Below, piece after piece: positions 1 through 64,000 of a stretch of DNA of 64,000 nucleotides. Origin of the DNA: a bacterium (lineage in GTDB: Bacteria > Patescibacteriota > Microgenomatia > JAMCZE01); the NCBI GenBank assembly GCA_021836035.1, contig JAKBJL010000003.1:4135-68134 (forward strand), written 5' to 3'. Position numbers and translations under genes: made by a program. Each line of letters opens with the position of its first letter. The stretch's first letter is position 1. Under the pieces are notes generated by a model, which was not told the origin of the DNA, did no database searches, and saw only the letters and a list, made by a program, of their open reading frames with translations.

Positions 1-2074
1 CTGGTAATTCCCAAACAAGGGAATTACTGGCTTTATTCCAAGTTACCTCACAATCTGTCCAGGGCTTTCTTAACTCGTAAATTTGATATGCCTGGGTTGT
101 CCCGTTAGTCACATACAAGGACAACTGGGCTCCGACCACTATCGAACCGGCAGGCACGGCACTGATGTCAAACTTAAAAAGGGATGACCGGTCCTTGCCG
201 CTTCCCGAGGATTCGCTTCCGCTGACTTTAACCGTCTGGCCACCGCAATAATTAGTATCGGGAGTGGTTTCACTAATATCGTTATCATTGGCCCCGTAAT
301 TGCTATCCGGAAAGACAGAGGTCCTAAAACTAATGACGGTTGCTCCCGGAGAAGAAGTGGTTGCTGAAACGGCCGGCGTTGGCGCCGATTCATTTCCGGC
401 AGCGTCAAAAGCGGAAATCGTATATGAATAAGCGGTATTTGGGGTTAGATTGGAGTCAAGATAAGAACTGACATTGCCGACAGAGGTTAGAAAAGTTCCG
501 TTACGGTAGATTTTATAGCCGGAGGCGCCGGTGGAACTGGCGTTATCATATGAAGTTCCCCAACGAAGTTCAAATTGATCGGCTTTTTCTAAAACCGCGT
601 CAAACGCCCGAGGGACCGAGGGCGGAATCGTATCTGACCCGTAATTGTCGGGCGGTTCTAAATAAACCGGAGCGCCTGGCCTTTTTAAAACGAAGGCGCC
701 GAATTCTATCGGCGTGTGCTTGGCCGGATAAGCGAGATCCCCAATCGGTTGAGCAACGGCTGTTGATGTCATGGGAATAGCGATATTTCCTCCCTGGTAA
801 GTGCCGGAGGCAATCGCCGGTCCTAAGTAATTCTGAGCGTCTTTAACCTCATAACTATCCCCGGCGTTTAAGACGCTGGAAACATCAACCTCGACCGAGC
901 TGCTGTTTGTCCAATTGTAAACGGTAATATTCGCCCGGCCCTTTTCGTATCTATTAGGCCGGACAAAAATACTGTTGGAAGTTGGACGGGAAGAATAATA
1001 TGTATTATTAGGATAGGTTGATGCTAAAGAACCAAGATTGCCGTAAAAAGTATTGCCAGTCATGGAAATATCTGAACAGTTAACAAAGGTAATTAAAGTT
1101 GAACCACCGGCAAAATAGTTACCGGAGCCGATCCGGGGATGTAGACAACCGCTATTGTAACCCAGGTTAACACCGGTGCCGCCGCCGGAACCTGAATAAT
1201 AAGTATAGTTATCTTTCAAGATAGGCCACTCGGCTAAATCCGGCTGGTAACCACCGATCAAGATGTTCGTTTTACGCGATCCGCCGATTTCGCCATTGGA
1301 AAAAGAAGTGTTACCCTGAACGTTAATATAGTTAATGTAACTGCCTTCAGCATAACCATGAATTCCATATCCGGTATCATTAAACATGATATTGTCAGTG
1401 GCATATTTGGTGCTATTGGCGTTTTGGATATAAATCGCATGGCCTCTTTCACCATTCGGGGCGGTGACACCGTTATAATAAATAATATTTCCGTAAGCTT
1501 CCGCGTAATCACCCCCGTTGGCCATAAAAAAACCAAGTCCGCCATCATGAACAACGAGGTTTATAGCTTTGTTGTTGTGTCCGGGAGCTCCCAAGACGAT
1601 ATCAGTTGCTCGTTTAAATTCGCAGGGCGAATAAGAACAAACCCGATGCGGATCGGAGCTCATAACTTCAAACCCCCGATAGATGGTATAATTGCCGCGG
1701 ATATCGAGAAAAGCTTCTACTCCAGAAGGTAAAACGTCTACTGAATTCCTATTCAAAACTGCCCATTCACCGGGGTAGGATTGGACTTTAATATAAGCGT
1801 TGGCATTGCCGGTTAAAGTCGATCGGAAATAGCCAGTTTGGTTATAAGTTCCGCCCCGCAAATTTATAGTATCACCCGGTAAAATTTTTCCCGCAGCACC
1901 AGATAGAGCCGTTTGTAAATCCCAGGGGTTGCTTATGGAACCGTCACCCGTAGAGAAACCCGTTGGGGAAACAAAATAATCAGTAGCAAAGACTGGTTTT
2001 GACAGGGAAAAACAGAAAATAAAAACCAGCAATGAAACAATATAGCAATAGAACAATGTTTTTTTATTTTCCAT
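1..2074 (-). CDS. Secreted right-handed beta-helix (pectate-lyase-like) / FN3 / DNRLRE-like surface protein. Partial: the C-terminus runs off the window start. Tandem paralog of 2064..3902.
   Basis: The ATG at 2072-2074 (reverse complement) opens a frame that, read by eye, appears to stay open to position 1. It is absent from the ORF track because it has no in-window stop. The N-terminal signal peptide is MENKKTLFYCYIVSLLVFIF...ATDYFVSP. Long stretches align with the 2064..3902 protein: YPGEWAVLNR, IYRGFEV, HNNKAINLVVHD, TGNTFYGNLGSLASTYPNNTYYSSRPTSNSIFVRPNRYEKGRANITVYNW, GYKIYRNG...AGNESAP. The start overlaps the stop of the upstream paralog. Confidence 0.6.
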   Translation of the reverse strand, partial: MENKKTLFYCYIVSLLVFIFCFSLSKPVFATDYFVSPTGFSTGDGSISNPWDLQTALSGAAGKILPGDTINLRGGTYNQTGYFRSTLTGNANAYIKVQSYPGEWAVLNRNSVDVLPSGVEAFLDIRGNYTIYRGFEVMSSDPHRVCSYSPCEFKRATDIVLGAPGHNNKAINLVVHDGGLGFFMANGGDYAEAYGNIIYYNGVTAPNGERGHAIYIQNANSTKYATDNIMFNDTGYGIHGYAEGSYINYINVQGNTSFSNGEIGGSRKTNILIGGYQPDLAEWPILKDNYTYYSGSGGGTGVNLGYNSGCLHPRIGSGNYFAGGSTLITFVNCSDISMTGNTFYGNLGSLASTYPNNTYYSSRPTSNSIFVRPNRYEKGRANITVYNWTNSSSVEVDVSSVLNAGDSYEVKDAQNYLGPAIASGTYQGGNIAIPMTSTAVAQPIGDLAYPAKHTPIEFGAFVLKRPGAPVYLEPPDNYGSDTIPPSVPRAFDAVLEKADQFELRWGTSYDNASSTGASGYKIYRNGTFLTSVGNVSSYLDSNLTPNTAYSYTISAFDAAGNESAPTPAVSATTSSPGATVISFRTSVFPDSNYGANDNDISETTPDTNYCGGQTVKVSGSESSGSGKDRSSLFKFDISAVPAGSIVVGAQLSLYVTNGTTQAYQIYELRKPWTDCEVTWNKASNSLVWELP

Positions 2075-3902
2075 AATTAGCAATCACTTTTGTTAAATCA
2101 AAGATAGTGTACGGATTGTTAAAAGAATTTACTACTGTAAGCATATCATTAATATCAACTTTGCCGTCCAGATTATAGTCTCCCGGAATTCCTCCGGTTG
2201 TCACTGTGCTGGGGGCTGATTGGGCTGATTCGTTTCCGGCATCATCGGTGGCCGAAACCGTATAAATATAAGAAGTTTGGGGGAGGATACTCAAGTCTGA
2301 ATAGGAGCAGTTATTATTGGTCGTACAGATTTGCCCAAGAGTTTTTAAAGCCGCTCCATTACGGTAGATTTTATAACCGGTTGGACCGTTAGAACCGGTA
2401 TTATCATAAGAGCCGATCCAGGAAAGATTAACCAGATTGGAATTTGCCAATCCCGCTTTAAACGACCTGGGAACCGACGGAGGTATAGTATCCGGTCCGT
2501 AATCGTCGGGTGGTTCTAGGTATATCGGTGTGCCCGTTCGTTTTAAGACGAACGCGCCGAATTCCGAAGAAGTATGGGTGACCGAAAGGGTTGGGACTGT
2601 TGGTTGGGCAACAGCCGTCCCCGTCATGGGAATGGTAATCGATCCGCCCCGATAAGTTCCCGAGGCAATCGCCGGGCCCAAATAATCTTGAACATCTTTT
2701 ACTTCGTAACTGTCGCCGATTTGTAAAATATTGGAGACATCGACATCAACACTTGAAACATTGGCCCAATTAAAAACAGTAATATTAGCTCTGCCCTGTT
2801 CATATTTGTTGGGCCGAACAAAAATACTGTTGGTGGTTGGCCGGGCGGAATAATAGGTGTTGTTGGGATAGGTACTTTGTAGGGAACTAACGGAACCATA
2901 AAATGTATTGCCGGTGACGGTAATATCACTGCAATTAACAAAAGTAATTAAGGAACTGCCGCGGGCGATATAGTTACCCGGCCCGACTTGCGGATGATGG
3001 CAACCCGTACTGTAACCAAGATTTATTCCCGTACCGGAAGACCCGGAATAATAAAGATAATTATCTTTTATGATTGGCCATTCCGCTAAGTCCGGCTGAT
3101 TGCCGCCAATTAAAATATTGGCTTTATTTGAGCCGCCGAGACTGCCGCTTTTAAAAATAGTATTGCCGGCGAGATTAAAGTAATTAAGGTAGCTCCCCGA
3201 AGCATAAGCATGAAAACCGTAGGCATAGGAATTGAGAATCATGTTATTGGTGATATATTTGGTGCTGTTGGCATTTTGGGCATAAATACCGTGCTGAAGG
3301 TTGGAAGCGCCGTTGTTATAAAAGATGTTCCCGTAGACCTCGGAATCGTTATGGCCATTAGCAAAAAACATGCCGATGCCGTTATCATGAATGACTAAAT
3401 TAACAATTTTATTATTATGGCCGGGCGCGCCGGGAACCACTCCTGTTACCCGATTAAAACTGCAATCGGGTGCGGCGCAACCAAGGAGAGGACTGGAGTT
3501 CGTTACTTCAAAACCCCGGTAAATAGTATAACTGCCCTCAATTTCGAAAAAACCCTCGGTATTGGCTGGCATCATTGCCGCCGAGGCCCGGTCAACTATC
3601 GCCCATTCACCCGGGTAAGATTGAACTTTAATATAATTGCTTGCGGAACCGGCAAGTGAGGAATGATAATAAATGCTCTGATTGTAAGTGCCGCCACGTA
3701 AGTTAAGCGTGTCTCCCGGGATAATTTTCCCGTTACCTCCGTGAAGAGCCGTTTGCAAGTCCCAGGGATTATTTATTGAGCCATCGCCAAGTGAACTTCC
3801 CCCGGGTGAAACAAAATAGTCAGCGGCAAATACCACCGTAGGAAGCAGCAGGTAGAGGGTGGTAAAAAGCGGAACAATAAAATAACTAAGTAATATTTTC
3901 AT
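2064..3902 (-). CDS. Secreted right-handed beta-helix (pectate-lyase-fold) protein with an FN3 module and a C-terminal dockerin-like calcium-loop tag.
   Basis: 612-aa ORF with an N-terminal signal peptide (MKILLSYFIVPLFTTLYLLLPTVVFA). Repetitive G/N-rich beta-helix-like core (NLVIHDNGIGMFFANGHNDSEVYGNIFYNNG...). FN3-like segment (GYKIYRNG...YIYTVSATDDAGNES). The C-terminus PGDYNLDGKVDINDMLTVVNSFNNPYTIFDLTKVIANYGK matches a dockerin Ca-binding repeat (D-x-N-x-D-G-x-V-D/N-x-x-D plus helix). Confidence 0.75.
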   Translation of the reverse strand: MKILLSYFIVPLFTTLYLLLPTVVFAADYFVSPGGSSLGDGSINNPWDLQTALHGGNGKIIPGDTLNLRGGTYNQSIYYHSSLAGSASNYIKVQSYPGEWAIVDRASAAMMPANTEGFFEIEGSYTIYRGFEVTNSSPLLGCAAPDCSFNRVTGVVPGAPGHNNKIVNLVIHDNGIGMFFANGHNDSEVYGNIFYNNGASNLQHGIYAQNANSTKYITNNMILNSYAYGFHAYASGSYLNYFNLAGNTIFKSGSLGGSNKANILIGGNQPDLAEWPIIKDNYLYYSGSSGTGINLGYSTGCHHPQVGPGNYIARGSSLITFVNCSDITVTGNTFYGSVSSLQSTYPNNTYYSARPTTNSIFVRPNKYEQGRANITVFNWANVSSVDVDVSNILQIGDSYEVKDVQDYLGPAIASGTYRGGSITIPMTGTAVAQPTVPTLSVTHTSSEFGAFVLKRTGTPIYLEPPDDYGPDTIPPSVPRSFKAGLANSNLVNLSWIGSYDNTGSNGPTGYKIYRNGAALKTLGQICTTNNNCSYSDLSILPQTSYIYTVSATDDAGNESAQSAPSTVTTGGIPGDYNLDGKVDINDMLTVVNSFNNPYTIFDLTKVIANYGK

Positions 3903-3903
3903 C

Positions 3904-4429
3904 TCATTTTCCGAAATTGGAAATTACCCCGGTGAGGGTAAAGATATTATAGGGATTACCAAAATGGATAATCGCTTCCGGTAAATCATAGATATCTACC
4001 CGCCTGTCGCCGTTTAAGTCTCCAGCAAGGCTTGCGTTTCCCCGGACCGCTTTTACCGGGTCGGTTAAGCCGGAAATATCTTCCGGTGAGGATGCCCAAA
4101 TACCGATTTGCCCGGTTAAATCATTTAACTGTTTTGTTGGTACCATTCTTATCGTTTACCGAAGCGGGGTCAGTAATTTCCCGGTCATAATTGGCAATCG
4201 CCGGGTCAGTCGCCCAGGCAAAAATATTTAATGGTGGGTAAGGCAGAAGACCAAAACGGAGGTTAAGGTAATTGTTTAATGCCGAACTAAGAGGAGAGGC
4301 GTAATTAGAAAAACCCCGAGCTGAAATGGAAAGAGCAAGTCTTTCGGAAACACCCGATATTGCCAGCCAAAAGCTAAGGACTGATAATAAACGGCTGACT
4401 GATGAAACACCCTTCATAGGTTTTCCCAA
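3904..4429 (-). pseudogene. Small secreted dockerin-tagged protein, apparently split by a frameshift. A signal-peptide ORF (4121..4429) overlaps a dockerin-module ORF (3904..4146).
   Basis: 4121..4429 encodes a signal-peptide-bearing N-terminus (MGKPMKGVSSVSRLLSVLSFWLAISG). 3904..4146, in another frame, encodes LAGDLNGDRRVDIYDL...NPYNIFTLTGVISNFGK, homologous to the dockerin-like tags elsewhere in the window. The two overlap by 26 nt. Confidence 0.35.
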
Positions 4430-4523
4430 TTTTTGCGCGGCTTCACCTTTTCCCCGCCCTGTTTCCCAACTTTACCATATTTTGGTTGCCAACGCCTCTA
4501 TGAACTATTATAATTAGGAAGCA

Positions 4524-6059
4524 ATGTCCCAGGGAAACCTAAAGGTTCTTTTCGTGGCCGCTGAGGTAGCGCCTTTTTCCATGATGGGCGGTTTGGGGCA
4601 GGTAGGTTACTTTCTGCCGCGGGGACTACTCAAAAAGGGTGTTGATGTCCGCATTTTTACTCCCCGCTACGCGAAGATTGATCCGGTAAAATTTCCCCTG
4701 AAGATGGTTGTAGAAGGACTGCGGGTGCCGACCGGAGAACCGCCGGGTACGAATAATCCCACGGAGCTTATCTGCAATATCAAATCTTTCGGTGAGACGA
4801 AAAAGGGCGAACCGACAGTCTATTTTCTGGAAAACCAGGAATATTATGAACAACGGGCAAACGTTTACGGCTACAGCGACGACCATATCCGCTTCGGTCT
4901 CTTATCACGTGGGGCTTTGGAGTTTATCAAAAATGACGGTTTTGTTCCGGATCTGGTTCATTGTAATGATTGGCACACCGGTTATCTGATAAACTTTTTA
5001 GAACAGGAAAGCAAAGAAAGCCGGATTAATAAAATTGCCCGTCTGATGTCCGTCCATAACCTTTACCAGGGCAATTTCGATTTTGCCCATTGTTCGGAGA
5101 TGGATTACGACGACGGTAAAAGTCCCCTGGCGTCTTTTTATACGGAACAGTTTTATAAGCAAAACGCCCTGAAGCGGGGAGTGATTTACGCGGATGCGGT
5201 CAATACCGTTTCCGAAACTTATGCCCGGGAGATCATGACTGACGAGTACGGTAAGGGAATGCACAATTTATTCCGGGAGCTCCGCGGGAAACTATTCGGC
5301 GTCCTTAACGGCTTGGATTATCGCGAATTCAATCCCCAGACCGACAAAATTATTAAAGCTAACTATAGCCTTAACTCCTTGGATAAGCGGGCGGAAAACA
5401 AAAAAGATTTACAGCGACAGTTTGGTCTGGACGAAGACCCGGACGTACCAATTTTATCTTTCTGGGGTCGCATTGATACGCAGAAAGGCGTTACTTTGAT
5501 GCAGGAGACGATGCATTTTCTACTTTCGGAATTTGATGCCCAACTGGTGATGGTCGGCCCGATTGACGACCAATTCAGGGATTATTTTTTACAACTGGAA
5601 AAGGATTTCCCCGGTCGGGTGGGAACGCATTTTCTGTATAACCCCATACTGCCGCGGAAGGTGTCTGCCGGAGGGGACATCGTGCTTTTACCTTCCAAAT
5701 ATGAGCCGGGAGGAATTGTGGCTTTGGAAGCGATGCGCTACGGTTGCGTGCCGGTAGTCCGGGCCACCGGCGGTTTGGCTGATTCGGTGACTGATTATAA
5801 TCCGGCTAAAAATATCGGCACCGGTTTTACATTTAAGAAATTTACCCGGGAAAGTTTTATTGTGGCCGTTGTCCGGGCTCTTGAAACTTACAAAGATAAA
5901 GATGCGTGGAATAAGATTGTCCGGCGGGCGATGCAACAGGATTTTTCCTGGGGGAAAGTCGCGGAGAAGTATCTGGATTTGTACCAGCGGGCGGTGGAGT
6001 TTCGTAAAGAAGCGCTTCTTCCCAATCCGCCCACAGCGTTCAGGCAAATAACAACGTAA
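4524..6059 (+). CDS. glgA: Glycogen/starch synthase (GT5 family).
   Basis: N-terminal KVLFVAAEVAPFSMMGGLGQV motif. C-terminal GGLADSVTDY. 511 aa. Confidence 0.85.
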   Translation: MSQGNLKVLFVAAEVAPFSMMGGLGQVGYFLPRGLLKKGVDVRIFTPRYAKIDPVKFPLKMVVEGLRVPTGEPPGTNNPTELICNIKSFGETKKGEPTVYFLENQEYYEQRANVYGYSDDHIRFGLLSRGALEFIKNDGFVPDLVHCNDWHTGYLINFLEQESKESRINKIARLMSVHNLYQGNFDFAHCSEMDYDDGKSPLASFYTEQFYKQNALKRGVIYADAVNTVSETYAREIMTDEYGKGMHNLFRELRGKLFGVLNGLDYREFNPQTDKIIKANYSLNSLDKRAENKKDLQRQFGLDEDPDVPILSFWGRIDTQKGVTLMQETMHFLLSEFDAQLVMVGPIDDQFRDYFLQLEKDFPGRVGTHFLYNPILPRKVSAGGDIVLLPSKYEPGGIVALEAMRYGCVPVVRATGGLADSVTDYNPAKNIGTGFTFKKFTRESFIVAVVRALETYKDKDAWNKIVRRAMQQDFSWGKVAEKYLDLYQRAVEFRKEALLPNPPTAFRQITT

Positions 6060-6141
6060 GGGGCCAGGAATTAGGGGCCAGGAATTAGAGAATTTTTCGT
6101 TATGCTAACTCCTGAACTCCAGCTGCTAGCCCCTTCGATTT

Positions 6142-7623
6142 ATGGTTTGGGCTAATTTTTTGCATATTTTCCAACCGGCGCACCAGTTGCCGGATATTTT
6201 GGAAAGGATTGTCAATGAATCCTACCGGCCTTTGATGAAAGGCTTCTTAGCCCGTCCGAAGGCGAAGCTGATTTTAAATATTAACGCGGGGCTGGCGGAG
6301 CTTCTGATTGCTCAGGGATACGGAGATATTATCGAAGCGGTTACGACCCTTGCCGAGCGGGGGCAGCTGGAATTTTTAGAAAGCGCGGCTTATCATGCTT
6401 TTCTCCCCATGCTTCCCGAGGCGGAAATCCGTCAACAGATTGCTTTAAATAAAAAAATTAATACCGGAATTTTCGGTAAAGTTTACCAACCAACGGGCTT
6501 TTTTGCTCCGGAAATGGCTTACAGCGAAAAGGTAGGGAAAATTGCCGACGAGCTGGGTTACCGTTATTATCTTCTTGATGAAATCGCCTTCAACGGTCGG
6601 GTGGAACAGGCAGATCTCGCCAAAATTTTTACTTTGCAGGGAACCAGCCTGAAAATTCTTTTCCGCAACCGCCGGATATCGAACCTGATCATGGGCGCGG
6701 TGGTTAGAAACGGGGAAACTTTTATCGAAGCGCTCGGGGAAGCGGGTAAGGAAGATTTTAAAGGTTATATTCTCACCGCGATGGACGGGGAAACTTTCGG
6801 CCATCACCGGCCGGGATTGGACAAGTTACTTTTTGAAATTTATGAGTCCAAAAAAATTCAGCCGGTGCTTTCGCAGGATTTATTAAATATGTATCCGGCG
6901 GGAGGCGAAATTGCTCCCATTGCTTCCACCTGGGCCTGCAGCGCTGATGACATCGCCCGCGGCGCCCAGTTTAATCTTTGGAACGATCCGGAAAATGAAA
7001 TTCACCGCCTGCAGTGGGAATTGGCCGATTTGGCTTTGGAAGCGGGAAGTTTTCTCACCGGAGAGCTCAAAAGGAAACACCAGGAATTGATCCAGGATAA
7101 GCTGGACCGGGCTTTGGATTCCGGCCAGTTTTGGTGGGCTTCAGCCAATCCCTGGTGGAGCCTTGAGGAAATTGAAAGGGGAGCTTGGAATTTATTGGAG
7201 GTAGTGGAGGAAGTCGACCGCCTGGGGGGACGGCAAATGGAAAAGGTAACCCGCGCCCGCCAGGTTTACCAGAAAATTATTTCCATGGCTTTCGATTACC
7301 AGCGCACTGGGCGGATGCGCAAAATTATTGCCGCCCAAAAAAGCTTTTTAAAAATTCCCGTCAAGGAGCGCGATCCGGCGGAATATAAAGCGGCGGTGGA
7401 AATTCTCCGGCGCGAGGAAAAGAATGCCGTCCAACGCGGCGAATACGAACAGGCGATCAAATGGCGCGATGCTGCTTATAAATTAGAAAACGGTTTGGAT
7501 ATTTATGATACAGTCAGTATTATTGACCAACTTCGGGCGCAAAACCGCCACCAGGATTTTGAACAGATTTTGGAAAAATACCGCGAGGAATTCCGCAATC
7601 TTCAATCCGGCCAACCGGAATAA
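6142..7623 (+). CDS. Glycoside hydrolase family 57 protein (alpha-glucan branching / amylase-like).
   Basis: GH57 conserved regions: HQLP near the N-terminus, FFAPEMAY (region III, catalytic Glu), TAMDGETFGHH (region IV, catalytic Asp). Sits between the two glgA genes. Confidence 0.6.
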   Translation: MVWANFLHIFQPAHQLPDILERIVNESYRPLMKGFLARPKAKLILNINAGLAELLIAQGYGDIIEAVTTLAERGQLEFLESAAYHAFLPMLPEAEIRQQIALNKKINTGIFGKVYQPTGFFAPEMAYSEKVGKIADELGYRYYLLDEIAFNGRVEQADLAKIFTLQGTSLKILFRNRRISNLIMGAVVRNGETFIEALGEAGKEDFKGYILTAMDGETFGHHRPGLDKLLFEIYESKKIQPVLSQDLLNMYPAGGEIAPIASTWACSADDIARGAQFNLWNDPENEIHRLQWELADLALEAGSFLTGELKRKHQELIQDKLDRALDSGQFWWASANPWWSLEEIERGAWNLLEVVEEVDRLGGRQMEKVTRARQVYQKIISMAFDYQRTGRMRKIIAAQKSFLKIPVKERDPAEYKAAVEILRREEKNAVQRGEYEQAIKWRDAAYKLENGLDIYDTVSIIDQLRAQNRHQDFEQILEKYREEFRNLQSGQPE

Positions 7624-7750
7624 ATACAGCTTCAGAGGGCGCTGTCTCCTCAAGGTCAAGCCAATAATAAATTATCGAATGATATCTTTACAGGGAAACA
7701 ATATGGCTTATAATAGCTTCATAAGTTTCTGTCTCAGGAAGTGATAGAAA

Positions 7751-8107
7751 ATGAGTAATCGATATGAAATCAGGTTTCATCAGTGTGATCCGATTGGGGG
7801 AAAGATATTTGCAAAACCCGAAGAGGTGATGGAAATTTCCCGTTTAAATTTTACCGAAAGTATTGAAGCGGTGGAGAAAGCTATGGGAGGATATGCGTGT
7901 GAAGTAAGAGTGGTGGAAATTAATAACTCCGGAGGAGAAGACGTTTTTATCAAATATAACCGGCACAGCGGGGTTCTGGAAATATTGGGAATTGAAATTC
8001 CTCCGGAGACGGACCTTAAAAGGAGAATGAAAGAAACCGGCAAAACAGGGCTTGCCTTATTGGCAGAGTTGGCACGGGAAAGAAATTCCGCTAAGATGGA
8101 AGTGTGA
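7751..8107 (+). CDS. Hypothetical protein within the glycogen cluster.
   Basis: 118-aa ORF whose stop overlaps the start of the downstream glgA paralog. No recognisable motif. Confidence 0.4.
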   Translation: MSNRYEIRFHQCDPIGGKIFAKPEEVMEISRLNFTESIEAVEKAMGGYACEVRVVEINNSGGEDVFIKYNRHSGVLEILGIEIPPETDLKRRMKETGKTGLALLAELARERNSAKMEV

Positions 8108-9759
8108 AGGTTTTGTATTGCGCTTCGGAGTGCGCGCCTTTTTTTAAACTCGGGGGTTTGGGCGATGTCGCCGGCAGTTTGCCTCAGGCGCTGACTAGGT
8201 TAGGAATAGAAGCAACGGTTGCGATACCTTTCTTCAAACAAATTAGCGAGGGCATAGGGGATGGGGGCCCGCTTCGTTCTGGGGGGAGCGAGGCGCTCCG
8301 GGGATTAGAGAAAACGGAGGAATATGTAGTGCACTTCGGGAAACCGAAAAGACCGGAGAAAGTAACAGTCTACCGTGGTAAACTGCCGGACGGGGAAACC
8401 CCGATTTTATTTTTTGCTAATCCCACCTACCTGACACAATATGTTTCACCCGCGGATTTTGGTGACCAGGATAAGATTGTAGAGCGGTTTATTTTTTTCT
8501 CCGAAGCAATTGCGAAATATTTAAGTCTTGGGGTCCTGCCAAGCGACCATCCCCAAAATGCTAGCTTCGCCAAACGGCGTATCTTTTCGGTTCATTCTTC
8601 CTTGAATTTTATTTCTTATATCTTATCCGGACAAGTAAGACTTCGCAACGCTTTTGGGGTACCCGCAGGTCGTCAACCCTACTTTGATGTTATTCATCTC
8701 AACGACTGGCATGTAAGCATGGTAGCATCAATATTAAATACCAAATTTCAAGATATAAGATACAAACCAAAGACTCTTCTGACTATTCATAATTTATCTT
8801 ATAAAGGCCGGGTGGTAAGCGATATTTTGGCCGATTTGCCACCGGAGATTTATGATGCGGCTTCAGTCGAGTGGGATATCGGGGACGGAATTTTAAACTG
8901 TCTCAAACAGGGAATAGTGGCGGCTGATTATGTCAATACTGTCTCTCCGACCTACGCACGGGAAATACAAACCCCGGAATATGGTGAAGGAATGGAAGAG
9001 CTGCTGCATGGCAGAGAGGGGAGATTGGTGGGGATTTTGAACGGTATTGATGGAAAAGTGTGGGACCCGCGCAAAGACGGGATGATAGCAAAAAGTTTAA
9101 AGACAATGGTAGCAAGTATTGAGTCTCGGGAAAAGGAAATAGGGGGATGGAAAAAAGAAAACAAGAAAGCGCTGCGGCAGGCGGTAGGATTGCCGCAGGA
9201 AGAGGATGTCCCTCTATTCGGAATGGTGAGCCGGATGACGGAACAGAAAGGTATAGATATTTTAAATAAATCAATAAATTCTGTCCTGGGGCGGGGTGCG
9301 GGCCTAAAAAACTTTCAATTGGTCGTTTTGGGGACGGGGGAGAAAGAATATGAAGCCGGGTTGCAAGAGTTGGCCGATAAGTATCCGGACCAAGTGGCGG
9401 TGAAGATCGGATTTGACGAAAAACTAGCCCATCAAATTTATGCCGGGAGCGATTTTTTCCTGGTGCCGTCGAAGTTTGAACCCTGTGGGCTGACGCAAAT
9501 TATCGCCATGCGCTATGGCTCAGTTCCCCTCGTTCGTGATACCGGAGGATTACACGATACGGTTAAAGACGGGGGAACGGGGATCGTATTTAAGGAATAT
9601 AGCTCGGAAGCCCTGACGGAGGCGATGCAAAGAGCAATCGGGATATACGGGGAGCAGGATACAGTACGCAATCTGCGAAATAGGGGGATGCAAGAGGATT
9701 TTTCCTGGGAGCAAAGCGCCCGGGAATATGTTAATCTTTATAAAAGAATATTATCCTAA
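8104..9759 (+). CDS. Second GT5 glycogen-synthase-like protein carrying a long internal insertion.
   Basis: N-terminal KVLYCASECAPFFKLGGLGDV and C-terminal TGGLHDTV, with RYGSVPLVRDTGG. About 120 extra residues sit between the N-terminal motif and the DWH region. Confidence 0.75.
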   Translation: MKVLYCASECAPFFKLGGLGDVAGSLPQALTRLGIEATVAIPFFKQISEGIGDGGPLRSGGSEALRGLEKTEEYVVHFGKPKRPEKVTVYRGKLPDGETPILFFANPTYLTQYVSPADFGDQDKIVERFIFFSEAIAKYLSLGVLPSDHPQNASFAKRRIFSVHSSLNFISYILSGQVRLRNAFGVPAGRQPYFDVIHLNDWHVSMVASILNTKFQDIRYKPKTLLTIHNLSYKGRVVSDILADLPPEIYDAASVEWDIGDGILNCLKQGIVAADYVNTVSPTYAREIQTPEYGEGMEELLHGREGRLVGILNGIDGKVWDPRKDGMIAKSLKTMVASIESREKEIGGWKKENKKALRQAVGLPQEEDVPLFGMVSRMTEQKGIDILNKSINSVLGRGAGLKNFQLVVLGTGEKEYEAGLQELADKYPDQVAVKIGFDEKLAHQIYAGSDFFLVPSKFEPCGLTQIIAMRYGSVPLVRDTGGLHDTVKDGGTGIVFKEYSSEALTEAMQRAIGIYGEQDTVRNLRNRGMQEDFSWEQSAREYVNLYKRILS

Positions 9760-9925
9760 TTTTGGGGTCCCGGCGCGAACAGCCCCAAAAACAGCATTTG
9801 CTATGGCGACGGCATTATTATCCAGCGTTTTTTTTCCTCTTTTCGTGTCCGATTTTATAAAAAAGAGGGGTTTATTCCATGTTTTACCGGGCGCCCGTTC
9901 GCGTGGCCCTCTTTAAAATTAAAAT

Positions 9926-10810
9926 ATGGCTAAATTTGTTCCCGATATTAAGACTAACCGCTGGGTAATTATTGCCCCCGCCCGGAGTACGCGGCCGCAC
10001 AACAACGGCAACAGTAAAGAAATTGACGGCAAGTGTGTTTTTTGCCCGGGTAACGAATATTTAAACCCTCTAGAACTCTACCGGGTAAGCGCCCCGCCGG
10101 GAGCGGGGCAAATGCTTACGCCTGACTGGAAAATTCGGGTAATTGCTAACAAGTATCCCATTACTGATATGCATGAAGTGATCATCCATTCTCCGGATCA
10201 TAATGCCGATGTTGACAATCTGCCCCTGGAACATGTGGAAATGCTTATTCATACCTACCGCCAGCGCTATAACTTCCATACGGAAAACGGTCATGGGACG
10301 GTCCTTATTTTCAACAACCATGACGTCCAGGCGGGCGCCTCGATTAAACATGCCCATTCGCAATTGGTGGTTGTTCCTAAACAAATTAATCTGGATACCG
10401 TGATCCGTGAACCGGTAAACAATTTGGTGGCGGAAACCGATTACTTCTATGTCTATTGCCCGGATTTTTCCCAATGGCCGTATGAAGTCTGGATCGCCCC
10501 GCGGGAGGCGGGACATGCTTTCGGAGAGATTAATGACATTCAGGTTAAAAACTTAGCGTCTTTGCTGCAAAAAACCCTTATCATTATCAATAAGAAATTT
10601 TTACCGCCCGACGGGTCAGGGAAAAAGCCCGAAGACAAAGATATTCCTTACAACTATTATATTTACCACGGACCGGACTGGTACTTGAGGGTTATACCGC
10701 GCCTTATTCACCGCGCCGGGTTTGAGCTGGGAACCGGTCTTTCCGTGAATGTTATTGATCCCACCATGGCCGCGGCCGAGTATCGGGAAGAGATGGACAA
10801 ACTTCAGTAA
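9926..10810 (+). CDS. GalT-family HIT nucleotidyltransferase (galactose-1-phosphate uridylyltransferase-like / ADP-glucose phosphorylase-like).
   Basis: Zn-binding CVFCPGNE motif. HIT-like H-x-H-x-Q motif KHAHSQLVVVP. 294 aa. Confidence 0.7.
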   Translation: MAKFVPDIKTNRWVIIAPARSTRPHNNGNSKEIDGKCVFCPGNEYLNPLELYRVSAPPGAGQMLTPDWKIRVIANKYPITDMHEVIIHSPDHNADVDNLPLEHVEMLIHTYRQRYNFHTENGHGTVLIFNNHDVQAGASIKHAHSQLVVVPKQINLDTVIREPVNNLVAETDYFYVYCPDFSQWPYEVWIAPREAGHAFGEINDIQVKNLASLLQKTLIIINKKFLPPDGSGKKPEDKDIPYNYYIYHGPDWYLRVIPRLIHRAGFELGTGLSVNVIDPTMAAAEYREEMDKLQ

Positions 10811-10858
10811 TTCAATAATTAATGAGGCGTTATTATTGATTTGTCGGGTGCTGAATTA

Positions 10859-11098
10859 TTATTTACCCATTCCCAGAAGCCAAAGGACTGCTTCTTTTTT
10901 GTACCTCCGGTCTCCTCTTGAATTGATACGGATGGCGGGCAGTTTGCCTCTTTTACCCCAGCGCTTAATAGTGAGGACAGAAACGCGCAGGAGTTGGGCG
11001 ACTTCTTTGACCGTGAGCAGATCCGGAAGGTTATCGATTGATATTTTTTGATCAACCACAGACATAGAAATATGATCTACTATTATTGTATATAACAA
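10859..11098 (-). CDS. Excisionase/AlpA-family helix-turn-helix DNA-binding protein.
   Basis: LTVKEVAQLLRVSVLTIKRWGKRGKLPAIRINSRGDRRYKKEAV matches the excisionase-family HTH pattern. 79 aa. Confidence 0.5.
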   Translation of the reverse strand: MLYTIIVDHISMSVVDQKISIDNLPDLLTVKEVAQLLRVSVLTIKRWGKRGKLPAIRINSRGDRRYKKEAVLWLLGMGK

Positions 11099-11520
11099 AA
11101 TACCACATCAATTGCAAGGGTCTATCTCTCCTGCTATCCTTCTGTTTTCTCCTGCCCGATATTTACGTGGATATGATACTCTCTTAGCGGATAATGTCCG
11201 GTTTAGGGCTACGGAGCACGTGAGACGAAAATATTTAAATGACAAACCGACCATCGCGAAAGCGCTGCTGGTGGCTATGGCGGTTGGGATACTATACGTA
11301 ATAGTAGCAAAGTGTGGGACAAGCCGGTCGCCGGTTTCGCCCCGGGCCATTTCCCAAATTGCGGAAAAAGCTACCTGGGGTCTTGCACTAGTCGCCGCCG
11401 GGTACATTTCCTGTAACAGGCAGGATTTCGGAGCTTCGTGCGAACAATTGGCGACTTGCAATATAAAAAGGGCGAGCTGGAGGATTTAGAAATTATTACG
11501 ACCCGACCCGGGGTCGGTTA

Positions 11521-12039
11521 AAGACAATTGCTTACCCGGCGCCGGAAAACCATGAATATTTAACCGCTGATGCTTCCGGCAATTTTGCCGGCTGGGCCGG
11601 AGACTGGGATAAGGGTTATTGCGTTTTCGACCTGGGCAGCTGGCATTGAATTTCTTTAAACTCGGAACGCAGCCATGCCGGCGGTTGCCAGGCAGGGTCA
11701 TCGCAGGAAACCTGGTTGCGAAACGATTTGCCCCAGCACCCGGGCGCTGGCGTTTTGGCTTTTTGGCATGAACCGCGGTTTAACTCGGGCTTCCATGATA
11801 ATAATGTTGCCTACACCGCTTTTTGGCAGGATTTGTTTGCGGCGTGTGCCACTTTGGTTTTAAACGGCCATGCCCATGGTTATGAGCGGTTTGTTCCCCA
11901 GGATCCTGCGGGGGTAGCCACTTCCTCCGGAATGCGGGAATTTGTCGTGGGGACGGGCGGGAAGAAATTGACCCGTCCGGACGGCTTATTATCCAATAGC
12001 GAAGCGTTTAATAACTCAAGTTTCGGAATCTTAAATTAA
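11521..12039 (+). pseudogene. C-terminal remnant of a calcineurin-like metallophosphoesterase (purple-acid-phosphatase-like), interrupted by an in-frame TGA at 11647-11649.
   Basis: The frame reads ...KGYCVFDLGSWH*ISLNSE...WLRNDLPQHPGAGVLAFWHEPRFNS...VLNGHAHGYERF. This carries the GNHE-like and GH(D/A)HxYER phosphoesterase motifs. No N-terminal metal-binding motifs occur upstream. Long ORFs in the window end in TAA/TGA, so TGA is a stop in this genome. Confidence 0.5.
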
Positions 12040-12232
12040 ACTTTATACCCTAAATCCTACGATTGGCAGTTTACCCCTGTTCCCGGCGAGGCTATTTCCG
12101 GCTCCGGAAGTGGTAATTGTGTCGGCAATACGGGATATTAAAATAATATCGGGCAAAATATCTACCCCTTTACATCAAAAGAACTCTTCCTATTGGGAAG
12201 AGTTCTTAATTAATTAGCTTAGGAAACTTAAG

Positions 12233-12625
12233 CTACTTAAGTTCCACCGTCGCGCCTGCAGCCTCTAACTTTTTCTTGGCTTCCTCGGCTGTCGCTTTAT
12301 TCACTCCCGTTACCACTTCTTTTGGCGCGGATTCGACTAAAGCTTTCGCTTCGGTAAGTCCCAGAGTAGGAACTACTTCGCGGACGGCCTTGATAGCCGA
12401 AATCTTATTGGCTCCGGCATTGGTTAAAACCACATTGAACGTTGTTTGCTCCTCTTTCGGTTCGCCGTTAGCAGCGTCTGATGCGGCCGCCTGGGGTGCA
12501 GCTACCGCTACCGGTGCCGCGCTGACTCCGAACTTTTCTTCCAAAGCTTTTACCAAATCAGCCAATTCCAAAACGGAAAGTTCGGATATCGCCTCAATTA
12601 TTTCGTCTTTAGATAATTTTGCCAT
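12233..12625 (-). CDS. rplL: 50S ribosomal protein L7/L12.
   Basis: [34 protein letters not shown]... Ala-rich linker. C-terminal [14 protein letters not shown]...[14 protein letters not shown]. Confidence 0.95.
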
Positions 12626-12746
12626 TAATTATTTCACCACCTTCTGGAAACAGTTAATGAGTTTTAGCGAATTTACTGTTTCTTGAAACCGCCGCTAAAG
12701 CGCAACACGAGCCGTTGTCAATAGATATGAAAGGCGAGCGTTAAGC

Positions 12747-13259
12747 TTAGGCGAGCTTTCCAATGTTGCCCAATACGTAAACTAATTTCTGTAAATTCCC
12801 ATTCAGGGTATGCACCAACCCGTACATGGGCCCGGATAATCTGCTGACTACCTGACCTTGTAGTATTTCTTTACTCGGGAGGGTGGAAATAGCGGCAATT
12901 TGGGCGCTATCATATGTCGTGTTTCCGATAAATCCGCGGCTGACTGCCGGCAACTGAAAATTTTTGATAAATTTATAAAGTTCTTTGATAGGGGTAATTT
13001 CATCACCATAAGCAAGAAGCGCGGCGGTGGGTCCGGGAAAGGCGGTATTCTCCAGATCGAATCCGGAACCCCGGCCGGCAATTTTTAAGAGCGTATTTTT
13101 GACGACAACGTATTCCGCGTCCACTTTGCGGAGAGTCTTGTGAAGTGATTCCAGTTGTTTATGGGTTAAGCCGCGATAGTCTGTCAACACCAGAGCTTTC
13201 GCCCGGCGGACTTTATCGTTAAGGTTGGCAACCGAATCAATATTCCTTTGGTTTGGCAT
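12747..13259 (-). CDS. rplJ: 50S ribosomal protein L10.
   Basis: 170-aa ORF immediately upstream of rplL with L10-like sequence (KALVLTDYRGLTHKQLESLHKTLRK...). Confidence 0.9.
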   Translation of the reverse strand: MPNQRNIDSVANLNDKVRRAKALVLTDYRGLTHKQLESLHKTLRKVDAEYVVVKNTLLKIAGRGSGFDLENTAFPGPTAALLAYGDEITPIKELYKFIKNFQLPAVSRGFIGNTTYDSAQIAAISTLPSKEILQGQVVSRLSGPMYGLVHTLNGNLQKLVYVLGNIGKLA

Positions 13260-13270
13260 ACTTTTGTACC

Positions 13271-13296
13271 AATAAAAAACTTCGGCGACGCCGAAG
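13271..13296 (-). terminator. Intrinsic-terminator-like hairpin plus U-tract about 11 nt upstream of the rplJ start codon. Candidate attenuator in the L10 leader.
   Basis: Minus-strand RNA reads CUUCGGCG-U-CGCCGAAG (7-8 bp GC-rich stem) followed by UUUUUUAUU and then GGUACAAAAGU-AUG (rplJ). Confidence 0.4.
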
Positions 13297-14077
13297 TAGA
13301 ATTATAAATTCCTGCGTGAGTCTTGCACCCTTCCGGAATGCTCACGGTCTTCGGACAACCATACTATTATACATTATAACTTCCCGCGGGGTCAACCCCG
13401 ATCGCGATTGGGGCAGGCTCCCTCAGCAGGCTATAACACTGAGCGTAGCCGAAGCGCCGTTCAATTAGTCGCCAGTTTCAGCCGAGATAATCTGGCTACA
13501 ATATCTACGTTTAGGCAGAAATAGACTCCGGCGGACTTCTCGAGTTCAACCGGTACGACCGGCAGCGCGTCCGGAATAAAATTTCTCATGTTATGGTCGG
13601 GGATTTGACCGCCGCGGTATCTATGGCGTCTACCATCGTTTTATCGAAGGTGTTTCTTTAAACCCGGTCCATATTTTGATGCTTCCGCTTCGGCTTCTAA
13701 TCTTAATCTTCGTATTTTGGGCTAAAAAGATTTGCCTGACGGGAATGCCTGTTTATGGATTGCCAATCCCGCCCATACCTGGAAAGCCGTAGCTGACAAT
13801 GCTACCATTACCTTATTCGGTTTTTCTCCCAATCATTCCTCTCCTTTAGCACGGCGGGATAAGATAATTTTACCGCGCAGGTTAATTTTTCTTTAGAACC
13901 AGCAAATGCTACTTCTGATTTATTTCTAATTTAACTTTCGCTCTGGCCGTAAAATCGGTATTTATACGCGGAACAAAGCCGATGATCTAAACTTACACAG
14001 GAAAGTAGATATTACCAATTAAGGATGAAACTACTTGAAACGGGGTACTGAACAATACAAGATTCTCTTTATCATTC

Positions 14078-15334
14078 CTATCTTCGGGGATCTAGCATGG
14101 GGTGTTTGCGGTCAAAGTCTGCGGCCAATTCCGCAGCCCGTTCTTTTAAGAGACGAAAATCTGCCGGAGTGGGTACCCGGATTCCTAACTCCGGACAATG
14201 TTTGGCCAGGAATTTAATTACCTCGTGAGTTCCGTCGATATCGGTGGTAAAGCAAAGCGTTCCCCCTTCCAGTTCCGGCCGGTAAGTTTGGCGCCGTTTT
14301 CTTTCGATTGCTTCCGTTAAGTTTCGATCATAAGCATGATGTGGGGGATGGATTTCCCAGCAAACCGCTCGGCCGGGGATATCGCTGAGGAGAAAATCGG
14401 TTTTAAATCCCCGGTTTTCGTAAGAGGGAACATGCAATCTCCGGGGATCAAATTTTTCTCCGTTTTGCGAAAGATACCAGGTAATAACGGACAACCGTTC
14501 CAGAGAAGAATCGAAGCGGGTAATTTCTCCGGTCCCGAATTGATAAAAAGCCCGGGGGACAAGCGGCTTTCCGGGTTTTGCTTTTTCGGGAAGGGGGCAG
14601 GGGGGAAATTCTTCAAGTAACCGTTCCGTTTGGCCGCAATATTCCGCCTGATACGCGGCAATTAAGTTCGGATCTTTTACTTTATGATACAGCCAGTTGC
14701 GCATTTGCCCTTTAAAAAAACCCGCCAGGGAATTTTTACCGGCAAATATTTTCGGGTGCTTGGGCCAATTAGCCCAGCCGTCGTATTTTTCCCAAAAAGC
14801 GGGATTCAGACGATGATCCAGGAGAAAGGAGACAAAATCAGGATAATAGTAGCGGCTCAGCGGGGGATTGTGGTAAATCCTTTTCTTGGCGATGGTGGCC
14901 TCTTCCGGTCCGGGATAATTTTTCCGGGTAAAAATATCTACGGCGCGGCAAAATCCCGGAGCGTCGGGAGAAAGCCGGGAGGTGAATTCCTCCTCGCTTT
15001 TGCCGGTCCACTCGCGTCGTAAATTAAGATAAAGACTAAAATGGTTAACGGTTTTAAACCTGTCCAGGAAATCGCCGGAGCGCAGCGGCGAAATCCGGCG
15101 GCGGGCGTGATGGCGCAGCATAACTAAGGTGTCACCAACGGTTTCCAGGTCCCAGCCGGTTAGCCCGTAAGGGTGGGGGTTGCCGGTAATTGCTATTGCT
15201 AATTCAATTTCCGCGGGAGATTTTTCCCGATGATACCGCGGTGGAACCGATAGGGGCAAAGGATGGCCAAGAATATACTCCCTGGTAATAGGAAAAACGA
15301 AAAAATTCCCGGAAAGTTCGTTGGTTACCAGCAT
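14078..15334 (-). CDS. Hypothetical protein (418 aa).
   Basis: Long ORF with no recognisable motif. Divergent from the dockerin operon. Confidence 0.4.
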   Translation of the reverse strand: MLVTNELSGNFFVFPITREYILGHPLPLSVPPRYHREKSPAEIELAIAITGNPHPYGLTGWDLETVGDTLVMLRHHARRRISPLRSGDFLDRFKTVNHFSLYLNLRREWTGKSEEEFTSRLSPDAPGFCRAVDIFTRKNYPGPEEATIAKKRIYHNPPLSRYYYPDFVSFLLDHRLNPAFWEKYDGWANWPKHPKIFAGKNSLAGFFKGQMRNWLYHKVKDPNLIAAYQAEYCGQTERLLEEFPPCPLPEKAKPGKPLVPRAFYQFGTGEITRFDSSLERLSVITWYLSQNGEKFDPRRLHVPSYENRGFKTDFLLSDIPGRAVCWEIHPPHHAYDRNLTEAIERKRRQTYRPELEGGTLCFTTDIDGTHEVIKFLAKHCPELGIRVPTPADFRLLKERAAELAADFDRKHPMLDPRR

Positions 15335-15434
15335 TTACCGGGCAGACTTTCAGATATTAATAAATATTTTTAAAAAAAATACAAGAGGAAAATATTTGGA
15401 GAAAAGTACGGAGAATTATGTTAGATTTAAATTA

Positions 15435-17837
15435 ATGGGGCGAAATCTCCGTGTTAAATTTTTTTTAGTAATTACCTTCTTTTTGGCGTTTGTAAAACCG
15501 GTTTGGGCCGCGGATGTTTTCAGCGATAACTTCGAAAATGGTTTGGGGAATTGGCAGATAACGGCTCTGGGAAATGCGGTGGTAAATACTGCTCTGGACA
15601 CCGATCCCGGCTCTACCCATGGCAATATCCTCCATGTTTATTATCCGGGAAATAACTCCGATATCAAAATTATTTTAAAGAATTTAACTAGCTTAATTTA
15701 CGGCAAATCGAATTTAGTGTATGAGGTTGACTTTTATGACGACCCGGCCAGGGATTACGGAATTAGTTTTTATGTTCGCGATGCCTCAGGCAGATACCTG
15801 GAATTTATTGTTGATAGCCTTACCGGAAATTACCGTTTGCGAAATGATTACGGCGCGCAATCTAAATATTTTGATACCCGGATAAGCCGCAAATTAGGCT
15901 GGCATAAAATCCAGATTATCGTCAGCAGCGCGGGTGCCTATCTGGTAATTGACGGCCAGAATTCCGTTTACCTCCGCGGGCAGATTGCTTATCCCAACGT
16001 GAGTGAGATAGATTTCCCCATCTTTAACGGGCTCACGGGAATTTCCGAGGTCGGAATCGAATACCCCGCGTGGAATAAACCCGCCGGTAACAGTTACTGG
16101 GATAATTTCCGGATTTATGAACTCCGACCCCAGGCGAAAACTACTTCCCAAAAAGAGGAAGATTTAATTCTCGAATACCTGAATAGTTACGAGAGCAATC
16201 TCGGCAATGCCAATTTTCTAAACGCCGAGACTACCCTAAAAGGAATTCAGAATTTTCAACTTTCGCGCCTGGGTTTGGCAGCGGCCTATGGGGTTCGTTA
16301 TAGCGCCGGCGGCGATGTTAACGACCTGGCTAATCTGAAAAAGTATTTAACCGCCGTTATCAACGACTATTGGGCTGCCGGGGGTTGGAAAGGGCAACAA
16401 TCGGAAACGCCAATATCCGGCCAGGTTATAGCCGCCATTGCTTCCTGGCAGTGGAGCAACCTGGATACGACTCTCCGGAACAAAATTTCCGGAATATTGA
16501 ATGATATCGGCACCAATACGAACAAAAATAATTGTATAAGCTCCATGGCGGCAGGTTATGATAATAATCAGATTTCGGATAGCCGAGGAGAGGAATTTGC
16601 CTGGATTGCTTCCTACCTTAAATTTGTCTCCGATGTTTATCAGGATAAATCGGATACCCCGTCTTGCGGGGTCAACGATCCGGCTTTAACTAAATGGAGT
16701 GTGCGGGCAGCTAACTTCGCCTGTGTATCGACGACCCATGCACTTGCGACCGATCCTACTAAAATCGACCCGGGCGATATTTGTACCAGCAACCAGGCGG
16801 TCATGCCCCCCAATCCCTCCTTAACAAGTGCCTTTATCATGCGCAATCACGGAATTGATCATCCGGGTTATGCTTTGACTATTGCCTGGGGGTTGGCCCA
16901 GGCGCAACTTTATCAACTGAACCAGGGGAAAACCGAAAGCCAAATCGAAACTGATTATCGGAGGAATTTTGGTAACTTCTACACCAACAATATCTCCAAC
17001 CTCGTCCGCTTTAATAATTATTCCTATAAACCACTTACGCCGGCGGACATGATCTTTGCCTATACAGGGAAAGACGATTGGGATCAGGATGCGACGCTTC
17101 AAGATCAGGCTTGGGCCTACTTTGACATTATTTTTAAGAATCGGCCCGGCTGGAATTGGACAAATAAGCTTGACGGGATAGTTAATTATGCCTGGTTAAC
17201 ACGGGGCGGCAAAGCTTTTTATCCTCCCCTTGTTGACGGAGATTTAGCGGCCCATTGGCTTGAGCCGGAGGTAATTTCCTGCGGTCCGGGATCCTGCAAC
17301 GCTTACAAGATGAACAGCGCTCTCTATTTTTTTCTAAATTCCATGGACGCTATTGACCGCTTTGAAACACTGTTTATTATTAATCCCTCGGTTTATCCCT
17401 TGCATCTGATTTGTACTCCCAGTACCAGTTGCGGAACTAAAAACTGTGGGACAATACCTGACGGCTGCGGAGGCACCCTAAATTGTGGTCCAACCACACG
17501 GGCCTGTACGGCTGCCTTTGGGACCTGCTCTGTTACCGGAACCCAATCCTGCCAAGTCGATAATACCTACAGTCTAACCTGCACCGCTACTGATCCAAGA
17601 ACGGCCAACTGTGTCGGGAAGAACTGTGGCACTGACGGTTGTGGAGGGGTCTGTGGTACTTGTACCCTGCCCCAAGTCTGCGGCGGGGGGGGAACCCCGA
17701 ATGTTTGTGCTCCTCTCCCCGGAGATCTAAACGGAGACGGGAAAGTAAATATTACCGACCTAAAACAGCTTTTATCTTCCTTTACCAATATCTTCAATTA
17801 CAATTTAGTCGTGGCCAATTTCGGCGAAACCCAATGA
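15435..17837 (+). CDS. Large secreted protein with Cys-rich repeats and a C-terminal dockerin-like tag. First gene of a three-gene operon.
   Basis: ATG at 15435 gives the signal peptide MGRNLRVKFFLVITFFLAFVKPVWA. The track's upstream start is a TTG. C-terminal repeats KNCGTIPDGCGGTLNCG / KNCGTDGCGGVCGTC. Tag PGDLNGDGKVNITDLKQLLSSFTNIFNYNLVVANFGETQ. The stop TGA overlaps the next gene's ATG (ATGA). Confidence 0.7.
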   Translation: MGRNLRVKFFLVITFFLAFVKPVWAADVFSDNFENGLGNWQITALGNAVVNTALDTDPGSTHGNILHVYYPGNNSDIKIILKNLTSLIYGKSNLVYEVDFYDDPARDYGISFYVRDASGRYLEFIVDSLTGNYRLRNDYGAQSKYFDTRISRKLGWHKIQIIVSSAGAYLVIDGQNSVYLRGQIAYPNVSEIDFPIFNGLTGISEVGIEYPAWNKPAGNSYWDNFRIYELRPQAKTTSQKEEDLILEYLNSYESNLGNANFLNAETTLKGIQNFQLSRLGLAAAYGVRYSAGGDVNDLANLKKYLTAVINDYWAAGGWKGQQSETPISGQVIAAIASWQWSNLDTTLRNKISGILNDIGTNTNKNNCISSMAAGYDNNQISDSRGEEFAWIASYLKFVSDVYQDKSDTPSCGVNDPALTKWSVRAANFACVSTTHALATDPTKIDPGDICTSNQAVMPPNPSLTSAFIMRNHGIDHPGYALTIAWGLAQAQLYQLNQGKTESQIETDYRRNFGNFYTNNISNLVRFNNYSYKPLTPADMIFAYTGKDDWDQDATLQDQAWAYFDIIFKNRPGWNWTNKLDGIVNYAWLTRGGKAFYPPLVDGDLAAHWLEPEVISCGPGSCNAYKMNSALYFFLNSMDAIDRFETLFIINPSVYPLHLICTPSTSCGTKNCGTIPDGCGGTLNCGPTTRACTAAFGTCSVTGTQSCQVDNTYSLTCTATDPRTANCVGKNCGTDGCGGVCGTCTLPQVCGGGGTPNVCAPLPGDLNGDGKVNITDLKQLLSSFTNIFNYNLVVANFGETQ

Positions 17838-19765
17838 AGAGAATAATTTTTATTTTGTTCTTGGGAATATTTTTACTCCAGGGAAAAAAGGTCTTTGCCG
17901 CGGGATTTGCTGCACCTGCAAGGATATATGCCTCTTCGGAACTGCAGGTATCCGGGTACAACTGGAGCGCTCAAAATGTCCTGGACAACAATCCCCAAAC
18001 TGCCTGGTCGTCTAAACAACTATCCGGTCCGGATAATTCTGAATGGTTGACTTTTGATTTCGGCACTCCCGTATCCCTGGCTAAAATCATAGTCACGCCC
18101 AGAGTTTGGCAAAATCGCATTCAGGCTTTCCCGAAGGCTTTCAATATCGGCTACAGCGACGATGGCTCTACCTGGAAAATTATTCCCGGCTTTGATTTTC
18201 AAAGTTTTCCTGACCCCCAACCTAACTCTGATGGTACCGCGCCACAACTGCCATTTCCTGTTAACTCTACATATCGTTTTTTTGGCCTCGGTTTTTCCAA
18301 AGCTACCACTGACAGCTATGGGGGTTATTTTATTCAGCTGGCCGACGTCCGTTTTCTTACTAGCGAATGCACATTGGACAGCGATTGTTCCGCCGGCCAA
18401 TCCTGCCGGCAGGGAGTTTGCGGTGTCAACACTTTACCGTACTGGAATTTAAAGCCCGGCAGCTACTGGATTTTGTCCGGTACCGATAATTATAGCGGCA
18501 TTCCGCTTTCTTTTCGGCAAAGATACGATTTGGAATTACCGGAAAATATCTGCACTGACGGGTCAAACAAGAGTGTCTTAACCTGGCGCGTTACCCGAGA
18601 TGTCGCTTGCCCCTATCCCCACCAATGTTATTGGGGTAATTTAAGATTTATGTTCGTCGATCCGACAGTTGACACCAGCCCTTTTATCTGGGCCACCGCA
18701 GATAAGCGCTATACACGTAACCCGGACAGTCCATTTGCCGATATCGGTACTCTTTACCAACACAGTTATTTTAGCGGACGGTTGGATACCTCCCAACCGT
18801 ACGTGCCGCCCTATCTTTATTCGCCCAAATTCCTTCCGGGCTTAGGCAATAATCTCGAATACCGCTACAACCAAAACTATTATTGGAACTATGGCCAGCC
18901 CGGGATACCAATCGCCGATGAGAACATGTGCCGTGATACCTCGCTCGGCCGTGACCAGGCAGATTTGATTATGAGATACCAATTGACCGGCATAAATACC
19001 CCGGCGTATCATGGTCCGGCTTTATTAGTCAGTCAGGGGGAGAAGTCAAGCTGGTGTACTAGGGAAGATTGGTACTTAGCACCCAACATCGGCATTTCCA
19101 GGGTTGACCAGTGGAATTGTAATACTACCGGAAATTCCTGTTATGACGGACAGCATTTCGGCAGTTGTAACTGCAATTCCTGGACCATTGATTCCGGAAA
19201 TCACCCGAACTGCTATCAGAATTTGGCTCTACAGGATCCTGCGATGAGCATGTCCCTGGTTAAATATTATCTTGGCCATGCCTTGCAGGCTTCGGTCAAC
19301 AACACCACTTCCGTCCAAACTAACGCAAGGCAAACATTGGCTTTTAACTTTATAGATCCTTCAACCAACTTTACCTATGAGGGGCAGCTGGATACGGAAA
19401 ACAGTTTTATTTCTCCCGACGGTAATTCCCTCGTTGCTGCTGGGAAATGGAATACTTGGGTCGGAACGGACGGCAAAGTGACTATGACCATTGGCCAAAA
19501 TATTCTTCCCGGTACCTACCGCACTCGCTTCCGCCCTCATTTTTTCAGTTCGCCTGACAGCGCCTTACAAACTAATGCCGAATCTGTTACCGGGCAAAAC
19601 AACCTTCCCTGGAGCAACGAAGTAACTCTAACTATCAATCCGATTCCCGGCGACTTAAACGGCGACGGCCAGGTTAATATCGCCGATTTACGGGCCTTGC
19701 TCGGAAACTTTTCCGGCATCTTCAATTACAATTTAGTCGTGGCCAACTTTGGCAAAACCCAATGA
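17834..19765 (+). CDS. Secreted protein with an F5/8 type C (discoidin) domain and a C-terminal dockerin-like tag.
   Basis: Signal peptide MKRIIFILFLGIFLLQGKKVFA. The discoidin-like segment is YNWSAQNVLDNNPQTAWSS...WLTFDFG...YSDDGSTW. C-terminal tag PGDLNGDGQVNIADLRALLGNFSGIFNYNLVVANFGKTQ. ATGA stop/start overlaps at both ends. Confidence 0.7.
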   Translation: MKRIIFILFLGIFLLQGKKVFAAGFAAPARIYASSELQVSGYNWSAQNVLDNNPQTAWSSKQLSGPDNSEWLTFDFGTPVSLAKIIVTPRVWQNRIQAFPKAFNIGYSDDGSTWKIIPGFDFQSFPDPQPNSDGTAPQLPFPVNSTYRFFGLGFSKATTDSYGGYFIQLADVRFLTSECTLDSDCSAGQSCRQGVCGVNTLPYWNLKPGSYWILSGTDNYSGIPLSFRQRYDLELPENICTDGSNKSVLTWRVTRDVACPYPHQCYWGNLRFMFVDPTVDTSPFIWATADKRYTRNPDSPFADIGTLYQHSYFSGRLDTSQPYVPPYLYSPKFLPGLGNNLEYRYNQNYYWNYGQPGIPIADENMCRDTSLGRDQADLIMRYQLTGINTPAYHGPALLVSQGEKSSWCTREDWYLAPNIGISRVDQWNCNTTGNSCYDGQHFGSCNCNSWTIDSGNHPNCYQNLALQDPAMSMSLVKYYLGHALQASVNNTTSVQTNARQTLAFNFIDPSTNFTYEGQLDTENSFISPDGNSLVAAGKWNTWVGTDGKVTMTIGQNILPGTYRTRFRPHFFSSPDSALQTNAESVTGQNNLPWSNEVTLTINPIPGDLNGDGQVNIADLRALLGNFSGIFNYNLVVANFGKTQ

Positions 19766-22269
19766 GAAAATTTTATCTACTCTCGTGTTTGCTTTTTGTT
19801 GGCATTTTTGTATCCGCGCGGCCGGTTTTTTCCCAAATTACCCTTCCGCCGACAGATCGGGTTGATACTCACACTTTCGTTGTCTTTAATGGCAAGCTTC
19901 GGGAGCTGGTTATCAAAGGCGACAGGGTTTGGTGGCGCGATTCTGCCGACACAACGGAAAAAAGTTTTCCGGCGAACTGGAGTTCTAAATCTTTAGCCGA
20001 AGCTTGGCCGGCAAGTATTTCTCCGATTGGCCACCCCTTGCCTATCTCGGGTATAGACGCCCATGCTTATCAGCGGTTTCCCGGTTGCGGTAATTTCGCC
20101 AATTTTGTCACGGAAATTGTCATTAAGGGTAATGAAGAATGGTACCGCCGGTCATCGGATATCACCGGGAGCGACCTTGGGGGTAAAGTTTTCACCTATA
20201 CCACTCTGCCCGCCGTTTGGGGGAATTCCGGACCGCCGACCGATTTTATTGACGCTTTGAACTATGATATTTTCGACGGAAATCCGCGGGAGTTGGTTCT
20301 TAAGGGCGGTAATATTTGGTACCGGACTATAAATTGTGCCAATTCCCAGCTATCCGGCTGGTCTCAAGTCAGTTTATCTTCGGCTTGGGGGTCTAACCTA
20401 AATCCACCACCTTTAACTGGCGCCATAGATACTTATGCCACAGATTACGCTGCCTCGGACAACTCTTGGGAAATTGTCACCCAAGGTAATCGGGTTTGGG
20501 CGAGACGTTCCTTTGACACTAACAGCCACCACGAAAGTGATGTTTGGCGACCGATGACCTTAAGCGATCTCTGGCAGAGGAATTCTATTTCTCTTTCAGA
20601 TTCCGATATAGCCAGTCGGTTCATTGATAAATTTATGTCAATTTATGGCAGCACTGATTTTTCCGCTGTCATAAATTATCCTTATGCCAGCGCCTTTGAT
20701 TCCCAAAATAATTTCCGGGCTCTTATGGGTCAAGCTTTAGCGCACACCGTCAAATTCCGTTTAAGTAATAATTCTTCGGTATCCGATTTGACAAAGGCGA
20801 AAAGTTACCTCAACGCGACCCTCGACCACTATTCGACGTGGGGCAAAGATTTTCTCTCAGAAGATATTATCCGAAGTACCCTTCTTGCTTCGTGGGTAAT
20901 TTGGGACCAACTGTCGGATGTTGAAAAAGCCAATATTTACAACGTAGCTAAAGCTGATGCCGACTTCTGGTCAGCTAAATTGGCCGAAGCTCAAGCTGGT
21001 GGCCCCTTCTTATTTAAAATGCAGCGGGACTGCCAAGATCCTAACAGCCAGTGTTATTACAACACCAGCGCTGAAGAGAACGGAGGAATTGTGGGCGGGC
21101 TTGCGTTTACGGCTATTATGTATCCGAATGACCCGTCAGCCTGGAAATGGCAACAGGCGGCGAGATGTTTTGCTTTCCACACGATTACTACCGGAGAAAC
21201 TTCCTGCGGAATAACTACGCAGACAGTGGCCAGTGACTTTAGTTTGACCGAACACGGCTTCACCCCCTCGGTTGTTTATACTTTAGCCGCTCTTTCCGAG
21301 CTCGATCAGGCTGGTTTGGGCTACTTTCTCGGCGGATATTATACCCCGCCAGAACTTCACCATAACACGGCCCCTCTTTGGTCCAAATTTTTCACTTATT
21401 TTCATCCGGGAGATTACACTATCTATAATCAATATTTTCGGGGGCAGGACTGGGGCGATATTGATGTTTGGCTGGCTATGACCGATTTTAATTATTTGTC
21501 TTTAATTGACAATCCTTCAGGGTTAAGCGCTGCAAATGTAGGGAATCTAGCTTTTGACATCACGCATTATTTTTACACGATAAAGAAAGACGATCTGCGT
21601 TTTCCTGAAGCCGGACCCGTGATCTCCATGCCGGTAACGGGAACCACCACGAGCAGTTGGTTTCAAAATTCTTTAACTCACGCCAAGGGTTCTGCGGAAA
21701 TAATCATTTACCAAAACCCCGGATATTTCTTTTGTAACGGCAATGTTGACCGGCTTGGCCGGTCAACCCATTTGTGTAACAGTGCCGTCCCGGTACAGAC
21801 TTTTCCGACCTGCACCGCCACTACTTGTACCGCCCAAGGCAAAAACTGCGGGACGATTTCCGACGGCTGCTGGGGAACTTTAAACTGCGGTGCCTGTGCT
21901 GCCACCCATTCCTGTGTCAGTAATGTCTGTACCTGTGATCCGGCCAAATGTACTCTTCCCAATACCTGCAATAACAATGTTTGTTCCTGCATCCCGGAAT
22001 CAGATGTTGCTTTCTGTTCCCGTTTGGGAAAAAACTGCGGCAGTGTGACCGCAGCGGATAACTGCGGAACCCAAAGAACGGTAAGTAGCTGTGGCGGTTG
22101 TAATTTACCCGACGTCTGCGGCGGGGGAGGAACACCAAACATTTGCGGATCCCTCCCGGGAGATCTAAACGGAGACGGGAAAGTCAATATTTTGGATCTG
22201 CGCCAACTTCTTTCCGGCTCCGATACTATTTTCAGTTACAACACCGTGGTGACAAACTTCGGGAGGTGA
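19762..22269 (+). CDS. Large secreted Cys-rich protein with a C-terminal dockerin-like tag.
   Basis: Signal peptide MRKFYLLSCLLFVGIFVSARPVFS. The C-terminus carries GKNCGTISDGCWGTLNCGAC... and PGDLNGDGKVNILDLRQLLSGSDTIFSYNTVVTNFGR. A 35-nt stretch encoding GDLNGDGKVNI is near-identical to the one in 15435..17837. Confidence 0.7.
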   Translation: MRKFYLLSCLLFVGIFVSARPVFSQITLPPTDRVDTHTFVVFNGKLRELVIKGDRVWWRDSADTTEKSFPANWSSKSLAEAWPASISPIGHPLPISGIDAHAYQRFPGCGNFANFVTEIVIKGNEEWYRRSSDITGSDLGGKVFTYTTLPAVWGNSGPPTDFIDALNYDIFDGNPRELVLKGGNIWYRTINCANSQLSGWSQVSLSSAWGSNLNPPPLTGAIDTYATDYAASDNSWEIVTQGNRVWARRSFDTNSHHESDVWRPMTLSDLWQRNSISLSDSDIASRFIDKFMSIYGSTDFSAVINYPYASAFDSQNNFRALMGQALAHTVKFRLSNNSSVSDLTKAKSYLNATLDHYSTWGKDFLSEDIIRSTLLASWVIWDQLSDVEKANIYNVAKADADFWSAKLAEAQAGGPFLFKMQRDCQDPNSQCYYNTSAEENGGIVGGLAFTAIMYPNDPSAWKWQQAARCFAFHTITTGETSCGITTQTVASDFSLTEHGFTPSVVYTLAALSELDQAGLGYFLGGYYTPPELHHNTAPLWSKFFTYFHPGDYTIYNQYFRGQDWGDIDVWLAMTDFNYLSLIDNPSGLSAANVGNLAFDITHYFYTIKKDDLRFPEAGPVISMPVTGTTTSSWFQNSLTHAKGSAEIIIYQNPGYFFCNGNVDRLGRSTHLCNSAVPVQTFPTCTATTCTAQGKNCGTISDGCWGTLNCGACAATHSCVSNVCTCDPAKCTLPNTCNNNVCSCIPESDVAFCSRLGKNCGSVTAADNCGTQRTVSSCGGCNLPDVCGGGGTPNICGSLPGDLNGDGKVNILDLRQLLSGSDTIFSYNTVVTNFGR

Positions 22270-22291
22270 ATTTTGTGCTAAAGTTAAATTA

Positions 22292-23500
22292 ATGGGCAAA
22301 AGCGTAGGTTTTGTTTTGCGGGTAGTTTTCGTCCTTTCTTTTCTTTCGGCCTTCTTATTTTTATCCTTGAATCCGGTTCAAGCCTACAACATTTTCAATC
22401 AGAGCCTGCATGAGCAAAACTAACTTTCTTTTATTAAGGCCGTTTCCAACCGCTATATAAATATTAATCCGTTTCCGGACTATACAATAGCCAAAAGCGG
22501 AGGGTTAACTGATTATTACCGGGTAGTTTGCAGCCAGGTGGTCATTAGTTCGATCAGCAAACTGGCGGCAGGGCAACCCCTTTCCGCAAATTCTCCGGAG
22601 ATGGGATTGATGATGGCCAATTTCAATAATGATTTCAACCAAATCGCTAGCCCGAATAATCCTTGGTTCTGGCTGGCCTCCGCCCCCGGATTTGATTGTC
22701 TGATTGCTCTTGACCTTAACCGGGACGTTATCCCGCTTCAGGCCAGAAACGCTGCTCTCGGCGAGATAAATATTCTGGCAGACATTATATACAACCCCTT
22801 TAATCGAATTACCTGCTGATTCGACCTGGTTGATGAAATACACTACAGGAACCTGGAGAAATGAAGCTATCGCTAACTACAATTGGACGTCGGTAAACGA
22901 CGACTACCGCCAGGTTACTACGCTTAATCAATTTGGCCTGACTCTTATGGATTCCTCCGCTTTTATGCCAGCTTTTACCGGCTGGCAATATCAAATTATG
23001 ACGGTGACCGATAGTTACCTGGTTGCTTTTAAGGACATGATTCCGGAAGTCGCCAGGCTGTTAGGTGATTACGTTAAAGCCGATGCGGATATATATATAA
23101 ATAAGATAGCGGCGGCTAAATCCGATTGGTACAGTTCGTTGACAGAATCCTACTACGGAAACGAACATGGTCAGGTCTATCCGGTTGATGCTTATCAGCT
23201 TTTCCTGGCCAGGTCCTGGATCGACAAAGAATCTCCTGATAACCCGCGCATTATTTAAGTATTCCCTATACCCCGGTTGGGGACTTCTTTTATATGCAAA
23301 AGCTGGCCGAGACCATTAAAGCTTACCGGGGTTGGGCCTGGTCTGACGGGGGAGGGCCGACTCCGCCGCTGACCCTTGCCGGAGACCTAAACGGAGATAA
23401 CCACGTCGATATTGCCGATTTAAGAATCGCCATTGCGGGGTTCAGCAATCTTTACAACATATATAGTATCTCGGAAATAATCGGTAATTTCGGTAAATAA
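22292..23500 (+). pseudogene. Decayed paralog of the dockerin-tagged secreted proteins, broken into at least four frame-shifted pieces.
   Basis: A 43-codon ORF from ATG 22292 encodes only a signal peptide (MGKSVGFVLRVVFVLSFLSAFLFLSLNPVQA) and then stops. Co-directional ORFs 22538..22819, 22830..23258 and 23294..23500 lie in different frames. The last is a standalone dockerin-like tag, LAGDLNGDNHVDIADLRIAIAGFSNLYNIYSISEIIGNFGK. Confidence 0.45.
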
Positions 23501-23565
23501 GCAGAACCATATTGGTACTTGCAATGCATGTGAAAAATTTGCTAGGCTGGAATTAGCCTGTAAAA

Positions 23566-24750
23566 ATGAAAATAACGGAGCGGTTGGGGTTACTTAAGTT
23601 AGCGAAACGCAACTGGACAATGTTGTTGGTGGTTGGAATTCTCCTTATCTCTCTCGTGGCTACAGTTTTTCTGGTTCAGCGACAACAGCAAATGCGGGGT
23701 AAAGCGGCCGGAGCCAGCGTTACTTTAGCTATGTCTTCGGCGGTAAATTCTACAAACCATGCGATGGTAGGAACTCCTTTCACTGTCAATGTATCTATCG
23801 GCAATCAAACGGATGCTTACGAAATTTCCGCCGCTAATGTGGTCGTAACTTATGATTCTAATCTTTTAGACCTGGGTACCAATCCGGTTGCCCTGGGCAG
23901 CTTTTTCCCCTTTCCCAGCGGAACGGAAATGCTTAACAAAGTAGATACGGCAACGGCGGGCAGGGTGAGTTTTGCCTTGGGCGCGGCTTGTCCTACCGTT
24001 ATCCCGGCTCCGACCCCCGTCAACGGCCAAACTCCCTGTTCGACTAATAGAGGCTCCGGAATTTTAGCCACGCTCAATTTCGTCCCCAAAGCGGCCGGTA
24101 CAGCCAATGTGGCTATTATTGCGGATAGCGGTAATACCGCGATAGCGGCTGTCGGGCAGACGGCAACCGTACTGACAAGTACTGCTGTTTCTCCGCTCAG
24201 CCTGCCGATCGATCCCGCGCCGGTGACTACTCCCACCCTTTCCTTCTCGGTGACCGTTCAGGAAGCCATTACGATTCCTACCACCCCCCGCGGAACTATG
24301 GCAGCGAATTTGACTCTTTTAAACCCCACAACCGGTGCCGTTGTTGGCTCTCCGTTTAGTATCACCATGAGCCAAAACAGAACCAGCGGTTTGTATGAGA
24401 CCACCTCTCCGGTTGTTCTAACAGGCATAACTCCCGGCTCTTATCGGGTCATGCTTGATGGGGTAGGGCATTTGAAAAAGGAACTGACAAAGGTTAATGG
24501 TGTTTCTACGCCCGTAAATTTAGTTGGTGGATCCAATACTCCCGACTGGAAGGCCCAACAACTTTTTGGTGGCGATGCGATCAAGGATACGGCAAATACG
24601 GTTAACGCTTTAGATTTCGGGAAACTGGCCGGGGATTTCTTAAACTCTGCTACCCAGGGGACCAGTACGGCAGACTTTAACTTTGATGGCCGGGTGGATG
24701 CGCTGGATTTTGGTGCTTTAGCAGGAAATTTCCTGAAAGCAGGAGATTAA
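23566..24750 (+). CDS. N-terminally membrane-anchored cohesin-domain protein with a C-terminal Ig-like module and a two-segment dockerin. Adaptor/scaffoldin-like.
   Basis: Signal-anchor TM MLLVVGILLISLVATVFLV. The cohesin-like domain (VGTPFTVNVSIGNQ...VVVTYDSNLLDL...GILATLNFVPKAAGTANV) follows the spacing of cellulosomal cohesins (YDPxxL, G.F.KI.AxxK). The C-terminus has a duplicated dockerin segment, NTVNALDFGKLAGDFL / DFNFDGRVDALDFGALAGNFL. Confidence 0.65.
   Translation: MKITERLGLLKLAKRNWTMLLVVGILLISLVATVFLVQRQQQMRGKAAGASVTLAMSSAVNSTNHAMVGTPFTVNVSIGNQTDAYEISAANVVVTYDSNLLDLGTNPVALGSFFPFPSGTEMLNKVDTATAGRVSFALGAACPTVIPAPTPVNGQTPCSTNRGSGILATLNFVPKAAGTANVAIIADSGNTAIAAVGQTATVLTSTAVSPLSLPIDPAPVTTPTLSFSVTVQEAITIPTTPRGTMAANLTLLNPTTGAVVGSPFSITMSQNRTSGLYETTSPVVLTGITPGSYRVMLDGVGHLKKELTKVNGVSTPVNLVGGSNTPDWKAQQLFGGDAIKDTANTVNALDFGKLAGDFLNSATQGTSTADFNFDGRVDALDFGALAGNFLKAGD
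24231..24750. repeat. Copy 1 of a 520-bp near-identical direct repeat encoding the shared C-terminal Ig-like + dockerin module.
   Basis: Sequence tcccaccctttccttctcggtgaccgttcaggaagccattacg ... gcaggagattaa. It matches 26866..27385 with a single mismatch seen by eye (cctaccacc vs cccaccacc). Confidence 0.8.
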
Positions 24751-24754
24751 GAGA

Positions 24755-27385
24755 ATGGAAAAAATAGCAAGCTGGAAAACGATTGGATTATTGCTAGTTA
24801 CTTTATTAGTTGTTATTGCGGTGCCGCTGACGACCCGGCAGGTTAGTAATCGTCAGGAAACAAGAACCAAAGCGGTTTCTGGCCCCGGGGTAGCGGATTT
24901 AGCTCTCAGTCCGGCAAGTTTAACCTCATACTACACAAGTATAACAACAAACTCAACTTTTGATGTAAATGTTACGCTAGACACCGGTACTACCCCCATA
25001 TATGCCGTTGATGTTGCCTTACAATTTGATCCGACGACCCTTCAGGTAGTACCGGATCCTGCAGTAGCGGGGGGAAATGGTATCACTCCGGGAACTATAT
25101 TAGCTCAGATTCTTTATAATAAAATTGACAATGCTTTGGGTAGAATTACCTTTTCTGCCGGATCTTCGCCTATAGGATCTACTTATACCGGTACGGGGGT
25201 AATAGCTTCAATAAAATTTAGAGCTCTTAAAGCTGTGGCTGCTACCAACGTAACTTTCCTTCCTACAACTTTGGTTTCCGACGTAAATAGTTCAAATATA
25301 TTAGGAACTACAACAAACGGTTCTTATACCATCACTTTAGATACGACAGGTCCCGTCGCGCCCACACCGCAGAGCCCGGCCGATGCCGGTTATCAGGTCA
25401 GCGGCAATGTAAATCTTACCTGGTCCGCCTCAACAGATACCCAAAGCGGGTTTGACCATTATGAACTGCAATATGCTAATAACAGTGCCTTTACCAGTCC
25501 TACCACGGTAAATAATATTACCGCAACTTCTGCCTCCATCAGTTTATCTGCCGATAGCCCTTATTATTGGCAAGTCCGGGCTTATGATAAGTTGGGCAAT
25601 GTCAGCAATTGGAGTTCAGCCTGGAATTTTATTTTAGATACTACCCCCCCGGGAGTTCCCGCTCTTTCCGCACCGGCTAATGGTTATTTACAAACCAGCA
25701 GAACGGTTCCTTTAAGCTGGACGATCCCTACCGATGCCAACGGTATTGCCAGCTATAAAATTCAAGTGGCTAATAATTCCAATTTTACCGGAGCAACGGA
25801 ATATACGGTTACCACAAACAGCTACTCTGTAACCGTCGCTACTGACGGTCAATATTTCTGGCATGTTCAGGCAGTCGATCTGGCCGGGAATAATGGCACT
25901 TATTCTGTCAATCGCAATTTTACGATAGATGGTACGGTGCCGACTTTACCTGGGCTTTTAACTCCGACAAATGCATCTAACCTTAACACTCTAACTCCGA
26001 CTTTTACCTGGAACGCGTCCAGCGATACCGGTTCCGGAGTAGACCATTATGATTTACAGACTTCCCTAACCAGTACTTTTGCCACTCCCACTAACAATCA
26101 AATTGTCGGAACAGCTACTTCCTTTACTTTACCGTCTGGGGTAATTACCGCCGATAACGTCTATTATTGGCGCTTGCAGGCGGCAGACGTAGCTGGCAAT
26201 GTAAGCGGCTGGACTGTTTATCGTAGTATGACGGTAGATACTACTGCCCCCGGAGTTCCTACTCTTAATCCCGTGGCTATTACTGCGGGATCCAGGACAG
26301 TAAGTTTTTCTTGGTCAGTGGTCACAGATAGTGGCAGCGGATTAGCCAATTATGAGATCCAGGTTGATGCGGATAGCTCCATTACACCGCCATATACCTA
26401 TAGTGCGACTCCGACATCAACAACCGCTAGTACAACTTTGTCCGCTGACGGCACCTATTATTGGCACGTCCGGGCTATTGACAAAGCGGGGAATATCGGA
26501 GCTTGGTCAACAGCGCAACCGTTTGGCATTGATATTACACCCCCGACCGCTATCAGTAATCTCTCTGCCGGTTCGCCGACTACCACCTCTGTCGTCTTAA
26601 CCTGGACCGCACCTAATGCTAATCCGGGAAATGGTACCGCTTACGATATTCGCTATTCTACCAGTTCGATTACCGGTACTAATTTCTCTTCAGCTACGGC
26701 AGTTGCAAATCCGCCGACCCCTGCGGCTGCCGGATCGGCCGAATCTCTGACGGTTTCTAATCTTACTCCCGGTACTACTTATTATTTCGCCCTCAAAACG
26801 CAGGATGCAAACAGCAATTGGTCCATTATTTCTAACGTCGTAAGCCTGGCTACCAGCCAGCCGATTCCCACCCTTTCCTTCTCGGTGACCGTTCAGGAAG
26901 CCATTACGATTCCCACCACCCCCCGCGGAACTATGGCAGCGAATTTGACTCTTTTAAACCCCACAACCGGTGCCGTTGTTGGCTCTCCGTTTAGTATCAC
27001 CATGAGCCAAAACAGAACCAGCGGTTTGTATGAGACCACCTCTCCGGTTGTTCTAACAGGCATAACTCCCGGCTCTTATCGGGTCATGCTTGATGGGGTA
27101 GGGCATTTGAAAAAGGAACTGACAAAGGTTAATGGTGTTTCTACGCCCGTAAATTTAGTTGGTGGATCCAATACTCCCGACTGGAAGGCCCAACAACTTT
27201 TTGGTGGCGATGCGATCAAGGATACGGCAAATACGGTTAACGCTTTAGATTTCGGGAAACTGGCCGGGGATTTCTTAAACTCTGCTACCCAGGGGACCAG
27301 TACGGCAGACTTTAACTTTGATGGCCGGGTGGATGCGCTGGATTTTGGTGCTTTAGCAGGAAATTTCCTGAAAGCAGGAGATTAA
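24755..27385 (+). CDS. N-terminally membrane-anchored cohesin-domain protein with about 6 FN3-like repeats and the shared C-terminal Ig-like + dockerin module.
   Basis: TM LLLVTLLVVIAVPL. Cohesin-like segment (FDVNVTLDTGTTPIYAVDVALQFDPTTLQVV...GVIASIKFRALKA). Repeated FN3 signature YYWQVRAYDKLGNVSNWS / YFWHVQAVDLAGNNGTYS / YYWRLQAADVAGNVSGWT / YYWHVRAIDKAGNIGAWS. The last 173 aa are identical to the C-terminus of 23566..24750. Confidence 0.7.
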   Translation: MEKIASWKTIGLLLVTLLVVIAVPLTTRQVSNRQETRTKAVSGPGVADLALSPASLTSYYTSITTNSTFDVNVTLDTGTTPIYAVDVALQFDPTTLQVVPDPAVAGGNGITPGTILAQILYNKIDNALGRITFSAGSSPIGSTYTGTGVIASIKFRALKAVAATNVTFLPTTLVSDVNSSNILGTTTNGSYTITLDTTGPVAPTPQSPADAGYQVSGNVNLTWSASTDTQSGFDHYELQYANNSAFTSPTTVNNITATSASISLSADSPYYWQVRAYDKLGNVSNWSSAWNFILDTTPPGVPALSAPANGYLQTSRTVPLSWTIPTDANGIASYKIQVANNSNFTGATEYTVTTNSYSVTVATDGQYFWHVQAVDLAGNNGTYSVNRNFTIDGTVPTLPGLLTPTNASNLNTLTPTFTWNASSDTGSGVDHYDLQTSLTSTFATPTNNQIVGTATSFTLPSGVITADNVYYWRLQAADVAGNVSGWTVYRSMTVDTTAPGVPTLNPVAITAGSRTVSFSWSVVTDSGSGLANYEIQVDADSSITPPYTYSATPTSTTASTTLSADGTYYWHVRAIDKAGNIGAWSTAQPFGIDITPPTAISNLSAGSPTTTSVVLTWTAPNANPGNGTAYDIRYSTSSITGTNFSSATAVANPPTPAAAGSAESLTVSNLTPGTTYYFALKTQDANSNWSIISNVVSLATSQPIPTLSFSVTVQEAITIPTTPRGTMAANLTLLNPTTGAVVGSPFSITMSQNRTSGLYETTSPVVLTGITPGSYRVMLDGVGHLKKELTKVNGVSTPVNLVGGSNTPDWKAQQLFGGDAIKDTANTVNALDFGKLAGDFLNSATQGTSTADFNFDGRVDALDFGALAGNFLKAGD
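26866..27385. repeat. Copy 2 of the 520-bp direct repeat.
   Basis: See 24231..24750. The repeat ends exactly at both stop codons, and the downstream sequences differ. Confidence 0.8.
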
Positions 27386-27427
27386 CGGTTGACAGCCCGT
27401 AAAATATTATCATAACATTAACTGAAG

Positions 27428-28090
27428 ATGACAAATATAAATAAAAAAGGAGAGTTGATCACGGTAGGTTTATTAGTAATCGCGGTAGCAGCAGTCAGTT
27501 TGGTGGCAGGGATGGTCTTAGGATTAAATAAAATTAACTTAAAACTACCGGTGACTTCTCAAGTAGAAAATAATCAGGGAAATAATAACGGCAAACCACA
27601 GATTCCGGAAGTACGAAATACTCCTGAAATAAAAAATAAGCCCAAGCTCTCTCTGACCGCTGTTCCGAGCACAATAGCGGTCGGCCAAAATACTAACGTA
27701 ACCATTAATATAGATTCCAACGGGAACAAGCTTCAGGTTGTTCAATTAACCCTGAGTTTTGATCCTAAAAAGCTGAAGGTAGTTGACGCTGATCCTAAGG
27801 CTGCCGGGGTACAGATAGAGCTAAAAAATTTATTTGCTAATCAGAATAACCTTGCGAATCGAGCGGATAACGATAAAGGGAAAATAACCTTAGCCATCGG
27901 TAGCCTGACTAATACTTTTGATGGTAAAGGAGTTTACGGAATAATAAAAATGATCGCTTTGCAACCTACTTCTAGTCCGACGATGATTAGTTTTGACCCA
28001 GACCCAGATACTTTGGTTGTTCCCCAGAGGGCTAATCAGGCTGCCAAAATTGAAGAAGAGCCCTTATCTTTAAGCATTAGCCCTAAATGA
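27428..28090 (+). CDS. Membrane-anchored single-cohesin-domain protein.
   Basis: TM LITVGLLVIAVAAVSLVAGMVLGL. Cohesin-like segment LTAVPSTIAVGQNTNVTINIDSNGNKLQVVQLTLSFDPKKLKVV...GKGVYGIIKMIALQ. Confidence 0.6.
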   Translation: MTNINKKGELITVGLLVIAVAAVSLVAGMVLGLNKINLKLPVTSQVENNQGNNNGKPQIPEVRNTPEIKNKPKLSLTAVPSTIAVGQNTNVTINIDSNGNKLQVVQLTLSFDPKKLKVVDADPKAAGVQIELKNLFANQNNLANRADNDKGKITLAIGSLTNTFDGKGVYGIIKMIALQPTSSPTMISFDPDPDTLVVPQRANQAAKIEEEPLSLSISPK

Positions 28091-29577
28091 GAAGATACAT
28101 TTCTTTAATTATCCTAACTCTTTTTCTGCTTGCAGCGGTACCGGCGACCTATTATTTAGTACAAAATAGGCAGTTGTTCTTTAAAAAAGCAGCTCCTACC
28201 GCTACCCTCGCTTTAACTCCGGCTTCTGGAAGCCATGCTGTCGGAGATATTTTTGACGTACAAATAGCGATGGATACCGGCGGGAATCTGGCATTTATGT
28301 CACAAACCTCAATTTCTTATAATCCGTCACTGCTGGATGTCGTTGACGCATCAGGAAATCCAGCAACTTCGATAATTCCCGGAACTGTTTTCCCCAGTCA
28401 ATATGTGGCTACTAATACTGTAAACGCTTCAAGTGGGACAATTATGTTAGCGGTAGGAAGCACTGCGGGATTTAGCGGATCGGGAACGGTAGGAACAATA
28501 AAATTCAAAGTCAAGGCGGCAGGAACTGCTGAGGTCAAATTTAATCCTGCCCCGGATACCTTAATTGGAGGTGCTAATGGAGAAAGTTTAGCCGGTACTC
28601 TAAGTGATGCCAGTTATACTCTAGCCGGCGGTGGAGCGGCGTTGGATTGTACCGGAGTGACGATTTCGCCGGCAGGTAATAATGTTACTTTGGGAGCGAC
28701 CAAGACTCTCACGGCTGCAGCTACCGGAGGAACGGGGACAATTACTTACACCTGGGGGGTTACCAGCCCCGGATCAAATAAGGGTAATTTGACTCCGACT
28801 ACCGGTGCGACGGTAACTTGGACTGCGCCTGCAAACCTTAATTCCGCGCAAACCTGGACAATTACCGCTACAGCCCATGACGATACGACGACCGATTCCA
28901 CCGGTTGTATGGTTAATTTGACCTATACGCCGGTTATTAGTACCCCGACCAATACACCGACCAATATTCCTAGCAGTACCCCGACGGATACACCAACCAA
29001 TACCCCAACCAACACTCCGCCGGTAAGCTCCGCACCCGGCCCGCAAACATATCAGCATAAGACTTGCCAAGCAAATAGCTGTGTCACGGTCGATTGTTCA
29101 CCGAAAGACCATTATTGTGCTGACAGCTGTACCAGCGACAGCGGTTGTACGGGCGGTACCGGAGGTTCGGTAAGCGTGACCATTACCAGTATTGCCCAGG
29201 GCGCGGTTTTAACTAATGCCCGACCGACGGTTGCCGGGAAAGCTTCCCCGGGAGCCAGTGTCCAAGTTACACTTTATCCGGCGCCGACTCAAAGCGGAAC
29301 GATCACGGCGGACGGTGTAGGTAATTGGTCCTGGGTGCCCAATGCCGCGCTGGCTAACGGCGCCCACTCCGCGACGGTGATTGCGACTGACGGGACGGGC
29401 AACCGGACACAAGCGCAGATCGACTTTACCATCAGGACAACCACGGCAAGTACCGGTGGCACGGGGGAGACTACAGGGAAAGTTACCCCACCGGAAACTG
29501 CCTCCTATACGCCGACGGTCGTGATGGCGGTTCTCGGCTTTGCCCTTCTCGGTTTGGGACTGGTTTTGGCTTTGTAG
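28087..29577 (+). CDS. Cohesin-domain surface protein with N-terminal and C-terminal TM segments, a Thr/Pro-rich linker and an Ig-like domain.
   Basis: N-terminal TM ISLIILTLFLLAAV. Cohesin-like segment VGDIFDVQIAMDTGGNLAFMSQTSISYNPSLLDVVD...GTVGTIKFKVKAAGTAEV. Linker PTNTPTNIPSSTPTDTPTNTPTNTPP. Ig-like region VTITSIAQGAVL...ATVIATDGTGN. C-terminal hydrophobic anchor VVMAVLGFALLGLGLVLAL. Confidence 0.6.
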   Translation: MRRYISLIILTLFLLAAVPATYYLVQNRQLFFKKAAPTATLALTPASGSHAVGDIFDVQIAMDTGGNLAFMSQTSISYNPSLLDVVDASGNPATSIIPGTVFPSQYVATNTVNASSGTIMLAVGSTAGFSGSGTVGTIKFKVKAAGTAEVKFNPAPDTLIGGANGESLAGTLSDASYTLAGGGAALDCTGVTISPAGNNVTLGATKTLTAAATGGTGTITYTWGVTSPGSNKGNLTPTTGATVTWTAPANLNSAQTWTITATAHDDTTTDSTGCMVNLTYTPVISTPTNTPTNIPSSTPTDTPTNTPTNTPPVSSAPGPQTYQHKTCQANSCVTVDCSPKDHYCADSCTSDSGCTGGTGGSVSVTITSIAQGAVLTNARPTVAGKASPGASVQVTLYPAPTQSGTITADGVGNWSWVPNAALANGAHSATVIATDGTGNRTQAQIDFTIRTTTASTGGTGETTGKVTPPETASYTPTVVMAVLGFALLGLGLVLAL

Positions 29578-29608
29578 ACAGCCGGATTCTGTTGTAATAT
29601 TATCTCCA

Positions 29609-30877
29609 GTGAAGAAAATTGTAGCCCTTGCCGTTTTATATTATCTGCGTTTTTGGGCAAAACTGCGGTTGGCCGGATTTAATCCCCGGGTTATCGGTGT
29701 TACCGGAAGCGTCGGTAAAACTTCCACCTGCCGGGCAATTCTCGCGATTCTCGCGGATAAATATTCCTGTCACTATAGCGAACATGCCAACTCCGAAAGC
29801 GGTATTCCTTTGGATCTCCTGGGTATAACTCCCTTAGACTATTCAGCCGGGGACTGGCTAAGGATGTTAATACTCGCGCCACTCGCGCTTCTGAAAGGTA
29901 AACCCGGTTATGGGATTTATATTGCCGAAATGGGGGTGGATTTGCCCGTGTGGCCGAAAAATATGGATTACCTGCTGACAATTTTGCGCCCGGAGATCGG
30001 GGTATTTCTGAACGCACGGCTGGTTCATAGCGAAAATTTTAAAAATTTGGAAGAAATTGCCCGGGAAAAAGGTAAATTAATAGAAAATCTCCCGCCCCGG
30101 GGTTCTGCTGTCGTTAACGCCGACGATCAGCTGGCGCGGGAATATTCAGCAAAATGTACGTGTAAAATGATATTGTATGGTCGTGCACAAGATGCCAATA
30201 TGCATATATTAGATGTTCATAGTTCCGGGCAGGGGTTTTCCCTAGAGTTTGCTATTTTAGATAAGAATTACCGGCTGAATTTACCGGGCCAGATTTTAAA
30301 TCCGGGTTACAGCGAAGTATTTTTAGCAGCAATCGCTGTAGGAATGGTTATGGGAATTGAAATCAAAGAAGCAATTTCCGCGCTGGAAAGAAATTTCCGG
30401 CTGCCGCCGGGTCGGATGAGCGCGATTTCTGGCCTTTATGGAAGTATTCTGATTGATTCTTCTTATAACGCCTCCAAATCCTCCGTGCTGGCCGCGCTGG
30501 AAGTTCTGGCGACTTATAAAGATAAACGGAAAATTGCTTTACTGGGGGACATGCGGGAGCTCGGGGATGCCGCGGCCGGGGAACACGGGGAAGTAGCCAA
30601 AACTGCCAGGGAAATTGCGGATCTGGTTTTGACCGTCGGGCCGTTGACCAAAAAATATTTTCCGCCGGAGATTAAAAATTTTCCTAATTCCTATGAAGCC
30701 GGGAAATATCTTCGGGAAATAATCAGCAAGAACGATGTAGTTTTGATTAAGGGTTCGCAGAATACGATCTTTTTGGAGAAAGCGGTCGAAATGCTCATGG
30801 CTCATCCGGAAGATGCTGATAAATTGCTCTGCCGTCGCGGGGAATTTTGGGAAAAGAAGAGAAATAATTACAATTGA
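29609..30877 (+). CDS. murF: Mur ligase family protein (MurF-like UDP-MurNAc-peptide ligase).
   Basis: P-loop VIGVTGSVGKTST. C-terminal Mur-ligase motifs ILIDSSYNASKSS...ALLGDMRELG. The GTG at 29609 is a guess: the track's ATG at 29540 overlaps the upstream gene. Confidence 0.6.
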   Translation: MKKIVALAVLYYLRFWAKLRLAGFNPRVIGVTGSVGKTSTCRAILAILADKYSCHYSEHANSESGIPLDLLGITPLDYSAGDWLRMLILAPLALLKGKPGYGIYIAEMGVDLPVWPKNMDYLLTILRPEIGVFLNARLVHSENFKNLEEIAREKGKLIENLPPRGSAVVNADDQLAREYSAKCTCKMILYGRAQDANMHILDVHSSGQGFSLEFAILDKNYRLNLPGQILNPGYSEVFLAAIAVGMVMGIEIKEAISALERNFRLPPGRMSAISGLYGSILIDSSYNASKSSVLAALEVLATYKDKRKIALLGDMRELGDAAAGEHGEVAKTAREIADLVLTVGPLTKKYFPPEIKNFPNSYEAGKYLREIISKNDVVLIKGSQNTIFLEKAVEMLMAHPEDADKLLCRRGEFWEKKRNNYN

Positions 30878-30888
30878 CCCGATAACCA

Positions 30889-31182
30889 ATGGCCGATGAA
30901 CAATTGTCAAAAACCAACAAATTTGATATTCACGACAGAATTTTTGACTTTGCAGTTTGGGTTATAAAGATAACAAAAGCTCTTCCCAAGACCCAGCAGA
31001 ACTTGAATATTATTGACCAAATTTCCCGATTGTTCACATCAATGGGAGCCAACAGCCAGGAAGCAGATGGTTTAACCGGCAGAAAACAAATTATAAGTTG
31101 TTTCGCTACCGTAAAACGGGAAACGAAAAGAAACAAAATACCGGTTAAAAATTGTTATCTCAACAAATCCAGGTTTTTCTAG
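30889..31182 (+). CDS. Four-helix-bundle protein (23S rRNA intervening-sequence protein family, TIGR02436-like).
   Basis: KFDIHDRIFDFAVWVIKITKALPK...IDQISRLFTSMGANSQEADG follows the family pattern (FDLEER...F...LP....ADQ..RS..SIGANY.EA.G). Confidence 0.55.
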   Translation: MADEQLSKTNKFDIHDRIFDFAVWVIKITKALPKTQQNLNIIDQISRLFTSMGANSQEADGLTGRKQIISCFATVKRETKRNKIPVKNCYLNKSRFF

Positions 31183-31323
31183 AAGAACGGAAGAATTGGT
31201 TAAAGAGGGTCGGGAAATTGAGGCGATTGTCTGTTCTATCTTAGAAAAAATGAAAAAATAATTATTTTTGAGAAATTGGTAATTGGATATTGGAGTCGGA
31301 TATTGTGAATTGAAATTATTAAT

Positions 31324-32379
31324 ATGAAGTTAAAAGTGGCGGTAATTTTCGGCGGCCGGTCAGCGGAGCACGAGGTATCTCTCCTGTCAGCCCGCAATAT
31401 TATTTCCGCCCTGGACAAAAATAAGTACAAAATTGTACTTATCGGCATTGATAAAAAGGGGCATTGGTATCTGGAGGACCAGGCTCATTATCTTTTGAAT
31501 CCGGATAACCCCAAATTAATCGGGCTTGCCAGATCGGGTAAAGAGTTGGTTTTGCCCCCGACGCCGCTGGCACGGCAAAATCTGTCGGTTGATGTAGCTT
31601 TCCCCGTCCTGCATGGAACCTATGGCGAGGACGGCACAATCCAGGGATTTCTCAAAATGGCGGGGATTCCTTTTGTCGGAGCGGGAGTTTTAGGATCGGC
31701 GGTGGGGATGGATAAAGAGGTACAGAAGAGATTGTTAAGGGATGCCGGCATCCCCACAGCTAGATTTGTCGTTCTTGCTAACCCCTCACCGCTAGCCCCT
31801 AGCCACTTTCTATCTCCGCTTTTTGTCAAACCAGCAAACCTGGGTTCTTCAGTGGGAGTGAGTAAAGTTTATAATCAGAAGGAATTAAAAAGAGCCATCA
31901 AAGAAGCCTTCAAATATGATACCAAAGTCCTTATTGAAGAAGCGGTTGCGGGACGGGAAATTGAATGCGCGGTTTTAGGAAATGAAAAACCGGTTGCTTC
32001 TCTTCCTGGGGAGGTAATTCCGGCGGGGAGCCATGAATTTTACGACTATGATGCTAAATACTTTGATGAAAACGGAGCAACTCTACAGATACCGGCAAAG
32101 TTATCCAAGGAACAAGTGTCCAAGATACAAAAAATATCTGTGAAAGCTTTTAAAGCTTTAAACTGCGAGGGGATGGCGCGGGTAGATATGTTTTTAAAAC
32201 CCGACGGGAAAGTTTTAGTCAACGAAATTAATACCATTCCCGGTTTTACCGATATTTCTATGTATCCCAAACTCTGGGAAGTTTCCGGTTTGCCCCAAAC
32301 CGCCCTGCTGGACCGTTTAATTGAGCTGGCAATTTCCCGGTTTGATAATGAACGAAAACTATCAATCTCACGGAATTGA
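31324..32379 (+). CDS. ddl: D-alanine--D-alanine ligase.
   Basis: MKLKVAVIFGGRSAEHEVSLLSA... ATP-grasp motifs (GEDGTIQG, EINTIPGFT). 351 aa. Confidence 0.9.
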   Translation: MKLKVAVIFGGRSAEHEVSLLSARNIISALDKNKYKIVLIGIDKKGHWYLEDQAHYLLNPDNPKLIGLARSGKELVLPPTPLARQNLSVDVAFPVLHGTYGEDGTIQGFLKMAGIPFVGAGVLGSAVGMDKEVQKRLLRDAGIPTARFVVLANPSPLAPSHFLSPLFVKPANLGSSVGVSKVYNQKELKRAIKEAFKYDTKVLIEEAVAGREIECAVLGNEKPVASLPGEVIPAGSHEFYDYDAKYFDENGATLQIPAKLSKEQVSKIQKISVKAFKALNCEGMARVDMFLKPDGKVLVNEINTIPGFTDISMYPKLWEVSGLPQTALLDRLIELAISRFDNERKLSISRN

Positions 32380-32444
32380 GCAAAATTTTATTGACTTCGG
32401 AAGGAAAATTTTTTAGACTGGGGCAAGATATAATTTAATGCTTT

Positions 32445-33680
32445 ATGTTTACAGAAGAACAGTCGAACAATTCCGTTAACAAACAGCCGGTTTCCGGAAC
32501 TATTAACCGGCGGGACTTTCTCAAGTGGTTGGGCAGTTTTTTGGTCAGTACCGTCGGCCTCTCGGTGCTAACCGGGAGCAATAGCCGGGCGGCAGAAGGA
32601 TTTAAGGAAACGGGATCAAAAGTTGGGGGAGATCCTGCCGGTAGCGCGGGATCAGAAGTGGGAACCGTTTCTGGAGTGGGGGAAGCGGCTGCTGGCAGTG
32701 AAGGAAGGGCCGATGTTACCGCCGGTGAATTGGCAATCCCGCGCGAACTATCCATAGCTATTAAAGACGAATTCGGAGAAATTGCGGGTATTTCAACCTG
32801 GCGGGAAATGATGGCGGATTTGGAAAGCCGCAAGTTTATCTGCCTCGGAGAAAACCATTACATCAGGGACGAAAGGATTGTACAGAGGAAAATTATTCAG
32901 GAGATTAGGCAGTTTTTGCCGGAAGTTCCGCTTGTTGTGGGGTTGGAATATTTCGACCAGAAATTGCAACCCAAACTGGATCACTTAAAGGACCTTCCTC
33001 ATGAGGAGGGGATATCCTATCTGCGGGAAGAAATTTTCACTGACCAAGGCTACGTACAAAGGGATACGATCCCGGAAGTTAGCAGGCTTCTCAGTTTGGA
33101 TCAATTTATCGAAACGGTTGAATGGTGTGTTAATGCGGGGATACCGCTAATTGGATTGGAAGACAAAAGTATTAGTTTAGCTCCACCATCAGGCCAGTCC
33201 GACGGTGTCCTAATCTTTAATACAGAAAATATAGATAAGTTTTCCCATGACCGGAGTAATAGCTGGTTTCGGCATTTTCTCACGGTAAAACCGACAATGG
33301 CTCACGGAACTAAATTTATCTTTCTGGGCGGATTCGACCACTTCGATACTCTCGACCCGGAATCTTTCAATGGCTTACTACGTAGTAATTTTCCTCCGGA
33401 AGAAACGGTTTCCGTAGGATTAGGACGCTTGCCGGCAGAGGGGGTACCGGGGAAAGTAAAGGCGGAAGAGGTAGCTGGAAAATACGGTAAGGTCCCCTTG
33501 ATTCTAAAAGCGCCGCAGTATATCGGTTTCTATCAAAGCCCGGAAGGGGAAATGATTCCGGATGTGGCCTCAGCGGATTATTGGCTGCCGTTAGCGGCTA
33601 AAGAGGATCTTTCGCCACTACCCCTTAGGTTGGTGCGGGCCGGAGGAAATAGCCATAATATTACGCTGGCCGGTGTTTGA
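32445..33680 (+). CDS. Secreted hypothetical protein with a Tat-like signal, possibly ChaN/Tiki-like.
   Basis: RRDFLKWLGSFLVSTVGLSV twin-arginine-like signal. Weak ICLGENHY motif. Gly/Ser-rich linker. Confidence 0.4.
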   Translation: MFTEEQSNNSVNKQPVSGTINRRDFLKWLGSFLVSTVGLSVLTGSNSRAAEGFKETGSKVGGDPAGSAGSEVGTVSGVGEAAAGSEGRADVTAGELAIPRELSIAIKDEFGEIAGISTWREMMADLESRKFICLGENHYIRDERIVQRKIIQEIRQFLPEVPLVVGLEYFDQKLQPKLDHLKDLPHEEGISYLREEIFTDQGYVQRDTIPEVSRLLSLDQFIETVEWCVNAGIPLIGLEDKSISLAPPSGQSDGVLIFNTENIDKFSHDRSNSWFRHFLTVKPTMAHGTKFIFLGGFDHFDTLDPESFNGLLRSNFPPEETVSVGLGRLPAEGVPGKVKAEEVAGKYGKVPLILKAPQYIGFYQSPEGEMIPDVASADYWLPLAAKEDLSPLPLRLVRAGGNSHNITLAGV

Positions 33681-33700
33681 AATAATGGTTTAAAGGCTTA

Positions 33701-34444
33701 GGGGACGGTCCTTTAATTTGTTGACAATACAATTAAGACATATCACAATTTGTTAAGTATGCCGCGCGGTCCTCGTCTTGCATTAAAAAATGCATTCTAC
33801 CGTGTTTTTAACCGCGGAATTAACAAACAGGATATTTTTATCCAGCCGGTGGATTACGTTTTTTCCTAAAAAGATTAATAAAATTGAAGGAGAAATATGA
33901 CTTTTCATTGTATGCCGTATGCCTCCTGCCGAATCATTTCCATCTTTCTCTCCAAACGCGCAAGGATCCTATCTTGCAGATAATGTCCTCGTTGGCTACC
34001 GGATTTTCAATGTATTATAACCGCGCTTATTCTCACTTTGGTCCAGTTTTTCAAAATAGATATAAAAGTATTCTCATTCAAAATGAAGCATATTTTATCC
34101 AGCTCTCGCAATATATTTATTTAAATCCTGTGTTAGCGGGATTGGTATCCGACCCGGTAAATTATTCCTACAGTACTTTTGGCGAAGCTATCGGATTACG
34201 CCCTTTGCATCTATTAGACACGGCTATTGTCCGCTTGATCGGCGAAACAAAACATTCGAAAGAGGAGTATAGAAAATTTGTTTATGAAGGCATGAATGCC
34301 GATTTTTCCGGATACGGAAAAGTTATTTATGGAAGAGGAGGCAGTACTCGGGAATAATTTGTTTGCTATGGGGGTCAGGAGAAAATACGTCTCGAGAAGT
34401 CATTAATATAATTTGCCCCGACAATTAATTCTAGGACCGTCCCC
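33701..34444. mobile_element. IS200/IS605-family (Y1 transposase) element bounded by a 12-bp inverted repeat, GGGGACGGTCCT / AGGACCGTCCCC.
   Basis: Inverted copies of ggggacggtcc sit at 33701-33711 and 34434-34444. The only gene between them is the IS200-like tnpA. Total length is about 744 bp. Confidence 0.6.
33759..34357 (+). pseudogene. tnpA: IS200/IS605 TnpA (Y1 HUH transposase) with a 1-nt frameshift in a T6 run (33859-33864).
   Basis: Frame 1 reads MPRGPRLALKNAFYRVFNRGINKQDIFIQPVDYVF and then stops. One added T gives ...DYVFFLKRLIKLKEKYDFSLYAVCLLPNHFHL... continuing into ORF 33884..34357 (HxH motif NHFHL; catalytic-Tyr region FQNRYKSILIQNE). Confidence 0.6.
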
Positions 34445-34713
34445 AATATGGTCCCCATATAAGTTTCTTTTAGACGAAGGTTCTTATTTCCAGACAACCC
34501 TGGATTTGTTTGTAGAGGCTTTAGCTCAACTGGCCGCGGTAGGTACGTTACCCCCCCAAATACAATCCTAAAATTGAAATGCTTTATCTTCAGAGAGCCT
34601 CGCGGGCAGAACATTCACAGGCACGAACTTTAATGCCGGAAACGCAATCGGAAACGCTCCGACCGTAAAAGGGCGATTGACAAGAATGAGCAAATATATA
34701 TAATAAACCTATA

Positions 34714-35295
34714 ATGTTTAAGGAAATTACTAGTCGACGGGAATTCCTCCGACAAGCAGCTTTCGCCGGTACAGCTTTGGCTTTGCCTTGGCTTCGGGCC
34801 AAAGAAATTTTTACTAATTTTCTTGCTACCTCCGAACGCCTTAAAAATCTGCAACCCGGAGAAACCGTAACCGTGAGCCGGGACGAATGTGATACCGATC
34901 CGGTGACCGGCCAATTTTTGCTTGAAAAGGGAAGCAAAAGAGAAGAGAAGGAACAGGTAGGCTTAATGGTAAAAGAAGCGGTTAACAGCCGGAAAGTGAT
35001 GGCTATCGGCCGGACAGTGCATGAAAAGGAAGAGGCTTTGCCGACCGATTATTTCCCGGTCAATAGCATTACTAAAAGCGGATTAAATGAAGATAGCGCC
35101 TTGGGCTTTGAAGTTATGGCCGGACCTAAAGAAAAGGAAGTGTCTGAGGGGCTTTCAGCTTTTGATTTAACCCTGGTAGGCCTAGACCCGAATTGGACGG
35201 AGGCGGAGCGAAAACAAACTTATGAGCGTCTGGCTGCCACGTTCCCCCGCCGCAGCCACGTACTGCGATTATATTTTAAGCTTGAGTCCCGCTAA
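34714..35295 (+). CDS. Secreted hypothetical protein with a Tat signal.
   Basis: SRREFLRQAAFAGTALALPWLRA twin-arginine signal. Confidence 0.4.
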   Translation: MFKEITSRREFLRQAAFAGTALALPWLRAKEIFTNFLATSERLKNLQPGETVTVSRDECDTDPVTGQFLLEKGSKREEKEQVGLMVKEAVNSRKVMAIGRTVHEKEEALPTDYFPVNSITKSGLNEDSALGFEVMAGPKEKEVSEGLSAFDLTLVGLDPNWTEAERKQTYERLAATFPRRSHVLRLYFKLESR

Positions 35296-35345
35296 TTTAT
35301 ATTTTTTCGTTTGACTCCTCCCCCGTTTTATGGTTCGATGAATAT

Positions 35346-35960
35346 ATGGTGAGTTGGTTCTTGCGAAAGAGAGTTCTCCTTGTTTTCCTTTTTATATTGG
35401 CGGTTATTATTCTGGCGGAATTTGCCTATTATTTTATCCTTCTTGGGCACAGAAAAGTCCCCCTAACTGCAGGAAAACAAGGCGAGGCGGTAAGTTCCCA
35501 CCGAAATATGCTGCCGGAAGATTACGAAATTCCCTCAAGCGCAACCGGTAAACTAACGGACACCATAAGTTTGGAGAAGGACATAAGCAGTCTTAATTTA
35601 ATTACGGACAAGAGTTTAAAGGCTCTGGCTACTGTCTCCGGAGTATCGGCCTCTTTTAACGGAACTTCTTTTGAAAAGGTAATGGGGGGTAAAGTTATTA
35701 AGGTCGAAGAGACCAACGACAAATACCAGATTACTCTGCAGCAAGAGCAGGGTGCGGTATCGGTACAATTAGCATCGGGTCTAATTCTTTACTCGAAGAA
35801 TAAAGACATATTTATTGCTAGGCAAATTGTTTGGGGTAACAAGGATTTTGAGAAATATTTTTTAGATCAGGTCAGACCGGGTAAAGAAATAATGCTCTCG
35901 GATGTGGCTGGGGAAGCGGGGGGGCAACTTAGTGCCGGGAAAATTATCGTTGTAAATTAA
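35346..35960 (+). CDS. Membrane-anchored hypothetical protein.
   Basis: N-terminal TM LLVFLFILAVIILAEFAYYFILL. No recognisable motif. Confidence 0.35.
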   Translation: MVSWFLRKRVLLVFLFILAVIILAEFAYYFILLGHRKVPLTAGKQGEAVSSHRNMLPEDYEIPSSATGKLTDTISLEKDISSLNLITDKSLKALATVSGVSASFNGTSFEKVMGGKVIKVEETNDKYQITLQQEQGAVSVQLASGLILYSKNKDIFIARQIVWGNKDFEKYFLDQVRPGKEIMLSDVAGEAGGQLSAGKIIVVN

Positions 35961-35963
35961 CAC

Positions 35964-38900
35964 ATGAAAAGAATATTATGGCTAATTGCTCTCTTCTTGG
36001 CGATGGTTTGTTTGGGAATTTTCTTTCAAAATAACCCTTCCTTCGTGCGGGCCCAAACGTGTGATCCCAATGACCCCTGCTGCGATCCCTGGCGCCCGGC
36101 TGCCTGCCATTGTTGCCAGCCGGATGATTATACAATAGCATGTGTAATTTCTATGAACTGCGGCAGCAACCCTACTCCGTGTCTCGCAGGAGTTTGCTCT
36201 AAACCTGGCAACAACAGTGAGGCGGAATGCCAAAACGCCGGCGGTTCATGGTATTACACCTGCTGCGATTATAACAACATTTACACCTCGACTTATAACC
36301 CCAATAAAGGTTACTGTTCTTCAGTTTGTAACGGCACCTGCACTTTCTGGGATAACAATATCAGCAATTGGAATTACAATGGCCATTGCAACGTAGACGT
36401 CCAGGGCTGTTACCCTACCTGCACGGCAACTTCCGGGCCTGGGACTGCTTACGTCAATAAAAGTACGGCCCCCAATAACTATAGTGCCAGTCCACAGAAT
36501 GGGGGGACGAGCTACGGAATTTATAAGTTAGCTCCCAGCTCGGACCCGAAATTAGGCACTTCCTGGTCTACTATTTGTGGCCCCGGAGGCTGCCCGGCAC
36601 CGGGTACTTTTTCCAGTACGGGAACTTGGACAGCAACCTGCAATACTTCTCGGTTAATGGACAGGTACGGAGTTTCCACTACCTATGCCTGTTCGGGAAA
36701 CCCCGCTTGTGAATCGGATCCGGCCTGGTGTAGCTCTATAGGAGGTTCGCCGGGTTATAAATGGTGTGGTCCGGGTTCCCGGATGCCAGTCAATGTATAT
36801 AATATTCCTACCTGCAGTATCTCCTGCAGCCCCAACCCTGGAACCCAGCCGAATGCGATTGATATAACTACTAATGCTAACGGGAACGGGGGAGGCATTT
36901 ACGGGGTTAATGTTTATGTCAATCGGGATCCTAACGGGGGTTATTCTACCTGGGACTCAATCGCTAGTGCCAACGGGGGAGGAGCTTCTACTTATTCCAC
37001 TACCAATTCCTGGTCTTCTACCAATACGGCAACCAGCTATACGGTCGGTACTCACCGGGTAGCGGCTAATCTTTATGACACTAGCGGCAATTATCTTTAT
37101 CAATGCGGCAATACCTGTACCCTTAACCCGCCCCCGCCGCCCAGTTGTACTTTAGACCTTCTTCCTGCTACCAATACTATTTACACCAACGGTACGGTTA
37201 ACCTTACCGCCAGCTATACCGCCAACAATGCCATTATTTCTTATGTTGATTTTTCCTCTAACACCAATACTGCCGCGACGACCGTTAATCCCAGCCGTGA
37301 TAGTTATGCTCCTTACATAACCAGAGTTACTGCCGGGAATACGGCGGGTACGGCCATTATTACTGCTGTGGGAACGATGAGTGACGGGAATACAACCTGC
37401 CGGGATACCGCTACCGTAAATGTTATTTATCCTCCTCCCACCTGCGGGACTTTAGCTTGCGCGTTTAATCCCAACGTTTTAAAAATTGGGGATAGCGGGA
37501 GCGGCCAGATCAGCGGCGCCCCGACCAACGGCACAATTACCGGGGGTACCTGGCTTAATCCGCCGTCTACTACTACTTTACCGGTGACCCAGCTTGCCAG
37601 TCTTTCTGCCCCCGGCCTGGCCCCCACCTATCGGGTGGCGGTAACCCCCAAAGCGGTGGGCACGGGACAATCAACGGTAAATGTAAATGTACTCGGGCTG
37701 GATGGAACCAATATTATTTGCGCCCGCACTTGCCAACTAACCATTTCTTCGCCGGATGTTTCCTGCCAATTTAATGTGGATGTTTCGGGCGCGACCGGGC
37801 CGGGAGGAAGCATTATCGTCGATGACTCGCTCACGGTCACGACTACGGTAAGTGTGCCTACCGGAGCTTTATACGCAGCTCCCACTACGGCTGAAATCAA
37901 TTTTGCCAGCAGCGTGCCTGCGGTTATTCGCGCACCGGCCGATGTTACAATGTATAATGCTCCCAGCTCCACTAACATCCAAATTTTATCAGCCGACCAT
38001 ACAGGCTCAACGACTATTACCGCCTCCGGTTATTTGACCAATTTCCAGCCGGGTTTGGGGATTACTTCCATTACCTGTACCCCCGGGCTGTATAACGCCG
38101 TGGTTAATGAATACGGAGGCTGGTGGCAGACGGGGGCAGCTAATGCTTACGGGGATATTTTTGCCAAAGGAACAATTCGTAGCCCGCTCCCCAATGACAC
38201 TACTTTTTTGGATTTAGGCAACAATCCGCTAACTCATTCCACAATCGTCTCAACTGATGTCGGGATAACGGGACATCCGGAAACACCGTCCATTGATCTT
38301 TGGAGCCATGAGGGGAAATTAAGTACTGCACAATATCAGGTGAAAACCGACAGTACCAGCCCTGCCGGGGAAACGGGGAAATATGCCAGTTATACTTACT
38401 GGCATGATCTCTTAACCGGTCAGTTACATACTTTTACCTGGCCCGGGGGACACGTGATTGACTCCATCCACAGTATTCCTAGTATTATTTCCGGTATGGC
38501 CGCAAACGAAACCCGGGTTTATGAAGTCGATGGTGATCTGACCGTCTCTAGTATCCAACAGGTAAACAACGCCGGCGGTTCACCGAAAGCAGTCATCTTT
38601 CTGGTCAAGGGAGATTTGTTAGTCAATGCGATTATTACCTCCCGCGATCCCCAGCTTTTCCTGGGCTTTATCGTCAAAGGCGGGGGGGCGGTAGATGGTA
38701 TTAAAGTCCAGGATGGTTTACAGCGCGGGATAAATACTACCATGGACGGCTTTTTCCTGACTGACGGTACTTTTGATACCGGTACAAATGTTGGCGGCAA
38801 CCAGGATTTTAGCGGCAAAGGTGTCTTTATCGCCCACGATTTCAAATTGCAGCGCACTATGGGAAATCAGAACAAAATCTTCCCGTCGGAAACTTTTATT

Positions 38901-38978
38901 TTCGATCCCGCTTTAATTTTAAACGCTCCTGCGGAGATGATGCACCCCCTCTACTCCTGGAGCGAGATGGTGCCCTAG
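35964..38978 (+). CDS. Giant secreted Cys-rich surface protein (1004 aa). Paralog of 39870..41951.
   Basis: Signal peptide, then AQTC. Very Cys-rich N-terminus (CDPNDPCCDPWRPAACHCCQ...). Ig-like middle. Conserved C-terminal domain (WWQTGAANAYGDIF...FLDLGNNP...FDPALILNAPAEMM). Confidence 0.6.
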   Translation: MKRILWLIALFLAMVCLGIFFQNNPSFVRAQTCDPNDPCCDPWRPAACHCCQPDDYTIACVISMNCGSNPTPCLAGVCSKPGNNSEAECQNAGGSWYYTCCDYNNIYTSTYNPNKGYCSSVCNGTCTFWDNNISNWNYNGHCNVDVQGCYPTCTATSGPGTAYVNKSTAPNNYSASPQNGGTSYGIYKLAPSSDPKLGTSWSTICGPGGCPAPGTFSSTGTWTATCNTSRLMDRYGVSTTYACSGNPACESDPAWCSSIGGSPGYKWCGPGSRMPVNVYNIPTCSISCSPNPGTQPNAIDITTNANGNGGGIYGVNVYVNRDPNGGYSTWDSIASANGGGASTYSTTNSWSSTNTATSYTVGTHRVAANLYDTSGNYLYQCGNTCTLNPPPPPSCTLDLLPATNTIYTNGTVNLTASYTANNAIISYVDFSSNTNTAATTVNPSRDSYAPYITRVTAGNTAGTAIITAVGTMSDGNTTCRDTATVNVIYPPPTCGTLACAFNPNVLKIGDSGSGQISGAPTNGTITGGTWLNPPSTTTLPVTQLASLSAPGLAPTYRVAVTPKAVGTGQSTVNVNVLGLDGTNIICARTCQLTISSPDVSCQFNVDVSGATGPGGSIIVDDSLTVTTTVSVPTGALYAAPTTAEINFASSVPAVIRAPADVTMYNAPSSTNIQILSADHTGSTTITASGYLTNFQPGLGITSITCTPGLYNAVVNEYGGWWQTGAANAYGDIFAKGTIRSPLPNDTTFLDLGNNPLTHSTIVSTDVGITGHPETPSIDLWSHEGKLSTAQYQVKTDSTSPAGETGKYASYTYWHDLLTGQLHTFTWPGGHVIDSIHSIPSIISGMAANETRVYEVDGDLTVSSIQQVNNAGGSPKAVIFLVKGDLLVNAIITSRDPQLFLGFIVKGGGAVDGIKVQDGLQRGINTTMDGFFLTDGTFDTGTNVGGNQDFSGKGVFIAHDFKLQRTMGNQNKIFPSETFIFDPALILNAPAEMMHPLYSWSEMVP

Positions 38979-39044
38979 AAGGGGATTCCTTTGCCATACT
39001 TCGACCCGGTTGACTTCTTCTGCTTTCTGAGTTAAGAAAGCCCT

Positions 39045-39800
39045 ATGAAGGGGTTTAGCCCTGAGGGGTTAAGGCACCGCCGGGATACAATTACTTTAGT
39101 GGTATTATTAAATCTGCTGTCCGGGTGCCGTGGGGATTTTACTCCGGTGGCAAACTTTTCCTCGGGAGAGAAGACTCCGATCCCGTCGACAGCCGCGACT
39201 GCCGAAGTAACGGCTACTATCGCCGAATCTACCTCTACGCCGACTGCGTTTCCTTTTCCAACGCACACTTCGGTCCCGACCGCTACCCGCACAGAAGCGC
39301 CGAAACCTGCACCCACCAAAATGCCAACCAAAACGCCGCGGCTCTGGCCGTCAATTCCGCCTTTGGCTTCAGCCGAGATCGTAATTAACTGGCAAAGTTT
39401 TGAAGATGACAGCGGCGCTCGCGGACTGGAAGGAAAATATGTTAATGTAGAAGCTCTTGACGGGCAAATTGTCCGTTTTTGGATTGATGTCAGCCGGGAC
39501 GAAATAGAAAATCCCGTGCCTCTGGAATTTCCGGTTGACCGGGAGAGACCGCTGAAAATTTATGATTCCCTGGTGCAGACTGGTTGGCGAAAGTTTTACG
39601 GTCCAAACGGCGAGCAGTGGTTAACGCCGGTTTACATCAGCGGAGCAGAAGCTTACTCTCCGGAAGAGGTGGTAGAAATGGTTAAACATTATTTCCGCAG
39701 CGGGGATTTTGCCTCTGTTGATTATTTTTCCCGGGGCGTGCCTGCAAGAGGTCCCCTGCAAAATCGCAATGTCAACGAATTAGGTTACCTGGTTAAGTAA
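39045..39800 (+). CDS. Putative lipoprotein with a Thr/Pro-rich linker.
   Basis: Lipobox-like LLNLLSGC. Linker TATIAESTSTPTAFPFPTHTSVPTATRTEAPKPAPTKMPTKTP. Confidence 0.45.
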   Translation: MKGFSPEGLRHRRDTITLVVLLNLLSGCRGDFTPVANFSSGEKTPIPSTAATAEVTATIAESTSTPTAFPFPTHTSVPTATRTEAPKPAPTKMPTKTPRLWPSIPPLASAEIVINWQSFEDDSGARGLEGKYVNVEALDGQIVRFWIDVSRDEIENPVPLEFPVDRERPLKIYDSLVQTGWRKFYGPNGEQWLTPVYISGAEAYSPEEVVEMVKHYFRSGDFASVDYFSRGVPARGPLQNRNVNELGYLVK

Positions 39801-39869
39801 AAGTCGCTTACCGGACTCGTCGGATTTCTCCCATTGTCAGTAATACAGGTAGGTGCTAATCTGAAATTA

Positions 39870-41951
39870 ATGAGGGTTGCCGGGATGTTGGTGTTGGCCA
39901 CGGGGGTAATTGTCGGATTATTTCTTTTCTTCCGTGCCGGTACGGTAAAAGCCCAGACGTGTGGTCTTTGTAACGGGGGTAAAGATTCCACTTGTTCCTG
40001 CGGGATTTACGGCCAAACCCGGGTAGCTCCCTGTTGCGATAGTGCTCCCAGTTGCCGCTTCTTAGGTTTTGAGGGCTGTCATGTAGATCCTTCGGGAACC
40101 GGTTGTGTTCCCACTGGCTGTGCCGGTGGCGGCGGGGGAGGAGGACTTACCTGTAATGAGAACGGAGGTTGGTGTGTGGGCGATTTATGTACAGACGAAA
40201 ATGCCGAAAAAACAGGCTCGTGTGGTTCCTATTGGATTACCGGCGTAAACGCCCAGAACTGGGACGAAACAACCTGCAAGCAGCGTAATTGGACTTATCC
40301 AGGTGTTCCGGTAAAGAAAGATAATGGGAACGGTTACTGGTTGCCGAAAGGACAATGTACGGGCGCCTGTAGACTGTCGGGAAAAACCTGCGGAGAGGGA
40401 ACCTGTAAGGATGTCTGCAATAATGATGTTCCCTGTAACATAGCGTGTCCGTCTCCTACTCCGCCTCCGCAATATCCTGTCTGCGATAGTCTTAACGTCG
40501 CTCAGTCCGGCCCTTATGCTCCGGCGACAATGACTATCAATTTAACCGGGCATACGGTTAATGGCGGCGTCATTAATACTTACGGGTTAGATATTATTGA
40601 CCCGACAGGGAAAACTAATCACTATGAAAATACTACGGGTAAATTCAGCATCTCTTTTAATCTCCCGGGGAATTACCAATTTACCGGTACCGTGATAGAC
40701 AACCTGGGTAAAACTTCTATCTGTAAAAGTACTTCGGTAACTTTACTGAAACCTCCGTTGTCCTGCAATTTAACTTTATATGACGCGCCGACAAATGATT
40801 TGGTTATCGGCGAGATATACCAAGCCTTGAAAGCAAGGGTTGATCTTACAAATAGCACGGACTACAACGATGTGAAAAAAGTGGAATTTACTTCTTCTAA
40901 TGGTCAGGCTATTCAAATTGACCCTGCGGTTATCGATTGGTATGTATATAACGGCATTTACGGGACAGATCTAAATATTAAGGGTGTAGCAAAAAAGATA
41001 TTTATTAAAGCCACAGCTACGTTGAGGAATGGGAAAATTTGTTTCGATGAGGTGGAGATAAATTCAACCTGGTTTCCTGCTTGGTGGCAAGCTAACCAGC
41101 CATCCGCGTACGGTGATATTTTTGCTTTTGACGAAATTAAGGACCCCATTTTTACCGACTTGAGCACCTTTTTGGATCTGGGGAACAATCCCGCGAAACA
41201 CTCTGCTGCCGTAGCTACCAATAGGGGAACCACCGGGTTTCCCACGCCGGACCTTAGCGGGGTCCCGGTAAACAAACTGAATAGTGCTATGTGGAAGATT
41301 AAAACGAATTCCCTCTACCCGGTGGGGCAGGCGGGACAGTATTTAAGCTATGACTACTGGTACAAATATCTAGGTGGGGATAGTTCGGTCCAAACCATGA
41401 CCGATAATGTTAATTCCGCTAATTATCTTGATGACCATTTGACGGAGGGTATATATACCCCCAGTCCTGGTCCGAACCTGCATATTCATCATAAACAGCA
41501 AATCAGTGCCGGGAAATATTTAATCATTTTAGTTCCCGGCAATCTTTATATCGATTATGCGGTGTCTGGCGAGGGGACCTGGATTGAACGTACGGATCCG
41601 ACCGCTTTTATAGCTTTCATTGTCAAAGGAAATATTATAATTGCGAACGGTCTGCAAAATGGGAATAATCCCTTGCTGGACGGGGTATATATTGCCCAAG
41701 GGAAATTCCAGACGGGGACTAGTATTGATTACTCAGGCGATAAAGATCCTAAGGATCCGAATAATCAAAATAAACAATTCCGTGGACGGGGGATTTTTGC
41801 CGCGGGCGGTGGATTTACCCTGGATCGGGATTTAACCAATCTTAATAATAAACAACCGGCAGAGATCTTCGATTATGACCCCTCATTGGTTCTTAACGCT
41901 CCTGCCATTATTCGTCGCTCGCATTACACTTGGGCGGAAATTGCCCCATAA
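39870..41951 (+). CDS. Large secreted Cys-rich surface protein. Paralog of 35964..38978.
   Basis: The internal ATG gives the signal MRVAGMLVLATGVIVGLFLFFRAGTVKA followed by QTCG. The shared C-terminal domain is WWQANQPSAYGDIFAF...FLDLGNNPAKHS...YDPSLVLNAPAIIRR. Confidence 0.6.
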   Translation: MRVAGMLVLATGVIVGLFLFFRAGTVKAQTCGLCNGGKDSTCSCGIYGQTRVAPCCDSAPSCRFLGFEGCHVDPSGTGCVPTGCAGGGGGGGLTCNENGGWCVGDLCTDENAEKTGSCGSYWITGVNAQNWDETTCKQRNWTYPGVPVKKDNGNGYWLPKGQCTGACRLSGKTCGEGTCKDVCNNDVPCNIACPSPTPPPQYPVCDSLNVAQSGPYAPATMTINLTGHTVNGGVINTYGLDIIDPTGKTNHYENTTGKFSISFNLPGNYQFTGTVIDNLGKTSICKSTSVTLLKPPLSCNLTLYDAPTNDLVIGEIYQALKARVDLTNSTDYNDVKKVEFTSSNGQAIQIDPAVIDWYVYNGIYGTDLNIKGVAKKIFIKATATLRNGKICFDEVEINSTWFPAWWQANQPSAYGDIFAFDEIKDPIFTDLSTFLDLGNNPAKHSAAVATNRGTTGFPTPDLSGVPVNKLNSAMWKIKTNSLYPVGQAGQYLSYDYWYKYLGGDSSVQTMTDNVNSANYLDDHLTEGIYTPSPGPNLHIHHKQQISAGKYLIILVPGNLYIDYAVSGEGTWIERTDPTAFIAFIVKGNIIIANGLQNGNNPLLDGVYIAQGKFQTGTSIDYSGDKDPKDPNNQNKQFRGRGIFAAGGGFTLDRDLTNLNNKQPAEIFDYDPSLVLNAPAIIRRSHYTWAEIAP

Positions 41952-42046
41952 AAACTGCATAGCGAGCGTTTGGCGGCCAGTATATAGAAGAGAATAAAAA
42001 TCTGGAATTTCCTTTACGCTACGAACTTCCCGCTTTATGCTTAGAT

Positions 42047-42925
42047 TTAAACCTGTACTCTTACCGCCGGGCTCATGGTGGATTTGAGGAAGAGGGATTT
42101 TATTCTTTCCCGACCGATAGCTTTGATTAAAGCTTCCGCGTTCTCTACTAAATCTTTATCGGCAAAGCTCACTTTACCCAGAATCGTATGGACAATCGGC
42201 GCTTCCGTTTCGGTTTTAAACTGGATCTGGCCGGTAGATAATTTTTTCGCTAACTCTTCCGGGTTTTCGCCTATAGTTCCGGTTTTCGGGTTGGGCATTA
42301 GCCCCTTGGGGCCTAAAATTTTAGCAATTTTAGCCAGTTTCGGCATGAGAGTTGGGTGGGCGACTAGAATATCAAAATCAATATTGCCGCCTTTTTCTAA
42401 ATCCGTAATCAGTTTCTCGTCCGCAATACGGATGCGGATTTCTTTTCCAGTACCGTGGGGGAGGGCAACCACACCCCGAACCCCTTTTTCCGTAAGGTTG
42501 GCGTGCAATTCCATGGTGCCGTCAAATTTGGAAAATGTAGTCTTTTTGACCAATTCGATAGCTTCCGATAGGGGATAAGTTTTGTTTTTGTCCACCAAAG
42601 ATTTCATTTGCAGATACGTTTTTCCATGGGATAATTTTCTGCCCGCGGCAGATCGGCCCAGGGTCGATTTTTCCCCGGTCTTCTTAAGCTTTTTTTCTTC
42701 CGGTGCTTGTTCTTGTACTTGTTCTTTTTCCTTTTCTTTTTCTTTTTCTTGTTCTTGTACTTGTATTTGAACTTGTTCCTTTTCCCCTTTTTCACTATCT
42801 TTATGCTCTATGCTTTCCGCTTTCCGCTTAGTTAGTCTTTTTTGCTCGCGTTTAGCCTCCGACTTCCTGCGGGCGGCTTCCTCTGCTTTTTCATCTCCCA
42901 TGACAACTGTTTTAACTTTTCCCAT
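42047..42925 (-). CDS. rplA: 50S ribosomal protein L1 with an N-terminal Lys/Glu-rich extension of about 95 aa.
   Basis: The core (VALPHGTGKEIRIRI...LGPKGLMPNPKTGT...) is L1. The N-terminus KAEEAARRKSEAKREQKRLTKRKAES...EQEKEKEKEKEQVQEQAPEEKK is encoded by the low-complexity DNA at about 42700-42790. Confidence 0.85.
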   Translation of the reverse strand: MGKVKTVVMGDEKAEEAARRKSEAKREQKRLTKRKAESIEHKDSEKGEKEQVQIQVQEQEKEKEKEKEQVQEQAPEEKKLKKTGEKSTLGRSAAGRKLSHGKTYLQMKSLVDKNKTYPLSEAIELVKKTTFSKFDGTMELHANLTEKGVRGVVALPHGTGKEIRIRIADEKLITDLEKGGNIDFDILVAHPTLMPKLAKIAKILGPKGLMPNPKTGTIGENPEELAKKLSTGQIQFKTETEAPIVHTILGKVSFADKDLVENAEALIKAIGRERIKSLFLKSTMSPAVRVQV

Positions 42926-43046
42926 TTTTAGTAAATTCTATAAATCAAATTCCAAGATAAATAGTAAATTCTAAATTAAAAATTATTAAATATTTAAATA
43001 TTTAGATTTACTTTAGATAATTAGATCTGGTTTCTTGGCAATTTTG

Positions 43047-43472
43047 TTACTCAATTTTAATGCCCATTGATCTTGCTGTTCCGGCAACAATTTTCTCTGC
43101 AGCCTCTAAGTTGTCATTGGCGTTTAAATCTTCCATTTTAGCAGTAGCAATTTTTGTAACTTGCTCATGGGTAATAGTTCCCACCGATTCCTGGCCTGGT
43201 TTTTTCGCTCCCTTTTCCAGCTTTAACTCCTTTTTTATTAGCTCGGCTACAGGCGGCAGTTTGGTAATAAATGAGAACGTTCTGTCCTCATAAACAGTTA
43301 TAACGGCCGGTATAACCTGCCCTTTTTTATCGGCTGTTTTTTCGTTGTAAGCCCGCACAAAGTCCATGATCGGCAGTCCGTGTTGGCCCAAGGCGGGACC
43401 AACCGGCGGAGCCGGAGTAGCTTCTCCCGCAGGAAGATTTAACTTAATAATAGTCTTAACTTTTTTTGCCAT
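43047..43472 (-). CDS. rplK: 50S ribosomal protein L11.
   Basis: [22 protein letters not shown]... canonical L11 sequence. Confidence 0.9.
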
Positions 43473-43475
43473 AGC

Positions 43476-44057
43476 TTATAATTTAGTAACCTGCAGGAAG
43501 TCCAGCTCTACCGGGGTTTCGCGGCCGAAAATAGAAACAAGCACCTTCAGTTTGCCGTGGGCTTCGTCTATAGAGTCGACTGTTCCTAAAAAATCGGCAA
43601 AGGGACCGTCAATAATTTTGATGGCTTCACCGGCGGAAAAGCTGCTCTTAAATTTCGGTGCCGCCAGCTGCGAAAATTTCATGATCGCTTCCACTTCTGA
43701 TTCCGGCAGGGGGGTGGGTTTGTTTCCCGTTCCGATAAAAGCGGTTACCCCCGAAGTAGTCCGTACGGCCAGCCATGAGTCGTCAGTTAAAATCATTCTG
43801 ACGAGAATGTAGCCCGGGAAGATCTTTTCTTTGACTTCTTCTTTTTTGCCGCGTTTGACAGTCATGGTGTCCTTGGTCGGAACCATAACTTCGAATATGT
43901 AATCCATCAAACCCATCGCCTCCGCGCGTTGTTTAAGAGCCGCGGCCACTTTGTTTTCGTGGCCAGAATAAGTATGAACCACATACCACTTAGCTAAATC
44001 CGAAGGCTTGGATTGCGGATTTGCTTCCGTATTTACTTGTGTAGTTTGTTCATCCAT
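43476..44057 (-). CDS. nusG: Transcription termination/antitermination factor NusG.
   Basis: From the internal Met: MDEQTT...KWYVVHTYSGHENKV...PGYILVRM... with KOW region GEAIKIIDGPFADFLGTVDSID. The track's 5' extension overlaps secE. Confidence 0.85.
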   Translation of the reverse strand: MDEQTTQVNTEANPQSKPSDLAKWYVVHTYSGHENKVAAALKQRAEAMGLMDYIFEVMVPTKDTMTVKRGKKEEVKEKIFPGYILVRMILTDDSWLAVRTTSGVTAFIGTGNKPTPLPESEVEAIMKFSQLAAPKFKSSFSAGEAIKIIDGPFADFLGTVDSIDEAHGKLKVLVSIFGRETPVELDFLQVTKL

Positions 44058-44086
44058 ACAGTAATTAGAAATTAGATGTTTATTAG

Positions 44087-44317
44087 CTATCTGCTTAATA
44101 TGGCTGCCATTGCTTTGGCAAAAATAAAATCTAATCCTCCTAGGTAAACCCCGACTAAAACCGATACCCCAACAACTACAGCGGTTAATTTTAACACTTC
44201 CGGCCGGCTGGGCCAAGCAACCTTACGCAGTTCCGACCGCACTTCCTTGAGAAAAGTTACCGGATTAGTCCCGAAATTCGGACGGGTAATATTAAAAGAA
44301 TCGCTTATTTGGACCAT
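44087..44317 (-). CDS. secE: Preprotein translocase subunit SecE.
   Basis: 76 aa with a single C-terminal TM. KEVRSELRKVAWPSRPEV motif. Sits directly upstream of nusG. Confidence 0.7.
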   Translation of the reverse strand: MVQISDSFNITRPNFGTNPVTFLKEVRSELRKVAWPSRPEVLKLTAVVVGVSVLVGVYLGGLDFIFAKAMAAILSR

Positions 44318-44477
44318 AATTAATTATCGGTTTTCAGTTCTCGGTTCTCAGAAATAAGTTTACCGGTTCTCTTTTTATCGGTTACCGATAAACCGAGAAC
44401 AGATAGACTGGAATCCGAAAACCGCCAGCCCAAGGCTGATCCGCCTCGGGCGGGAAAACTGGCAATTAATAACCGCA

Positions 44478-44651
44478 TTATTTTAATTTCTCGGTTTCCT
44501 TGTGCTCCGTGTGTTTTCGGCAATGCCGGCAGTATTTTTTTAATACTAATTTATCTTTGTTTTCCAGCTTGTTTTTGGCCGTCACGTAATTACGGTATCC
44601 GCAGACAGCGCAGACCAAACCTAACTTCACCGTTGCATCTTTTTGGGCCAT
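44478..44651 (-). CDS. rpmG: 50S ribosomal protein L33.
   Basis: The 57-aa ORF is below the track threshold: [57 protein letters not shown], with Cys-x2-Cys...Cys-x2-Cys zinc-ribbon spacing. Conserved position upstream of secE. Confidence 0.7.
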
Positions 44652-44944
44652 GGGACAATTATACCGAACAACCGGAAAGAGGACAAGTAGCGCCTAGATA
44701 TGCCGCGAAATAATGATCGCACCAACCGATCCGGCGACAGCTCCGGCATATTGGAGGATTTGTAGGGGATCGGAGAAATAGCCTGCTCGGATAAAAGTGG
44801 CGATGATGCCGACGGTAAAAACGAGTGCGGGGACGACTTGGTGAATGGGCAGCTTTAGGTTGATCACTAAGCGGTCATTTTAGAGATCAGCAGCTCTCTT
44901 GTCAAGGACTTAATAAGAAACAGGATAATTTAATGTACGAAGAG

Positions 44945-45247
44945 TTAAAGTCTATCTTTTTCCGGGGGACAGTATGGCCAAAGTTCCTCAATGGATTTGC
45001 CTGCTAATTGTTGGCAAACCCTATCGATGGAGGACACATCCTCGAGGGGATATATGGGTGGTGTAGGCCCGGCTTCGGGGGGCATGGGGTAGTTGTGGAG
45101 TAATTCTTCTGAAAATCGTATGTAATCAGAAGTACCTACGGTAAGCCGGAGTGATTTATCTTCCCGTATTATTAAAATATCCCAACCGACAATTTTATCT
45201 TTATCGCGAATACAACCTAGTTCCTGGCAATGTTGATTCTCATTCAT
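44945..45247 (-). CDS. Hypothetical protein.
   Basis: 100-aa ORF, no motif. Confidence 0.3.
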   Translation of the reverse strand: MNENQHCQELGCIRDKDKIVGWDILIIREDKSLRLTVGTSDYIRFSEELLHNYPMPPEAGPTPPIYPLEDVSSIDRVCQQLAGKSIEELWPYCPPEKDRL

Positions 45248-45250
45248 AAA

Positions 45251-45907
45251 TTACATTTTTTTGTTTTTGTTAAAAGAAAGGGCATTATAGACATCGGTCT
45301 CCCGGGTTTTATTATCGCAAACGGCTACTTTGAGATAAATTGGATCCGCAAAATCATAACGATATACCGGATTATATTTTTTTGTTGATCTTTCGACCCC
45401 TCCGATTTTCATATAATACACACGATCGCAACCAGAACCATTGCTGGAGTAATAGATATTGGTATCACCGGGTCCATACGTCCTGGGCTGGTTAACGGTT
45501 TTACTGTTGCGATAACCTAATCCCATATCAAGCCGGGCTATAAGATCACTGTACCAAATCTTATTGTAAATACTTTCTTTTGTTTGCGCTATTTCCAGCT
45601 TTTCTGCTAATTCCTTCCTCCTTATTTCCGATAGGGTTTCATCCCTTAACTTATTTTCAATATCCGCCACCGGATTTTTTATAAACCTTGCCATTTCTTT
45701 AGAGATGGCTTCCCCGACATAAAATATTTTACCGCTGACTGTTTCAACCTTAGAGAGAGCCGCGGTCATTGGCTCCCGCAACCAACCCAGCCGGTCTGGG
45801 CCAATATTGATACGAAGATTTGTAATTTCTTTGCTGATTATACCTTCGTGAAATTTTTCTCTTGATGGGGCGATGGGAGAAATAATAGTATCAGGAAATA
45901 TAGCCAT
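45251..45907 (-). CDS. Hypothetical protein.
   Basis: 218-aa ORF, no motif. Confidence 0.35.
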   Translation of the reverse strand: MAIFPDTIISPIAPSREKFHEGIISKEITNLRINIGPDRLGWLREPMTAALSKVETVSGKIFYVGEAISKEMARFIKNPVADIENKLRDETLSEIRRKELAEKLEIAQTKESIYNKIWYSDLIARLDMGLGYRNSKTVNQPRTYGPGDTNIYYSSNGSGCDRVYYMKIGGVERSTKKYNPVYRYDFADPIYLKVAVCDNKTRETDVYNALSFNKNKKM

Positions 45908-46480
45908 AACAGATAATTCTAATTTACTACTTCGGAGCGTAAAGTCAAGCAGCTGTCCTGGTCCGGTATATATCGGACTTTGGGTTCTCCTTTAACCTAA
46001 GGACCGCGGGTGTTAAAGACCCTAAGGTCCGGTGCGGCCTTACCGTATTGAAAACATTTCCGTAACTTTTTCAGTTCGGGATATATGTTAAAATAGGGCA
46101 ATGGAAGAAGAATTTAACAAGACCGAAGAAATTAAAAACGGAGCTACCGGCGGGCAAACAGTACCCGAGGAAGTGAAAAACAAGTTAAGAAGATTTCTCG
46201 CCTTAAGGAAAAAACCGGTAACCCGGGAGAATGCTTCGCCGGAAAAGATTAGAGAGGCTGCAGATCTTGCCCGTAAATTTCGCCCCAATACTCCCGCTGC
46301 GGAAAGCTTTAATAAAAATTAATTTATTTTCAACAAGTTTGCTTCAGGAGGCAATGCCTATTAAGGGAAATAAAGGTAAAAGTGTTACGCCATGGCGTAG
46401 TACTTTATAAAGTGTACTCTTTATAGAGTGCGGATGGATTTTGATATTACTAGGATAAAACGAATAAATTTTGACTTTAT

Positions 46481-46542
46481 GAGCCGCCTGACAGAATCGG
46501 ATCCTCAACCCTCCCGCCAAAGGCGGGCGCTCTACCCATATG
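46481..46542 (-). other. Degenerate tRNA-like copy (pseudo-tRNA, or the 3' portion of a tRNA) abutting tRNA-Thr.
   Basis: Aligns to the tRNA-Thr D/T/acceptor-3' regions (TGGGTAGAGCG; GGTTGAGGATCCGATTC...GGCGGCTCA). The T-stem is broken and there is no 5' acceptor strand. The anticodon-arm position is occupied by the palindrome CCCGCC-TTT-GGCGGG. Confidence 0.3.
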
Positions 46543-46614
46543 AGCCGGGAGAGGGAATCGGACCCTCGACCTAAGTCTTACCAAGACTTCGCTCTACCAC
46601 TGAGCCATCCCGGC
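46543..46614 (-). tRNA. tRNA-Thr (anticodon GGT).
   Basis: Cloverleaf: GCCGGGA-TG-GCTC-AGTGGT-AGAGC-G-AAGTC-TTGGTAA-GACTT-AGGTC-GAGGG-TCCGATT-CCCTC-TCCCGGC-T. No encoded CCA. Confidence 0.7.
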
Positions 46615-46716
46615 TTAATAATTTTTTAGAGCATTTCCACCCTTGTACGATTTAATTTGTCTTTCCCTGGGTCTCGCCTCAATTTCTGTGCTATACGTTT
46701 TTAACTGAATTAATTT

Positions 46717-46851
46717 TCACTTGCCTTCGGTGGCAATTGACCTGGTATGCCCTGAATTATGTTCCTTAAGTATTCGTTCGGTGTCATTGGTCAAACCAAT
46801 ATATTTCCTCTCCGAAAGAACATCTTTATTATATAAGTAAAATATATGACT
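46717..46851 (-). pseudogene. GIY-YIG nuclease domain fragment.
   Basis: ...SHIFYLYNKDVLSERKYIGLTNDTERILKEHNSGHTRSIATEGK* matches the GIY-YIG core (YIG.T.DL.RRL.EHNSG....TK). It stops before the PW...Y segment. The only in-frame start is far upstream and reads through a palindromic repeat. Confidence 0.4.
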
Positions 46852-46956
46852 CTCTGCCTCCCAGCCAAAGGCGGGCGCTCGGACTTTATCCGCCTTTGGC
46901 GGAACCGAGCCAAGACGGCAGAAGTTTTGCAGTAATGATATCATAACCCCAGCAAC

Positions 46957-47958
46957 ATGCGAAATATTTGGTTCCTGCCGGTAGCCTTGGTTTTTCTCCT
47001 GGTGACGCTTTCTGGCCTGCTTTTGCTTCCTAGAGGCAAGCGGGATTTTATCTCACCCCTGATTCCTCCTAAACCTAAACCTTTAATTGCCTATACCTAC
47101 GAAAATTTACGACAGAGACAATACCAAGCTTCCGGAATTAATTGGGAAAAAATCCTGACCCAAAATAAGAATTTTACTACCTGGATTTTTTCTTTTACTT
47201 CGGACGGCAAGAGGATTTCTGGAACGGCTGACCTTCCCGCGGGGGTAGCTACCGGAAGCGCTTTGTCCTCACCGACAATCATGATGATTCATGGTTATGC
47301 AGAAGTAGCGGAATATTACCCGGGTTTCGGAACGGAAAAAGTGGCCGGAGAGTTAGCTAAAAATGGATTTGTTACTTTGGCCCCGGACTTTTTAGGTTAC
47401 GGATCTTCCGACAAACCCAGCGGCAATGTGTTTGAAGACCGTTTTATGACCTATACGACCGTACTGAATTTGATTTCTACTTATGAAGAAAATTGTAAAT
47501 TAAAAATTGCAAATTGTAAATTCGGCCTGTGGGGTCATTCTAACGGTGGGCAAATCGCCCTTTCGGTTTTAGAGATTTCCGGGAAAAAGATTCCGGCGGT
47601 ACTTTGGAATCCGGTTTCCAAACCTTTTCCCTACAGCATTTTGTATTACACCGACGAATTTGATGATCGGGGCAAAGCTTTGCGCAAAAACCTGGCGGAA
47701 TTTGAAAATGACTACGATGTGGAATTGTATTCCTTACCCAACTATCTTGATTGGATCGAAGCTAATATTCTTTTACAACAGGGAGCTTTAGATGAATCGG
47801 TTCCCCAGAAATGGTCTGACGAGCTGGCAAAAAATTTAAAAGATAAAAATAAAAAGGTTACCTATATGGTTTATCCAGGGGCCGATCATAACATGCAACC
47901 GCAATGGCAGAATGCCGTGTCAGACGCCGTGAGCTTCTTCAAGGCGGGGCTGGAGTGA
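46957..47958 (+). CDS. Secreted/membrane-anchored alpha/beta-fold hydrolase.
   Basis: N-terminal TM FLPVALVFLLVTLSGLLLL. Nucleophile elbow GLWGHSNGGQIA (G-H-S-x-G). Confidence 0.65.
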   Translation: MRNIWFLPVALVFLLVTLSGLLLLPRGKRDFISPLIPPKPKPLIAYTYENLRQRQYQASGINWEKILTQNKNFTTWIFSFTSDGKRISGTADLPAGVATGSALSSPTIMMIHGYAEVAEYYPGFGTEKVAGELAKNGFVTLAPDFLGYGSSDKPSGNVFEDRFMTYTTVLNLISTYEENCKLKIANCKFGLWGHSNGGQIALSVLEISGKKIPAVLWNPVSKPFPYSILYYTDEFDDRGKALRKNLAEFENDYDVELYSLPNYLDWIEANILLQQGALDESVPQKWSDELAKNLKDKNKKVTYMVYPGADHNMQPQWQNAVSDAVSFFKAGLE

Positions 47959-48105
47959 CCTAAAGCAAATAGCTTAAAGCCATTAGCCGTCAGCTTTAAG
48001 CTAATTAGTAAAATCTTGGGTTAACCCCAGTAACATGCGCACTAGCTCCCGCGTACTATGTGCCGTCGTCGCTGGTTCGCAGTTACGGGGCAAGCGCCTT
48101 CGGGA

Positions 48106-49083
48106 TTAGTTAGTGAAATCTTGTGTAAACATTTTACCGTAGATTCCTCCGTCGATGATACCGATACCGATTTTGTGAAAGTTGGGGTTCAAAATATTTT
48201 CCCGGTGGCCGGGGCTGTCCATTAAACCGTTATGAGCAAGGATCGTGGTCGGGGCATACGCAATATTCTCTCCCGCCTCCGTAAAACTAATCCCGGCAGC
48301 CTGCATGCGGTCAAAGGGGCTTTTGCCGTCCGGATCAATATGGGAAAAATAACCCCGGGCGAACATATCGCGGCTATGGGCGCGGGCGACATCTCGTAAT
48401 TTAACGTCAAATTGGAGCGCGGGAATTCCCCGTGAGGTTCGTTCGTGATTGACCAAGTTCAGCATTTCGCTTTCCGAGGAGGAATCAACAGTGACCTCAG
48501 TAGTCCGAAAATGCAGATTGATATTTTCGCTGCCGCCGGGATTAACAGTAAGAAAGCTGATTGTGTCTTGGGCCGCACCGCCCAAAATGCCGGCAATTGT
48601 TTTTTCCACCCGCCCCGATTGAGTTGCCAGCGCTCCGCCGAGTTTTGACTGGGCGACGGCAGCTTTTAAAGCTCCGGGGAAGGGGAGGCCGATGACTAGA
48701 ATGACAAAGAATGCCGTAACGACTACGGCGTCAATAAAAGCGGGGAAAACGCCGAGCAGACGGTTCCAAAGGGAAGTGAAGAGCTTTTCCGGGATCCGGC
48801 GGTAAACCATATTCAGAAGAAAACCGAGAATAATTTCCGCGAAGAAAGCGATGGCAACAAAGCCTAAGGCATTAGCGATTCCGGGGGAGAAGGAGAAATT
48901 TTCGGTAAAGAGTTGTCCGGCGAGAGGATAGAGGCGCAGGGCGACGGCAAAAGAACCCAAGAAATTAATCATCCGCGCGGTCAGGGAAAGAAACCCTTCC
49001 GGCCAATTGGCCAGGACATAAACGCCGATAAAAAGAATGATCACGAGGTCAACCCAATTGCCGTGCAGCGCTGGAAGGTTCAT
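48106..49083 (-). CDS. CvpA-like membrane domain fused to a CAP/SCP (YkwD-like) domain.
   Basis: Four N-terminal TM helices in the CvpA pattern. C-terminal EMLNLVNHERTSRGIPAL...ARAHSRDMFARGYFSH...GENIAY...MDSPGHRENIL CAP-domain motifs. Confidence 0.6.
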   Translation of the reverse strand: MNLPALHGNWVDLVIILFIGVYVLANWPEGFLSLTARMINFLGSFAVALRLYPLAGQLFTENFSFSPGIANALGFVAIAFFAEIILGFLLNMVYRRIPEKLFTSLWNRLLGVFPAFIDAVVVTAFFVILVIGLPFPGALKAAVAQSKLGGALATQSGRVEKTIAGILGGAAQDTISFLTVNPGGSENINLHFRTTEVTVDSSSESEMLNLVNHERTSRGIPALQFDVKLRDVARAHSRDMFARGYFSHIDPDGKSPFDRMQAAGISFTEAGENIAYAPTTILAHNGLMDSPGHRENILNPNFHKIGIGIIDGGIYGKMFTQDFTN

Positions 49084-49264
49084 ACGTTAATTCTAATATA
49101 TAAAGGCAAGAATTGTAATAAAGTTTTACTGAAATCAGGAGCAAAACAGAGCCCGTGTATCTATTTCTACCGTACTTCGGGAAGCAAGCATATCACAGAC
49201 CAAAAGCCATTGGTTGAAAAACATCTTTCAATCAAATAAATAAATATATTGACATGTTGAAATA

Positions 49265-49350
49265 TGTTGGAATGTGCCGAGGCTAGGATTCGAACCTAGG
49301 AAGGCCTTTCGGCCGACAGATTTACAGTCTGTAGCGTTTGTCCACTTCGC
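49265..49350 (-). tRNA. tRNA-Tyr (anticodon GTA) with a long variable arm.
   Basis: GCCGAGG-TA-GCGA-AGTGGACAAAC-GC-T-ACAGA-CTGTAAA-TCTGT-CGGCCGAAAGGCCTTCC-TAGG-TTCGAAT-CCTA-GCCTCGGC-A. Confidence 0.75.
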
Positions 49351-49437
49351 TACCTCGGCAAGCAAGCTAAATTATACCTAAAAATTCTCCCTTAATAAAG
49401 AATTATCGAACCATGTCAGTGTAAAAGCACTACGCAG

Positions 49438-50021
49438 TTAGGAAACACCTTCATATTTTAAACAGGCTTGAACAGCAACTTTTGCAAGACCTTCCCATTT
49501 CTGACTTTTCTGACAGAAAATTTTATACATCCGAATATGGCCGGCATTTAAGAAACTCGGAATAAACTTTTTCTGATTGTCAGGAGAAATCCTTTCGAGT
49601 TTAGTTATAGACCAGGCTTCAAATCCTTCACTTTTATCTTCTCCAACTTTTAGATCATTACTATTTCCAGCGTACTTGTAAGCAAAAACCTTACGAATAA
49701 CATGGTTGGTTTTGCCTGTCGTTTGGACAAAATGGTTACTCCTAACAGTCTTAACCACTTTAAGTTCGTTGCAGCTAGCTTTTACGCCTGTTTCTTCAAG
49801 TTTTGAATCTATTTCTACATGTCCGCCAACAATAGCGTCGAGTAGGCCGGGAATGGTGTTTTTATCTTTTGCGCGATACTGAAAATTATTTTCCTATTGG
49901 GAGTATAGAACCAAACACGTATCTCTCGATGGAGCAACCCTTTAGCATGAATGTTCCCTCGCGTATCCTGGCCGGTAACTTTTCCCCGTTCATCAACTAT
50001 GTCCAGCATGCCCATATGCAT
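49438..50021 (-). pseudogene. Nudix hydrolase with an apparent 1-nt frameshift near 49845-49851.
   Basis: ORF 49815..50021 reads MLDIVDERGKVTGQDTRGNIHAKGLLHREIRVWFY...KIKTPFP. The next frame continues GLLDAIVGGHVEIDSKLEETGVKASCNELKVV... (Nudix-box-like) into ORF 49438..49758. A single missing G in ccgg(g)cc restores FPGLLD. Confidence 0.5.
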
Positions 50022-50720
50022 CCATTCTAATTATAAACAACACAGCTTATAATAAGGCTATGATTCATGGGGCTGGGATAATCGTTGTCGGATATGACGG
50101 GGTCGTCTTAATGCAACACCCGTGTTACCCCGCTGGCTCCGTCGGCGAGAGAGAAGACCATAGGGAGGCCGCCAAATGAGAACTTAAAGAAGAAACCGGC
50201 AACGAACAGAACTTCATGAACTTGCCAACGAAATTTATGTACGAAGCGATGGTCAACGGGTTAATCGCTATATTTACTGGACACTTTACGATGGTAAACG
50301 GGAAGTTCAGTATAGCGAAGGGCAGGAAATGCGTTTTGTAAAAACGGAGGAATTTATCCATAAAAAGTTTTTGCCGGGCCAGGAGAGACTATTCAGGTTA
50401 GCTATTGGAAAAACAACAAAAATATAGAATCTGGATGGTGTAAGCAATAGGTTTTATGTGTTCGGCCCCGATTTAATCTCGGACAAATACACTTAATTTT
50501 TTATGGTTATAGCGGAATATATCTTAGAAGAAGGTAAATATCTGGTCAATAGGGAACTGCGAGGCCGGAAGATAAGATGGCTCTTCCGCCCCCGGAAACC
50601 GGAGATCGGAGTCTATTATTCCGTAATTGCCGCGAAGGAAAAAGTTATTGAACTGTTGGAGAAGCCGGAGAATAGAGAGAGTTTTTACCGGATAAGAACG
50701 AGAATAACGGGACCACGGCG

Positions 50721-52928
50721 TTAAAGTAAATTTTTATTGACCTGGTATATATTAACTGTTCCTGACACAAAAACAGGGTTACCTAAAGAGGCAATTTTTG
50801 CTTCGGAAAGTCCGGGATAAGCTTGCCTCTCAAAATTACTGACGACGAGATATTGAACTTTATAAAGTCGCAGAAGGTTTCTGGCTTCCCGGGAGTCAGG
50901 TTGCTCATAGATTGTTCGGACCTGCGCCGAGCGCTCGTTCACAATTTGCGGACCGCTGTGCCAGCCCCATTCGTGTCCCGCCCAGCCCAAAACCGTGGGT
51001 AAACCGGTGTTGCTGCTTATCAATCCTTTGTCGGTATAACTTTCTCCGACCATTTCCAAAACGACAGGTTGCCCGCTGATATTCTTCTTGAGCCAGAGAA
51101 TTGCCTGGTAATCGTCGGGATAAAGGGCGGCTAGGTATTTAAGGCCGTCCAGCGGTTGTGATTTCGTCCGGTTCGGATAGTAGCCGTTAATAGAAAAGTA
51201 AGGGTAAATAAGGATTAAAAATAATTGAGGGAGCAGTAAAATCCCGAATAGCGGATAAAGCCAGCGCCGCCGGAAGCGGAGCCGGAAGACAATATAAGCC
51301 GCAAAAACGCTAAACATAATAGAAGATTGGTAGCCCAGTTTGAACATGGTATTGGCGCGAAAGTGTAAAGGGTAAATATCTTTAAAATAAAAAAATTCCG
51401 GGAAAATAATGAGGAGCAGAGAAAGAACTGTTCCGCTTAAGACATAAAGATCAGCGATCGAAGATTTGGTTTTTTGGCGCAACATCATGATGGCGAAAAT
51501 AGCCGAGGTAAAAATAGGGAAGCCCCAGACAATTAGAAACATAAAAAGGGGTGTTCTTTGACACTTATCTCCCTCAAGGTATAGCGGGCCGTAGTTGCCT
51601 GACGGTAAACCAAGAATCTGCAAAATTCCCTGGCTGCAATTTACCCCGATGCCGCGGGCAAAGGGATCAAAATTTAAGGAAAAGGGCAGAGCAAGAATCA
51701 ACGCGGGGATTAGCACCAGGAAAGTTGCTCCGGTGGCAAGAGCTAGAGCCATAAGGAAGCGCTGGCCGCGGGTAAGGAGAACACCGAGAAGCAGCAGAAA
51801 TAACAACAGAGAGTAAATGGCTCCGTCCAGAGAATTGCCCATATACATGACCGCGACTAAAACGCTCAGGAATAGGAAGTAAGCGCTGAAAGAACGCAGA
51901 AAATTTTGTAAGGAAGGGACTAGGTTTTTGACGGCAACGGTTGACCCGGCAATTTTCATTATCAATGCAAGTAAAACAGTCAGGGTTAGTAATACCGCCG
52001 GGATATCCAAAAGATGGGCGTGCATATCGGAAACAATGAAAGAATAGGAAGGTATTTCGTGAATAGTATAGGGAATAAAGCGGACGGCGCTCGGATACCA
52101 GTACAAGCCTGGATTGGGTGCACCGAGAAGTTCCCACGGGGGTTTAGGATTGTTATCGCCGACCGCGTAACCTTTGGTAAAGGCGTAAATCGTATGCAGG
52201 TTACCGCCAAGGGTAATTAATATAGCTGCCAACAAGCCCACGATAACCGCTGATATATAAGTTTTATGGCCGGAACCATTAGTCTCCTGCTTATGGAGAG
52301 CAAATAAATTAAACCCTAAAGAAAAGACTCCGGAAAAAGTCAGACCGAAAACAGTCGCGATCATCAGGTTGTAAGTGTTCTCGGGAGCTAAACCGGTCAT
52401 TTTGGTCAAAAGCGCCGCTACAAAGTGGCCGAAATAATAATAGTTAATCGATTTTCCGGCCAGCCAGGGGTCGGCGGGCGGGAAGTAGCTACTGCGTAAA
52501 AGCGAGTTGAGGAAGGCAAAATCCATAAATTTTTCCAAACCGTGGATATCCGGATTCCAGGAGCGGACAAATGCCCAAAGAGTAAGGCCGCCCAAAAATA
52601 ATATTTCCTCTAAAAAAATAATTTTTAGGTGGCTTTTTAAACTCCGCTCTGAACGGAAAAATTTAAAAGTTAAAGCCATACTGGCTAAAGTAGCGATTAG
52701 AAAAATTGACCAGGATCCTCTCTGCGAAAACGGTAAAAGATGCAGCGAAGCCAATTCCCAAACCGGAAGAGCGACAAGAAGCAGCCCTGCCACTTTTATT
52801 AAAGCGTATCCCTCGTCGGGAAGATTACGAAATAGTTTCCGGACGAGAAAAATTCCCGGTAGATTAAAGCAGAACATAAGCCCCCACCAGAAGAGAATCA
52901 TTAATAAATTATTATCCGGCATATTCAT
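50721..52928 (-). CDS. DUF2298 / 'YYY'-domain polytopic membrane protein (GT-C-like putative glycosyltransferase).
   Basis: 735 aa, more than 12 predicted TM helices. Signature KSINYYYFGHFVAALLTKMTG. C-terminal soluble domain. Confidence 0.55.
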   Translation of the reverse strand: MNMPDNNLLMILFWWGLMFCFNLPGIFLVRKLFRNLPDEGYALIKVAGLLLVALPVWELASLHLLPFSQRGSWSIFLIATLASMALTFKFFRSERSLKSHLKIIFLEEILFLGGLTLWAFVRSWNPDIHGLEKFMDFAFLNSLLRSSYFPPADPWLAGKSINYYYFGHFVAALLTKMTGLAPENTYNLMIATVFGLTFSGVFSLGFNLFALHKQETNGSGHKTYISAVIVGLLAAILITLGGNLHTIYAFTKGYAVGDNNPKPPWELLGAPNPGLYWYPSAVRFIPYTIHEIPSYSFIVSDMHAHLLDIPAVLLTLTVLLALIMKIAGSTVAVKNLVPSLQNFLRSFSAYFLFLSVLVAVMYMGNSLDGAIYSLLLFLLLLGVLLTRGQRFLMALALATGATFLVLIPALILALPFSLNFDPFARGIGVNCSQGILQILGLPSGNYGPLYLEGDKCQRTPLFMFLIVWGFPIFTSAIFAIMMLRQKTKSSIADLYVLSGTVLSLLLIIFPEFFYFKDIYPLHFRANTMFKLGYQSSIMFSVFAAYIVFRLRFRRRWLYPLFGILLLPQLFLILIYPYFSINGYYPNRTKSQPLDGLKYLAALYPDDYQAILWLKKNISGQPVVLEMVGESYTDKGLISSNTGLPTVLGWAGHEWGWHSGPQIVNERSAQVRTIYEQPDSREARNLLRLYKVQYLVVSNFERQAYPGLSEAKIASLGNPVFVSGTVNIYQVNKNLL

Positions 52929-52998
52929 ATTTTACTGAACAATACTCACTAAAGCGAGATGTTGCCAAAACCGAATAGGTAACCTTATAATCCTGATT

Positions 52999-53517
52999 AT
53001 GATTCAGGCCGAAAAGGTTAATTGCAGGCGCTGTCGCGATAGTTCCCATCCTAATTTCGGTATCCGCGGACGGGGAGAAATTAAAATAATGACTGTTTTG
53101 GAGAGATCGGATTATCGTGCTTTACAAAGCAATTACGAAAAAGAGCTGTTTAAAAGCGGTACCGGGAGAACCCTGAAAAAAATTTTAGATGGTTATTTAG
53201 ATAATACGCTTATTACCAATACCCATAAATGTTTATTAAAAGAAGGTCGTCGGGTTCCTAAAGCTTCCGAATTTGTTAATTGTCTGCCGCATTTAAGAGA
53301 ACAAGCCGCCAGATATAGACCGCGGTTAGTTTTATGCCTGGGGGCGCAAGCTGCCAGAGCTTTTTACCCGGAGCAACCGTTTGTTAAAGTAGTCAATAAA
53401 ATAAGTAATATTGAGCGTGGGCAGATTCTTGTATTGCATCATCCCCGGCGGATGGAAGTTTGGGAAAAGAAACGAGCCAGGAGGGTAGTCATAAAAACAA
53501 TGCGACAAAGCGGGTAG
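52999..53517 (+). CDS. Uracil-DNA glycosylase superfamily protein (family-4-like with a divergent motif A).
   Basis: LITNTHKCLLKEGRRVP (N..KC.P motif). LVLCLGAQAARAF. HHPRR (HPSP-like) motif B. The true start is probably the internal Met (MTVLERSDY...). Confidence 0.5.
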   Translation: MIQAEKVNCRRCRDSSHPNFGIRGRGEIKIMTVLERSDYRALQSNYEKELFKSGTGRTLKKILDGYLDNTLITNTHKCLLKEGRRVPKASEFVNCLPHLREQAARYRPRLVLCLGAQAARAFYPEQPFVKVVNKISNIERGQILVLHHPRRMEVWEKKRARRVVIKTMRQSG

Positions 53518-53531
53518 TATAATTAATTATT

Positions 53532-53602
53532 GCCTCCCTAGCTCAATGGCAGAGCGACGGTTTTGTAAACCGCTGACAACAGTCCGACTCTGTTGGGAGG
53601 CT
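53532..53602 (+). tRNA. tRNA-Thr (anticodon TGT).
   Basis: GCCTCCC-TA-GCTC-AATGGCA-GAGC-G-ACGGT-TTTGTAA-ACCGC-TGAC-AACAG-TCCGACT-CTGTT-GGGAGGC-T. Confidence 0.7.
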
Positions 53603-54124
53603 CAATATGAATAAGCTTAATACTCTCGCTATGAATTTTTGCTTCCAAAGGGGAAGAACGGCGAAAGATGTTCTCTATGCAACTGGCACCAGAAACACCT
53701 AATTACCGTAAAAGTACCCTTAGAGATCGATCATATTGCCACCCGCTGGGTCCAAATTTTAGAAATCTTAACAGAGGAAAAGGCAGAGAATGGAGGATGA
53801 AAAGTTACTTGAAAAACAATCTATTACTAAAAGTTTCTGATCCTGACCGTCGGCTCTCATATTTTTCTAACCCCTAGCCGCTAACTCCTAAAATCTAAAA
53901 ATTAAGGTTCCCTAGAGTCGTAAGAAGAGAAGGTGTTCCCCGGAAAATTTTAAGGTGGCGGCCTGTCCTGCCAACCTAAGTGGGCAGAAACTGCGGCCTC
54001 CGTTTCCGAAAGAACGTTGACCAGGAAAAATTCCTTCCCCCAACGTTTTCTAGAGAACCTCTACAATTATTATAGCAAGAGAAGTCAATGGAAAAAATAG
54101 TAGGGCAGTAAGGCAGTTGAGCAG

Positions 54125-54748
54125 TCAGGGAAGGAGGAATTGGAGGAAGGTGTGGATAATTGGGTTGACAACGGCATAAATGATATTGGGGAAAAGGAAA
54201 AGGACAGCAATAATAATGAGCATGCCGAAACGCTCTAGTTCGTACCAGCTCCGGGCATATTCGTCGGGGAGGAGGCCGCCGACTACTTTAAAACCGTCAA
54301 GGGGGGGTATTGGCAAAAGGTTAAATATCGCGAGGATGATATTAATTTCCACACCGTAAGCAGCCAAGCTCTGGGCTGCGGAAAGCAAGCTTTCATTTAA
54401 AATAAATATCAGACTTAGCCGCAGGACGATTCCAAAGATAAGCGCAATTATAATGTTCGTTATCGGTCCGGCAGCCGCGGTTAGCGCGATATCCCGTTTT
54501 GCGTCCTGAAAATAAAGGGGGTTAATCGGTACCGGTTTGGCAGCGCCGAAAACTACTGGGCTGCCGGAGATAATTAAAAGCAGCGGTAGGGCAATGGTCA
54601 TTAGCGGATCAATGTGCGGTATCGGATTAAGGGTCAAACGATGGGCGTTGCGGGCAGTCGGGTCCCCCAGCCGCTCTGCCAGCCAGCCGTGGGAGATCTC
54701 ATGCAGAATGACGGAATAAATGAGAATTGCGAATTGGGCTATAAACAT
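54125..54748 (-). CDS. Site-2 protease family (peptidase M50) membrane metalloprotease.
   Basis: HEISHGW (HExxH) in a TM segment. Downstream LDGFKV motif. 207 aa, polytopic. Confidence 0.7.
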   Translation of the reverse strand: MFIAQFAILIYSVILHEISHGWLAERLGDPTARNAHRLTLNPIPHIDPLMTIALPLLLIISGSPVVFGAAKPVPINPLYFQDAKRDIALTAAAGPITNIIIALIFGIVLRLSLIFILNESLLSAAQSLAAYGVEINIILAIFNLLPIPPLDGFKVVGGLLPDEYARSWYELERFGMLIIIAVLFLFPNIIYAVVNPIIHTFLQFLLP

Positions 54749-54925
54749 GCTAAAATTATAATCGGCTCGCAGAAAACCCCTGGCTTTAGCCAGGTGATTT
54801 AATGCGAACTGATTAAGACCTTGATATTATAGTACGTATTTTAACAGGTTTGGCCGGGGTTTTCGTGAGCCTTATTAAACCTGTTTTAGAAAGGCTCTGG
54901 CCTTAAGGCCAGAGAGATTTATACC

Positions 54926-55159
54926 ATGACTAAATGTGAAATCTGCGGAAAAGGTGTTCAATATGGCCATAATATCCGCCATATCCACTCCGGTCTTTGG
55001 GAGAAACGGGCGACGAAGAAACAAAGGATTTACAAACCGAATCTTCATGAGGGGAAGGTTAAAATCAACGGCGTGGTGAAAAGAGTTAAAGCCTGCGCTT
55101 CCTGCCTGGCCAAATACCGCGTCAAATATACTCCGAAAATTTCTCCCGTTACGGCTTAA
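54926..55159 (+). CDS. rpmB: 50S ribosomal protein L28.
   Basis: MTKCEICGKGVQYGHNIRHIHSGLWEKRATKKQRIYKPNL...VKRVKACASCL. Zinc-ribbon L28 pattern. Confidence 0.8.
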   Translation: MTKCEICGKGVQYGHNIRHIHSGLWEKRATKKQRIYKPNLHEGKVKINGVVKRVKACASCLAKYRVKYTPKISPVTA

Positions 55160-55183
55160 AAGATCCTTAATCATTTAAATAAT

Positions 55184-55873
55184 TCACAATGAGTTTGAGC
55201 TGGCGACGAGTTGTGAAATGGGTTTAGCGGTAATAATTAGTATCTTGCTTGTGGCCTCCGGCGGCCAACAGGTTTGAAGCACTAAAGTTTCTTCCGTGGG
55301 TTTGGAGAGCAGAACAGTCGGATCTTTGGAGGAATATAGCTCTATATCAGTAATGCGGTAGTTAAAAGATTTTCCCCGATAACCAAGATTGATAATGTCA
55401 TGGACCGAAAGCTCCGCGAGGGCGGAAAAAATCGGACGTACGGATCTACCGTCCCTCGAACGATTACCCGAATGCGCGAAAAGGTAAATTAGGGAATTCT
55501 CACCGGGAAGTTTGCTATTGCTTGCCTGAGCTACATTATTAGCAATTACTGGTAAATAGGCACTCTTATTAAAAGGATCCACTCCGGCAATAATTTTTTC
55601 GGCCAAATTTATTTTGGGAATATTGATGGTAAATTCAGCGGATGGCGCCGCTGCGGGAAGTGCAGGAACCGGGACAGCGGGGGAAGGAGCGGGTATTGTT
55701 GCGGATTTACTTGCCGGCTGCGCAGCCTCCGGCTGACTTGATTTACTTTCTTTGATTTGCTCGGCCCAGACAAAAATATGGTCCGCGAAACTGTTGGTGA
55801 TCCCAATAACCACATAGAGGATTAAAACATAGAGGGACAGGGCAATGAGAGAGTGGCTCCTGCCTTTAGCCAT
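55184..55873 (-). CDS. Sortase-like transpeptidase (class E/F-like).
   Basis: N-terminal signal-anchor. His motif LIYLFAHSG. Cys motif TLVLQTCWPP. The usually conserved downstream Arg is not obvious, which lowers confidence. Confidence 0.45.
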   Translation of the reverse strand: MAKGRSHSLIALSLYVLILYVVIGITNSFADHIFVWAEQIKESKSSQPEAAQPASKSATIPAPSPAVPVPALPAAAPSAEFTINIPKINLAEKIIAGVDPFNKSAYLPVIANNVAQASNSKLPGENSLIYLFAHSGNRSRDGRSVRPIFSALAELSVHDIINLGYRGKSFNYRITDIELYSSKDPTVLLSKPTEETLVLQTCWPPEATSKILIITAKPISQLVASSNSL

Positions 55874-55898
55874 ATTAGCGGCATTTTACCTCAGGGGT

Positions 55899-56903
55899 TT
55901 AGAAATTCAAGATGGAAGATGGAGACGGCTTTTTTCCTTCATATTGAATAAGTTCGGGTATCAACTTACTGTTTTCCATGCGGCATTTAAGGATTTTCAA
56001 TCGTTTTCCGCTGGGATGAATAGACCATAAGCCGGGCCAAGGGGTCATGGCTTTATAAAACGAGTAAAGTAATTGCGAATTATCCAACCCCTCGACTAAT
56101 GCTCGGGATTGTCCCGAGCGAAGTCGAACGGACAATTTCCCAATTGCTGTTTGCGGATTTTTCATTTTGAGGGCTTCCTGTTGAATGGGAGGTAGTTCAC
56201 TCTCCTCGAGCCGCTCGCCTCGTACGGCTTTTTCCAGGGTTTGCCATTCGGTGAACCCGTCCTGTTTAGTGAGCAGCCTGGTATAGGTTGCTTGGCTATT
56301 ATCCTGCGGTATCAACCTATTATTAGTTGCTGTTTCCTGCCCATACTTACTAATAAGTAGTGGTAATTCCCTGGCTACTTCCTGAAATAGTCTAATGTAA
56401 AGGGTTTCCGTCGTATCCTCCGGTTCCACCGGATATTCTTTTTGCCAAAAAATGGGTCCGGTATCCAGAGCTTTTTCCAGTTTAAATACTGTAACCCAGG
56501 CAGTATTGTCACCACGTAAGAGCGTAAATTGGACCGGGCTAGCACCGCGCAAGTCGGGAAGTTTGCTGAAGTGAATATTAAACATTCCCATTTTGGGTAC
56601 GGAAATAAGATCTTCGGGAATGATTAGGCCATAGTCGGCGACAACAACGAGGTCGGGAGGATTTCGTAACAGTAAGTTTACTAGGTTGGCATGATCGTGA
56701 GAGGCTTTTTTTAAAGTGGCGGGAGTGGCAATGGAAATGTTATGTTCCAGAGCCCATTGTTTGACGGGGGAAGGGGCGAGAATTTTTTTCCGTCCGAAGG
56801 GTTTGTCGGGCTGGGTAATAATAAGTTCTAGGGAAAAATGGGCATGCAAACTTTCCAGTATCGGCAGGCAATACTTAGATGTGCCAAAAAAAACGGTTTT
56901 CAT
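55899..56903 (-). CDS. fmt: Methionyl-tRNA formyltransferase.
   Basis: MKTVFFGTSKYCLPILESL... NIHFSKLPDLRGASPVQFTLL (formyltransferase active-site region). Confidence 0.85.
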   Translation of the reverse strand: MKTVFFGTSKYCLPILESLHAHFSLELIITQPDKPFGRKKILAPSPVKQWALEHNISIATPATLKKASHDHANLVNLLLRNPPDLVVVADYGLIIPEDLISVPKMGMFNIHFSKLPDLRGASPVQFTLLRGDNTAWVTVFKLEKALDTGPIFWQKEYPVEPEDTTETLYIRLFQEVARELPLLISKYGQETATNNRLIPQDNSQATYTRLLTKQDGFTEWQTLEKAVRGERLEESELPPIQQEALKMKNPQTAIGKLSVRLRSGQSRALVEGLDNSQLLYSFYKAMTPWPGLWSIHPSGKRLKILKCRMENSKLIPELIQYEGKKPSPSSILNF

Positions 56904-57157
56904 TAATGGATGTTTGGTTTCCGCCAATGCTGATAACGGGCTTCATCGATCATCGCGTCAATTAAACCACAATTTTCGGGACCACAACATTCAACCTCCT
57001 GACAGCATTCACCTTTAAGTAGTTGAATTCGGCAAAGGCTTTTTTGGGCGCTGTTTTTATCTTCCTGTCCGATTAAAAAGCTCAGGATTTCATTTGAATC
57101 CAGAGGTTGACCTTTGATCTCCGGGCTACTTTCATGAACAAATCGTAATTCTTCCAA
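56903..57157 (-). CDS. Small Cys-rich hypothetical protein.
   Basis: 84-aa ORF with a CCQEVECCGPENCG cluster. No family recognised. Confidence 0.3.
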   Translation of the reverse strand: MEELRFVHESSPEIKGQPLDSNEILSFLIGQEDKNSAQKSLCRIQLLKGECCQEVECCGPENCGLIDAMIDEARYQHWRKPNIH

Positions 57158-57290
57158 GATATTTCACCCCCTTGTTTAGCCTGTAATCACAAGCTGGGCA
57201 GATACTGTACTTAATTTTAATATAGGCTATAGCTGTTTGTAAAGTTAAATGCCGGCTCGTCCGGGACAGGTAATGATCGGAAAGATAAAT

Positions 57291-58214
57291 TTATCCGGCC
57301 AGATTTTCTTTTTGACCCAAGCGGCCGAGGAAAAAATCTTTGATACCCTCCCGTTGGTATTCCCTTCCGCTGAAAAATAGTCTCACTGCCTCGCGGAGAA
57401 GAGCAAACCTGCTGCGAAGCGATGCATAGCGGAATCCGAAAAGCAACCGGTTCCTCGTGGTATAGTAATCATTTAGCGGACCGCCGATAGCATTCCCGGA
57501 GGTTTGGGATACTTTGTGAGCAATTTTGGCCTTGGGAACGAATAGGAGTTTGAAACCGGCTTTTCTGGCTCTTTGGGAAATTTCCACGTCTTCCAAATAG
57601 AGGTGGTAATTCTCATTAAATAGTCCGATACGGCGGAAAACGGCGCTTTTAAAGACCATAAAAGCACCGGTAATAAAATCCGTTTCGGTTGTTGCAGAAA
57701 ACTGCTCGCGATTAACTTCGTCTACGCCGCGGTGCGAGGGATAAACGTTCGCCCAATCTATTTTCCCTCCGGCATACCAGATAACTTTTCCCAAATCCTG
57801 TTTCTGATATTCCCTTTCGCGGTATTCGAAACCTTTGGCAAAATAAATGAGCGGTGCGGCGATGCCCCATTTGCCGTTTTTCGCCAGCTCTTTAATTAGA
57901 ACCTCTAAACAATTTATTTGTTCAATTAGAATATCATTGTTTGTCAGAACAATATAATCATAATCGTTTACCAAAGCATATTTAATGCCAGCGTTATAAC
58001 CACCGGCGACTCCGAGGTTTTTGGGTTGGGGGAGAACTTTTACCCCCGGTTGAGCAGAAGAAATTATCTCTACGGAATTATCCGTAGAAGCGTTATCGAC
58101 AACGATGACGGATACGGACCAACCCTGCGGCAAAACCTGTTTTTCCAGGTCCCTAATCAGCGAAAGGGTATCGGCGGGAAGATTAAAATTTAAGATGACC
58201 ACGGCAATTTTCAT
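57291..58214 (-). CDS. Family 2 glycosyltransferase.
   Basis: IAVVILNFN...VIVVDNASTDNS...DYDYIVLTNNDI (GT2 DxD region). Confidence 0.7.
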   Translation of the reverse strand: MKIAVVILNFNLPADTLSLIRDLEKQVLPQGWSVSVIVVDNASTDNSVEIISSAQPGVKVLPQPKNLGVAGGYNAGIKYALVNDYDYIVLTNNDILIEQINCLEVLIKELAKNGKWGIAAPLIYFAKGFEYREREYQKQDLGKVIWYAGGKIDWANVYPSHRGVDEVNREQFSATTETDFITGAFMVFKSAVFRRIGLFNENYHLYLEDVEISQRARKAGFKLLFVPKAKIAHKVSQTSGNAIGGPLNDYYTTRNRLLFGFRYASLRSRFALLREAVRLFFSGREYQREGIKDFFLGRLGQKENLAG

Positions 58215-59149
58215 AGATCGTTAGCGACAGCTTTTACCTTGAAGAGGTGCTGCTTCTTCAAGGTAAAAATATTTTGTAAAGCCAAAATATACGTCCGGAC
58301 CATTTCGCGATTATTTGTCAAGGCATAACGGATAATACGCAAAAAACAAGCCAGGGTAATCAGTGCCAAAAGTACAGGCCGCTGCCAGGAGGGTTTATGT
58401 TTGCGATAGAAAGCCAGCCAGCTTTCATACTCCTTAATAATGCCGAATCGCCGCGAGCGAGAACTGGCGAACCCCAGGTGGGTAATATGGATTTCCGGAT
58501 CCAGATAAATTTTATATCCCGCCAGTTTTATGCGGTAACACCATTCCAATTCTTCACCGTACATGAAAATCTTCTCGTCAAACCCCCCGGTGCGGGTAAA
58601 TACCTTCTGGGGAAGCATTAAAAAAGCTCCGGCAACCCACCCTAATTGCCGGACGATGGTAAAATAGCCCGGCCAGCGGATGTGGATCGAGGGCAGAAAA
58701 CGGCGCAGGAAAGGGAGATTATCCAGAAAGGTAGCAATTAAAAAGACCTGATAAAGGTGGGGATGGAAACCGCCGGAAGGCTGAATTGTCCCGTCGCTGT
58801 TACGCAGTTGGGGAGCTACTACTCCGGCATCCGGGTGATTCCCGAGAAATTTTCTCAAAGCCTCAATACTCCCCGGTTCGACAAAAGCGTCAGTGTTAAC
58901 CAAAAGGAGATAGTCACCCCGGGCGATTTTCATAGCCTGGTTGTTCGCCGTGCTGAAACCCAGGTTTTCTTTATTGGTAATCAGTTTGACTTGGGGGAAT
59001 CCTTTTTTCACTAAACCGCTTATATCTTCCGTTGAAGCGTTGTCCACGAGGATTATCTCCGTTTCCGGCGGAGCATTTTTAACGGCCGCGGTAAGGCATT
59101 TTTGGACCAGATCCAGGCGGTTATAGGAAACGATAATTATTGAGACCAT
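58211..59149 (-). CDS. Family 2 glycosyltransferase.
   Basis: From the internal Met: MVSIIIVSYNRLDLVQKCL...IILVDNASTED...GDYLLLVNTD. The track's 5' extension overlaps def. Confidence 0.7.
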   Translation of the reverse strand: MVSIIIVSYNRLDLVQKCLTAAVKNAPPETEIILVDNASTEDISGLVKKGFPQVKLITNKENLGFSTANNQAMKIARGDYLLLVNTDAFVEPGSIEALRKFLGNHPDAGVVAPQLRNSDGTIQPSGGFHPHLYQVFLIATFLDNLPFLRRFLPSIHIRWPGYFTIVRQLGWVAGAFLMLPQKVFTRTGGFDEKIFMYGEELEWCYRIKLAGYKIYLDPEIHITHLGFASSRSRRFGIIKEYESWLAFYRKHKPSWQRPVLLALITLACFLRIIRYALTNNREMVRTYILALQNIFTLKKQHLFKVKAVANDL

Positions 59150-59195
59150 ATCCTTCGACTGCGCCCCGCTATGCGGGGCTTCGCTCAGGGCTGAG

Positions 59196-59783
59196 CTAAA
59201 GTTCGACTTCTTCCCAAGCTTCCTTGCCGTTTTTATCCTTACCGGTAGTTTTATATAGTTTGCTTTTTTGTTCCAGGATTCTTTCAACAAAGATTTTCCC
59301 GTTCAGGTGATCCATTTCGTGTTGAATAATAACCGCCGGGAATCCCGTGAATTGTTCTTCGGTTCTTTCTAACCGCTCGCCGCTCTCAGCTATCCGTTCG
59401 TATCTAACCTTTACCCATTTAAAGCGGCGGACCTGGCCGTAATATTTGGGTAGCGAGAGGCAGCCCTCAAGCGGCGATTTATTGTTCGTATCCTGGAGCT
59501 CTTCGCTATGGGCAATAATTTCCGGGTTGATGAAAGCCCGGATTTCTTCTTCCGGACCGGATTTTTTACCGCCTTTCCTGCCGAAGCGGGCGAGGAAAAT
59601 TTTGTAAGGAAGGCTTACCTGATTTGCTGCCAGTCCTACCCCTTCCGGATCATGCTGGTTAAGGAGAGTCTCTCGCATTTCCGCGATAATTTTCCGTAGT
59701 TCTCTGGGGGAAATTTTCTGCAAATCAACACCACGGGCCGGCTCCCGCAACCTATTGTCCGGTGATCTGATAATCTTATACAT
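59196..59783 (-). CDS. def: Peptide deformylase.
   Basis: GVGLAANQV (motif 1), EGCLSLP (motif 2), HEMDHLNG (motif 3). Confidence 0.85.
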   Translation of the reverse strand: MYKIIRSPDNRLREPARGVDLQKISPRELRKIIAEMRETLLNQHDPEGVGLAANQVSLPYKIFLARFGRKGGKKSGPEEEIRAFINPEIIAHSEELQDTNNKSPLEGCLSLPKYYGQVRRFKWVKVRYERIAESGERLERTEEQFTGFPAVIIQHEMDHLNGKIFVERILEQKSKLYKTTGKDKNGKEAWEEVEL

Positions 59784-59864
59784 CTATCATGATTATAGCA
59801 AAGCCTTATGACGGGCTGTATTTTCAAATAGACAGGGGAAGGAGATCCTGATAGGATACGGATA

Positions 59865-60776
59865 ATGGGTAAATATAGTTCCACCCGGAGAGCTTGGGAG
59901 TTAACGATGTTTATTTTAGGATTGGGGCTTGGAGCGCTGATTATTCTGTGCGCGATTGTATATTATTCCCGGCAACTTCCCGCCGGCATATTGGATTTAG
60001 ATCCCCTGGTCCGGGTTTATACTCCTCCTGGTGTAGAGCCGCTGCCGGCGACAATTTCCGGAACGGTTATTGAAGGGATTTTACCTAGAGCGGCAAAAGC
60101 AATTAAAGTCCCGATACTCCTTTATCATTATGTTGAATATAATCATGACCCCAATGATACCATTCGGATGGGCTTAACCGTTACGCCATTTTGGTTAGAG
60201 CGCCAGCTACAGTTTCTGAGAAGTAATAACTACGTGACTGTTTCCCCGGCGCAATTGGTGGCGGCGGTCAATAGTGGAAGGACCCTGCCTCCCAAATCGG
60301 TCATGCTTACCTTTGACGATGGCTACCGGGATTTTTATACCGATGCTTATCCGTTGCTGCTTAAATATAAAGCAAAAGCCACGATTTTTGTCATTCCGGG
60401 ATTTTTAGACCGACCTAATTTCATGTATACCCGGCAGTTGCAGGAAATTGCTACACAAAGTTCCGGTTTAATTACCATAGGCGCACATACGGTGCATCAT
60501 GCAGCTTTGACGTCGGAAAAGACTACCAAGGCTTGGGATGAGGTTTATGGATCTAAAGAGGGCTTGGAAAAAATTATCGGACGGAAAGTGGAGGTCTTTG
60601 CTTACCCTTACGGTTTTTTTAATCAGGAAACGATTAAGATCGTTCGCCGCAGCGGTTTTACGATAGCGATGTCCACAATTTTCGGCACGACGGAAAGCCG
60701 GGAAAATTTATTTTATCTGCCGCGGATCCGGGTAGGTAACTATGCGGGTGAACAATTCGCCGCGAGGCTGAAATAA
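59865..60776 (+). CDS. Polysaccharide deacetylase (CE4 / NodB homology), membrane-anchored.
   Basis: N-terminal TM. VMLTFDDGYRDFY (TFDDG motif). HTVHHAAL (His motif). Confidence 0.75.
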   Translation: MGKYSSTRRAWELTMFILGLGLGALIILCAIVYYSRQLPAGILDLDPLVRVYTPPGVEPLPATISGTVIEGILPRAAKAIKVPILLYHYVEYNHDPNDTIRMGLTVTPFWLERQLQFLRSNNYVTVSPAQLVAAVNSGRTLPPKSVMLTFDDGYRDFYTDAYPLLLKYKAKATIFVIPGFLDRPNFMYTRQLQEIATQSSGLITIGAHTVHHAALTSEKTTKAWDEVYGSKEGLEKIIGRKVEVFAYPYGFFNQETIKIVRRSGFTIAMSTIFGTTESRENLFYLPRIRVGNYAGEQFAARLK

Positions 60777-60798
60777 ACTCTTTTTTTCGGCTATAAGA

Positions 60799-61737
60799 TT
60801 ATTTTTCTGCATAGAAAAGGATATGGCCCCCTAGGCCGCGTTTAATAGCGTCATATTCCGCGATACCTGTATCGGTATTTTCTTTAATCACAGGTAAAAT
60901 TAAATGTAATTTAGTAAGCACTATTGCTAGAGGTCGTTCCCACTTTGAGTAATTATGCATCCGCATAATAGAAGATATAGCTTCGGATGTTTTATCCCGC
61001 ATCTGGATATTTTTAAATCCAACGTAAACCAAGTCTTCCCGGAAGGAATCCCAAGTAGCTAGATTATCCAGACGAAATCCGGTATAAAAGCGGCCTAACA
61101 ACTTTTTCTCTTCTTCATTTTCAGGCAAGCGATTCAAAAATCCATCGGCCACAATTAAATGTCCGCCCCTTTTTAGTAGGCTATATGTTTCTCTAAGAAA
61201 GTCTATTTTTTTGGAGTAGCATGGCAGACACTTTCGATAGCCTATAGGACATTAAAGAAGTTATCTGCAAAAATAGTTTTGGTAAAGTCCATTTCTACAA
61301 ATTGAGTCGAATTACTCACACCGGACCTTGTTGCAAGTTGCTCGCCGTTTCGGTTTGTTTTGAGGGAAGAGTAACACCTGTTACCTGTACTTTTAAAAAA
61401 TGAGCTAATCAAATAGCGCTGCCACCGAAACCACATCCGGCCTCGAAACTATTTCTCCGGATTTATTTTTCGCAGTTTCAGCTAAAACCCGATTAGTGTT
61501 AAGAATTTCTTCCACAGCGCACCTGGTTAAGGGGCTATGGTAGCCATGGTGGAGGCCGTAGCTTTTCCCATGATAAATTAGGAAATACGAAGGCAAAGTA
61601 TAGTCGTAATAATCAGAAATAACTTTATTTTCTATTAATATATTCCCCGTTTTTAACAAAATATATTTTCCGGAAACGACGGTTATTTTGATAACCATGG
61701 TACATAATAATTGTAATAAGCGGAACAATAATTGCAC
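60799..61737 (-). other. Three co-directional short ORFs in different frames (60799..61152, 61242..61436, 61405..61737). Possibly one fragmented gene.
   Basis: No confident family assignment. The fragmentation pattern resembles the other frameshifted loci. Confidence 0.25.
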
Positions 61738-61999
61738 TTAATAATCCAAAAATAATATCTTCAATTGGTAAATGGAGAAAGCGGATACCAATAATTTTTT
61801 TTGAGGACATATCATATAAACCCAAGCTATAACCAATCTCGTTTACAACAAAAACCGGGGGCATTAATAGTAATATTACTTTAACAATTAGTTTCCAATA
61901 TCTCTTAAACGAGCTCGGATGCAGAAATATGGTTATCGCCAGGGGAATAGCGCAGAAAATAATACCCAAGATAGCATAGGATAAATTATGGTTTAGCAT
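61625..61999 (-). CDS. Lycopene-cyclase-domain small membrane protein (CrtYcd-like half).
   Basis: 124 aa, 3 TM. Motif GIRFLHLPIEDIIFGLL (P-x-E-[ED]-x-x-F). Confidence 0.45.
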   Translation of the reverse strand: MLNHNLSYAILGIIFCAIPLAITIFLHPSSFKRYWKLIVKVILLLMPPVFVVNEIGYSLGLYDMSSKKIIGIRFLHLPIEDIIFGLLSAIIVPLITIIMYHGYQNNRRFRKIYFVKNGEYINRK

Positions 62000-62294
62000 T
62001 TTCTAAAAATAGAAGAGTTACAAAAGTTAGTAGAAATGTAAGCATTAAAATAAATAATATTTCTTCCAAAGGAACATAAAAGATTTCAAAACCGATAAGT
62101 GGTTTAAGAAAATACCAAATTCTATTACCTATCGCTAGCGAATACCAAGGAAAGGCAAAAATTAGGCTACCTATAGCAGTTTTAAGAAATATCTTACGAT
62201 ATTTATTAAGGAAATGTTTTTTAGTAATCAATAAAAGAGATATGGGTAGACAACCAGAAAACAGCAATAACTCTAAATAACTGAAATTTGACAT
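61986..62294 (-). CDS. Lycopene-cyclase-domain small membrane protein (second half).
   Basis: 102 aa, 3 TM. Motif GFEIFYVPLEEILFILML. Overlaps the downstream partner by 14 nt. Confidence 0.45.
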   Translation of the reverse strand: MSNFSYLELLLFSGCLPISLLLITKKHFLNKYRKIFLKTAIGSLIFAFPWYSLAIGNRIWYFLKPLIGFEIFYVPLEEILFILMLTFLLTFVTLLFLENAKP

Positions 62295-62306
62295 TAGCGG
62301 CTAATA

Positions 62307-64000
62307 TTATTTATTTTCCTCTAAAAATTTTTGGGCATCGTTATCGGGTCCGATATGCTGAAGAATATATTCCATCTGTTGCCGTGCTAAGTTTATTTTT
62401 CCCGCTTTTTGGTATAAAAGCCCTAGTTGGTAGCGGGCGTCGCGGTAATTTTCTTTCATAGCGACGGTTTCTTCCAAAGCGGTAATGGCGGCATCGTTTT
62501 GCCCTACTGCGTCTAAAAGGAGAGCGTAGTTGTAGTGTACTTTCGCGTCCGTGGGAGCCAGGCTGACGGCATGGGTGATAGCTTCCAGGGCTTGCCCGGC
62601 CATCTTCGGGTCAAGGCTGGTCAGCTGGTAAAAAACTTTAGTCCGGGTTTTCCAGAAGTTGACATTATTCGGGGAGGTGGTCACGGCGATATTGCTATTT
62701 TGAATTGCCTGATCAGCTAGCTGGGCGGAAAGTGTCGCTTGGTTTTCTTTTTGAGCCGCGGAAGCAAGAACGGCGGCGGAGTAAGAGAAATCATCACGAT
62801 ATAGCGGCTCACCCGGATTGAGGGAAATAGACTCCTGGTCTCTTCTGTAGCTTTCCACGTATTGCCCCGCTTTAGCGTAATTTTGCGCTAAAGCATAATC
62901 GGTATCCGCTTGCCACATGGTAAGAAGATTGATTTCCATATATCCTGCCAGTAGGGTGAGACCGGCGATTAGGGACCAGGAGAAGAGCCCCGGAATCGCC
63001 TGTTTAACCGGCGGGGATTTACCGAAACGAGGGTTTGGGACCATAGAGATCGCTGGCACCGGCTCTAAAAGGATTAGATAGCAGACGGCGGGTATGAGGA
63101 AAAAGAAAATGCCGATGATAACCACGGAGAAGCCAAAGAAATTAGTGATAAGTATGGTTATATAAGCGCCGAATAAAGCAAATATCAAATAGTAATTAGT
63201 GACTGGCGGCTGGTGACTCGCCTCGCTTTGCGGGCGAAGTGAACTAGTATGGTTACGGGTTTGTACATACGTATTTATTCGTAAATAATTCGTGAAAATT
63301 CGCATGGTCCAGATAGCGAAAACTAAAATAACCGCAAGATAAGTTAACATTCCTACGGAACCGGTAGTTGCGAGGAGATTAAGATATTCATTGTGTGCTT
63401 TATTGTAAAGGAAGTCCCATTCTGATAAGAGATTGTGGGCAGCTGGGCGGTCTTTATAATAAGCGTAAGCGAAAGTTTCTACTCCGGAGCCGAAGACCGG
63501 ATAGCGTTCCCAGACTTTAATCGCCCCTTCCCAAACCACCTTGCGGATATCTCCGGATTCGGAGATTTCAATTTCGGGGTTGGATACCGTGGCTGGGGCG
63601 GTTGCCGTGGCGGGTGCGGAGGAGTTTCGGGAGAACAAATTACCAAGAGTGAACTTTTCCGTCTGCGAAAAAGGCAAACCGAAAATCAAAGAAAATAGCA
63701 AAAAGAAAAAAGAAAAAAGCAGGAAAGGCTGCAGGGATCTCAGATTACGCAGGTTATTAATAATTAAAAGTCCGCCAAAAAAGGCTAAGCCGACAATTAA
63801 TCCTCCGACTCCCGAGCGGGATTTGGTAAAAAGCAGAGCGATAAAATAAATTATGGCCAGGGAGAGGTAGGTAATTTTAGAAAAATTTAAGAAGGGAACT
63901 TTTTGATCCGTCTTCTTTCTGACATCCTCCTTTTTATATTTTACATTTTCGTTTTGAACAGGCTGACTTTCATTTTTGCCTAGAAATCCGAGAGCGGCTA
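62307..64000 (-). CDS. O-antigen-ligase (Wzy_C)-like membrane protein with C-terminal TPR repeats. Partial: the N-terminus lies beyond the window end.
   Basis: The frame stays open upstream of the track's TTG start to position 64000 (...ITYLSLAIIYFIALLFTKSRSGVGGLIVGLAFFGG...). Wzy_C motifs TKSRSG and NKAHNEYLNLLATTG. C-terminal TPR-like repeats (YNYALLLDAVGQNDAAITALEETV...YQLGLLYQKAG). Confidence 0.6.
   Translation of the reverse strand, partial: AALGFLGKNESQPVQNENVKYKKEDVRKKTDQKVPFLNFSKITYLSLAIIYFIALLFTKSRSGVGGLIVGLAFFGGLLIINNLRNLRSLQPFLLFSFFFLLFSLIFGLPFSQTEKFTLGNLFSRNSSAPATATAPATVSNPEIEISESGDIRKVVWEGAIKVWERYPVFGSGVETFAYAYYKDRPAAHNLLSEWDFLYNKAHNEYLNLLATTGSVGMLTYLAVILVFAIWTMRIFTNYLRINTYVQTRNHTSSLRPQSEASHQPPVTNYYLIFALFGAYITILITNFFGFSVVIIGIFFFLIPAVCYLILLEPVPAISMVPNPRFGKSPPVKQAIPGLFSWSLIAGLTLLAGYMEINLLTMWQADTDYALAQNYAKAGQYVESYRRDQESISLNPGEPLYRDDFSYSAAVLASAAQKENQATLSAQLADQAIQNSNIAVTTSPNNVNFWKTRTKVFYQLTSLDPKMAGQALEAITHAVSLAPTDAKVHYNYALLLDAVGQNDAAITALEETVAMKENYRDARYQLGLLYQKAGKINLARQQMEYILQHIGPDNDAQKFLEENK

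Follow-up and report, generated by a model that had tools for sequence, protein, structure and literature searches.

Clostridial cellulosomes are anchored to the cell surface by the X-module–dockerin (XDoc) dyad, which is known as ultra-stable. Bacterial paralogues that undergo gene conversion and concerted evolution include tufA/tufB in Salmonella and the surface-antigen cassettes of Neisseria. Peer et al., in FEMS Microbiol Lett in 2009, reportedly described non-cellulosomal cohesin and dockerin modules dispersed among bacteria and archaea. In C. thermocellum, ScaA and CipB both bear an XDoc and have one set of type II cohesins as their common binding partners (PMC5141474). Our literature searches on dockerins in combination with gene conversion, and on the accessions, found nothing relevant.

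We analyzed a window of 64 kb (the whole stretch of DNA under study) from an uncultured bacterium, possibly a member of the CPR/Patescibacteria, in which two neighboring genes for cell-surface proteins, A and B, the leading pair of a conserved cluster, end in the same module. The best profile and fold matches of this module are the scaffoldin XDocs (C. thermocellum ScaA/CipA and CipB, A. cellulolyticus ScaA; 2B59, 5G5D, 5K39, 4U3S, 4WI0, 3KCP/4FL4). As in these dyads, an Ig-like sandwich of ~100 aa precedes a dockerin of ~65 aa that has two loop–helix motifs and a linker of ~21 residues, and a cohesin-bearing protein carries the dyad at its C-terminal end. Each genome likewise has two XDoc carriers, which in C. 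thermocellum serve the same anchoring cohesins (PMC5141474) and are predicted to do so here. Unlike the scaffoldin XDocs, which it resembles at just 15–20% identity to the solved dyads, the module occurs in an uncultured host, its A and B carriers have an N-terminal hydrophobic helix, FN3 arrays are found among the carriers, and dockerin loop 1 contains a two-residue insertion. At the cluster we found one cohesin per protein and no CBM (including CBM3), no multi-cohesin scaffoldin, and no recognized dockerin-bearing glycoside hydrolases. The locus would act like a cellulosome anchor, yet it is not a cellulosome.

With non-cellulosomal cohesins and dockerins the locus shares the occurrence of single modules on surface proteins of cellulosome-free organisms; unlike those scattered modules, it is a conserved cluster of two XDoc carriers and two cohesin-only proteins. 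The same composite module is found in the Chthonomonadaceae MAG CBDFGA01 (33–41% identical over residues ~40–172), where it is C-terminal on at least 14 proteins and very uniform within the genome, but there it tags many unrelated large proteins genome-wide and not a cohesin-bearing gene pair. As we interpret it below, the locus also resembles tufA/tufB and the Neisseria cassettes in non-reciprocal copying between paralogues, in synonymous-site identity, and in sharp limits at the ends of homology. It differs from both in that only a C-terminal interaction module would have been converted, the remaining architectures being different, and in that we see no sign of programmed variation.

Gene cluster and shared C-terminal module

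The genes of the cluster and their upstream neighbors are as follows.

15435 to 22269, forward strand: three genes (15435–17837, 17834–19765, and 19762–22269) for large secreted proteins, each with the same ~40-aa single-loop dockerin-like C-terminal tag
23566 to 24750, forward strand: gene A, 394 aa; from the N-terminus, a hydrophobic helix, a cohesin bearing a Cys-containing insertion, a short linker, and the XDoc
24755 to 27385, forward strand: gene B, 876 aa; from the N-terminus, a hydrophobic helix, a cohesin, an FN3/Ig-like array, and the XDoc
27428 to 28090, forward strand: gene C, 220 aa; N-terminal transmembrane helix and one cohesin; candidate docking partner
28087 to 29577, forward strand: gene D, 496 aa; signal/anchor helix, cohesin-like domain, Big_13, transmembrane helix at the C-terminus; candidate both for the membrane anchor and for the docking partner

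Gene B starts 4 nt beyond the gene A stop, and its array comprises about six FN3/Ig-like repeats by eye, with three fn3 stretches recognized by Pfam. The initial annotation described A and B as adjacent cohesin genes, and both assignments hold. The B cohesin matches Pfam Cohesin (PF00963) at 40.8 bits and the A cohesin at 24.4 bits (cut-off 24.1); in the AF2 model of the A N-terminal part (pLDDT 72), the top 38 PDB matches are cohesins, with a target-normalized TM of up to 0.78, and include 2XDH from A. fulgidus as well as 2VO8 and 2JH2 from C. perfringens. The cohesin typing of C and D leans on matches of E ~0.03–0.05, namely ScaE cohesin 2zf9 for C (E 0.046) and type II cohesin 1qzn for D (E 0.027). 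The D protein of the window has no Pfam Cohesin match. Its orthologue in the related genome L016, for which Pfam Cohesin is recorded, is 51% identical to it over the first 200 aa, and we call the D domain cohesin-like because of this homology together with the weak 1qzn match. A scan with the gene D cohesin returned six loci; two modules were present in only one of them, an already-known locus.

The C-terminal module had been described as Ig-like plus dockerin. Profile and structure searches agree and allow a more precise assignment: judged from sequence profiles and a predicted model, its 172 aa are an XDoc dyad, in which an Ig-like β-sandwich X-module is joined to a dockerin. A profile built from 42 family members gives 4u3s_B (E 2.4e-11), 4wi0_B, 2b59_B (2.3e-10), 3kcp_A, 5g5d_B, and 5k39_B as top matches, and the alignments to XDoc chains cover both the X-module and the dockerin parts (profile positions 39–153, E 2e-11 to 4e-8). 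The AF2 model of the module has a pLDDT of 94.8, and its top six Foldseek PDB matches are all full-length XDoc dyads (probability 1.00, TM ~0.55). Against PF00404, the module alone scores 24.0 bits (cut-off 22.9), and the two full-length proteins fall slightly under the cut-off, at 22.3 and 21.4 bits; 28 of the 42 family members match this family, with a best E of 2.7e-9. Three members match CarboxypepD_reg, the fold class of X-modules (PMC5141474). In the model, the dockerin helices span residues 126–135 and 157–165, each with a loop ahead of it. The second loop, DFNFDGRVDALD, is canonical, and the first, GDAIKDTANTVNALD, is two residues longer than the family consensus through its insertion and may not bind calcium.

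The 520-bp repeat and its assembly

The module is encoded by a direct repeat with the following parts.

24231 to 24750, forward strand: repeat copy 1, XDoc that closes gene A, TAA stop included; X-module ~24232–24555, dockerin ~24556–24747; putative recipient
26866 to 27385, forward strand: repeat copy 2, XDoc that closes gene B, TAA stop included; X-module ~26867–27190, dockerin ~27191–27382; putative donor
24279, forward strand: the difference between the copies, T here and C at 26914; the phasing is the same in contig 4 of GCA_027371575.1

Base-by-base comparison at an offset of 2635 and BLASTN of the window against itself both confirm the 520-bp near-identical direct repeat with one mismatch that had been reported by eye: 519 of 520 nt are identical (99.8%). 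The sole mismatch is synonymous (Pro, CCT/CCC), a count that is possibly a lower bound, as the interior of copy 2 (26992–27244) is known only from repeat-resolving assemblies. The two copies share the same codon phase, starting at codon position 3 and ending with the TAA stop. The peptide had been given as 173 aa; the two genes do encode an identical peptide, but that length includes the partial first codon, and each copy has 172 complete codons. Comparison of the copies gives a dS of ~0.01 and a dN of 0. As originally noted, both copies end at stop codons and have unrelated flanks. The limits are sharp, in that the base 5' of the repeat and the base 3' of TAA already differ and flank identity is at chance level. 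The 5' limit lies one to two codons ahead of the first X-module strand, and the identical tract, from the first conserved X-module strand to the stop codon, comprises the entire stretch over which A and B can be aligned. Within the 64 kb this pair is by far the strongest repeat by BLASTN self-comparison, the runner-up being 71% identical over 660 nt. A repeat scan picked up the initial 300 nt as directly repeated and detected no inverted repeats.

Near-identity of this kind could in principle be created by an assembler that reused or duplicated one collapsed module, in which case the genome would have one copy or two clearly different copies; the initial annotation had pointed to such an artefact. 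The source is a metagenome assembly, and the repeat is not crossed in three other public assemblies, both of which would be compatible with an artefact. The contigs of these assemblies, however, are 100% identical to the window and break at the repeat by k-mer length (77, 141, and 30–31), as is expected of a true branching repeat. Contig 4 of GCA_027371575.1 ends at 26991, exactly 77 nt past the SNP, and in that assembly contig 1 begins at 27309 and so contains the final 77 nt of the repeat. The corresponding start points are 27245 for a MEGAHIT k141 contig (final 141 nt) and 27356 for a Logan contig (final 30 nt). Because the contigs of three assemblies each stop at the repeat by their own k, we regard it as a true two-copy repeat. 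In addition, the two 5' junctions were each assembled out of unique sequence along with the SNP that distinguishes the copies 48 nt into the repeat, T being phased with the flank of A and C with that of B. The two 3' junctions, one with the start of B and the other with gene C, were likewise assembled out of unique sequence. The complete 876-aa protein is recorded on two contigs and the 394-aa protein on three, and the relatives described below predict an XDoc end for both genes. An assembly artefact thus appears unlikely, and we assign it only a slim chance.

Origin of the repeat

The cluster, or the A/B pair, occurs with the same gene order in five relatives (L016, L017/18/19, L020/21, L022, and L035), all five of which carry an XDoc on both A and B. 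Within these genomes, the X parts of A and B are only 26–49% identical in amino acid sequence (pS 0.68–0.84), whereas the dockerins are 69–92% identical, their pS being 0.33 in L022 and 0.65–0.80 in the other four. Dockerins of A and B average 79% identity within a genome vs 43–44% between genomes. The X-module has no such within-genome conservation (37% within vs 33–36% between). At the DNA level, A- and B-type X-modules of the relatives are 40–52% identical and the dockerin 3' ends 68–85%, and L022 has a nearly identical A/B 3' stretch of ~110 nt. Judged from these genomes, the A/B architecture is ancestral and the two modules are normally diverged.

Because the modules of the relatives have diverged and their synonymous sites are saturated, the identity in the window is probably the product of a recent non-reciprocal replacement, that is, of gene conversion in the broad sense. 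The earlier proposal of recent gene conversion or cassette exchange is borne out in that five syntenic relatives have clearly diverged modules of their own in both genes.

An old duplication held identical by purifying selection for docking would have some basis, since the dockerins of the relatives are 69–92% identical as proteins despite saturated synonymous sites and selection for likeness therefore exists. However, synonymous sites are identical in the window as well (dS ~0.01), which protein-level selection cannot yield, and the X-module is 100% identical here yet unconserved within the genomes of the relatives. An explanation by selection only is ruled out by the synonymous-site identity, and we give the old duplication next to no weight. 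Similarly negligible is the probability that a mobile or horizontally acquired cassette was inserted independently into A and B. A fragment of an IS200-like Y1 transposase downstream of the repeat could be taken to favor such a cassette, but the module has no inverted or flanking repeats, no Rfam element was found in the region, and both copies are in frame and replace the ancestral module at the orthologous position. Moreover, when 1.84 billion representatives were searched exhaustively with HMMER, only these two proteins showed more than 50% identity to the module. The mobile-element explanation was rejected given the in-frame orthologous position and the lack of flanking repeats and of an Rfam element.

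Several features bear on the direction of the replacement. The X-module of the window is nearest to the long B type (38% identical to L016 B vs 23% to L016 A), and the module carries B-type insertions of four residues before TLTG and of three to seven after HL+K+. In a neighbor-joining tree it groups with L036_B, L016_B, and L020_B at bootstrap values of 40–60%. From the shared indels and this weakly supported tree, we infer that B was the donor and A the recipient.

The mechanism of the replacement could have been independent of homology, with the B 3' module copied over the A end by illegitimate recombination or replication template switching. Such an event would account for a tract that starts where A- and B-type modules have little DNA identity in the relatives and whose two ends match domain or gene limits. 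On the other hand, the dockerin 3' ends of the relatives retain their 68–85% DNA identity, and a stretch like the ~110 nt of L022 would provide a homologous anchor for invasion. We consider a homology-independent event rather improbable, although less so than an artefact, and regard it as a variant of recent non-reciprocal replacement and not as a true alternative, because the outcome looks alike under either mechanism. Since the tract covers the whole alignable region, its 5' junction was resolved at low A/B DNA identity. Classical RecA-dependent conversion does not easily account for this, and an event based on microhomology or template switching suits the junction equally well.

A putative docking system and its consequences

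The likeness of A and B dockerins within genomes, at ~43% between genomes, suggests that the two have a common cohesin partner, and it predicts a common binding specificity of the A and B proteins. By analogy to cellulosomal scaffoldins, the XDoc would serve as a calcium-dependent plug through which A and B attach to a cohesin, the likeliest being that of membrane-anchored D or that of C. A and B would then have to use one common socket. A socket in common could explain why A and B dockerins are alike in every genome examined, and why wholesale copying of the module, presumably an overwriting of the gene A module by that of gene B as the indels and tree indicate, was tolerated or even favored. 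The three tagged proteins encoded upstream are possibly cargo of the same system; they match no GH family and have only F5/8 type C or no Pfam match.

We tentatively propose, as an idea that could well prove wrong, that the cluster (cohesin–XDoc proteins A and B, cohesin-only proteins C and D) represents a system for surface assembly that is specific to a lineage of uncultured bacteria and new to the literature. In such a system, two adaptors would share one anchoring socket, and their dockerins would evolve in concert, staying identical or nearly so within each genome, and be reset by episodic whole-module gene conversion, one event of which would have been caught here almost at time zero. 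The conversion itself is clean but fairly ordinary, and its setting is a cellulosome-like cluster outside the usual cellulose degraders. The locus offers a well-documented natural case of domain-level concerted evolution, in which an interaction module is copied between neighbors of otherwise different architecture, and it extends the range of the XDoc dyad to an uncultured lineage without a cellulosome.

Two direct copies are predicted to make gene B deletable by homologous recombination. The initial annotation saw in the repeat a substrate for deletion or inversion that would fuse or remove the FN3-rich gene. Deletion and removal stand. Inversion does not, as a direct repeat yields deletion or duplication only, and neither does fusion, as recombination would drop B cleanly and leave A intact beside gene C. 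The repeat fragments short-read assemblies of the organism at a predictable place and leaves gene B deletion-prone.

Three further observations concern the surroundings of the cluster. A promoter and terminator scan returned a single promoter-like site, 5' of gene C (27389–27418), with no evidence of function. The IS200-like Y1 transposase fragment lies at 33884–34357, ~6.5 kb downstream of the repeat. For the Ddl protein, identity to named relatives does not exceed ~62%, and these relatives are spread over many phyla, among them Levybacteria, Paceibacterota, and KSB1.

The repeat and the module that it encodes

When the window was compared against itself with a shift of 2635 nt, an unbroken match appeared between 24231 to 24750 and 26866 to 27385, with a sole mismatch at 24279 (T) vs 26914 (C). 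BLASTN of the window against itself agrees, returning a 520-nt repeat of 99.8% identity that is by far the strongest in the 64 kb; a repeat scan of the window also lists the direct repeat for its first 300 nt and found no inverted repeats. Both copies start at a third codon position and run through to an ORF's TAA stop, and beyond both ends base identity is at chance level only. The near-identical direct repeat described in the initial annotation, with one mismatch, ends at stop codons and unrelated flanks, is therefore confirmed. The mismatch is synonymous (CCT/CCC), and the 172 complete codons encode an identical peptide. Elsewhere, a direct repeat of about 650 nt (595-1246 vs 2453-3098, 71% identical) lies in minus-strand beta-helix (NosD-like) genes that appear to be diverged tandem paralogues.

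The two copies form the 3' ends of genes A and B, the first of four neighboring surface-protein genes. XDoc denotes the X-module-dockerin dyad encoded by the repeat.

23566-24750, + strand, gene A: 394 aa; N-terminal hydrophobic helix, cohesin, XDoc
24755-27385, + strand, gene B: 876 aa; hydrophobic helix, cohesin (40.8 bits), FN3/Ig-like repeat array, XDoc
27428-28090, + strand, gene C: transmembrane helix and cohesin
28087-29577, + strand, gene D: cohesin-like N-terminal domain, Big_13, C-terminal transmembrane helix

The Pfam score of the gene A cohesin is slightly over threshold, and the assignment is confirmed at the level of the predicted fold, for which cohesins are the top 38 PDB matches. 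Gene D has no Pfam Cohesin match of its own in the window; it is called cohesin-like from a match to the type II cohesin 1qzn (E 0.027, weak and a hint only) and from its orthologue at locus L016 of a relative, which has a recorded Pfam Cohesin. The gene C cohesin weakly matches the XDoc-binding ScaE cohesin 2zf9 (E 0.046, again a hint only), and those of A and B gave no match in the same search. MurF and Ddl follow the cluster, indicating that the locus is chromosomal DNA.

The shared module had been annotated as Ig-like plus dockerin, a correct description for which XDoc is the more precise name. Pfam places Dockerin_1 at module residues 122-163 (24.0 bits vs a cut-off of 22.9). When 1.84 billion representatives were searched exhaustively with HMMER, the module turned up in 145 proteins, ending 10 residues or fewer from the C-terminus in 111 of them; only the window's own two proteins exceeded 50% identity to it. 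A profile built from 42 family members matches solved X-module-dockerin dyads from cellulosomal scaffoldins over both module halves (4u3s_B, E 2.4e-11; 2b59_B, E 2.3e-10; also 4wi0_B, 3kcp_A, 5g5d_B, and 5k39_B). The AlphaFold2 model on the same alignment (pLDDT 94.8) shows a beta-sandwich to about residue 110, then helices at 126-135 and 157-165, and its best six PDB matches are all XDoc dyads (probability 1.00, TM about 0.55). This agrees with the published layout (PMC5141474), in which a seven-stranded Ig-like X-module of about 98 residues precedes a dockerin made of two F-hand motifs and a linker of 23 residues. Dockerin loop 1 (24574-24618, 27209-27253) has two inserted residues compared with the family, and loop 2 is canonical.

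The repeat in other assemblies

The exact locus proteins are also present in other public assemblies. Contig DAHXMT010000004.1 (GCA_027371575.1) is 100% identical to 13566-26991 and stops exactly 77 nt beyond the copy-specific base 26914; DAHXMT010000001.1 of the same assembly begins at 27309, with the final 77 nt of the repeat. MEGAHIT contig k141_342022 (ENA ERZ27233560) begins at 27245 (final 141 nt) and a Logan contig of SRR13170411 at 27356 (final 30 nt); all three match the window at 100% identity. Contig ends of this kind, k bases into a repeated stretch, mark a real branching node of a de Bruijn graph.

Both repeat entries are assembled from unique sequence, T with the A flank and C with the B flank, as are both exits, into the start of B and into gene C. 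Records place the full-length 876-aa product of B on two contigs and the 394-aa A product on three; the longest contig carrying these products is 199,429 bp. For the interior of copy 2, the sequence comes only from assemblies able to resolve the repeat. Given the k-length breaks, the unique entries and exits, and the recorded full-length products, it is unlikely that the repeat is an assembly duplication artefact.

Probable recent copying of one module over the other

The A/B pair occurs at five relatives' loci. The order A-B-C-D is present in L016 and L020/21; L035 has A-B-C before its contig ends, L017/18/19 has A and B followed by one more gene without a recorded Pfam match, and L022 has a small cohesin gene between A and B. 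A further locus, L036, has part of the gene order. In every one of these loci, XDoc ends both A and B.

Divergence between A and B modules within a genome
Comparison; amino acid identity; pS
X-modules, five relatives; 26-49%; 0.68-0.84
Dockerins, four relatives; 69-92%; 0.65-0.80
Dockerins, L022; 88%; 0.33
Whole module, window; 100%; about 0.01 (dN 0)

On these sequences, the only reading that fits is that one module of the window would recently have been replaced by the other, because selection at the protein level cannot erase synonymous differences and because the X-module has no within-genome conservation in the relatives. The proposal of recent gene conversion or cassette exchange is thus supported by A and B modules that are diverged in five relatives and have a pS of about 0.01 in the window. 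In L022, the final ~38 dockerin codons (approximately 7320-7435 vs 9210-9326) are almost identical in DNA, with 3 differences, against a diverged remainder; the pattern resembles a short conversion tract at the 3' end, like the window event on a smaller scale.

With moderate confidence, the copying would have run from B, as donor, into A, as recipient. Among X-modules, those of long-B-type genes resemble the window module most (38% to L016 B and 31-33% to L020 B, vs 23% to L016 A and 30-32% to L020 A), and the window module has their insertions as well: four residues ahead of the TLTG strand and three to seven past the HL+K+ motif. A neighbor-joining tree groups it with L036_B, L016_B, and L020_B at a bootstrap of only 40-60%.

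The identical tract is all that A- and B-type modules share: it begins with the strand TLxFxV, the first that is conserved, and runs through the stop codon. Its 3' end is easily explained, as dockerin 3' ends of A and B in the relatives have 68-85% DNA identity and homology stops at the stop codon. The 5' end falls where the relatives' A/B identity in DNA is only 40-52%, and resolution at this end must have relied on minimal homology or on template switching. Classical conversion and microhomology-mediated cassette replacement would give the same outcome and are not separable here.

Recombination between the 520-bp direct copies can delete 2635 bp. Of the anticipated deletion or inversion that would fuse or remove the FN3-rich gene, the deletion stands: B would be removed exactly, leaving A intact ahead of C. 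No fusion results, and direct repeats do not invert. Downstream of the repeat, at a distance of about 6.5 kb, is a truncated IS200-like Y1 transposase ORF (33884-34357, 157 aa, partial profile match); GCA_027371575.1 has a 149-aa gene call there despite identical DNA.

Both XDoc dyads and gene conversion among bacterial paralogues are well known. Modestly new would be an XDoc-cohesin gene cluster conserved among uncultured bacteria without a cellulosome, the within-genome likeness of its two dockerins, and a very fresh whole-module conversion.

Dockerin likeness and a possible docking scheme

Across the five relatives, A and B dockerins average 79% identity within a genome and only 43-44% between genomes, whether A-A, B-B, or A-B. 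X-modules show no such effect (37% within vs 33-36% between). Synonymous sites are saturated in most within-genome dockerin pairs, so either selection or old homogenisation keeps them alike. It points to a common cohesin partner for the A and B dockerins. A precedent is Clostridium thermocellum, in which the anchoring scaffoldins' type II cohesins serve as binding partners of both the ScaA and the CipB XDoc (PMC5141474).

In the arrangement that we infer, D, anchored by its C-terminal helix, would present the socket, perhaps together with C; A and B would plug in through XDoc, and each would then display its own cohesin. Three large secreted proteins encoded upstream of A, each with a C-terminal single-loop dockerin-like tag, may be cargo for these cohesins.

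15435-17837, + strand, first secreted-protein gene
17834-19765, + strand, second secreted-protein gene
19762-22269, + strand, third secreted-protein gene

The tag (about 40 aa, PGDLNGDGKVNIxDLxxLLxxFxxIFNYNLVVANFGxTQ) ends all three proteins and is the only part common to them; the first and third also share ~28% identity across roughly 600 aa. Its nucleotide repeats (17670-17753 with 22108-22191, 17790-17844 with 19718-19771) are 85-91% identical. A gene upstream of the operon in L017 (6368-7972) encodes the same kind of C-terminal tag.

A composite tag related to the window module is abundant in the Chthonomonadaceae MAG CBDFGA01, where at least 14 large, otherwise unrelated proteins across the genome (L001-L014) carry a very uniform C-terminal sandwich-plus-dockerin module (...ADFNFDGFVDSSDFTLLIGxFNNxG) 33-41% identical to that of the window. 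It looks like a genome-wide C-terminal docking tag.

A promoter-like site (27389-27418; TTGACA, 18 nt spacer, TAACAT; consensus match only) lies just past the B stop, upstream of C, so C and D may also be transcribed on their own. A, B, and D (23566-23720, 24755-24880, 28087-28200) and their relatives (L016, L017, L020, L022, L035, L036) have a common N-terminal hydrophobic helix, followed just before the cohesin by a conserved motif, (Y/F)L(V/T)x(Q/R)xQ...R(K/S)(K/R)AA(G/P). Together, helix and motif may act as a sorting or cleavage signal specific to the lineage.
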